Notes under the pieces: generated by a model
What the model was told of the DNA's origin: nothing
The model's database searches: none
The model's input: the letters and a program-made list of their open reading frames with translations, nothing else
Part shown: in pieces, positions 1-26,991 of the stretch
Numbering within the stretch: the first letter of the stretch is position 1
How the letters are laid out: every line of letters starts with the position of its first letter
Source: Actinomycetes bacterium
GTDB taxonomy: Bacteria; Actinomycetota; Coriobacteriia; Anaerosomatales; JAJZPX01
Direction of reading: 5' to 3'
Length of the DNA stretch: 26,991 bases
NCBI GenBank assembly: GCA_021811025.1
Contig: JAJZPX010000001.1
Location: forward strand, 1-26,991
Program-made: the position numbers and the translations under genes

Positions 1-2
1 TG

Positions 3-1232
3 CCGTGTGATTCCATCATCGACGCCGAGGCGAGGCAGCGCGCCACGTCCGTCTACCTCGTGGATCGCGTGCTGCCGATGCTGCCCGAGAGGCTCAGCAA
101 CGGCACGTGCTCGCTGAAGCCGCAGGTCGACCGCTTCTCGTTCACCGTGATGATGGACGTCGATCGAACCGGGCTTGTCGAGCGCTACCGCCTGTTCCCC
201 TCACTGATGCGCTCGGACCGGCGCCTCACATACGACGAGGTCGACGAGTGGCTCGCTACCGATGCCGGCTTCCCGGACGAGGAGTGCGAGCGGCTGCTGA
301 AGGAGTTCCGCGACTGCGCCGCGGCGATCCAGAAGCGCCGCATCGCGCGAGGCGGGCTGGACTTCGAGACCGTCGAGCCGAAGGTGCGCCTCGACGCCGA
401 GGGGCACCCCATCGATGTGGTGATCAGGCAGCGCACGGTGGCGACGAACATGATCGAGGAGGCGATGATCGCCGCGAACGAGGCGGTCGCGCGCCACATG
501 GTCGAGGTGACCGCGCCGATGGTGTTCCGCATCCACGAGGAGCCGGATCCGGACGCGCTCGCGCAGGTCGCGGTTGTCCTGAAGGAGTTCGACTACCCGA
601 TCAAGGATGTGCACGGGGCCTCGCCCATCACCTTCCAGAAGATCATCCGCTTCGCGCACGGCCGTCCCGAGAAGCTGCTCATCAACTCGCTGGTGCTCCG
701 CACGCTCAAGCGCGCCCGCTACACCGACCACCTCGACATCCACTTCGGCCTGGCGAGCGAGGCGTACTGCCACTTCACGAGCCCTATCCGCCGCTACCCG
801 GACCTCGTCGTCCACCGTCTGCTGCGCGCGCAGCTCACGCGCACGCTCGACCGGCCTCCCACGGCGGACATGGTGCCGGAGCTCGAATGGCTCGCCGAGC
901 ACGGCTCGCTGATGGAGCGCGAGGCCGAGTCGGCCGAGAACGAGAGCGTGAACGCGAAGCTGTGCGAGCTCATGGCGGAGCACGTCGGCGAGGTCTTCGA
1001 CGGCATCATCACCAACGTCGCGACGTTCGGGATTTTCGTGCAGCTGCCGAACACGGCCGAGGGGCTCGTGCACGTCAACACGATGACGGATGATTACTAC
1101 CGCTACGACGCCGAGCGCTTCATGCTCTACGGCGAGAACAAGGGCCGCGTCTACCGCCTCGGCGAGGCGCTGCGCGTGCGCGTGACGGACGTCGTGGTGG
1201 GCGACCGGCGCATCGACCTCGAGATCGCGTAG
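3..1232 (+). CDS. rnr: Ribonuclease R (RNB catalytic domain + C-terminal S1 domain), 5'-truncated by the window edge
   Basis: The frame is open from base 3 (PCDSIIDAEARQRATSVYLVDRVLPMLPERLSNGTCSL). It carries RNB motifs MIEEAMIAANEAVA, FRIHEEP and HFTSPIRRYPDLVVHR, then an S1 domain (FDGIITNVATFGIFVQL...EGLVHV). Confidence 0.95.
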   Translation, partial: PCDSIIDAEARQRATSVYLVDRVLPMLPERLSNGTCSLKPQVDRFSFTVMMDVDRTGLVERYRLFPSLMRSDRRLTYDEVDEWLATDAGFPDEECERLLKEFRDCAAAIQKRRIARGGLDFETVEPKVRLDAEGHPIDVVIRQRTVATNMIEEAMIAANEAVARHMVEVTAPMVFRIHEEPDPDALAQVAVVLKEFDYPIKDVHGASPITFQKIIRFAHGRPEKLLINSLVLRTLKRARYTDHLDIHFGLASEAYCHFTSPIRRYPDLVVHRLLRAQLTRTLDRPPTADMVPELEWLAEHGSLMEREAESAENESVNAKLCELMAEHVGEVFDGIITNVATFGIFVQLPNTAEGLVHVNTMTDDYYRYDAERFMLYGENKGRVYRLGEALRVRVTDVVVGDRRIDLEIA

Positions 1233-1300
1233 CGAAGGCTCCGCCGCCGGTTGGGGTAGACTGGCAGGGAGGTAAAACCGCACGTGGGGAGGCGCGTCCT

Positions 1301-2362
1301 ATGCGTTCGCAATCGCTCGACTTCCTGTCGAAGCTGCTCGCGGCCCCGTCACCGTCCGGCTACGAGCAGCCGGCGGCGGCGGTGTACCGCGACTACGTGT
1401 CGAAGTACGCCGACGACGTCTCGACCGACGTCATGGGGTCGGTCTCGGCGAAGCTCGCGGGCAAGGGCGGCGGGCCGTCCGTCATGCTGGCCGGCCACAT
1501 CGACGAGGTCGGCTTCATGGTCAACTACATCACGCCCGAGGGATTCATCGCGTTCAAGCCGATCGGAGGGCTCGACGCGCACATCCTGCCCGGCAAGCGC
1601 GTGAAGGTGCACGCGGCCGGCGGCCCGCTGCTCGGCGTGATCGGCCGCATGCCCGTCCACCTTCTCGAGGAGGAGGAGCGCAAGCAGGTCGTGAAGATGA
1701 GCAAGCTCTTCGTCGACCTCGGCATGGACGGCGACGAGGTGCGCAAGCAGGTCAGGATCGGCGACCCCGTCACGTTTGCCGTGGGCTTCGAGCGCTTCGG
1801 CAAGGACATGGGAGTCTCGCGCGCGTTCGACGACAAGATGGGCGCGTGGGCCGCGGCCGAGGTGCTGCGGCTCGTGAAAGAGGCGGGCGGCGCCGCCGGT
1901 GACCTGTTCGCCGTGGCGACGGTGCAGGAGGAGGTCGGGCTGCGCGGCGGCGAGACCTCGGCGTACAGCGTCGACCCCGACGTCGGGATCGCGATCGAGG
2001 TCGGGCACGCGACGGACTACCCGGACGTCGACAAGCGCAAGCACGGCGAGGCGAAGTGCGGCGGCGGTCCGATCATCGCTCGCGGGCCGAACATCAACCC
2101 CAAGCTGTTCGAGCTGCTCACGGCGGCGGCCGACGCCGAGAAGATCGCGTACCAGATCGGGCCCGAGCCGCGCGGCACCGGCACCGACGCGAACGCCATC
2201 CAGCTGTCGCGCGGCGGCAAGGCGGCGGCGCTCGTGAGCGTCCCTCTGCGCTACATGCACACGCCGTCCGAGGTGCTGTCGCTCAAGGACCTCGAGAACA
2301 CCGCGAAGCTGCTGGCGGCGTTCGTGAAGCGCCTCGAGCCCGGGACGGACTTCACGCCGTAG
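1301..2362 (+). CDS. M42 family metallopeptidase (TET/glutamyl-aminopeptidase-like)
   Basis: Motifs SPSGYE, GHIDEVG, RAFDDKMG, VQEEVGLRG, GTGTDA and RYMHTPSE. GGGAGG Shine-Dalgarno 8 nt upstream of the ATG. Confidence 0.92.
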   Translation: MRSQSLDFLSKLLAAPSPSGYEQPAAAVYRDYVSKYADDVSTDVMGSVSAKLAGKGGGPSVMLAGHIDEVGFMVNYITPEGFIAFKPIGGLDAHILPGKRVKVHAAGGPLLGVIGRMPVHLLEEEERKQVVKMSKLFVDLGMDGDEVRKQVRIGDPVTFAVGFERFGKDMGVSRAFDDKMGAWAAAEVLRLVKEAGGAAGDLFAVATVQEEVGLRGGETSAYSVDPDVGIAIEVGHATDYPDVDKRKHGEAKCGGGPIIARGPNINPKLFELLTAAADAEKIAYQIGPEPRGTGTDANAIQLSRGGKAAALVSVPLRYMHTPSEVLSLKDLENTAKLLAAFVKRLEPGTDFTP

Positions 2363-2365
2363 GCG

Positions 2366-3106
2366 TCAGCTCGCCGGCGGCGGCAGGCCGACCCTCGCGC
2401 GCACCTTCTCGCTCGTGAGCTCTCGCAGCGCGTCCTTCGCGACCCAGCGCGCAGCGCGGTCCTCGGCCGTCCCTCCGCGCGCGTCCGGCCCGCCGTGCGC
2501 CGCGAGCATGCGCTCCGCGGACTCGACCGCCGCGGCGTTGAGCGCCGCATTTCGCTTCCCGATGTTGCGCAGCGCCCAGTTCACGGCCTTCTTCACGAAG
2601 TTGCGCGGGTCGGTCGCCTCGCGCTCGATGAGAGGGAAGAAGGGCGCGAAGGCCTCGTCCGGCGCGATCTTGTCGTGCCACGCGAGACCCGCCATTATCG
2701 CGAAGCCTCCTCGCTTGACCCACTCGTCGTCGCGCTCCGCCCACTCGGCAGCCTTGTCCCAGGCGGGAGGAGCGCGATAGAAGAGGTCGGTGCACGCCTG
2801 GTCGCACAGGTCCCACGAGTCGAAGTCGGCAGCCCACGCCTCCATCTGCTCGGACGTCACGCACGCCGGGTCGTCGACGAACGCCGCGAGCAGCCGCGCC
2901 TCGTGCTGGCCGGTCGCCCAGAGCGCGGTGGCGAGCGCGTGATCTCGCCTGTAGGGCTTCGCCAGCGCGCGCAGGTCGTAGACGCTCACGCCGGCGGCGT
3001 TCTCCACGTTGATGCCGTAGCGGGCCATCCCGGCGCGACTCTCCTCGCTTCCCATCTCGAGAATGCGGGCAAGTAGCTCGTCGCACACGGTTCGCGCGTC
3101 GTCCAC
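2366..3106 (-). CDS. DNA alkylation repair protein (AlkD-like HEAT-repeat family)
   Basis: Family-typical segments [50 protein letters not shown] and [18 protein letters not shown] 6 nt before the GTG. Confidence 0.85.
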
Positions 3107-3131
3107 TTCGGCCTCCCGTTCCCGCGGTCAC

Positions 3132-3140
3132 TGGTACAAT
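3132..3140 (+). promoter_or_regulatory. Extended -10 promoter element (TGG-TACAAT) for smpB
   Basis: TGnTACAAT ends 26 nt upstream of the smpB ATG, with a GGAG SD in between. Confidence 0.6.
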
Positions 3141-3166
3141 CTCACGGCGAACCCCTGGAGACGTCA

Positions 3167-3634
3167 ATGCCGCGCGACACCAAGCTGATAGCGACCAACA
3201 AGAAGGCGTACCACGACTACTTCGTGGACGAGACCTTCGAGACGGGCATCGCGCTGACGGGCACGGAGGTGAAGTCGCTGCGTGAGAACGGCGCGTCGCT
3301 GCGCGACAGCTTCGCGTCGGTGCGCAAGGGCGAGGTGTGGCTGAACAACGTCCACATCTCGCCGTACAGCCACGGCAACCGCAGCAACGTCGACCCCGAC
3401 CGGCCGAGGAAGCTGCTGCTGCACAAGAAGGAGATCCGCTACCTCGTCGGCAAGACGAAGGAGCGCGGGTACACGCTCGTGCCGCTCAAGCTGTACTTCA
3501 GCGGGGGCAACCTCGTGAAGGTCGAGCTCGGGCTGGCGCGAGGCAAGAAGCTCTACGACAAGCGCGAGGCCATTGCCGAGAGGGATCAGAAGCGCGAGGT
3601 CGAGCGCGCGCTGCGCGAGCGCGCCAAGGAGTAG
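3167..3634 (+). CDS. smpB: SsrA-binding protein SmpB
   Basis: Motifs [41 protein letters not shown] and [16 protein letters not shown]. The ssrA gene is nearby. Confidence 0.98.
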
Positions 3635-3649
3635 CGCGTCCGGCGGCGC

Positions 3650-4015
3650 CTACCACCGCCAGGCGAGGTAGTCCACGATCGCCTGCTGCTCCGGCACCGT
3701 GAGCTCGGCGCCGTTGCGCACCATCTGGCCCACCTCACCGCGCCAGCCGCGCCAGTCGAGGTCGGTCCGAGTGATGCGATCCATGGAGTGGCAGCCGGTG
3801 CACTTGCGCTGCACGAGCGATGCGTCGATCTCGTTCGCTCGCGGGGGAGCCGGCGGCCTGCGCGAGTGCCGGAGGCGCGCCGGAGGCAGGGAGTTGATGG
3901 TCGCGACGGAGGACGGGTCCGGCCGCGGGGGTGGGATCACCCTGCACCCCGCCACTGTCGTCGCGGACAAGGCGAGAGCGAGCGCGCATGCCGTCCTCGC
4001 GCGGGCAGTCCGCAT
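3650..4015 (-). CDS. Small lipoprotein monoheme cytochrome c (121 aa)
   Basis: ATG at 4015 with GGGAGG 7 nt upstream. Basic N-terminus, hydrophobic stretch and lipobox (VAGC), a Pro-rich linker, one CxxCH (CTGCH), then W...V..M...GA.L...IVDYL with a distal Met candidate. Confidence 0.75.
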   Translation of the reverse strand: MRTARARTACALALALSATTVAGCRVIPPPRPDPSSVATINSLPPARLRHSRRPPAPPRANEIDASLVQRKCTGCHSMDRITRTDLDWRGWRGEVGQMVRNGAELTVPEQQAIVDYLAWRW

Positions 4016-4104
4016 CGTCGAGCCTCCCGTCTCCCGACGCGCAGGCAGCGTGTGTACCCGCGGCATGCGGATTGCTCCGGGTGTACGGGCCGACGAGCGG
4101 GGGG

Positions 4105-4110
4105 TATCAT
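4105..4110 (+). promoter_or_regulatory. Candidate -10 element (TATCAT) for ssrA
   Basis: The best TAnnnT hexamer in the GC-rich intergenic region, about 70 nt upstream of the mature tmRNA 5' end. No well-spaced -35 seen. Confidence 0.3.
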
Positions 4111-4181
4111 GAATGCCCGCTCGAATGGGCGCACGTTGACAGCGCGCATACGTCTCAAGCGACGTGTCGCGTCTCCACTAC

Positions 4182-4542
4182 GGGGGCGACTGGATTCGAC
4201 ACGGCAGTCTTGAGGGGAGAAGCAGGCCGAGGTCTCCTCGCCTCGTTAAACAGGGGTAAAGACGCTCAAGCGTCGACAACGATCTTGCTCTCGCTGCCTA
4301 GCCCTAGCTAGCTCCAGCGACGCGCCCGGCCCATGAGAGGGCCCGATAGCCGGTAGCGCGCCATCCAGGGCTCTACCAAGCGGCTGACGACGGTATGCCG
4401 CGAGGGAACGCGAACCCGTCATGGCGCCAGGACGCTTGCCGCGACGTTGTCCTGACCGCCGAGACTCACGTCGCGGCTGAGCCTGGAGATGCTCCCCAGG
4501 GGGTTGTCGTGGACCGGAGTTCGATTCTCCGCGCCTCCACCA
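4182..4542 (+). ncRNA. ssrA: Transfer-messenger RNA (tmRNA), 361 nt, tag ending ...DNDLALAA
   Basis: The 5' GGGGGCG-ACTGGATTCGAC pairs with 3' CGCCTCC-A-CCA, including the G3:U alanine identity pair. T arm CGGAG-TTCGATT-CTCCG. Internal tag frame 4272-4301 ends GCT CTC GCT GCC TAG with a second in-frame TAG. smpB lies upstream. Confidence 0.96.
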
Positions 4543-4551
4543 GAAACGAAC

Positions 4552-4582
4552 CGGCCCCGGCAGCGGCAAGCTGCCGGGGCCG
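4552..4582 (+). terminator. Stem-loop terminator downstream of ssrA
   Basis: Perfect 13-bp inverted repeat CGGCCCCGGCAGC-ggcaa-GCTGCCGGGGCCG, 10 nt after the CCA end. The U-tail is weak (tctgctatctt). Confidence 0.75.
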
Positions 4583-4584
4583 TC

Positions 4585-4593
4585 TGCTATCTT
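4585..4593 (+). promoter_or_regulatory. Extended -10 (TGC-TATCTT), probable leaderless promoter for 4601..4972
   Basis: TGnTAnnnT ends 7 nt before the GTG at 4601, and there is no SD. Confidence 0.5.
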
Positions 4594-4600
4594 CGGTTCC

Positions 4601-4972
4601 GTGGCGAAGAAGGCGACCCGATACGGCATGCCGGCCGAGGAATGGCGGCTGGTGTGCGAGCGCGCGCGCGAGTTCGTGATCGCCTGCGCGCGGCAACGGC
4701 GGACGACGACGTACGGCGAGCTCTCCGACGTCCTCGCGCCCGCGCCCGTCCCGCCGTACGGGTACGCGATGACCGCGCTGCTGAACGAGATCGGCGCGCC
4801 CGAGGACTTGGCGCGGGGGGTGGTGCTGGCATCGCTCGTGTGCACGAAGGCGACGGGCGTGCCGGGCGAGGGGTACTTCGCGTCGTCGAGGACGTCGCCG
4901 GGCGGCGAGCCTGACCGTCGCGCGTCGTGGGAGGCCGACGTGGAGAGGGTGTTCGCGGCGTTCGCCGAGTGA
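4601..4972 (+). CDS. Hypothetical protein (123 aa), possible small winged-helix-like domain
   Basis: Non-overlapping ORF with non-shadow composition and a promoter at leaderless spacing. The motifs TTTYGEL and LASLVCTKATGVPGEGYF resemble an uncharacterised family as I recall it; not verified. Confidence 0.7.
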   Translation: MAKKATRYGMPAEEWRLVCERAREFVIACARQRRTTTYGELSDVLAPAPVPPYGYAMTALLNEIGAPEDLARGVVLASLVCTKATGVPGEGYFASSRTSPGGEPDRRASWEADVERVFAAFAE

Positions 4973-5005
4973 GGGTCGCGGTTGGCCGGGCCGCGGGGGT
5001 GGCTG

Positions 5006-5014
5006 TGGTATGGT
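5006..5014 (+). promoter_or_regulatory. Extended -10 (TGG-TATGGT) for dedA
   Basis: TGnTAnnnT ends 35 nt upstream of the ATG at 5050, with a GGGAGAG SD in between. Confidence 0.45.
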
Positions 5015-5049
5015 TGCTTGCGGTCTTGAGGGCTCAGCGCGGGAGAGAC

Positions 5050-5706
5050 ATGGAGATTCTGACCCAACTGATCGGGTTCGTCCTGCACATAGACGTCCAC
5101 CTGCGCGAGTTCGTGGCCCACTACGGCGTGTGGACCTACGCGCTCCTCTTCGTCGTCATCTTCTGCGAGACGGGGCTCGTGGTGACGCCGTTCCTGCCGG
5201 GGGACTCGCTGCTGTTCGCGGCCGCCGCACTCGCTGCGAGCAGCTCGCTCAACGTGTGGGTGCTGTGGCTGCTGCTCATCGGCGCGGCCATCCTCGGCGA
5301 CGCATGCAACTACCTGGTCGGGCACAAGCTCGGCCCGGCGGTGCTCAAGCGCGAGGATTCGCGCGTCTTCAAGAAGGAGTACCTCGACAAGACCCACGCG
5401 TTCTACGAGCGTTACGGTGGTTCGACCATCATCATCGCTCGCTTCGTCCCGATCGTTCGGACGTTCGCGCCCTTCCTCGCGGGCGTCGGCGCGATGACCT
5501 ACCGGCACTTCGCGGCGTACAACGTCGCCGGCGGCATCGCGTGGGTCTCGCTCTTCATCTGGGGCGGCTACCTCTTCGGCAACACCGAGATCGTGAAGAA
5601 CAACTTCACGCTCGTGATCGCCGCGATCATCCTGATCTCCCTGCTGCCCGCGATCGTCGAGTTCGTGCGCGCACGCCTGTCGGGCATCGCCTCCGACGAG
5701 GTCTGA
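5050..5706 (+). CDS. dedA: DedA family membrane protein (218 aa)
   Basis: IFCETGLVVTPFLPGDSLLF, LGDACNY, FYERYGG and ARFVPIVRTFAPFLAG are DedA signature motifs. ATG 5050 follows a GGGAGAG SD. Confidence 0.95.
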   Translation: MEILTQLIGFVLHIDVHLREFVAHYGVWTYALLFVVIFCETGLVVTPFLPGDSLLFAAAALAASSSLNVWVLWLLLIGAAILGDACNYLVGHKLGPAVLKREDSRVFKKEYLDKTHAFYERYGGSTIIIARFVPIVRTFAPFLAGVGAMTYRHFAAYNVAGGIAWVSLFIWGGYLFGNTEIVKNNFTLVIAAIILISLLPAIVEFVRARLSGIASDEV

Positions 5707-5733
5707 TCCCCCGCGCCGCCCGAGGCTTACCCG

Positions 5734-6939
5734 CTAGCAGGTGAGATCGCACATCAGGTCGAGGTAGTCGCTCATGAGCCGCGTCATCAGGAACTTCTCG
5801 CGCACCGTCTCCTTGCCGTTGCGCCCGAGCTCGGCTGCCCAATCGGGGTCGCGAAGCGCGCGAAGGATGGCCTCGGCGAAGGCGTCATCGTCCCCGGGAT
5901 CCACGAGCAAGCCGTTCACGCCGTCGGTGATCTGCAGCGGGATGCCGCCCACGCGCGTCGAGACGACGGGCTTCCCCTTCCACAGCCCTTCCGTCACCGT
6001 GAGCCCGAAGCCCTCACGCAGCGACTTCTGCAGGAGCACGGTGGCCGAGCGCTGCAGCGCGTTCACCAGCACGTTGCTCTCGAACTGGATGAGGATCAGG
6101 TCGCCGGACTCGAGATGGGGGCGCGCCTCCTCCTCGACATGCTTGTAGATGACCTCGCCCTCGGGATCGTCGGCCGCCATCGAGCCGCACAGCACCAGCC
6201 GGCAGTCGACCTCCTGCTTCACCTTCATGAACGCTCGCACGACGCCGAGCGGGTCCTTCCACTTGTCGAACCTCGAGATCTGCACGAGCAGGGGCTTGTC
6301 CGTCCCGACCCCGAACCGGTCGAGGTTCTTGCGCACGAGCATCGGCGCCAGGTCCATGTTCTTCGCCGAGAGCGGGTCGATGGCCGGAGGGAAGACCCTC
6401 TGTTCGATCGGGAGGTCCTTCCGGTACGACTCGTTGCTGATGATCATCGCGTCGTAGCGGATGATGAACTCGGCGAGGAAGTCCCAGAGCTCCGCGTTCG
6501 GGTGCGTGATGTCGATATGGCACCGCCACACCCACGGCTGCTTCTTCTTGTAGAACTTCACGAGAGGAAGCGGCTGCGGGTCGTGCACCACCACGCACTC
6601 GTGCATGATGTGCGTGTACGTCGCGAAGTCCTCGTTCTGCGTGACGTACAGGTGCTTCTTGACCTCCGTCAGGTTCACGTCCTCGCCCTGCAGGCCGTTG
6701 TGGAACTTCTTCGTCGTGTTGAAGAAGTCCGCGTTCCCCGCGAGCACGCGCCAGCCGGTGTCGATGCCGGTGTTGTTCATGAGCGGGATGAGCGACTGCA
6801 GCATCTCTGCGACGCCGCCGCCGGCATAGGTGGAGTTGATGTGCACGTAGTGCTTCGGATAGAGCTTCCTCGCGCGGCGATGAATGTCCGCGTACACGTC
6901 GTTTCCGACGATCGGCCGGTAGTCCTCGAGGCTATGCAT
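5734..6939 (-). CDS. treT: TreT-like trehalose synthase (GT4 glycosyltransferase)
   Basis: Motifs LEDYRPIVG, HINSTYAGGGVAEML, FFNTTKKFHNGLQG, HDPQPLPL, WRCHID, SRFDKWKDP and EGFGLTVTEGLWKGKPVV. The start overlaps the TPS-TPP stop by 8 nt. Confidence 0.88.
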   Translation of the reverse strand: MHSLEDYRPIVGNDVYADIHRRARKLYPKHYVHINSTYAGGGVAEMLQSLIPLMNNTGIDTGWRVLAGNADFFNTTKKFHNGLQGEDVNLTEVKKHLYVTQNEDFATYTHIMHECVVVHDPQPLPLVKFYKKKQPWVWRCHIDITHPNAELWDFLAEFIIRYDAMIISNESYRKDLPIEQRVFPPAIDPLSAKNMDLAPMLVRKNLDRFGVGTDKPLLVQISRFDKWKDPLGVVRAFMKVKQEVDCRLVLCGSMAADDPEGEVIYKHVEEEARPHLESGDLILIQFESNVLVNALQRSATVLLQKSLREGFGLTVTEGLWKGKPVVSTRVGGIPLQITDGVNGLLVDPGDDDAFAEAILRALRDPDWAAELGRNGKETVREKFLMTRLMSDYLDLMCDLTC

Positions 6940-9121
6940 CGCCGCTCACCAACTCCCTCAGCAGCTCGCGGACTTCCCCCACGGAGTCCAGGCTGAACTT
7001 CGCTCTCGACGGTCCGATTCCGACCTTGATCGAGGTTGCCCAATCCGGCAGCACCGAGAACACGTCTTCGTCCGTTCGGTCGTCGCCGAGCGACAGCACG
7101 AAGTCCCAGCCGTCGCTCTCCAGCCACTTCAGAGCTCCGCGCCCCTTGTCGATGCTGCTGCTCTTGACCTCGATGACCTTGTTGCCCGGGAGCACCCCGA
7201 GGTTCTGGTTCGCCGTGAGGTGTGTGAGCGAGTCCTGCAGCTCGCGCGATCGAACCTGGGCTAGGGCCGGGTCCGTTCGCCGGTAGTGCCATGCGAGAGA
7301 GAAGTCCTTCTCCTCGACGAAGCTCCCGGGGGTGCGGTCGACGTACTGGTCGAGGATGGGCCGGATCTCGGCCTTCCACGCGTCGTCGAGCGACTCGGTC
7401 ATGCGCCACTCGCCTGCGCGCTCCCGCACCCACGCGCCGTGCTCGGCGATGAGCCCGATGTCGAGCTCGCCGAGCCAGCGCTCCAGCCGCCGCCGGTCGC
7501 GTCCGGAGACGATCACGACCTCGTTGGCTGCATCGCTCGCGATCTCGCGGAGCAGCGCGACCAGCTCGGGATCCGGGCGGAGCTTCTCGATCCGGGCCGA
7601 GAACGGCATCAGCGTGCCGTCGTAGTCGAGGAGCAGCAGCCGGCGGCGCGTCTGGCGGTAGTCCCACACGAGGAACTCGCGGGCGCGCGGCGTCAGCTTG
7701 CGCGCGTTGAGATGCCGTTGCACCCGCTTGATAGCACCGAGCTGATCGATGAAGTCCGACGCCCAGCGCTCGACGTCGTAGTCCTCGAGGCGCCGCTGCA
7801 TGAGCGCGAGGCGCTCCGTCTGCTCCTCGTCGGCCATCTCGAGGGCTTCCTCGATCGCGTCGGCCAGCTCCTCGCGGTTGTTGGGGTTGACCACGATCGC
7901 CTCACCCATCTCCATCGCCGCGCCCGCCATCTCGGACAGGATCAGGACTCCCTTATCCCCGCTCTTGGCAGCGACGAACTCCTTCGCGATGAGGTTCATC
8001 CCGTCGCGCAGCGGAGTGACCATCGCGATGTCGGCGGCGACGTACAGCGCGACGAGGTCCTTGAAGGGCAGCGACCGGTAGAGGTACCTCACCGGCGTCC
8101 AGTCCATCGTCGCGTGCTCCCCGTTGATCCGCCCGATCAGCTCGTCCACCTGCTGTTTCAGCTCGCGGTAGTGCTCGACGCGGGTGCGCGAGGGCACGGC
8201 GACGAGCAGCAGGTCCACGCGCTCGCGCTGCTCGGGGTGGCGGCGGAGGAAAAGGTCGAACGCCTCGAGACGCTGCACGATCCCCTTCGTGTAGTCGAGG
8301 CGGTCGACGGACAGGATGATCTTGCGCTCGCCCGACTTGCGGCGGATCCGGGTCGTCTCGCCCTGCACCTCGGCCGAGCGGGCGGAGTCCGCGAATCGGC
8401 GGAAGTCGATCCCCATCGGGAAGGCGTCCACCTTGACGACCCGGTCGATCGTGGTGATCTGCCCGAAGAGGTGCTCGTAGCCGGTGAGGCGAATCGCGGA
8501 GTCCAGGTAGTGACGCGCGTAGTCGTACGTGTGGAAGCCGATGAGGTCCGCGCCGAGCATCCCCGTCAGCAGCTCGCGGCGCCACGGCAGCATCCGGAAC
8601 ACCTCGAACGTCGGGAACGGGATGTGCAAGAAGAAGCCGATGCTGGCTTCGGGCAACCGATCGCGGACCATCCCCGGCACCAGCATCAGGTGGTAGTCGT
8701 GGACCCAGATCGTGTCGCCGGCCCGGGCCGCCGCAAGCACCGCCTCGGCGAAGCGCCGGTTCACCCGCACGTACGCCTGCCACGTCGAGGAGTCGAAGAC
8801 CGCGTACTGTGTGAACTGGTGGAACGTCGGCCACAGCGTCTTGTTCGCGAAGCCGTGGTAGTAGCCCCGCACGTCCGCGTCCGACAGGAAGACCGGATAC
8901 GCGGAGTACTCACCTTCGAGCTGTCGCGCGATCTCCGCGCGTTCCGTCGTGCCGGTCCGCTCGGGGACGTCGGCCCACCCGATCCACGCGGCGTCGTATT
9001 CCTTGTAGAACGAGGCGAGGCCGGTGGCGAGCCCTCCGACGCTTTGCGCGAAGGAGATTCCCTCTCGGCGGCGGTCGATCGTGACGGGCAGGCGGTTGGA
9101 CACGATGAGTAGTCTGCTCAC
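6932..9121 (-). CDS. otsAB: Bifunctional trehalose-6-phosphate synthase/phosphatase (OtsA-OtsB fusion, 729 aa)
   Basis: GTG at 9121 gives MSRLLIVSNRLPV. GT20 motifs GGLATGL, WVHDYHL, GFFLHIPFP, DRLDYTKGI and TPLRDGMNLIAKEF. HAD domain LLLDYDGTL, SGRDR, AEHGAW and LGDDRTDEDVF. Confidence 0.95.
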   Translation of the reverse strand: MSRLLIVSNRLPVTIDRRREGISFAQSVGGLATGLASFYKEYDAAWIGWADVPERTGTTERAEIARQLEGEYSAYPVFLSDADVRGYYHGFANKTLWPTFHQFTQYAVFDSSTWQAYVRVNRRFAEAVLAAARAGDTIWVHDYHLMLVPGMVRDRLPEASIGFFLHIPFPTFEVFRMLPWRRELLTGMLGADLIGFHTYDYARHYLDSAIRLTGYEHLFGQITTIDRVVKVDAFPMGIDFRRFADSARSAEVQGETTRIRRKSGERKIILSVDRLDYTKGIVQRLEAFDLFLRRHPEQRERVDLLLVAVPSRTRVEHYRELKQQVDELIGRINGEHATMDWTPVRYLYRSLPFKDLVALYVAADIAMVTPLRDGMNLIAKEFVAAKSGDKGVLILSEMAGAAMEMGEAIVVNPNNREELADAIEEALEMADEEQTERLALMQRRLEDYDVERWASDFIDQLGAIKRVQRHLNARKLTPRAREFLVWDYRQTRRRLLLLDYDGTLMPFSARIEKLRPDPELVALLREIASDAANEVVIVSGRDRRRLERWLGELDIGLIAEHGAWVRERAGEWRMTESLDDAWKAEIRPILDQYVDRTPGSFVEEKDFSLAWHYRRTDPALAQVRSRELQDSLTHLTANQNLGVLPGNKVIEVKSSSIDKGRGALKWLESDGWDFVLSLGDDRTDEDVFSVLPDWATSIKVGIGPSRAKFSLDSVGEVRELLRELVSGDA

Positions 9122-9261
9122 GTGAGCGAGCCCTGCCTTTCGGTCGTGCTTCCTAGATTCCCGAAGGCGTGGAGCCGGTAACCGGCGGGCGTGGGCGTGC
9201 TCCTCGTCCGGGGCGTCGAGGCGAAGATGCGCCTCCCGTGCGCGCGTCGGGCCGCCGCCTA

Positions 9262-9267
9262 TATAAT
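9262..9267 (+). promoter_or_regulatory. Consensus -10 (TATAAT) upstream of the 9321 lipoprotein gene
   Basis: A perfect TATAAT inside an AT-rich patch (TATATAATT) in the divergent intergenic region. It might also serve the minus strand. Confidence 0.55.
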
Positions 9268-9320
9268 TGCTGTCGAGGTGCTCGAGCGGGCCGGGTGACG
9301 GGATTGGGGAGAGGTCGGAC

Positions 9321-10205
9321 ATGGATCGACGCGCGATCGTCGTCGGGGGCGTGACTTGCGCGGTGCTGCTGTCCGCGATCGCGTGCTCCCCCCTCTCGCC
9401 GACGGTCGTGACCCACGACATCCGCGTGCCCCTCGCCGCCGAGCGCTTCGCGGACGTCGGCATCGCCGTGACGACCGCGGACGTGCGGCTTTCCGGCGCG
9501 GCGGCCGATCTCGTCGAAGGCTCCGCCACCTACCCGGCGTCGGACGGGAAGCCGGAGACGTCGACGTCATCCCGCGAGTCGACCGCGGGCGGCGTCGCGG
9601 CGTTCGCCGTCAGCCAGGGCCCGGTCTCGCCCGCGTCGGGCAAGCGCTTGATCGACCTCCGGTTGAACGGGGGCCTGCCGCTCGATCTGAACGTCACGAA
9701 CGGGAGCGGCAACTCCGATCTCGACCTGACTCTGGTCGACGTCCAGGAGCTGAAGGTCAACGCGGACAGCGGGAACGCCTCCGTCAAGCTGACCGGCCCG
9801 CACCCCAGCCTGTCGCACGCGTCGTTCGCCTTCGGCAGCGGCACCGCGTCCATCACGGCAAACGGCGAGTACCCGGCGCTCGAGGGCTTCGAAGTCGACT
9901 CCGGCAGCGGTGCCGTCTCGATCGATCTCTCCGGCACCTGGCGCAAGAGCTTCACGGCACGCGTTCGTGCGAAGTCGGGGAACGTGACGCTGACGCTCCC
10001 GAGGGGTGCGAACATCGCCGTTCGCGGCAGCGTGGCTTCGGGCAAAGTCGCCGAGCCCGGGTTCGCTCGTTCCCGGATGCCGACGGACCGCCCGGGCGCC
10101 GTGTTCCTTCGGCGAGCGGCGGACAACCCCTCGGACTTCACGCTCGGGATCGAGGTCGACCTCGGAAGCGGGACTCTGACGCTGAGGGTCCCGGAGAAGA
10201 CGTAG
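9321..10205 (+). CDS. Lipoprotein with repeated beta-strand (toast-rack/DUF4097-like) domain (294 aa)
   Basis: ATG 9321 after GGGGAGAGG. Signal peptide with lipobox LSAIAC. Repeated [ND]xGSG-x-[hydrophobic]-x-[hydrophobic] units (TNGSGNSDLDL, ADSGNASVKL, FGSGTASITA, DSGSGAVSIDL, AKSGNVTLTL, DLGSGTLTL). Confidence 0.75.
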   Translation: MDRRAIVVGGVTCAVLLSAIACSPLSPTVVTHDIRVPLAAERFADVGIAVTTADVRLSGAAADLVEGSATYPASDGKPETSTSSRESTAGGVAAFAVSQGPVSPASGKRLIDLRLNGGLPLDLNVTNGSGNSDLDLTLVDVQELKVNADSGNASVKLTGPHPSLSHASFAFGSGTASITANGEYPALEGFEVDSGSGAVSIDLSGTWRKSFTARVRAKSGNVTLTLPRGANIAVRGSVASGKVAEPGFARSRMPTDRPGAVFLRRAADNPSDFTLGIEVDLGSGTLTLRVPEKT

Positions 10206-10210
10206 CTCCT

Positions 10211-11947
10211 TCAGTCCCCGCCGGGCGCGGAGCCGTCGGCCTCCGGCGTGGTCTGGCGGGAGTCGCCGAGGCAATAGAGGTATCCGTCGCGGCACGCCAC
10301 GTACACGCGTCCCTTCCACACGATCGGCGTCGCCTCGAAGGGCCCCTGTGCCTCGAACGTCGCCACCTCGGTCACGCCGGTGAACCATCGCCCGCCGGTC
10401 CGGCTGCCGAGCCACACTCCTTGCGCGTTCTTCGGCCGCCTCGAGCGGAAGTCGATGCGATACAAGTGAACCTTCTTGTCGTACCCGGCGGCGATGATGT
10501 AGTCGTCCACGATGATCGGCGTGGATATCGAGCCGCCGATCTGCGCCTTGAACACCTGCTTCGGCGTCTGGTACCGCTCTCCGCGAGGCCCGGCGGCGGT
10601 CTTGCCCGACAGCTCGTCCTGCGAGACCACGTAGAGGAAGCCGTCGACTGAGTTGAACGCGGCGAGCGCAGGCCGCGTGCCGTCCCCGTCGTAGGTGTCG
10701 TTGATCGCGACGGAGCCGATGACGCCGCCGGCCCACTCGTCGATGCCGTTGTCCTCCGTCGGGAACCACCACACCACCGCGTCCTTCGGCGGCCTCGTCG
10801 CGTCGAGCATGAAGACCCCCCCGTGTGCGACGTACTGGCGCTCGGTGCCGATCAGCAGCTTCCCGTCCCTGCGTACGACCGGTGTGGAGTCGAAGTCGCA
10901 TCCCACCTTGAAGTCCCAGAGCACCGAGAGGTCGTTCGGAGAGAGCGCATAGACGTGACCGGACCCGGTGGCGACGTAGAGGCGCCCCGAGTCGTAGCTG
11001 GGAGACGACTCGATGCACAGGTTGCTCCCGCCCGGTTCGCCGCCGTGCGACTTCACGTCCGCGGGGTCCCAGAGCTCCCGCGAGCGCGCTGCCTCCTCAG
11101 GCCGCCGATACGCCCCCCAACGCGCGGTCCGCGACGGATCGAGCTTGTAGACGTAGCCCGGCTCGACCGCTTCGTACAGCGCTCCGTCGATCGACAGCCC
11201 GGACGCGTCCACGTCGCGGCTGTAGTTGGCCGTGCGCGGGACGGGCATGCGCCACAGCTCCTTGCCGTCGCCGAAGGCCACGGCGCGGTAGCTCGCGATT
11301 CCGGGATCGTCGAGCGCCTTGCCGAACCCGCGCCGCGAGCCCGCGGTGACGATGAAGCGGTCGTCGTCTCCGGTGGCGCCGGGATTCGGGAAGACGGTGT
11401 TGGTGGACTTGACGACGTCGTCGAAGGCGTACTCCCAGACGGTGCCGCCGGTCGCCGCGTCGTAGCGGCGCAGCTTGTGATCGTAGCCACCGATCAGTAG
11501 CGACAGCTCGCCCTGGTCGCGCACGAGAGTGGGCTGCCCGGTCCAGCCCGCACCCGACCAGATCACCGCCTTGCCGTCCTCCTTGCGGTTCGTCCAGCCC
11601 GATCCCATGCGTGCCTTCCAGATCAGCTCCAGCTTCTCCGGGACCGGCCCCTTGCCGTAGAAGCGCCGCTGCGCGTTCCCGAGGAACGTCCCGATCTTGA
11701 CGCCGTCGGCGGAATCGGGAGCAGCGGACGGCTGGGCGAGCGCGCGAGCGGGCGGGGGCGTCCGCTCGGCCGGCTGGAGCCGCTCGACGCCCCAGACGGC
11801 AGCGGAGACGAGCAGCGCCGCGGCCGCCAGAGTGCGCAGCAGGCGGAGGTTGCGGCGCAACCGGGCAAGCCGGCGAGCGCCGGGAGGCAAGGGGCGCTGG
11901 GGCGGCGGCCCCGGCGGATGGGGGGCTGTGGGGGACGGTTTCGGCAC
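10211..11947 (-). CDS. Membrane-anchored PQQ-like beta-propeller repeat protein (578 aa)
   Basis: Pro/Arg-rich N-terminus, one TM segment (LAAAALLVSAAVWGV), then WD-like propeller repeats (DAATGGTVWEY, KELWRMP, SSPSYDSGRLYVAT, LSVLWDFKV, STPIIVDDYII, ATPIVWKGRVYVACRDG). Start is GTG at 11947 or 11950; 11947 is favoured by promoter spacing. Confidence 0.8.
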   Translation of the reverse strand: MPKPSPTAPHPPGPPPQRPLPPGARRLARLRRNLRLLRTLAAAALLVSAAVWGVERLQPAERTPPPARALAQPSAAPDSADGVKIGTFLGNAQRRFYGKGPVPEKLELIWKARMGSGWTNRKEDGKAVIWSGAGWTGQPTLVRDQGELSLLIGGYDHKLRRYDAATGGTVWEYAFDDVVKSTNTVFPNPGATGDDDRFIVTAGSRRGFGKALDDPGIASYRAVAFGDGKELWRMPVPRTANYSRDVDASGLSIDGALYEAVEPGYVYKLDPSRTARWGAYRRPEEAARSRELWDPADVKSHGGEPGGSNLCIESSPSYDSGRLYVATGSGHVYALSPNDLSVLWDFKVGCDFDSTPVVRRDGKLLIGTERQYVAHGGVFMLDATRPPKDAVVWWFPTEDNGIDEWAGGVIGSVAINDTYDGDGTRPALAAFNSVDGFLYVVSQDELSGKTAAGPRGERYQTPKQVFKAQIGGSISTPIIVDDYIIAAGYDKKVHLYRIDFRSRRPKNAQGVWLGSRTGGRWFTGVTEVATFEAQGPFEATPIVWKGRVYVACRDGYLYCLGDSRQTTPEADGSAPGGD

Positions 11948-11953
11948 CACGCA

Positions 11954-11959
11954 AGGATA
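11954..11959 (-). promoter_or_regulatory. -10 element (TATCCT), probable leaderless promoter for the beta-propeller gene
   Basis: TAnnnT ends 6 nt before the GTG at 11947, with no SD. Confidence 0.45.
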
Positions 11960-12057
11960 GACGACTGCCCGGCGGATGTCTTCGCCGAGGCGCGCAGGAG
12001 GCGCCGCCCGAGTGGGTAGGTAGTTGGCCTCGACGAGGGTGGGAAGGGTGTCGCGGC

Positions 12058-12393
12058 ATGCAGCTCGTGTGGGTCGCGGCGGCGGGAGGAGCGCTTGCGT
12101 GGCTCTACCTTGCCGCGCTGGACGCGTTCCTGTTCGGACGAAACGCCCGCCGGATGCCGCTTCTGCTCGCCGTCGTCGGGTTCATCGAGATGACCGCGAT
12201 CGCCTTCGTGTTCGTCCGGCTGGTCGCCGCCGGCAGCCCAGACAGGCTCACGCTCGCGTTCGCCGGATTCGCGACCGCGTGCGCCGTGCTCGGACGCCGC
12301 GTTCCGCGAAGCGTCCGAACCCTCGGCCGAGGGGCCGCACCGGCGGGTCGCGAGGAGCCGCTACGACAGCAGCCGCTCGACCGCCTCGCGTAG
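12058..12393 (+). CDS. Small integral membrane protein (111 aa), loosely AtpI/AtpR-like
   Basis: Three hydrophobic segments and a purine-rich SD-like GGGAAGGG upstream. The 3' end overlaps the convergent REC gene by 33 nt. The family assignment is weak. Confidence 0.5.
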   Translation: MQLVWVAAAGGALAWLYLAALDAFLFGRNARRMPLLLAVVGFIEMTAIAFVFVRLVAAGSPDRLTLAFAGFATACAVLGRRVPRSVRTLGRGAAPAGREEPLRQQPLDRLA

Positions 12394-12723
12394 CTCGTGC
12401 GCCTCGAACGGCTTCGTGATGTAGTCTTCGGCGCCCTCCTGCCGGGCGCGCTCGACGTCCCGCCTCTGGGCGGCGGTAGTCAGCATGACGACGTGGCAGT
12501 CGGTGGTCTCCGGACGCTTGCGGAGGAAGCGCAGGACCTCGAACCCGTCCAGCTTCGGCATCGTCACGTCTAGCAGAATGAGGTCGGGGCGCTGCGCGAC
12601 CGCCTTCTCGAGCGTGTCCTCGCCGTCCTCCGCCTCGATGATCTCGTAGCCTCCGTTGCGCAACGCGACGTTCACGAGCAGTCGGATCTGCCGGTTGTCG
12701 TCCGCGATGAGGATCTTCTTCAT
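12361..12723 (-). CDS. Single-domain response regulator (CheY-like REC, 120 aa)
   Basis: MKKILIADDN, PDLILLDVTMPKLDG (phospho-Asp), MLT and YITKPF. Alternative GTG start at 12732. Confidence 0.93.
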   Translation of the reverse strand: MKKILIADDNRQIRLLVNVALRNGGYEIIEAEDGEDTLEKAVAQRPDLILLDVTMPKLDGFEVLRFLRKRPETTDCHVVMLTTAAQRRDVERARQEGAEDYITKPFEAHELREAVERLLS

Positions 12724-12804
12724 CGACGCCACCCGCTCTCGGTGTCCGCCGGACCAGAAGGTCCGACGCGCGCTCGCGGGCCAGCACTCGCCATCCCCTG
12801 TCAG

Positions 12805-12810
12805 ATTCTA
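12805..12810 (-). promoter_or_regulatory. Candidate -10 (TAGAAT) for the REC gene, overlapping the GNAT stop codon
   Basis: TAGAAT on the minus strand about 80 nt upstream of ATG 12723. No clear -35. Confidence 0.3.
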
Positions 12811-13284
12811 CCCTGCCGAGCGCTTTCCCTTCTTCCCGGCTTTCTCCAGGTACACGAGCTGCAGCCGGTCGGAGACGGGCTCGACGCGGAACGGGAGGTA
12901 GCCGAGCGAGCGGTAGATGTGCAGCGGCGCACCGCTGCGATGGCCGGTGAAGAGCTCGAACCGTTCCGCGTCCGCGAAGTACGTCTCTATCGCTCGCGCC
13001 AGCGCGGCGCCGATGCCTCGTCCCTGCATCTCCGGCAGGACGACGAGCCGCCCTACCTCGCACGTTCCCCTGAACAGCGCCGCACGGACGGACCCCACGA
13101 TCCGGCCCTCCTCGACGGCCTTCAGCACGATGTGCGTACGCATGTCGGCGAGGAGGTCGGCGAGCGTCTCTTCCAGCGGCGGCAGCGTCGGCACACCGTA
13201 CTCCTCGGCGACCGGGCGGAAGGCCGCGTGGACGACGGCCAGGATCTCCTCGGCGTCTGCGGCGGTGGCGGGCAGGATCTCCAT
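12808..13284 (-). CDS. GNAT family N-acetyltransferase (158 aa)
   Basis: MEILPATAADAEEI start, acetyl-CoA motif A (VGRLVVLPEMQGRGIGAAL) and FELFTG...YRSLGY. Confidence 0.9.
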   Translation of the reverse strand: MEILPATAADAEEILAVVHAAFRPVAEEYGVPTLPPLEETLADLLADMRTHIVLKAVEEGRIVGSVRAALFRGTCEVGRLVVLPEMQGRGIGAALARAIETYFADAERFELFTGHRSGAPLHIYRSLGYLPFRVEPVSDRLQLVYLEKAGKKGKRSAG

Positions 13285-13290
13285 GGACCG

Positions 13291-13296
13291 ATGATA
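13291..13296 (-). promoter_or_regulatory. -10 element (TATCAT), probable leaderless promoter for the GNAT gene
   Basis: TATCAT ends 6 nt before the ATG at 13284, with no SD. Confidence 0.5.
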
Positions 13297-13405
13297 GCGC
13301 GACTTCGCCGGGATCCGGCGCGAACGCGACGCGTTCAGGCGCTCCCGGCCGCATGACGGCACGTCCGTCGCTGTGGCACGGCTGCCGGGCAGGCCTTGGA
13401 GCGCC

Positions 13406-13411
13406 TATAAT
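13406..13411 (+). promoter_or_regulatory. Consensus -10 (TATAAT) for the trypsin-like gene
   Basis: Perfect TATAAT, with CTGCCG 18 nt upstream as a weak -35. A GGAG lies 11 nt before ATG 13445. Confidence 0.55.
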
Positions 13412-13444
13412 GGGCGCGACCCGATGACTGGAGACCACCGCAGC

Positions 13445-14353
13445 ATGCGCTTCCGGCACGCGCCGTTCCTCCTTCTGGCGTCCGCATCGCTGATGCTGGT
13501 CGCGGCCGCTCCCTCGACCGGCAGCCCCGTGCCGGCCGCACCGCCGGCGTCCTCCGTCGCGGCGTCGGCGACGGCGACTTCGCCCGCGGACGCGCGCGCC
13601 CTCGCCGAGCAGGCGATCGTCGCGATGACCTCCGGCGGCGAGCGCACCGGCTCGGCAGTCGTCGTCGCCCCCGGGCTCGTCGTGACCTCCGCGCACGTCA
13701 TGAAGCTCGACCGTGCGGGCACGACGCGGATCATGACGATGGACGGCGGGTTCGCGCAGTTCGAAAAGGTGGCCGAGGACAAGCGCCTCGGCCTCGTGCT
13801 GCTTCGCGCCGGGGGCCTTGAGGCGAGACCGGTGGTCTGGGGCAAGGGACGCGAGCTCGTCGCGGACCAGCCGGTGGTCGCGCTGGGCATCGGCTCTCAG
13901 GGCAGGAGCCGCGTGCTGGAGCAGAGGGGCATCATGAAGTCCCCGGCGGCCGCCACCGGGAACGACCTCATGATCACCGACATCCGCATTGACCCTCTCG
14001 TCGAAGGCGGCCCGCTCGTCGGCGATGACGGCCGCGTCGTCGGGATCGTGGTGGCGAAGAGCCAGGGCGACGTGACGGGCGGCGAGGTCGGCTGGGCGGT
14101 GCCCAGCGAGGCCGTGCGGGAGTTCGTCAAAGGTGTCCAGGCGAAGCAGGCCGCAGACGCGGCCCGCGCAGCGAGACGAACGATCCAGCGCGTCATAGCG
14201 TGGGGGATCCTGCTGGCCTTCGTCGGCATGATGGTCCTCGCAGGCAGGGCGTTCCGCCGCTGGTACAAGCGCATGGAGGCTCGTGAGGAGGCCGCGATGG
14301 CGGCCGAGGCGGCCGCGCGCGCCGCAGGGCACGGGACGGCCCCGGACGACTGA
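13445..14353 (+). CDS. Trypsin-like (S1/HtrA-fold) domain membrane protein, predicted catalytically inactive (302 aa)
   Basis: Signal peptide, Ala/Ser/Pro linker, GSAVVVAPGLVVTSAHV, EDKRLGLVLL, GEPVVAxG-like LVADQPVVALG and TDIRIDPLVEGGPLVGDDGRVVGI, then a C-terminal TM helix. Alternative start at 13424. Confidence 0.8.
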   Translation: MRFRHAPFLLLASASLMLVAAAPSTGSPVPAAPPASSVAASATATSPADARALAEQAIVAMTSGGERTGSAVVVAPGLVVTSAHVMKLDRAGTTRIMTMDGGFAQFEKVAEDKRLGLVLLRAGGLEARPVVWGKGRELVADQPVVALGIGSQGRSRVLEQRGIMKSPAAATGNDLMITDIRIDPLVEGGPLVGDDGRVVGIVVAKSQGDVTGGEVGWAVPSEAVREFVKGVQAKQAADAARAARRTIQRVIAWGILLAFVGMMVLAGRAFRRWYKRMEAREEAAMAAEAAARAAGHGTAPDD

Positions 14354-14400
14354 GGCGCCACCGTCGCGGTCGCGCTTCCCTTCGCGGTGCCGACCGCGCT

Positions 14401-16935
14401 TCACGCGTGCTTGACGTAGAAGAAGCGCTTGGCCACCTCGGCCGCTGCGATGTAGAAGACCTGGATGCCGATGAGGGCCACCAGGAAGACGGCGGGTATC
14501 GGCTTGAACCCCAACAGCGGCCCGATCCTCGGCGCGTACGGGAGCAGCAGCGTGATCACGACGACGGCCGCGGTGGCCAGCGAGAGGTAGGCGCTCGGCC
14601 TCGAGCGCCAGAACACACGGCGGGTGCGGATGACGAGCACGATGAGCGACGCGGTGAACACGTTCTCGACCCACCATCCCGTGTGGAACTCCACCTCGCC
14701 CGCGTGCAGCAGGAGCAGGAGCACGCCGAACGTGAGGTAGTCGCACGCCGAGTTGATCGGCCCGAACACCACCATGAAGTCCCGCAGGAAGCGCACGTTC
14801 CACCGCCGAGGGCGGTCGACGAGCTCGGGGTCCACGGCGTCCGTCGAGATCGTCATCGCCGGCAGGTCGGTCAGCAAGTTGCCGAGGAGTATCTGGGTGG
14901 GCAGCAGCGGCAGGAACGGCAGGAAGAGCGACGCTCCCGCCATAGAGACCATGTTGCCGAAGTTCCCGCTGATCGACATGTAGATGTACTTCAGCGTGTT
15001 CGCGAACGTCGCCCGTCCCTCGGCCACCCCCTGCCTCAGCACGCCGAGGTCCTTCTCGAGCAGCACGATGTCGGCCGCCTCCTTCGCCACGTCGACGGCG
15101 CTGTTCACGGAGATGCCGACGTCCGCCACGTAGAGGGCCGAGGCGTCGTTGATCCCGTCGCCCAGGTAGCCGACGGCGTGCCCCGCGCGCTTCAGCGCCC
15201 GGATGATGTCCTCCTTCTGGTTCGGCTCGACCTCCGCGAAGATGTCGACGTCCATCACGCGCCGCGTCAGCGCGGTCTCCGTCGTGCGATGCAGCTGCCC
15301 GCCCGTCATGATGCGAGGCTTCGGCAGGCCGAGCTGCTCGTCGACGGTCGCGGCGATGAGCGCGTTGTCGCCCGTGATGACCTTCAGCGTGATCCCGAGG
15401 TCGCGCAGCTGGCGCACCGTCTCCGTCACGCCCTCCTTCGGGGGATCGAACAGGACGAGGACGCCGACGAAGACCATGTCGCGCTCGTCGTCCTTCTCGA
15501 TCGAGTCTCGGTCGATCTCGCGCACCGCCACCCCCAGGGTCCGGTAGCCCTGCGACGACAGGTCCTGGTAGAGGCGCTCCAGCCGTCCCGTGACCTCCTG
15601 GTCCAGCTGCCGCGGCGACCCCGGCTCGCCTGCCCGCGTGCAGACCTCGAGCGTCTTGCGCAGCGAGCCCTTCGTCACCATGAGCCGCTCGCCGTCCTTG
15701 GCGACCAGCACCGACAGCCGCTTGCGCACGAAGTCGAACGGCTCCTCGTCGAGCTTCCGCCACCCGGTGAGGTCGAGCTTCACGGACGAGCGGATCGCGT
15801 CGTCGATCGGGTCCGAGAAGCCGGACTCGAAGGCGGAGTTGAGGTACGCGTAGAAGCGCACCTGCTCGCTGTCCTTGCCCTCGACGTCTAGCGCGGAGCG
15901 CAGCCGGACGATCCCTTCGGTGAGCGTCCCGGTCTTGTCCGAGCACAGGATGTCCATGGAGCCGAAGTTGTCGATGGACGACAGCTTCTTGACGATGACC
16001 TTCGACTCCGCCATGCGCTGGGCCCCTCTGGCGAGGTTGACGGTGACGATCGCGGGCAGCAGCTGGGGCGTGATGCCGATCGCGAGGGCGAGGGAGAACT
16101 CGAGGCTCGTGAGCACCGGCTTCTGCAGGTAGACGTTCACGGCGAAGATCGCGATCACAATGACCAGCGCGACCTGCACCAGGAAGTAGCCGAAGCGCCG
16201 CAAGCCGCGCTCGAACTCGGTCTCCTCCGCCCGTTCGGTCAGGCGCCGCGACACCTTCCCGAGCTCGCTCGCCGTCCCCGTCGCCACGACCAGCGCCCTG
16301 CCGCTCCCAGAGGTGATGTGCGTGCCCATGAAGAGGACGTTTGTCCTCCTCGCGAGAGGCGTGTCCTCCGGCAGGATTCCCGGGCTCTTCTCGACCGGGA
16401 AGGTCTCTCCCGTCAGCACCGCCTCGTCGGCGTAGAGGTCCTTCGCCTCGATCACCACCGCGTCCGCCGGGATGCCGGCCCCGGCCGAGAGCACGATGAC
16501 GTCGCCGGGCACGACGTCCGCGACGGGGACGTCGCGCTCCACCCCGTCGCGCACCACGCGTGCCTTCACCTCGACGATCGCGAGCAGCTTCCGCACGGCG
16601 TCGTTGGCGCCCCGCTCCTGCCAGAACGAGAGGAGCCCGCTCGCGGCCACGATGACCAGGATGATCGTCGCGTCCTGCGGGTCCCCAAGGAACCCGGAGA
16701 GTACGGCCGCGAACACCAGCACTAGGATGATCGGGTTGCGGAACTGGGACAGCAGCAGCCGCACGCTCGTGAGACGGCGGGTGACGGCGATGCGGTTCGG
16801 GCCGTGGGCCGCCAGCCGGTCCGAGGCCTGGGCCGTGGTGAGGCCGGCGGTGCCCGCCCCAAGGCCGTGCGCCACGTCCTCGGCGGGCATCGTCCAGAAC
16901 GCGCCTTGCGTCTGCGCCGGCTCCGGCAATCGCAT
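14401..16935 (-). CDS. mgtA: Magnesium-translocating P-type ATPase (MgtA/P3B-like, 844 aa)
   Basis: Motifs LTGETFPVEK, TPQLLPAI, MDILCSDKTGTLTEG, FDFVRKRLSV, DPPK, KVITGDN and GDGINDA. M5 KYIYMSISGNFGN and M6 NLLTD match the MgtA pattern. Confidence 0.85.
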   Translation of the reverse strand: MRLPEPAQTQGAFWTMPAEDVAHGLGAGTAGLTTAQASDRLAAHGPNRIAVTRRLTSVRLLLSQFRNPIILVLVFAAVLSGFLGDPQDATIILVIVAASGLLSFWQERGANDAVRKLLAIVEVKARVVRDGVERDVPVADVVPGDVIVLSAGAGIPADAVVIEAKDLYADEAVLTGETFPVEKSPGILPEDTPLARRTNVLFMGTHITSGSGRALVVATGTASELGKVSRRLTERAEETEFERGLRRFGYFLVQVALVIVIAIFAVNVYLQKPVLTSLEFSLALAIGITPQLLPAIVTVNLARGAQRMAESKVIVKKLSSIDNFGSMDILCSDKTGTLTEGIVRLRSALDVEGKDSEQVRFYAYLNSAFESGFSDPIDDAIRSSVKLDLTGWRKLDEEPFDFVRKRLSVLVAKDGERLMVTKGSLRKTLEVCTRAGEPGSPRQLDQEVTGRLERLYQDLSSQGYRTLGVAVREIDRDSIEKDDERDMVFVGVLVLFDPPKEGVTETVRQLRDLGITLKVITGDNALIAATVDEQLGLPKPRIMTGGQLHRTTETALTRRVMDVDIFAEVEPNQKEDIIRALKRAGHAVGYLGDGINDASALYVADVGISVNSAVDVAKEAADIVLLEKDLGVLRQGVAEGRATFANTLKYIYMSISGNFGNMVSMAGASLFLPFLPLLPTQILLGNLLTDLPAMTISTDAVDPELVDRPRRWNVRFLRDFMVVFGPINSACDYLTFGVLLLLLHAGEVEFHTGWWVENVFTASLIVLVIRTRRVFWRSRPSAYLSLATAAVVVITLLLPYAPRIGPLLGFKPIPAVFLVALIGIQVFYIAAAEVAKRFFYVKHA

Positions 16936-16954
16936 CCCCTCCCGACGCCGCCGT

Positions 16955-19402
16955 CTACCCGCTCGTAGCCATCGCGCGACGCGCCCTCCGGCCCGCCCCG
17001 GCGAACGCCTTCCTCGCCTCGATCGCGGAGAGGACGGCGACCGTGAACGCAGCGTCCGCCGCCAGCCAACCGGGCTCGACGGGGAAGAGGTTGACGAGCG
17101 TGCCGAGGCGCGGCGTGTACACGGTGACGATCAGGAATGCGAGGGCGGCCAGCGCCCAGACGTCGATCACCCGGTTCCTCAGCGGGCCGATCTCGAGCAG
17201 CGTCTCGTCGTCCGAGCGCGAGAAGAAGGCGAGCGTGACGTGGCCGACGATCCAGCTTGCGAAGGCGAGCGTCCGCACGGACGCCGGGTCGAACCCCTGG
17301 GCGCCGGCGAACAGGTACACCGCCGTCACGGCTCCGAACAGCAGCACCGCCTTGGCCGCCAGGTCGGCCAGCTGCCACCGGTCGAAGATGTCCGCGGTCC
17401 GCGGCGGGGGCCGCCGGGTGTAGATGTCGGGCTCCGGCGGCTCGGCGACGAACCCAGCCGAGGCCGCGAGGTCCATGAATAGCTCGAGAAGGATGATCTG
17501 GATGGGCGAGAACGGCAGCGGCAGCCCGGCGAGCGCCGGCAGCAGGAAGATCAGGATGAGCGCGAGCTTGACCGAGAGGTAGTACTTCACGCCCTTTCGC
17601 AGGTTGTCGAAGAAGGTCCTGCCGGTGAACACCCCTTCGGCGATCGTGACGTAGTCGTCGTTCGCCAGCACGACGTCCGCCGCCTCGCGAGCGACGTCCG
17701 TCCCGCGCTGCCCCATCGCGAGCCCGATGTCCGCGGCCTGCAGCGCGAGCGCGTCGTTCACGCCGTCCCCCGTAACGGCGACGACGTCGCCGTCCTCCTG
17801 GAGCGCCTCGACGATGCGGTACTTGTCGTCGGGGGTCGTTCGAGCGAACACGCTCACCTCTCGCACGAGCGAGCGCAGCGCCCGCGCGTCGAGGCCCTCG
17901 AGCTCCGGCCCGACCGCCACTCGCGCCGAGGCGGGCGCGATGCCCACCTCGCCGGCGATCCTCGCGGCCGTCGACGGGTGATCGCCGGTGACCATGATCG
18001 TGCGGATCCCCGCGGCGGCGGCGCGCTCGATGGTCTCTGCCACGCCCGGTCGCGGCGGGTCGGAGAAGGCGATCAGGCCGGCGAGCGTCATGCCGGTCTC
18101 GAGCTCGGGGAATGGGTCGTCACGGCGTTCCCGCGGCACGTGCCGTGTCGCCACGGCGATCACGCGGTAGCCGGCCGAGGTCTCCTCGTCGAGCGCTTCG
18201 CGGGCGCCGGCGGGCACGTCCGCGCACTTCGCGAGCACCTCCTCGGGCGCGCCGGTGACGTAGAGCGCGAACCCGGCGGAAGCCTCGCGCAGCGCCGCCT
18301 TCGTCTTGCCCCCGTCGCCGAGCTCCCGCTCGCGGACGATCGCGCGATGCCCGCGCGCCGACGCCTCGCGCAGCGCCCTGTCGATCGGAGTGTCCTCGTA
18401 CGGCGCGACGGCCGCGGCCGCGTCGGCCAGCACCTCGTCGCGCCGCTCCCGAGGGAACACGTCCGCGACGGTCATCCGGCTCTCAGTGATCGTGCCGGTC
18501 TTGTCTGTCACGATCGCCGTCACCGAGCCCATCGTCTCGGCGGCGGCGAGCCTCTTCACCAGGAACCCCCGCTTCGAGAGCCGGTAGCTGCCCAGGCCGA
18601 GCACCATCGTGATGATGATCGGCAGTTCCTCCGGGATCGTGGCGAACGACAGCGAGAGGCCGGTGAGGATCATGAGCCCGAGCGGCTGACCGCGCAGGAC
18701 GCCCACCGCCGGGATGAGCACGGAGAAGAAGACGGCGACGTACACGAGCTTGCCCGCCAGCGACCGCATCGCCTTCTGCAGCGGCGTCCGGGGGGCCTTG
18801 ATCGCGGCGGCCTTCGCCGCGACCTGCCCGAGACGGGTCTCCGCGCCGGTCGCGGTCACCACGGCCTCGGCCTCTCCCGCGAGCACGGCCGTCCCCGCGA
18901 AGAGCGGATCGCCCACCGTTCTGGCGACCGGATACGACTCGCCGGTGATCGAGGACTCGTCGACGGAAAGGCCCGTCGTCGTCGCCCGCACCGAGGCGTC
19001 CGCGGCGACGCGCGTCCCAGCCGCGAGGACGAGCACGTCGCCGGTCACGACGTCGGACGCCGGGACGTCGCGGGGCGCTCCGTCGCGGAGCACCCGGGCC
19101 TCGGGCGCGGTGAGCTCGGTGAGCGCGGAGATCGCTCTCTTGGCCCGGTACTCGTTCCATACTTCCGCGAGCACGAGCAACGCGATCACCACGAAGATCG
19201 TCGCCGCGTCCTCGATCCTGCCCGAGAGGCTGTACGCGACGCCGACGACGAGAAGCAGCAGGATCATCGGCTCGGTGATCTCCTCGCGAGCGATCGCGAA
19301 GAAGCGCACCGGCGCGGGACGCACGACGACGTTGGGACCCTGAGCGCCGAGGCGTCTCGCCGCCTCGGCGGAACTCAGGCCCCCGTTCGCGTCTTCCGGC
19401 AT
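16955..19402 (-). CDS. Cation-transporting P-type ATPase (P2-like, unassigned substrate, 815 aa)
   Basis: Motifs DESSITGES, IPEELP, DKTGTITE, DPPRPG, MVTGDHP and GDGVNDA. AGGAAGG SD before the ATG. Confidence 0.9.
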   Translation of the reverse strand: MPEDANGGLSSAEAARRLGAQGPNVVVRPAPVRFFAIAREEITEPMILLLLVVGVAYSLSGRIEDAATIFVVIALLVLAEVWNEYRAKRAISALTELTAPEARVLRDGAPRDVPASDVVTGDVLVLAAGTRVAADASVRATTTGLSVDESSITGESYPVARTVGDPLFAGTAVLAGEAEAVVTATGAETRLGQVAAKAAAIKAPRTPLQKAMRSLAGKLVYVAVFFSVLIPAVGVLRGQPLGLMILTGLSLSFATIPEELPIIITMVLGLGSYRLSKRGFLVKRLAAAETMGSVTAIVTDKTGTITESRMTVADVFPRERRDEVLADAAAAVAPYEDTPIDRALREASARGHRAIVRERELGDGGKTKAALREASAGFALYVTGAPEEVLAKCADVPAGAREALDEETSAGYRVIAVATRHVPRERRDDPFPELETGMTLAGLIAFSDPPRPGVAETIERAAAAGIRTIMVTGDHPSTAARIAGEVGIAPASARVAVGPELEGLDARALRSLVREVSVFARTTPDDKYRIVEALQEDGDVVAVTGDGVNDALALQAADIGLAMGQRGTDVAREAADVVLANDDYVTIAEGVFTGRTFFDNLRKGVKYYLSVKLALILIFLLPALAGLPLPFSPIQIILLELFMDLAASAGFVAEPPEPDIYTRRPPPRTADIFDRWQLADLAAKAVLLFGAVTAVYLFAGAQGFDPASVRTLAFASWIVGHVTLAFFSRSDDETLLEIGPLRNRVIDVWALAALAFLIVTVYTPRLGTLVNLFPVEPGWLAADAAFTVAVLSAIEARKAFAGAGRRARRAMATSG

Positions 19403-19501
19403 GCCACATCCTTCCTGTTGCAGTAGGGTATGTACCCGAGGACGAGCCGCCGACCTGCGCCTTCCGCCGGGACTGCGAGCGGCGGAGCGAATGCGTCAGC
19501 G

Positions 19502-19521
19502 GTTGTGACGCACATCACAAC
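19502..19521. promoter_or_regulatory. CRP/FNR-family operator (TGTGA-N6-TCACA)
   Basis: GTTGTGA-cgcaca-TCACAAC is a perfect 7-6-7 palindrome containing the full CRP consensus, in a divergent intergenic region. Confidence 0.75.
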
Positions 19522-19615
19522 GATCTCGTTCACGTTCAGCATCTCGCCGTTCGTCGCCGATATCTGGAATCGAAGGGCGAGCGGCATGATAACGCGGCTG
19601 CATAGGACAGGAAGA

Positions 19616-20500
19616 ATGCCTGGACCGCCGACGAAGTCGAGATTCGGGTCGGCACTGGCCGGCGTCCAGCTGACGCCGCCGGCTGCGGGCCTCACGTTCG
19701 CGCCGCCGGACGCTCTGGCGGCGTTCACTCCCGGGTGCGACGGCCCCTCGGCGTACGTCACCGCAGCTGTGCGCGCGCTGGCGCTCGACTTCATCTTCCT
19801 GGCGGCGTCGGCGCCGTGGGCCGCGGACGTGGCCTCGGGACGCGGCGAGGCCGCGGTGGCGTGGGTCGTCGACGGTCCGCTGTGGCCGGTCCTCACGTCG
19901 GCGGCCGGGTCCGTCCCCGAGGCCCTGGCGGCGACCGTCAAGCACCCCTCGTCGCTATCGGCCGAGCTCGACCGCGAGGTGTCCCGCGCGGCCAGCCTCA
20001 TCCGCGCCGGTCTCGGTCTTCGCGTCGACGCCGTCGTGATTGCCGAGGATCTCGCCGGCAGGGACGGGCTGCTGTTCACGCCGGGCTTCGCTCGCGAGGA
20101 GGTGCTCCCCAGGCTCGCGACGCTCGTCGCGGCGGCGGAAGACGTCCCCGTGCTCCTTCACTCCGACGGGGACATCGGCGCCATACTGCCGCTCCTTCGT
20201 CTAGCAGGCTTCGCCGGAGTGCACGGCGGCGGCGGGGTGGACCGCGACGGGTTCGAGCGGCTGTTCTGGCAGACGCGCCGCGAGGACCTGGTGATGATCG
20301 GCGGCATCTCCACTTCCGCCCTCGACCGCGGCGTGAACGCAGCGGTGCGCGCGGGAACGCAGGCGGCGCTGCTCGCGCAGGCCGGCGGGCTTCTGATTGC
20401 CGACGACGGAGGGATCACGACCGCCCAGCAGCTGTCGGCGTTCGGCGCGGCCCTCGGCGCGGCGCGAGCGAACGTGGTGCGGCACGTCGGGGAGCGCTGA
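19616..20500 (+). CDS. Uroporphyrinogen decarboxylase-like (UROD/MtaA superfamily) TIM-barrel protein, divergent (294 aa)
   Basis: VVIAEDLAGRDGLLFTP...VLP, VLLHSDGDIGAILPLL and LVMIGGI match the C-terminal half of URO-D-like proteins. ATG 19616 follows AGGAAG. Confidence 0.65.
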   Translation: MPGPPTKSRFGSALAGVQLTPPAAGLTFAPPDALAAFTPGCDGPSAYVTAAVRALALDFIFLAASAPWAADVASGRGEAAVAWVVDGPLWPVLTSAAGSVPEALAATVKHPSSLSAELDREVSRAASLIRAGLGLRVDAVVIAEDLAGRDGLLFTPGFAREEVLPRLATLVAAAEDVPVLLHSDGDIGAILPLLRLAGFAGVHGGGGVDRDGFERLFWQTRREDLVMIGGISTSALDRGVNAAVRAGTQAALLAQAGGLLIADDGGITTAQQLSAFGAALGAARANVVRHVGER

Positions 20501-20940
20501 TGGCGGCGCGGTTCTCCGGGTACGCGCCGGCGGGACGGGCCGATCCTGCCAGGACGCTTCGTGCGGCAGCGTTCGACTTCGCCGTCTCAGCGGTTGCCGC
20601 CCTCATCCTGTGGCCGTTCCCACTCGTCCGGGTGACGCTTCGGGTCCCCCCGGCCGCGCACGTCGTCCTCGTCGTGGCGTGGATGCTGCTCGTGTACGTG
20701 GTCTACATGACGCTCTCGGTCGCTCTCGCGGGCCGCACCGCCGCCATGTACTTCCTCGACCTCGGACTTGAGGGGAAGCGGCCGTTCCCGGCGGGGGCCG
20801 CCTTCGGGTGGGCGCTGGGGTGGGCGGTCGCGCTGGTCCCGGCACTGCTGGGCGCGCGCCGCCTCGCCGATCCCCGCGGCGGCCTCCCGGCGCGCTTCTC
20901 GGGCCTGACCACCACCGCCGCCTCCGAGCCGCAGCGGTAG
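20500..20940 (+). CDS. RDD family membrane protein (146 aa)
   Basis: RAAAFDFAV (R..D), two or more TM segments and the YM.......GRTAAMYFLDL motif (cf. GxTxGKxxxGL). TGATG coupling to the upstream gene. Confidence 0.7.
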   Translation: MAARFSGYAPAGRADPARTLRAAAFDFAVSAVAALILWPFPLVRVTLRVPPAAHVVLVVAWMLLVYVVYMTLSVALAGRTAAMYFLDLGLEGKRPFPAGAAFGWALGWAVALVPALLGARRLADPRGGLPARFSGLTTTAASEPQR

Positions 20941-20972
20941 CCCCGCGGGCGCGAATCGGCGCTCGCTCGGCA

Positions 20973-21002
20973 TCGCAAGGGCGTTCCCGCCCATGCTACG
21001 AT
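20973..21002 (+). promoter_or_regulatory. Promoter of the chemosensory operon (TCGCAA-N18-TACGAT with extended -10 TG)
   Basis: TGC-TACGAT at 20994-21002 and a -35-like TCGCAA at 20973-20978, about 80 nt upstream of the first start codon. Confidence 0.5.
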
Positions 21003-21083
21003 TGCGAAGGCACGCCGCGCCGCCCTTCGCCGCCGCAGCGTGCTACGGGCCGAAGCAGCGCATCGCACCAGGGGAGGTGGCAG

Positions 21084-21833
21084 TTGGCACTCGAGGGCAA
21101 CCTGAGGGACTTCTCGCTTGCGGACATGTTCCGCCTCCTCGCCTCCGGCGCGAAGACGGGCACCCTCTACCTCGAGAGCGACGACGCCCAGGGCAAGGTG
21201 TGCTTCAAGAAGGGGCGCGTCTTCTTCGCCTCGTCCAACTGGAACCGCGAGTCCCTCGGCCGAAGGCTCGTGAAGGCCGGCGTGATCACGGAGAAGCAAC
21301 TGCGCCAGGCGCTCGGGCTGCAGAAGATCCAGAAGAAGGAGAAGGCGGGCAGGCGGCTCGGCCAGATCCTGGTGGACGAGGGCTACATGGACGGGAAGGT
21401 CCTCGAGAACTTCATCCAGGAGCAGATCAACGACACGCTGTTCGACCTCTTCCGCTGGGAGGACGGCGAGCTGCGCTTCGAGGCGGACGAGGTCGCCGAG
21501 GACGAGGACATCGGCGTGTCCGTGTCGGTCGAGAACATCATCATGGAGGCGTCGAGGCGCCTCGAGATGTGGAACCGCATCCGTCAGAAGATCCCCACGA
21601 TGCACACCGCCTTCGTCATGGCCGGCGCCCCCGGCGACAAATCGATGGAGATCCACCTGAAGCCGAAGGAGTGGATGCTCCTGTGTTACCTGCACGGCGG
21701 ACGTTCCGTGCGCGAGCTCGTGGAGCTCACCGGCTACAACGACTTCGAGACGGCCAAGATCCTGTACGGCATGTACTCGGCCGGGCTGATCGAGAAGGTG
21801 GCCCCCGAGGACGACCGGGCCGCGGAGACATAA
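21084..21833 (+). CDS. DUF4388 (PatA_N/PATAN) domain protein with tandem MshEN-like motif and C-terminal winged helix (249 aa)
   Basis: TTG start 5 nt after GGAGGT gives MALEGNLRDFSLADMFRLLASGAKTGTLYL. Then LGRRLVKAGVIT...RLGQILVDEG, LFDLFRWEDGELRFE, VENIIMEASRRL and a wHTH tail (EWMLL...GGRSVRELV...GLIE). Confidence 0.9.
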   Translation: MALEGNLRDFSLADMFRLLASGAKTGTLYLESDDAQGKVCFKKGRVFFASSNWNRESLGRRLVKAGVITEKQLRQALGLQKIQKKEKAGRRLGQILVDEGYMDGKVLENFIQEQINDTLFDLFRWEDGELRFEADEVAEDEDIGVSVSVENIIMEASRRLEMWNRIRQKIPTMHTAFVMAGAPGDKSMEIHLKPKEWMLLCYLHGGRSVRELVELTGYNDFETAKILYGMYSAGLIEKVAPEDDRAAET

Positions 21834-21846
21834 GAGCTGCCGCAAG

Positions 21847-23319
21847 ATGGCCGAGGCGAACCGACTCAACAAGGACCTGACTCTCGAGGAGTTCCGAGGC
21901 TTTCGCGACTACGTCCTGAAGCACTCGGGCATCTTCCTCGAGGACACGAAGATGGACAGCCTGCGGATCTCGCTCGTCGCGCGGGCGACTCGCCTCAACC
22001 TCGTGTCGTTCGCCGACTACATGTCGATCCTCCGCGCGGACGACAAGGAGTTCAACGAGCTCCTCAACCTCATCACGATCAACGAAACCAGCTTCTTCCG
22101 CTTCCCCCAGCAGTTCGACGCGCTCCGTAACCGCGTGCTGCCCGAGATCCTCGAGTCGAAGCTCTCGACCAACAGGAACGTGCGGATCTGGTCGGCGGGG
22201 TGCTCCACGGGCGAGGAGCCCTACAGCATCGCGATGACGCTCGCCGAGTCCGGGCTGGAGGGCCTGGGGTGGAGGCCGCACGTTCTCGGCACCGACGTCT
22301 CCACGAAGGCGCTGGCGAAGGCGCGCGAGGGGGTCTACCAGCGCAAGGGGCTCTCGGGGATGCCCGAGGAGATCGTCGAGCGCTACTTCGAGGCGGACGG
22401 GGAGCGCGTGCGGATGGGCCCGGCGGCCCGGCGAATGGTGGACTTCCAGTACCACAATCTCATCAAGGAGCCGTATCCCATCGAGATGATGGCGGGATGG
22501 GACGTCATCTTCTGCCGCAACGTCACGATCTACTTCAAGCTCGAGTCGACGCGTCGCGTCGTCCACAACTTCTTCGAGAGCCTCAACGACGGCGGGTACC
22601 TGTTCGTCGGCCATTCCGAGACGCTCACGAGCATCTCGGACGAGTTCGAGCCTGTGGAGGCGGGCGAGGTCTTCCTGTACCGCAAGCCGCGCCACGGCCG
22701 CGCGTTCAGCGCTCCAGCTCCACGCCTCGACGCGCAGCCGGCGCACGGGCAGCGCGCGAAGGCGGCGGGGCGGCAGCAGGAGCCTCCGAAGAAGCACCAG
22801 CGCGCCGACGACCTCGCGGCCGAGGCGGCGGAGCTGTTCGTGGAGCGGCACCCCGAGAAGGTGCTGGCGCTCGTCGACGAGATGCTCACGATGGAGCCCC
22901 ACGACGCGCAGGCGCACGTCCTTGCGGCGCACGCGTACGCGGACCTGGGCAACTACGACGCCGCGCTCGCGGCGTGCACCCGCGCTCTCGCGATCGACCC
23001 TCTGCTGCCCGTCGCGCGCTACATCCTCGGCCTCATCCAGCAGCGGCAGGGCGACGTGGTCGGCGCCGTGTCCGAGTTCAAGCGCACGATCTACATCGAC
23101 CCCGATTTCGCTCTCGCGCACCTGAACCTCGGGACGATCTACAAGTCCCAGGGCGACTGGGAGGCGGCGGCGCGGGAGTACGAGAACACCATCCGGGCGC
23201 TGTACAAGAACCCGACCGGATCGTGGCGCGAGTTCCTCGGCGGATTCCAGGCGGACCTGCTGCTCAAGACGTGCGAACGAAGTCTGCTAGAGTGCAGGAA
23301 GGCGATGGGAATCGCCTAA
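21847..23319 (+). CDS. cheR: Chemotaxis methyltransferase CheR with C-terminal TPR repeats (490 aa)
   Basis: Motifs INETSFFR, RIWSAGCSTGEEPYSIAM, GTDVS, FQYHNL, DVIFCRNVTIYF and GGYLFVGHSE, followed by TPRs (AHVLAAHAYADLG, ARYILGLI, FALAHLNLG). Confidence 0.95.
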   Translation: MAEANRLNKDLTLEEFRGFRDYVLKHSGIFLEDTKMDSLRISLVARATRLNLVSFADYMSILRADDKEFNELLNLITINETSFFRFPQQFDALRNRVLPEILESKLSTNRNVRIWSAGCSTGEEPYSIAMTLAESGLEGLGWRPHVLGTDVSTKALAKAREGVYQRKGLSGMPEEIVERYFEADGERVRMGPAARRMVDFQYHNLIKEPYPIEMMAGWDVIFCRNVTIYFKLESTRRVVHNFFESLNDGGYLFVGHSETLTSISDEFEPVEAGEVFLYRKPRHGRAFSAPAPRLDAQPAHGQRAKAAGRQQEPPKKHQRADDLAAEAAELFVERHPEKVLALVDEMLTMEPHDAQAHVLAAHAYADLGNYDAALAACTRALAIDPLLPVARYILGLIQQRQGDVVGAVSEFKRTIYIDPDFALAHLNLGTIYKSQGDWEAAAREYENTIRALYKNPTGSWREFLGGFQADLLLKTCERSLLECRKAMGIA

Positions 23320-23377
23320 AGCCGCCGGCGCGCTCACGCCGATAGAGATGTGTACGCTGTTTCGGGAGGGAGAGCGG

Positions 23378-23755
23378 ATGGCAGCGCGGATACTGGCGGT
23401 GGACGACAGCCCTACCATCCTCGAGATGATCAAGGCGATCCTCGTCGCCGGCGGCTACGAGGTAATCACCGCAGCCGACGGCCAGGAAGCCCTCAACACG
23501 GCGCGTGCCGAGAAGCCCGACCTGATCCTGCTCGACGTCATGCTCCCGAAGCTCGACGGCTATCGCGTCTGCCGCCTGCTCAAGTTCGACCAGAACTACA
23601 AGCACATCCCGATAATCATGCTGACCGCGAAGACCGAGGAGCAATCGATGGCGACCGGGCTTCGCACGGGTGCGGACCAGTACCTCACGAAGCCGATCGA
23701 GCCGGAGGTGCTCCTCTCGTCCGTCGCGCAGGAGCTCGGCAAGGTCGCAGGGTAG
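23378..23755 (+). CDS. Single-domain response regulator (CheY/PilH-like REC, 125 aa)
   Basis: ILAVDDSP, PDLILLDVMLPKLDG, IPIIMLTAK and YLTKP are all intact. GGGAGGGAG SD before ATG 23378. Confidence 0.93.
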   Translation: MAARILAVDDSPTILEMIKAILVAGGYEVITAADGQEALNTARAEKPDLILLDVMLPKLDGYRVCRLLKFDQNYKHIPIIMLTAKTEEQSMATGLRTGADQYLTKPIEPEVLLSSVAQELGKVAG

Positions 23756-23762
23756 GCGCGTC

Positions 23763-25637
23763 GTGTCCGAAGCGGCCTCGATAACGACCCGGGTCCTCGA
23801 TACGCTAGCCAACGCCGGGCTGGTCACGCTCGAGCAGCTCACCGTCATCAACGAGGCGGCGGCGGGCGGCCGGGGCGCGGGTGAGGTGCTCCTGGAGCGC
23901 GGCCTCGTCACGGCTCGCGACGTCGGCACGGTGCTCGAGGACGAGATGGGCGTGCCCCGCGTCGACCTCTCGAGCTACACGCCCGACGACACCGCGCTCG
24001 CGCTCGTGCCCGCCTCGGTCGCGCGTGAGCGCCGCATCCTGCCGCTGTTCGAGATCGAGGGCACGCTCACGGTCGCGATCGGCGACCCCATGGACGTCTT
24101 CTCGCTCGACGACGTCGCGAGGCAGCTGGGCGTCGAGCTCGATCCGGTGCTGGCGGAGCCGGCAGACCTGCTCGGGGCGATCGCGCAGTACTACGACGTC
24201 CGCGTCGAGGAGGATGCGGCGGGCGCGCTCGACGCCGCGGCGTCCGGGCCGCCTGCCGTGGAGCTCGAGCCCGAGCGTGCCGTGGAGGTGCCGGCCCCCA
24301 TGCCCCGCGAGGAGATGCCCCCGCCTCCGCCGTCGTCCGAGGAGCTGCTCGCGCAGCTCCCGCCGCGGGACGCCTCCGACGCTCCCGCTCCCGCCTCGGC
24401 CGAGGCGCACACGATGGAGGATGTCGCGGCGGCGGAGGTGACCGCCGCAGCCGGTCGCATCGACCTGGACGTGCTGGCCGTGGCGGACTCGCGCAAGATC
24501 GCCGTCCTGGTGGCCGACATCCTCGAGGACGCCGCCGGGCGCGGGGCGAGCCAGATCCATCTCCTCCCGTACAAGGAGGATTTCTTCCTCGTCTACCGGA
24601 TCGACGGCCGTCTCGAGAAGATCGCGACGGCCCCGCTCTCCATGCAGGGCGCGCTGGTCGACGCGTTCAAGTCGTTCGCGAAGCTGGGCTCGGTCCCCGC
24701 ATCGCTCCCCGCGCTCGGCCGCGTGCACTCGCGCCTCGGCGACTCGGAGACGGTGCTCGTGGTCTCCGCCGTGCCCACGATCGCCGGTCAGCGCGTCGTG
24801 ATCGGCCTCGCGGCGCCGCGAGCCAACCTGCCCGTGCTGGGAGACCTCGGGATGACCGAGGCCGAGGCGCGGGCGCTCGGTGCGATGGTCGAGCGGGGGA
24901 GGGGCATCCTCCTGCTTTGCGCGCCGGTGGCGGCGGGCCGGAGCACGACCTACTACGCGCTGCTGAGCCTCGCGGCAGCGGCGGGCAAGACGGCGTACTC
25001 GGTCGAGCGCTCGATCGACTTCGAGATCCCCGCGGTGGCACAGGTGATGGTGACGCCGGGCTCACCGGCAGGGGCTGCCGCGCACATAGCCGCGGGGCTG
25101 CGACAGGACACGGACGTCATCGCCATCGACGGCCTTCAGGCGGCCGAGGAGATACACCTCGCGGTGGAGGCGGCCGGGCTGGGCAAGCTGGTGATCGCGA
25201 CGTTCGCGGCCGGCGACGTCGTGTCCGGGGTGCGGCGCATGCTCGACCTCGGCGCGGAGCCGGTCAGCCTCGCCGCAGCGCTCACCCTCGGCGCGGGGCA
25301 GCGCCTCATGCGGACGAACTGCCCGGACTGCAGCGTCGAGCAGCGCAGCCCGCTCGCCGGCAAGATACCGGGCATCCCCTCGGACTTCGTGGACCGCGCG
25401 GGCGCGGGTTGCCCGAGGTGCGCGAAGACCGGCTTCCGCGGCATGACCGGCGTGTTCGAGGTCCTGCCGTTCACGGAGTCGATGCGCTCGGTGGTGGCGC
25501 ACGACGCGTCGCTGTCGGAGCTGGCGTCCGCCGCGAAGGCGGCGGGGATGCGGCCGCTGCTGGTTTCAGGGCTCGACAAGGCGCGCGCGGGGGTCGTCAG
25601 CCTGGCCGAGCTGGACAGAGTGCTGAGGTTGACGTAG
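23763..25637 (+). CDS. GspE/PilB-family protein with degenerate ATPase motifs (predicted pseudo-ATPase, 624 aa)
   Basis: Degenerate MshEN-like N-terminus, T2SSE_N domain (VPRVDL...ARERRILPL...VAIGDP), ASQIH, YRIDG, RQDTDVI, CPDC/CPRC, GFRGMTGVFEVL and GVVSLAELDRV. Walker A reads APVAAGRST. Confidence 0.88.
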   Translation: MSEAASITTRVLDTLANAGLVTLEQLTVINEAAAGGRGAGEVLLERGLVTARDVGTVLEDEMGVPRVDLSSYTPDDTALALVPASVARERRILPLFEIEGTLTVAIGDPMDVFSLDDVARQLGVELDPVLAEPADLLGAIAQYYDVRVEEDAAGALDAAASGPPAVELEPERAVEVPAPMPREEMPPPPPSSEELLAQLPPRDASDAPAPASAEAHTMEDVAAAEVTAAAGRIDLDVLAVADSRKIAVLVADILEDAAGRGASQIHLLPYKEDFFLVYRIDGRLEKIATAPLSMQGALVDAFKSFAKLGSVPASLPALGRVHSRLGDSETVLVVSAVPTIAGQRVVIGLAAPRANLPVLGDLGMTEAEARALGAMVERGRGILLLCAPVAAGRSTTYYALLSLAAAAGKTAYSVERSIDFEIPAVAQVMVTPGSPAGAAAHIAAGLRQDTDVIAIDGLQAAEEIHLAVEAAGLGKLVIATFAAGDVVSGVRRMLDLGAEPVSLAAALTLGAGQRLMRTNCPDCSVEQRSPLAGKIPGIPSDFVDRAGAGCPRCAKTGFRGMTGVFEVLPFTESMRSVVAHDASLSELASAAKAAGMRPLLVSGLDKARAGVVSLAELDRVLRLT

Positions 25638-26129
25638 ATGCCCGAGGCGCTGGAGAGCCATGCCCGGGAGGCGGTCGTCTTCCTTCTCGGAGGGCAGCGT
25701 TACGCGCTGCCCATCGACGCCGTGCAGGAGATCCAGCAGATCGTGGCGATGACGGACGTGCCCGAGTCGGCGCAGGGCGTCATCGGCATGGTGAACCTGC
25801 GCGGCGACGTCATCCCCGCCGTCGATCTCAGGCGGCTCCTCAAGATGGAGGCGCACGCGTTCGACCTGCAGACGCCCATGGTCATCGCGCGCCTGTCGGG
25901 CTCGCTCGTCGCGCTTGTCGTCGACGAGGTCGAGGACGTGGCGGCGCTCCCCGAAGGCTGCATCCAGGGCGCGGGCGAGTTCCTGGAACTGGCGGATCGG
26001 CTCATCGGGGTATGCCGGCTCGAGACGGAGCTCGTGTTCCTGCTCGACCCCGAGGCGCTGCTCGTCCGCGGCGGGGCCGACCGGGGCCGGGCGCAGCCTG
26101 AGCGGCGTTCGCGGAAGAAGGCGCAATGA
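25638..26129 (+). CDS. cheW: Chemotaxis coupling protein CheW (163 aa)
   Basis: VVFLLGGQRYALPIDAVQEI, VPES, GMVNLRGDVIPAVDL and LVVDEV. ATG immediately follows the upstream TAG. Confidence 0.93.
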   Translation: MPEALESHAREAVVFLLGGQRYALPIDAVQEIQQIVAMTDVPESAQGVIGMVNLRGDVIPAVDLRRLLKMEAHAFDLQTPMVIARLSGSLVALVVDEVEDVAALPEGCIQGAGEFLELADRLIGVCRLETELVFLLDPEALLVRGGADRGRAQPERRSRKKAQ

Positions 26130-26680
26130 TGCCGGGCGAACGCATCATGAACGCGGAACGCGGGGATCTTCTCAACGACGTCCAAGGCGTGCTCCGCTGG
26201 CGCGCCGAGTCGCTCGCGGCCGAGCAGCAGGAAGAGGCGGCCGAGGACGCGCTGTCCCTGCTGCTGTTCTCGCTCGGCGAGGAATCGTACGCCGTGCCGA
26301 TCCGGTCCGTGCGCGAGATCTACAACGAGTTCGTGATCACCCCGGTCCCGTGCGTGCCGCAGTTCATCCTCGGAGTGATGAACATCCGGGGCGAGATCGT
26401 GTCGGTGACGGACGTGAAGCAGCTTCTCCGGCTTCCGGCCGGGCAGCCGGACGCGATGTCGCCGGTGATAGTGGTCGAGAACGACGAGTGCTCCACCGCG
26501 CTGCTCGTCGACGAGATCGGCGACATCACCGACGTCCCCGAGAGCGCGCTCGAGGCGCCGGTGGCGACGCTCGACAAGAGCCAGGCCGCGTTCGTGTCAG
26601 GCAGCATCTACGTGGGGGGCAGGCTTGTCGGCCTGCTCGATCTCGAGGCGGTCCTCACGCCGATAGGCGTGGAGGCGTGA
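26126..26680 (+). CDS. cheW: Second CheW with N-terminal helical extension (184 aa)
   Basis: LLFSLGEESYAVPIRSVREI, TPVPCVPQFILGVMNIRGEIVSVTD and LLVDEI. ATGA overlap with the first cheW. Confidence 0.93.
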   Translation: MMPGERIMNAERGDLLNDVQGVLRWRAESLAAEQQEEAAEDALSLLLFSLGEESYAVPIRSVREIYNEFVITPVPCVPQFILGVMNIRGEIVSVTDVKQLLRLPAGQPDAMSPVIVVENDECSTALLVDEIGDITDVPESALEAPVATLDKSQAAFVSGSIYVGGRLVGLLDLEAVLTPIGVEA

Positions 26681-26703
26681 AGTCCAGGGAGGAACGGTAG
26701 ACG

Positions 26704-26991
26704 ATGGGGCTCCTTCAGCAATTCCGCAGCAGGTTCCTCTACAAGTTCTTCGCGGTGAACGCCGGGCTTGTCATCCTGGCGACCGCGCTGCAGGCCGCGG
26801 TCTTCTTCCTCGTGTTCGGCCACGAGATCGGCGGCTCGCAGGAGTTCCTCTCGGAGCTGTGGGTCACGGCCGCCGTGCTGGTCGTGACGCTCGCGCTGTG
26901 GCTGCTCGCGTTCATGCTCGTCGGGAGGCGCTTCATCGAGCCGCTCGGCCACATCTCCGAGTCCGTGAAGGCCGCCTGCCAGGGCGAGATC
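26704..26991 (+). CDS. Membrane protein with 2 TM helices + start of a HAMP domain; probable chemoreceptor (MCP), 3'-truncated
   Basis: Not in the ORF track; translated by hand as MGLLQQFRSRFLYKFFAVNAGLVILATALQAAVFFLVFGHEIGGSQEFLSELWVTAAVLVVTLALWLLAFMLVGRRFIEPLGHISESVKAACQGEI. GGAGG SD upstream, follows two cheW genes. The signalling domain is outside the window, so a kinase cannot be excluded. Confidence 0.7.
   Translation, partial: MGLLQQFRSRFLYKFFAVNAGLVILATALQAAVFFLVFGHEIGGSQEFLSELWVTAAVLVVTLALWLLAFMLVGRRFIEPLGHISESVKAACQGEI

Follow-up and report, generated by a model that had tools for sequence, protein, structure and literature searches.

Non-flagellar chemosensory pathways are common and their outputs are mostly unknown. 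The Frz pathway of Myxococcus xanthus consists of FrzA, FrzB, FrzCD, FrzE, FrzF and FrzG together with FrzX and FrzZ, which act on MglA/MglB. Like the Wsp pathway of Pseudomonas, it is built from two CheW-type proteins, one MCP, a CheA-REC hybrid, CheR-TPR and CheB (contents partly according to PMC4316618). A second point of comparison is provided by the cyanobacterial Tax/Pix pathways with their PixG/PixE-type PATAN-REC proteins; PATAN regulators of Synechocystis bind PilB1 and PilC (10.1101/2021.06.11.447907). Neighbourhoods joining PATAN with MglB/MglA have been reported (Makarova 2006; Wuichet and Sogaard-Andersen 2014), and these works contain no che operon with PATAN and a dead PilB. An operon of this kind is described here; it most likely controls type IV pili.

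The window, a stretch of 26,991 nt that constitutes one entire contig, derives from an uncultured anaerobic actinobacterium (Coriobacteriia, order Anaerosomatales), in line with the apparently actinobacterial-type host of the initial annotation. All seven co-oriented genes claimed at 21084-26991 carry the claimed domains (Pfam), and the intergenic gaps of 13, 58, 7, 0, -4 and 23 nt returned the same values on re-examination. The features are:

20994..21002, + strand: candidate extended -10 promoter element TGCTACGAT, ~80 nt upstream of the PATAN gene
21084..21833, + strand: stand-alone PATAN protein (DUF4388; Pfam PF14332), 249 aa
21255..21425, + strand: alpha-clip insert of the PATAN protein (residues 58-114) with predicted tandem MshE-type c-di-GMP-binding motifs (NF053729)
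21591..21812, + strand: C-terminal winged-helix-like domain of the PATAN protein (residues about 170-243; VIA-align, fold level only)
21847..23319, + strand: CheR methyltransferase with C-terminal TPR repeats, 490 aa (Pfam CheR_N, CheR and several TPR families)
23378..23755, + strand: single-domain CheY-like receiver (REC), 125 aa (Pfam Response_reg, 104 bits)
23763..25637, + strand: PilBx, a PilB/GspE paralogue (MshEN + T2SSE) predicted to be catalytically dead, 624 aa (Pfam, motif comparison)
25638..26129, + strand: first CheW, 163 aa (Pfam CheW, 108 bits)
26126..26680, + strand: second CheW, 184 aa (Pfam CheW, 116 bits)
26704..26991, + strand: 5' part of an MCP with two TM helices and the start of HAMP, the rest lying on contig C189

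A chemosensory operon of nine genes begins in the window, which holds its 5' two-thirds. The last 349 nt of the window recur at 99% identity on contig C189, which goes on to encode the MCP (HAMP + MCPsignal, 406 aa), CheA-CheW-REC (768 aa) and CheB; all nine genes are contiguous on one ENA contig from the same population. The initial annotation would have considered its proposal refuted had neither CheA nor an MCP signalling domain lain downstream. MCP, CheA-REC and CheB were found there, and since C189 and the ENA contig both carry MCP and CheA, the proposal stands on this point. The intact genes stand in a conserved order: PATAN, CheR-TPR, CheY-like REC, PilBx, CheW, CheW, MCP, CheA-REC, CheB. 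Some 20 loci were read, and within the reach of their contigs all show this identical order between differing flanks. Here and in relatives, the PilBx, CheW and CheW codons abut or overlap; in the window, the first CheW start codon abuts the PilBx stop and the two CheW genes overlap by 4 nt. Of the postulated promoter, the extended -10 element TGCTACGAT is shared by the window and a locus from the same genus whereas the rest of the intergenic region has diverged, but a generic sigma-70 scan made no call upstream of the PATAN gene. A generic terminator scan found no terminator 3' of CheB.

The core of the operon resembles Frz/Wsp (ACF-type) systems, combining a CheA with C-terminal receiver, two CheWs, CheR-TPR and CheB with the lack of a flagellum, in agreement with the Wsp/Frz-like core suggested earlier. 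CheA-REC (768 aa) unites Hpt, H-kinase_dim, HATPase_c, CheW and Response_reg in one protein, and the complete receptor is a 406-aa HAMP + MCPsignal protein which exposes a loop of only about 12 residues between its TM helices outside the membrane. Consistent with a non-flagellar system, FlhA (PF00771) was found in 0/100 Anaerosomatales genomes at least 90% complete, with positive controls. The likeness to Frz and Wsp extends to a non-flagellar organism and also to a tie to an MglA/MglB-type GTPase module and type IV pili. In contrast to cytoplasmic FrzCD, the receptor here is membrane-anchored; the GGDEF output of Wsp is absent, and the host is a Gram-positive actinobacterium. Further, neither Frz nor Wsp has a PATAN protein or a PilB-like gene in its operon whereas the present operon has both. 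Because the six core components match the Frz/Wsp set, only the three-gene accessory module of PATAN, CheY-like REC and dead PilB is new. The claim of a new chemosensory system is therefore too broad. No description of the trio, or of the whole gene set, was found in the open-access literature searched.

With Tax/Pix, the operon shares a che-like pathway, an alpha-clip PATAN domain plus receiver, a PATAN insert resembling the PilB N-terminus and a pilus-bearing organism. In Tfp-class/Tax systems, PATAN and REC are fused and CheR and CheB are missing, whereas here PATAN and REC are separate proteins encoded by two genes, as initially annotated, and CheR and CheB are present. In addition, the PilB-like partner is operon-encoded and predicted to be catalytically dead, and CheA has a single Hpt domain. 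The REC protein retains its acidic pocket as well as the D53-equivalent, T and K residues, is 81-96% identical across the order and has a dN/dS of 0.04.

PilBx shares with PilB/PilF/GspE proteins (T2SSE, TIGR02538) the domain order MshEN, N2 and ATPase core and a tetracysteine zinc site. Its Pfam matches reach 192 bits for T2SSE and 72 bits for MshEN, and its best PDB matches are to Geobacter PilB. It stays far below the cut-offs of TIGR02538 (281 bits, cut-off 676) and of the NCBIfam equivalog TIGR02533 (250 bits, cut-off 630). The catalytic motifs read APVAAGRS (Walker A), VERSID (Asp box), DTDVIAIDG (Walker B) and GKLVIATFAAGD (His box), so that the Walker A lysine, the Asp box, the catalytic Walker B glutamate and both His-box histidines are lost throughout the family; all four motifs, including the consensus GxxGxGK[ST], were altered in PilBx and in 20/20 sampled orthologues. 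The impression of an inactive PilB was thereby borne out against both solved PilBs and the three active PilBs of the genome, which retain these motifs. The CxxC...CxxC zinc site is retained and invariant, as are many core residues, and the dN/dS of 0.16 indicates purifying selection (CheA 0.15, CheW about equal). Loss of the motifs together with this constraint shows PilBx to be a protein predicted to lack PilB-type ATP hydrolysis and yet maintained by selection, a conserved pseudo-ATPase with a fixed place inside the operon. PilBx shares 27-31% identity with the active PilBs, compared with 45-56% among the latter, and a quick tree (careful search unfinished) places it apart from the clan of active PilBs; a recent duplication of the pilus-locus PilB was rejected on these grounds. 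The MshEN units are also degenerate, unit 1 reading RVLD without glycine and ending in A and unit 2 ending in E. This degeneracy is common to PilBx orthologues whereas active PilBs retain RLG...Q, and any c-di-GMP input would therefore have to enter via the PATAN protein.

The PATAN gene has a TTG start preceded by the ribosome-binding site GGGGAGGTG. Its product matches PF14332 with 118 bits (gathering cut-off 25), is 79-95% identical to its best 120 homologues and shows a dN/dS of 0.05. The insert scores 47.4 bits against NCBIfam NF053729 (c-di-GMP motif, MshE-related; cut-off 38), contains tandem RLGxx(L/V/I)(L/V/I)xxG...LxxxLxxQ units with a final Q in both, and resembles by BLAST the N-terminal parts of the active PilBs in the genome. 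Based on these motifs, the protein probably reads c-di-GMP. The MshEN domain assigned to it earlier was supported by NF053729, but Pfam MshEN had no match in the insert at E < 0.01. What had been termed "PATAN-MshEN" corresponds to the alpha-clip insertion known from PATAN domains and already described in Makarova 2006 (as rendered in citing papers). In an AF2 model (pLDDT 88), the PATAN core had no significant Foldseek match in the PDB, and VIA matches were confined to the C-terminal part, which aligned with many winged-helix domains at Z 6-8, within background (VIA-align). Given this winged-helix-like end, the output may instead be transcriptional. One match, to the C-domain of archaeal CheF (Z 6.5), was set aside as too weak.

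Within the order Anaerosomatales, the operon is nearly universal. PilBx occurs in 126/146 genomes of the order, in 91/98 of those of high quality and in 73/76 genera, whereas none of roughly 396 further genomes from the phylum has it at the same threshold. In all of the about 20 loci read, the PilB-like gene belongs to the che cluster. Distant dead-PilB operons are present in other actinomycetotal classes, where an MglA-like GTPase gene lies between PATAN and CheR. The pathway and its dead pilus motor are retained, under kinase-level constraint, across an entire order of actinobacteria that are widespread in the subsurface. Strains in culture that form pili on iron minerals are among its members, and cultured Anaerosomatales are described as non-motile with pili-like appendages (PMC9686372).

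Type IV pilus genes are present and the flagellar export gene is absent in these bacteria. The operon is not adjacent to the pil genes, lying ~130 kb away on the same contig in a same-genus genome. A paralogue of the PATAN protein (55% identity, same winged-helix end) is encoded in a group comprising PilB, Roadblock-LC7 (MglB-like), PATAN and a small Ras-like (MglA-like) GTPase, a few genes from pilB-pilT-pilC-pilin-pilD, and the PilB beside it is active. This adjoining arrangement resembles the PATAN-MglB/MglA neighbourhoods. In genus g295, the operon is absent and the pilus-locus PATAN protein is kept; since PilC is present in 5/10 genomes of this genus, the operon is not required for having pili. 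For the same reason, the idea that operon loss tracks pilus loss was unsupported. A complex prediction for PATAN and PilBx, made from our own alignments, reached 0.26, the mark being 0.32, and counts neither for nor against an interaction. With only 27-31% identity to the active PilBs, PilBx may also have shifted to a binding partner that has nothing to do with pili.

The best explanation, to which we assign a probability of roughly 55%, is that the operon acts on type IV pili via REC, PATAN and PilBx. The membrane-anchored receptor, which is without an outer sensing domain and would be adapted by CheR and CheB, would control CheA, which in turn would phosphorylate the stand-alone CheY-like REC. 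Phosphorylated REC would work with the PATAN protein, the pair being a two-gene counterpart of the cyanobacterial PATAN-REC proteins with their binding to PilB1 and PilC, and the PATAN protein would probably read c-di-GMP as well. This pair may then act with PilBx, a motor look-alike which would occupy or bridge PilB-type sites with no assembly driven, and thereby set the place or time of pilus extension by active PilB. The probable route is the MglA/MglB-like module beside the PATAN paralogue in the pilus locus. The role of scaffold or output hub that the initial annotation gave to the pseudo-ATPase likewise stands as a proposal. A more specific version, in which PilBx is a pseudo-motor, i.e. 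a non-hydrolysing PilB mimic competing or co-assembling with active PilB at the pilus platform under the control of CheY~P, the c-di-GMP-reading PATAN protein and an MglA-like GTPase, is offered tentatively. If correct, it would mean directed pilus-based behaviour by motor mimicry in Gram-positive, flagellum-less actinobacteria, a wiring that is undescribed. Were the dead motor the link to the pilus machine, this would be a new principle of coupling signalling to a secretion-type ATPase machine and a handle on the cooperation of PATAN, c-di-GMP and MglA-type GTPases outside Myxococcus and cyanobacteria. The cultured relatives Anaerosoma and Parvivirga are possible test hosts if the operon is present in their genomes.

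We consider an output other than the pilus, namely biofilm, exopolysaccharide, mineral attachment or gene expression, to be unlikely. One such route would be the action on DNA of the winged-helix-like end of the PATAN protein (residues 170-243). Yet winged-helix folds are often protein-binding, the Z scores of 6-8 lie at background level, and the paralogue, which shares this winged-helix end, belongs to the pilus/MglAB locus. The other route would have PilBx serve as a signalling protein, like Myxococcus PilB for EPS. Cores of the Wsp, Dif and Frz types often govern non-motility outputs, the genome is rich in GGDEF proteins (about 15 hits) and the distance of the pil genes would also fit, while the MglA-like GTPase gene in the distant operons argues for the pilus. 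PilB of M. xanthus reportedly acts in signalling for EPS (PMC5544727), a precedent for the second route.

It appears still more doubtful that PilBx is an input, docking at the pilus platform or reporting its occupancy and coupling via the two CheWs to the ligand-domain-free receptor, so that the operon would sense pilus or surface status like Pil-Chp and signal on via REC and PATAN. We know of no chemosensory array with a PilB-like protein, and the split PATAN and REC pair suggests the output logic of cyanobacteria, although an MCP with only about 12 residues outside the membrane, the tight coupling of the PilBx, CheW and CheW genes and the retained structural core and zinc site of PilBx would favour an input. 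A functionless PilBx that is decaying and simply travels with the operon is very unlikely: every catalytic motif is gone, but 126 genomes from 73 genera have an intact reading frame, dN/dS is the same as for CheA and CheW, the zinc cysteines do not vary, nor do many core residues, and the same dead protein is maintained in other classes.

When the receptor is aligned with E. coli 36H-type models, the query side is 28 residues longer than the profile side; P. aeruginosa CtpM aligns with it collinearly. This pattern would fit a 40-heptad (40H) signalling domain.

The chemosensory operon proposed at the end of this contig is real, complete and strongly conserved. The contig (C149; 26,991 bp, ca. 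69% GC), which the window spans entirely, belongs to a metagenome-assembled genome of 2.14 Mb in 320 contigs (86% complete). Seven co-oriented genes run from position 21084 to the contig end, with gaps of 13, 58, 7, 0, -4 and 23 nt, exactly as the initial annotation had claimed.

Genes of the operon in order (g1 to g6 by Pfam matches)
g1: DUF4388/PATAN domain
g2: CheR_N, CheR and TPR domains
g3: one receiver domain, nothing else
g4: MshEN and T2SSE domains (PilB homologue, here PilBx)
g5, g6: one CheW domain each
g7, at the contig end: N-terminal membrane portion of another protein
g7 continued on contig C189: MCP, 406 aa, HAMP and MCPsignal domains
On contig C189: CheA, 768 aa, Hpt, dimerisation, HATPase, CheW and REC domains
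On contig C189: CheB methylesterase, REC-CheB

The window contig stops within the MCP gene, and its final 349 nt (26643-26991) recur with 4 mismatches at C189:1-349; strain variation is therefore the probable cause of the assembly break there. All nine genes are contiguous on an independent ENA contig, whose PilBx differs at one residue and where the final operon gene, a 350-aa CheB, is followed by hydrogenase genes. CheA and an MCP, on whose presence downstream the initial annotation had staked its proposal, are thus found on both C189 and the ENA contig. The start codon of g1 is a TTG five bases 3' of GGGGAGGTG, and the N-terminal residues that follow are the same in its paralogue and orthologues. 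No sigma-70 promoter was found by a generic scan; a candidate extended -10 element, TGCTACGAT (20994-21002), is kept in the locus of a same-genus genome, where the spacer has otherwise diverged. In another family the operon lies downstream of a divergently oriented gene and must therefore possess its own promoter there. Among the RNA runs listed, none contains this stretch.

The operon is hosted by the order Anaerosomatales (formerly OPB41) of the Coriobacteriia. The nine genes keep the same order, up to the contig ends, at every locus examined (18 loci came from genome records, several more from metagenomes) while the flanking genes vary, which marks the operon as a discrete cassette. Among species genomes of the order, PilBx occurs in 126 of 146, or in 91 of 98 when only high-quality genomes are counted, and it spans 73 of 76 genera. 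A sample of ca. 396 genomes from elsewhere in the phylum yielded none at the same threshold. Dead PilBs that are more distant (32-38% identity) adjoin the same neighbour genes, and wherever contigs extend far enough this is the same operon in other Actinomycetota classes.

Six core proteins of the operon match the parts list of the Frz and Wsp systems. The alignment of the MCP with a P. aeruginosa receptor model is collinear, and relative to E. coli 36-heptad models the MCP carries 28 additional residues; it would thus fit the 40-heptad class. While this core is of a known kind, the novelty is the accessory trio of stand-alone PATAN protein, stand-alone CheY and dead PilB, of which no description was found in the literature searched. 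Elsewhere in the genome, an orphan 430-aa MCP is encoded immediately 5' of an 850-aa multihaem cytochrome with Cytochrome_C7/c3 matches (contig C286, L047:8709-12818).

Judged by its motifs in an alignment with structurally solved Geobacter PilB and with the three PilBs of this genome that are active, PilBx is a predicted pseudo-ATPase.

Motifs of active PilB and PilBx
Walker A: active PilB GPTGSGKST; PilBx APVAAGRST
Asp box: active PilB EDPVE; PilBx VERSID
Walker B: active PilB DPDxxxVGEIRD; PilBx DTDVIAIDGLQA
His box: active PilB GHLVLSTLHTND; PilBx GKLVIATFAAGD

Identical motif losses were seen in 20 of 20 orthologues sampled, and both CxxC zinc motifs of PilBx are retained. The Walker A arginine is replaced by glycine, serine or alanine in some orthologues, so that even nucleotide binding would not be conserved. 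The TIGR02538 score of 281 bits lies far under the cut-off of 676. PilBx is nevertheless not decaying, since its dN/dS against the same-genus orthologue (0.16) is similar to those of CheA (0.15) and the CheWs (0.18-0.19); within the operon, constraint is strongest on PATAN (0.05) and REC (0.04). A quick tree unites the active PilBs in one well-supported clan and places the che-operon dead PilBs outside it, and PilBx can be called only a very old, diverged paralogue of the pilus-locus PilB.

Any c-di-GMP input more likely enters through g1 than through PilBx, as the MshEN domain of PilBx and all its orthologues lacks the first-unit glycine and the closing glutamine of both units, while the alpha-clip insert of g1 (residues 58-114) scores 47.4 bits, above the cut-off of 38, on the NCBIfam model for MshE-related c-di-GMP motifs. 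The likeness of this PATAN alpha-clip to the N-terminus of PilB-type ATPases has been known since 2006. The genome holds ca. 15 GGDEF matches. On the minus strand of contig C70 (L060:2967-6786; complete relative at L061:4475-13291) lies a second chemosensory operon, of the Bacillus/Thermotoga type, encoding CheR, MCP, CheW, CheY, CheB, a P2-containing CheA, CheC and CheD. Its last gene, in this flagellum-less order, encodes a GAF-GGDEF diguanylate cyclase, which might supply the c-di-GMP read by the PATAN protein.

We infer that pilus control is the best-supported output of the operon. FlhA was found in none of 100 Anaerosomatales genomes at least 90% complete (control searches were positive), and the order's two cultured members are non-motile rods with pili-like appendages, induced by ferrihydrite in one of them (PMC9686372). 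The genome encodes three active PilBs, one PilT and Tad-type ATPases. A second PATAN protein, with a long acidic tail, is 55% identical to g1 over the full length, and the two are best read as duplicates. Its gene follows those for an active PilB and a Roadblock/LC7 (MglB-like) protein on contig C275 (L045:10842-15597). The same-genus locus (L051:240-14000) encodes, in order, PilB, MglB-like protein, long PATAN and a small Ras/MglA-like GTPase, with PilB, PilT, PilC, pilin and prepilin peptidase a short distance beyond; a polarity-type GTPase module thus sits within an actinobacterial type IV pilus locus. Further, two distant operon versions carry a ca. 170-aa gene between PATAN and CheR. One product is 35% identical (E 1e-34) to the pilus-locus GTPase; the other (L056:6526-7035, GCA_015711795.1) matches no Pfam family and its P-loop, GPFDAGRIA, is degenerate, so that its operon may carry two pseudo-NTPases. 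PATAN-MglA/MglB gene neighbourhoods are already known (PMC4316618), and Synechocystis PATAN-REC regulators bind the PilB1 N-terminus and PilC (10.1101/2021.06.11.447907). The mechanism of the operon we likewise infer, and consider plausible. A transcriptional output is a possible rival to pilus control: in an AF2 model of g1 (pLDDT 88), the PATAN core, which has no PDB match, is followed by a C-terminal winged-helix-like domain through which such an output could act.

Contig C280 (L048:6746-8434) encodes a 563-aa protein with an N-terminal receiver domain fused to a CpaF/TadA-like T2SSE ATPase core. In the window itself, a trypsin-like (Trypsin_2) protein gene at 13373-14353 has a GNAT acetyltransferase gene on one side and, on the other, two tandem genes for P-type cation ATPases (14401-19402). 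Trehalose genes at 5734-9529 (minus strand) encode a TreT-type trehalose synthase and an 864-aa Glyco_transf_20/Trehalose_PPase (OtsA-OtsB) fusion.

Follow-up and report, generated by a model that had tools for sequence, protein, structure and literature searches.

A PilB-like gene in a chemosensory operon

The window that we analyzed is one entire contig (C149) of 26,991 bp from an 86%-complete MAG of 2.14 Mb with a GC content of ∼69%. Towards its 3' end lies a run of chemotaxis-type genes, all on the forward strand. The first of these (21084–21833) starts with TTG and encodes a stand-alone PATAN/DUF4388 protein (PATAN1, 249 aa) that matches Pfam DUF4388 with 118 bits in two stretches, and for which the start was set by aligning orthologues. 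It is followed by a gene for a CheR methyltransferase with a C-terminal TPR domain (21847–23319; Pfam CheR, 197 bits, plus CheR_N and TPR families) and by a gene for a CheY-like single-domain response regulator of 125 aa, referred to here as REC (23378–23755; Pfam Response_reg, 104 bits), the start of which was likewise set by orthologues. The next gene (23763–25637), identified from the ORF list, Pfam, HMMER alignment, AF2 and Foldseek, encodes a PilB paralogue of 624 aa with a dead catalytic site, which we named psPilB. Its GTG start codon lies 7 nt past the stop of the REC gene and, as the first-pass annotation had claimed, its frame is intact over all 624 codons, with neither stops nor frameshifts, and it abuts a cheW gene. 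The ATG of this gene, cheW1 (25638–26129; Pfam CheW, 108 bits), directly follows the psPilB stop codon, and since the gap is 0 nt, co-translation of the two is suggested. The stop of cheW1 in turn overlaps by 4 nt with cheW2 (26126–26680; Pfam CheW, 116 bits). Last comes the 5' end of an MCP gene (26704–26991), encoding two TM helices with a very short loop; the gene is interrupted by the end of the contig and was recognized from the overlap with contig C189 and from the gene order in relatives. Specifically, C189 begins with a 98.9% match to the last 349 bp of the window and encodes the MCP (406 aa), a CheA-CheW-REC hybrid (768 aa) and CheB. The window and this overlapping contig together hold a full Tfp-type chemosensory set (MCP, CheW, CheA with REC, CheY-like REC, CheR and CheB).

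We observed the operon order PATAN–CheR(TPR)–CheY-like REC–psPilB–CheW–CheW–MCP–CheA(CheW-REC)–CheB in 37 of the 38 loci examined. More distant relatives of psPilB (P0134, P0136, P0140 and P0141) are each encoded directly 3' of a REC gene or directly 5' of two cheW genes, and two long contigs with distant relatives (L060 and L061) have the same order from PATAN to CheW, which L061 continues through MCP, CheA and CheB; the relatives with this shared context are 32–38% identical to psPilB and partly degenerate. Both long contigs carry an extra gene for a small Ras-like GTPase-like protein after PATAN, with only marginal Pfam support for the L061 copy. REC is the most conserved protein of the operon (83–87% identity across the order), and PATAN1 is 80–95% identical across the order. 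In relatives, a 152-aa gene 5' of PATAN1 gave no Pfam match and its neighbour only a weak match to URO-D; neither gene was counted in the operon. The first-pass annotation had seen the cheW neighbour only; judged by its wider context, psPilB would be a dedicated part of a chemosensory operon of the pilus type that includes a PATAN gene.

Loss of the catalytic motifs and retention of the fold

The domain layout of psPilB comprises an MshEN domain (residues 1–147), a disordered linker (148–232), an N2D domain (233–358) and a CTD (359–624). Pfam MshEN matches residues 62–147 with 72 bits, and Pfam T2SSE (PF00437) matches residues 242–619 over profile positions 4–370 with 192 bits, compared to 439–470 bits for the canonical PilB paralogues in this genome, of which there are three. 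With the PilB equivalog TIGR02538 (NCBIfam), psPilB reached 280.6 bits, which is below the curated cut-off of 675.65. It nevertheless meets membership of the PilB/GspE superfamily by its T2SSE profile and its fold: the AF2 model, for which 78 sequences served as input, has a mean pLDDT of 90.3 and adopts the PilB/GspE fold that the first-pass annotation had assumed, with PilF, PilB and GspE as top Foldseek matches (E ∼1e-35, TMt 0.63–0.73). The Pro/Ala/Glu linker of about 85 aa noticed between the domains is indeed 85 aa long (residues 148–232), consists for 59% of Pro, Ala and Glu and is predicted to be disordered; among psPilB homologues its length varies from 45 to 166 aa.

The motifs were compared residue by residue in a HMMER alignment to the Geobacter PilB structures 5zfr and 6olj. 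In Walker A (24921–24947, reading APVAAGRST) GPTGSGKT is replaced by APVAAGRS, so that the GxxGxGK[ST] pattern of the superfamily no longer fits, and in the Asp box (25002–25019, VERSID) AEDPVEF is replaced by VERSIDF. Walker B, which is DPDIIMIGEIRD in the reference, has become DTDVIAIDGLQA and reads RQDTDVIAIDGLQA at 25101–25142, with loss of the Glu. The His box (25179–25208) has changed from TGHLVLSTLH to LGKLVIATFA, by which both His residues are gone, and of the arginine-finger motif (24696–24722) only a remnant is left, ERRLPQDGR having become PASLPALGR. Finally, ASDIH is replaced by ASQIH. Kept in the same alignment are YRIDG, the GxxGxxGxFEVL stretch (GFRGMTGVFEVL) and the tetracysteine Zn motif CPDC ... 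CPRC (25320–25421), of which C520, C523, C550 and C553 are invariant in the 78 sequences of alignment A1. Each of the six substitutions had been put forward in the first-pass annotation, as had the retention of RIDG, the four Zn cysteines and GxxGxTGVFEVL, and all of them stand. Because the Walker A Lys, the Asp box, the Walker B Glu, the His box and the arginine fingers are lost, psPilB cannot be expected to work as a motor. That it would lack ATPase activity is inferred from these residues and was not measured.

Conservation and purifying selection

We searched for homologues over 5.8 billion proteins. Among the matches listed were 120 clusters with 57–80% identity to psPilB, and the same degenerate motifs were present in all 120. 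Where their sources were named, these were Coriobacteriia or Actinomycetota MAGs. The position of the former Walker A Lys is occupied in these listed homologues by Arg (82), Ala (17), Ser (14), Gly (6) or Val (1) and in none by Lys; that of the catalytic Glu of Walker B is occupied by Gly (75), Ser (18), Ala (18), Pro (7) or, in two cases, Glu. Deeper orthologues, with 44–51% identity, have the same degenerate motifs, which makes the degeneracy clade-wide. Of 142 genomes sampled from this GTDB order (OPB41/Anaerosomatales-type MAGs), ∼126 had an orthologue-level match, distributed over 24 families. The records come from Coriobacteriia, Anaerosomatales and Actinomycetota MAGs and from strain EMTCatB1. 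In other orders of the class we found only canonical PilBs, which are ∼30% identical to psPilB.

Nei-Gojobori estimates of omega were 0.037, 0.066 and ≤0.16 for three unsaturated pairs. Since GC3 is ∼92%, dS is compressed and pS reaches a plateau near 0.46–0.50; dN/dS of distant pairs was therefore set aside as uninformative, and only few close pairs give a usable omega. Across the same genomes psPilB is 55–64% identical and canonical PilB orthologues are 73–80% identical, and psPilB has therefore changed more quickly than the motor; CheR, CheW and CheA from the psPilB operon have evolved at a pace similar to that of psPilB. The best-conserved part of psPilB is the CTD core that carries the dead motifs. 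The catalytic positions drift there next to invariant neighbours (P388, V389, G392, S413, E415, Q448–D451, D456, G474, L476 and V477).

The loss of all catalytic motifs could in itself be taken as a sign of a decaying pseudogene, or of an annotation artefact. This reading is refuted, and we give it practically no weight, as more than 120 genomes have an uninterrupted frame, the informative pairs give an omega of 0.04–0.16, the replacement motifs are themselves conserved and the fold is predicted with confidence. The criterion for a pseudoenzyme, catalytic residues lost clade-wide in a gene under purifying selection, is met, with the proviso that the lack of ATPase activity itself is an inference. 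A maintained pseudo-ATPase, as opposed to a pseudogene, is also what the first-pass annotation had deduced from the single gene, and this deduction is supported by the clade-wide motif loss, the purifying selection, the PilB/GspE fold and the active-looking PilBs elsewhere in the genome.

Origin of the family and its former ligand sites

In a second search, over 1.8 billion cluster representatives, we examined the best 150 matches, 127 of which have a canonical Walker A. A few distant proteins with 30–38% identity to psPilB are partly degenerate. Some of these retain the Walker A GK[ST] (P0140, P0141 and P0178) or the Walker B Asp-Glu (P0134, P0136, P0140, P0141 and P0178); all are without His box, arginine fingers and most or all of the Asp box. 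In the tree a single clade (SH-aLRT 100, stem length 0.86) unites all degenerate proteins, the partly degenerate ones being basal. Therefore, the psPilB family has a single origin, and its catalytic site was eroded stepwise. A recent duplication of the genome's own PilBs was considered as an origin and rejected, as these group elsewhere in the tree.

The conserved former nucleotide pocket could bind some ligand, something that a pure scaffold model does not predict. psPilB might then be a sensor in which the remodelled pocket binds a nucleotide or another small molecule without hydrolysis and reports this to the pathway. The conservation of the CTD core, in which many pocket-lining residues are invariant, would fit such a sensor, as would the GK[ST] and Asp-Glu retained by basal relatives. 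In the core clade, however, the phosphate-binding Lys has become Arg, Ala, Ser, Gly or Val and the first Gly of the P-loop is Ala, which argues against canonical nucleotide binding. We regard a ligand sensor as having only a slim chance of being correct.

The c-di-GMP motif of the MshEN domain, not mentioned in the first-pass annotation, is likewise degenerate. MshEN receptors contain two tandem 24-residue motifs of the form RLGxx(L/V/I)(L/V/I)xxG(L/V/I)(L/V/I)xxxxLxxxLxxQ (PMC5013675). In psPilB, motif 1 has RVL in place of RLG and ends with Ala instead of Gln, and motif 2 is missing the Arg and has Glu in place of the final Gln. Both fail even a relaxed version of the published pattern, and canonical binding of c-di-GMP by psPilB is therefore unlikely, judged by these motifs. 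A helical insertion in PATAN1 resembles two MshEN 24-residue motifs and could be aligned by hhalign to the MshEN_N region with a probability of 79%. This MshEN-like insertion is a lead only.

Pilus genes and co-occurrence with PATAN1

The active PilB that the first-pass annotation had presumed in this genome is present in three active-looking copies: canonical PilBs with intact Walker A, to which come PilT-like and Tad ATPases and a type IV pilus locus. On contig C275, a pilB gene is followed by a Roadblock/MglB-like gene and then by a gene for a second PATAN protein, PATAN2. The pilus locus of one genome of the order, assembled as a single contig, reads PilB–MglB-like–PATAN2–Ras-like GTPase–PilB–PilT–PilC–pilin–prepilin peptidase. 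In the incomplete (86%) MAG from which the window comes, flagellin, a single marker for flagella, was not detected, and only two MCP genes were found.

The presence of three canonical PilBs is relevant to the idea that psPilB poisons or tunes a motor, which the first-pass annotation had offered next to that of a scaffold. In such a role psPilB subunits would mix into canonical PilB rings to lower or gate their ATPase cycle, with the che pathway setting the available amount of psPilB. psPilB has kept the N2D and CTD folds from which PilB rings are built, and these are well conserved. However, psPilB shares only ∼30% identity with the canonical PilBs of the same genomes, and in the tree these do not group as its sister. 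The arginine fingers, residues of the ring interface, have been substituted, and the operon partners of psPilB are signalling proteins with no PilB adjacent. Mixed rings thus seem improbable to us.

The distribution of PATAN1 was observed to follow that of psPilB. In near-complete genomes without psPilB (G015, G030 and genus g50) PATAN1 is missing too, and PATAN2 alone is kept. We found no CheW in two genomes (G030 and G151), and three others (G015, G189 and G193) have a different che cluster. G131 is 95% complete, and no CheW was found in it. At the ancestral site it has exactly PATAN1 and then an intact psPilB gene; CheR and REC, and everything from CheW through CheB, are gone. The site is flanked by the genes racemase–MBL–RNase PH–Ham1–FTHFS, which elsewhere are found after CheB. 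The state of this locus suggests that PATAN1 and psPilB are a unit able to outlive the che genes. Alternatively, the G131 psPilB, which sits on a long branch in the tree, may be decaying or under relaxed selection instead of working without che genes.

These data also bear on the possibility that psPilB is a scaffold of the chemosensory array, which would bind CheW or CheA and anchor or shape the array (for example at the pilus pole) while leaving the pilus motor untouched. Such a scaffold would agree with the position of the gene between REC and two cheW genes, which is kept in distant relatives, and with the suggested co-translation with CheW1. G131, however, has PATAN1 and psPilB without CheW; therefore psPilB is not useful solely inside an array, unless the G131 copy is decaying. 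We consider the array scaffold unlikely as well.

A proposed role in chemosensory output

Even in Pseudomonas, Myxococcus and cyanobacteria, the way in which signals from chemotaxis-like pathways arrive at the type IV pilus motor is as yet not well understood. Since psPilB has lost the ATP-using residues, yet its gene is strictly conserved in a chemotaxis-like operon of anaerobic, uncultured Coriobacteriia, a role as non-enzymatic connector of signalling and pilus machine is the most likely one. The reading that we lean towards, with a confidence somewhat above even, is that psPilB is a conserved non-catalytic mimic of PilB that functions as output adaptor of the pilus-type chemosensory operon and acts by protein-protein contacts. 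As an adaptor, psPilB would be paired with PATAN1, its inferred partner, and controlled by the phosphorylated CheY-like REC regulator. psPilB could take the position of active PilB at the pilus platform, or else it could titrate regulators that bind PilB, and in this way pilus extension or cell polarity could be steered; the direction of this regulation is inferred as well.

Direct evidence that psPilB binds any partner is lacking, and its partners are inferred. A complex prediction of psPilB with PATAN1 and REC did not help, since exchanging PATAN1 in a control gave a score no lower than that of the actual three proteins; the prediction counts neither for nor against binding. PATAN domains do bind PilB1 in Synechocystis (bioRxiv 10.1101/2021.06.11.447907). 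That the pathway targets the pilus is an inference drawn solely from homology and genome content, the support being indirect and consisting of the PATAN gene in the operon, the pilus locus with PATAN2 and the absence of a detected flagellin.

A further reading, in which psPilB is a signal-controlled clutch or decoy for the type IV pilus, is tentative and for now doubtful. Here, a dead ring or protomer would be loaded by PATAN1, released or engaged by the phosphorylated CheY-like regulator, and would occupy the PilC/PilM docking site against active PilB, the MshEN-like insertion of PATAN1 having taken over the second-messenger input from the PilB N-domain, in which the motif is lost. If true, the chemosensory control of pili would here use an output mechanism that is new.

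A non-catalytic copy of the motor in a signalling operon, beside a CheY-like regulator and a PATAN protein, points to a concrete and testable signal-motor interface. psPilB would be a clear bacterial case of a ring-ATPase pseudoenzyme that was recruited for regulation, and it marks a whole order of abundant, almost uncultured subsurface Actinomycetota.

Comparison with known systems

Our full-text literature searches gave no account of a dead or degenerate PilB or GspE in a che operon, nor anything relevant on chemotaxis or pili of Anaerosomatales. A PilB review of recent date likewise describes no dead PilB in a che operon. The closest structural relatives are PilB, PilF and GspE (Geobacter PilB 5tsh/5zfr/6olj, Thermus PilF 5oiu/5it5 and Vibrio EpsE 1p9r), with which psPilB shares 30% identity, the fold and the domain order of an MshEN-type N-domain, N2D and a CTD with tetracysteine. 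It differs from them in being without Walker A Lys, Asp box, Walker B Glu, His box and arginine fingers, in scoring far under the TIGR02538 cut-off, in its long disordered linker and in being encoded in a che operon instead of a pilus locus. To the MshE/MshEN receptors for c-di-GMP the likeness is confined to an N-terminal domain that matches Pfam MshEN, both 24-residue motifs being broken in psPilB.

Among signalling systems, the Tax/Pix phototaxis systems of cyanobacteria, in which the PatA-type PATAN-REC regulators PixG and PixE act on PilB1 and PilC, also have a Tfp-type operon that opens with a PATAN gene and contains CheY, CheW, MCP and a CheA-REC hybrid, and it is their PATAN domain for which binding to PilB is known. 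In the psPilB operon, by contrast, PATAN is not fused to REC, the set includes CheR and CheB, and a dead PilB lies inside the operon, for which there is no report from cyanobacteria. With Pil-Chp of Pseudomonas and Frz of Myxococcus, which have no PilB-like protein, the operon shares two CheW-type adaptors and a CheA-REC hybrid and, in the case of Frz, a CheR with TPR. The output of these systems is directed at pilus polarity, and MglA/MglB-type genes occur both in the pilus locus of this lineage and in distant versions of the psPilB operon. psPilB is proposed to carry the output here; in Pil-Chp and Frz this is done by CheY-like proteins, with FimL/FimV/PilB localisation or MglA/MglB/RomR as their targets.

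The PATAN1 insertion and the degenerate PilB paralogue

PATAN1, the stand-alone PATAN protein encoded by the first gene of the che operon (window 21084-21833), carries a helical insertion within its PATAN domain at residues ~57-115. This insertion resembles two tandem 24-residue c-di-GMP motifs of the MshEN type (SLGRRLVKAG... and RRLGQILVDEG...Q), which are separated by a spacer of 9-10 residues, and the MshEN_N region was its hhalign match (probability 79%, E 1.7e-5). Unlike the PATAN1 insertion, psPilB, the catalytically degenerate PilB paralogue of the same operon, has a degenerate MshEN motif.

The MshEN and T2SSE parts of psPilB lie in different frames in two unrelated genomes, G063 (L047, 6134-8127) and G153 (L051, 7132-10770), and in both the frame shift falls inside the GC-rich linker. 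This could mean that the gene is split or that the assembly is wrong at this point. Genome G093 holds the whole PATAN-to-CheB operon in two full copies (L050 on contig C25 and L052 on contig C12), each with its own dead PilB. In G131 (L049, contig C30, 6951-9539), the ancestral site has kept PATAN1 and an intact psPilB but has lost CheR/REC and the stretch from CheW to CheB by deletion; the genome (95% complete) yielded no CheW, and its psPilB sits on a long branch.

Genomic surroundings of the operon

The last 349 nucleotides of the window (26643-26991) overlap the start of contig C189 of the same MAG (1-349) with 98.9% identity. The break in the assembly lies within the MCP gene, and strain variation is its probable cause. 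Immediately upstream of the operon lie two tandem P-type cation ATPase genes (14401-19402, minus strand), and their synteny is kept in the closest relative (L011). Further genes encode a TreT-type trehalose synthase adjoining a fused trehalose-6-phosphate synthase/phosphatase (5734-9529, minus strand), and smpB (3167-3634) is followed by a tmRNA gene (4182-4542) with the tag peptide VDNDLALAA.

Small GTPase-like genes and the type IV pilus locus

Between PATAN and CheR, two distant operon versions of low GC content carry a small GTPase-like gene of 170 aa (L060 5529-6044, L061 5526-6038). The L060 gene matches Arf/Roc/Ras proteins (MglA-like), and the L061 gene gave marginal matches only. A type IV pilus locus in G003 (L172, C1:863000-882500) has the order PilB, Roadblock/MglB-like protein, PATAN2 (the lineage's second PATAN protein, ~650 aa), Ras-like GTPase, PilB, PilT, PilC, pilin and prepilin peptidase. 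Its two canonical PilBs flank an embedded polarity-type module. On contig C275 of the window's own MAG (L054, 10842-15597), PilB is likewise followed by a Roadblock/MglB-like gene and PATAN2.
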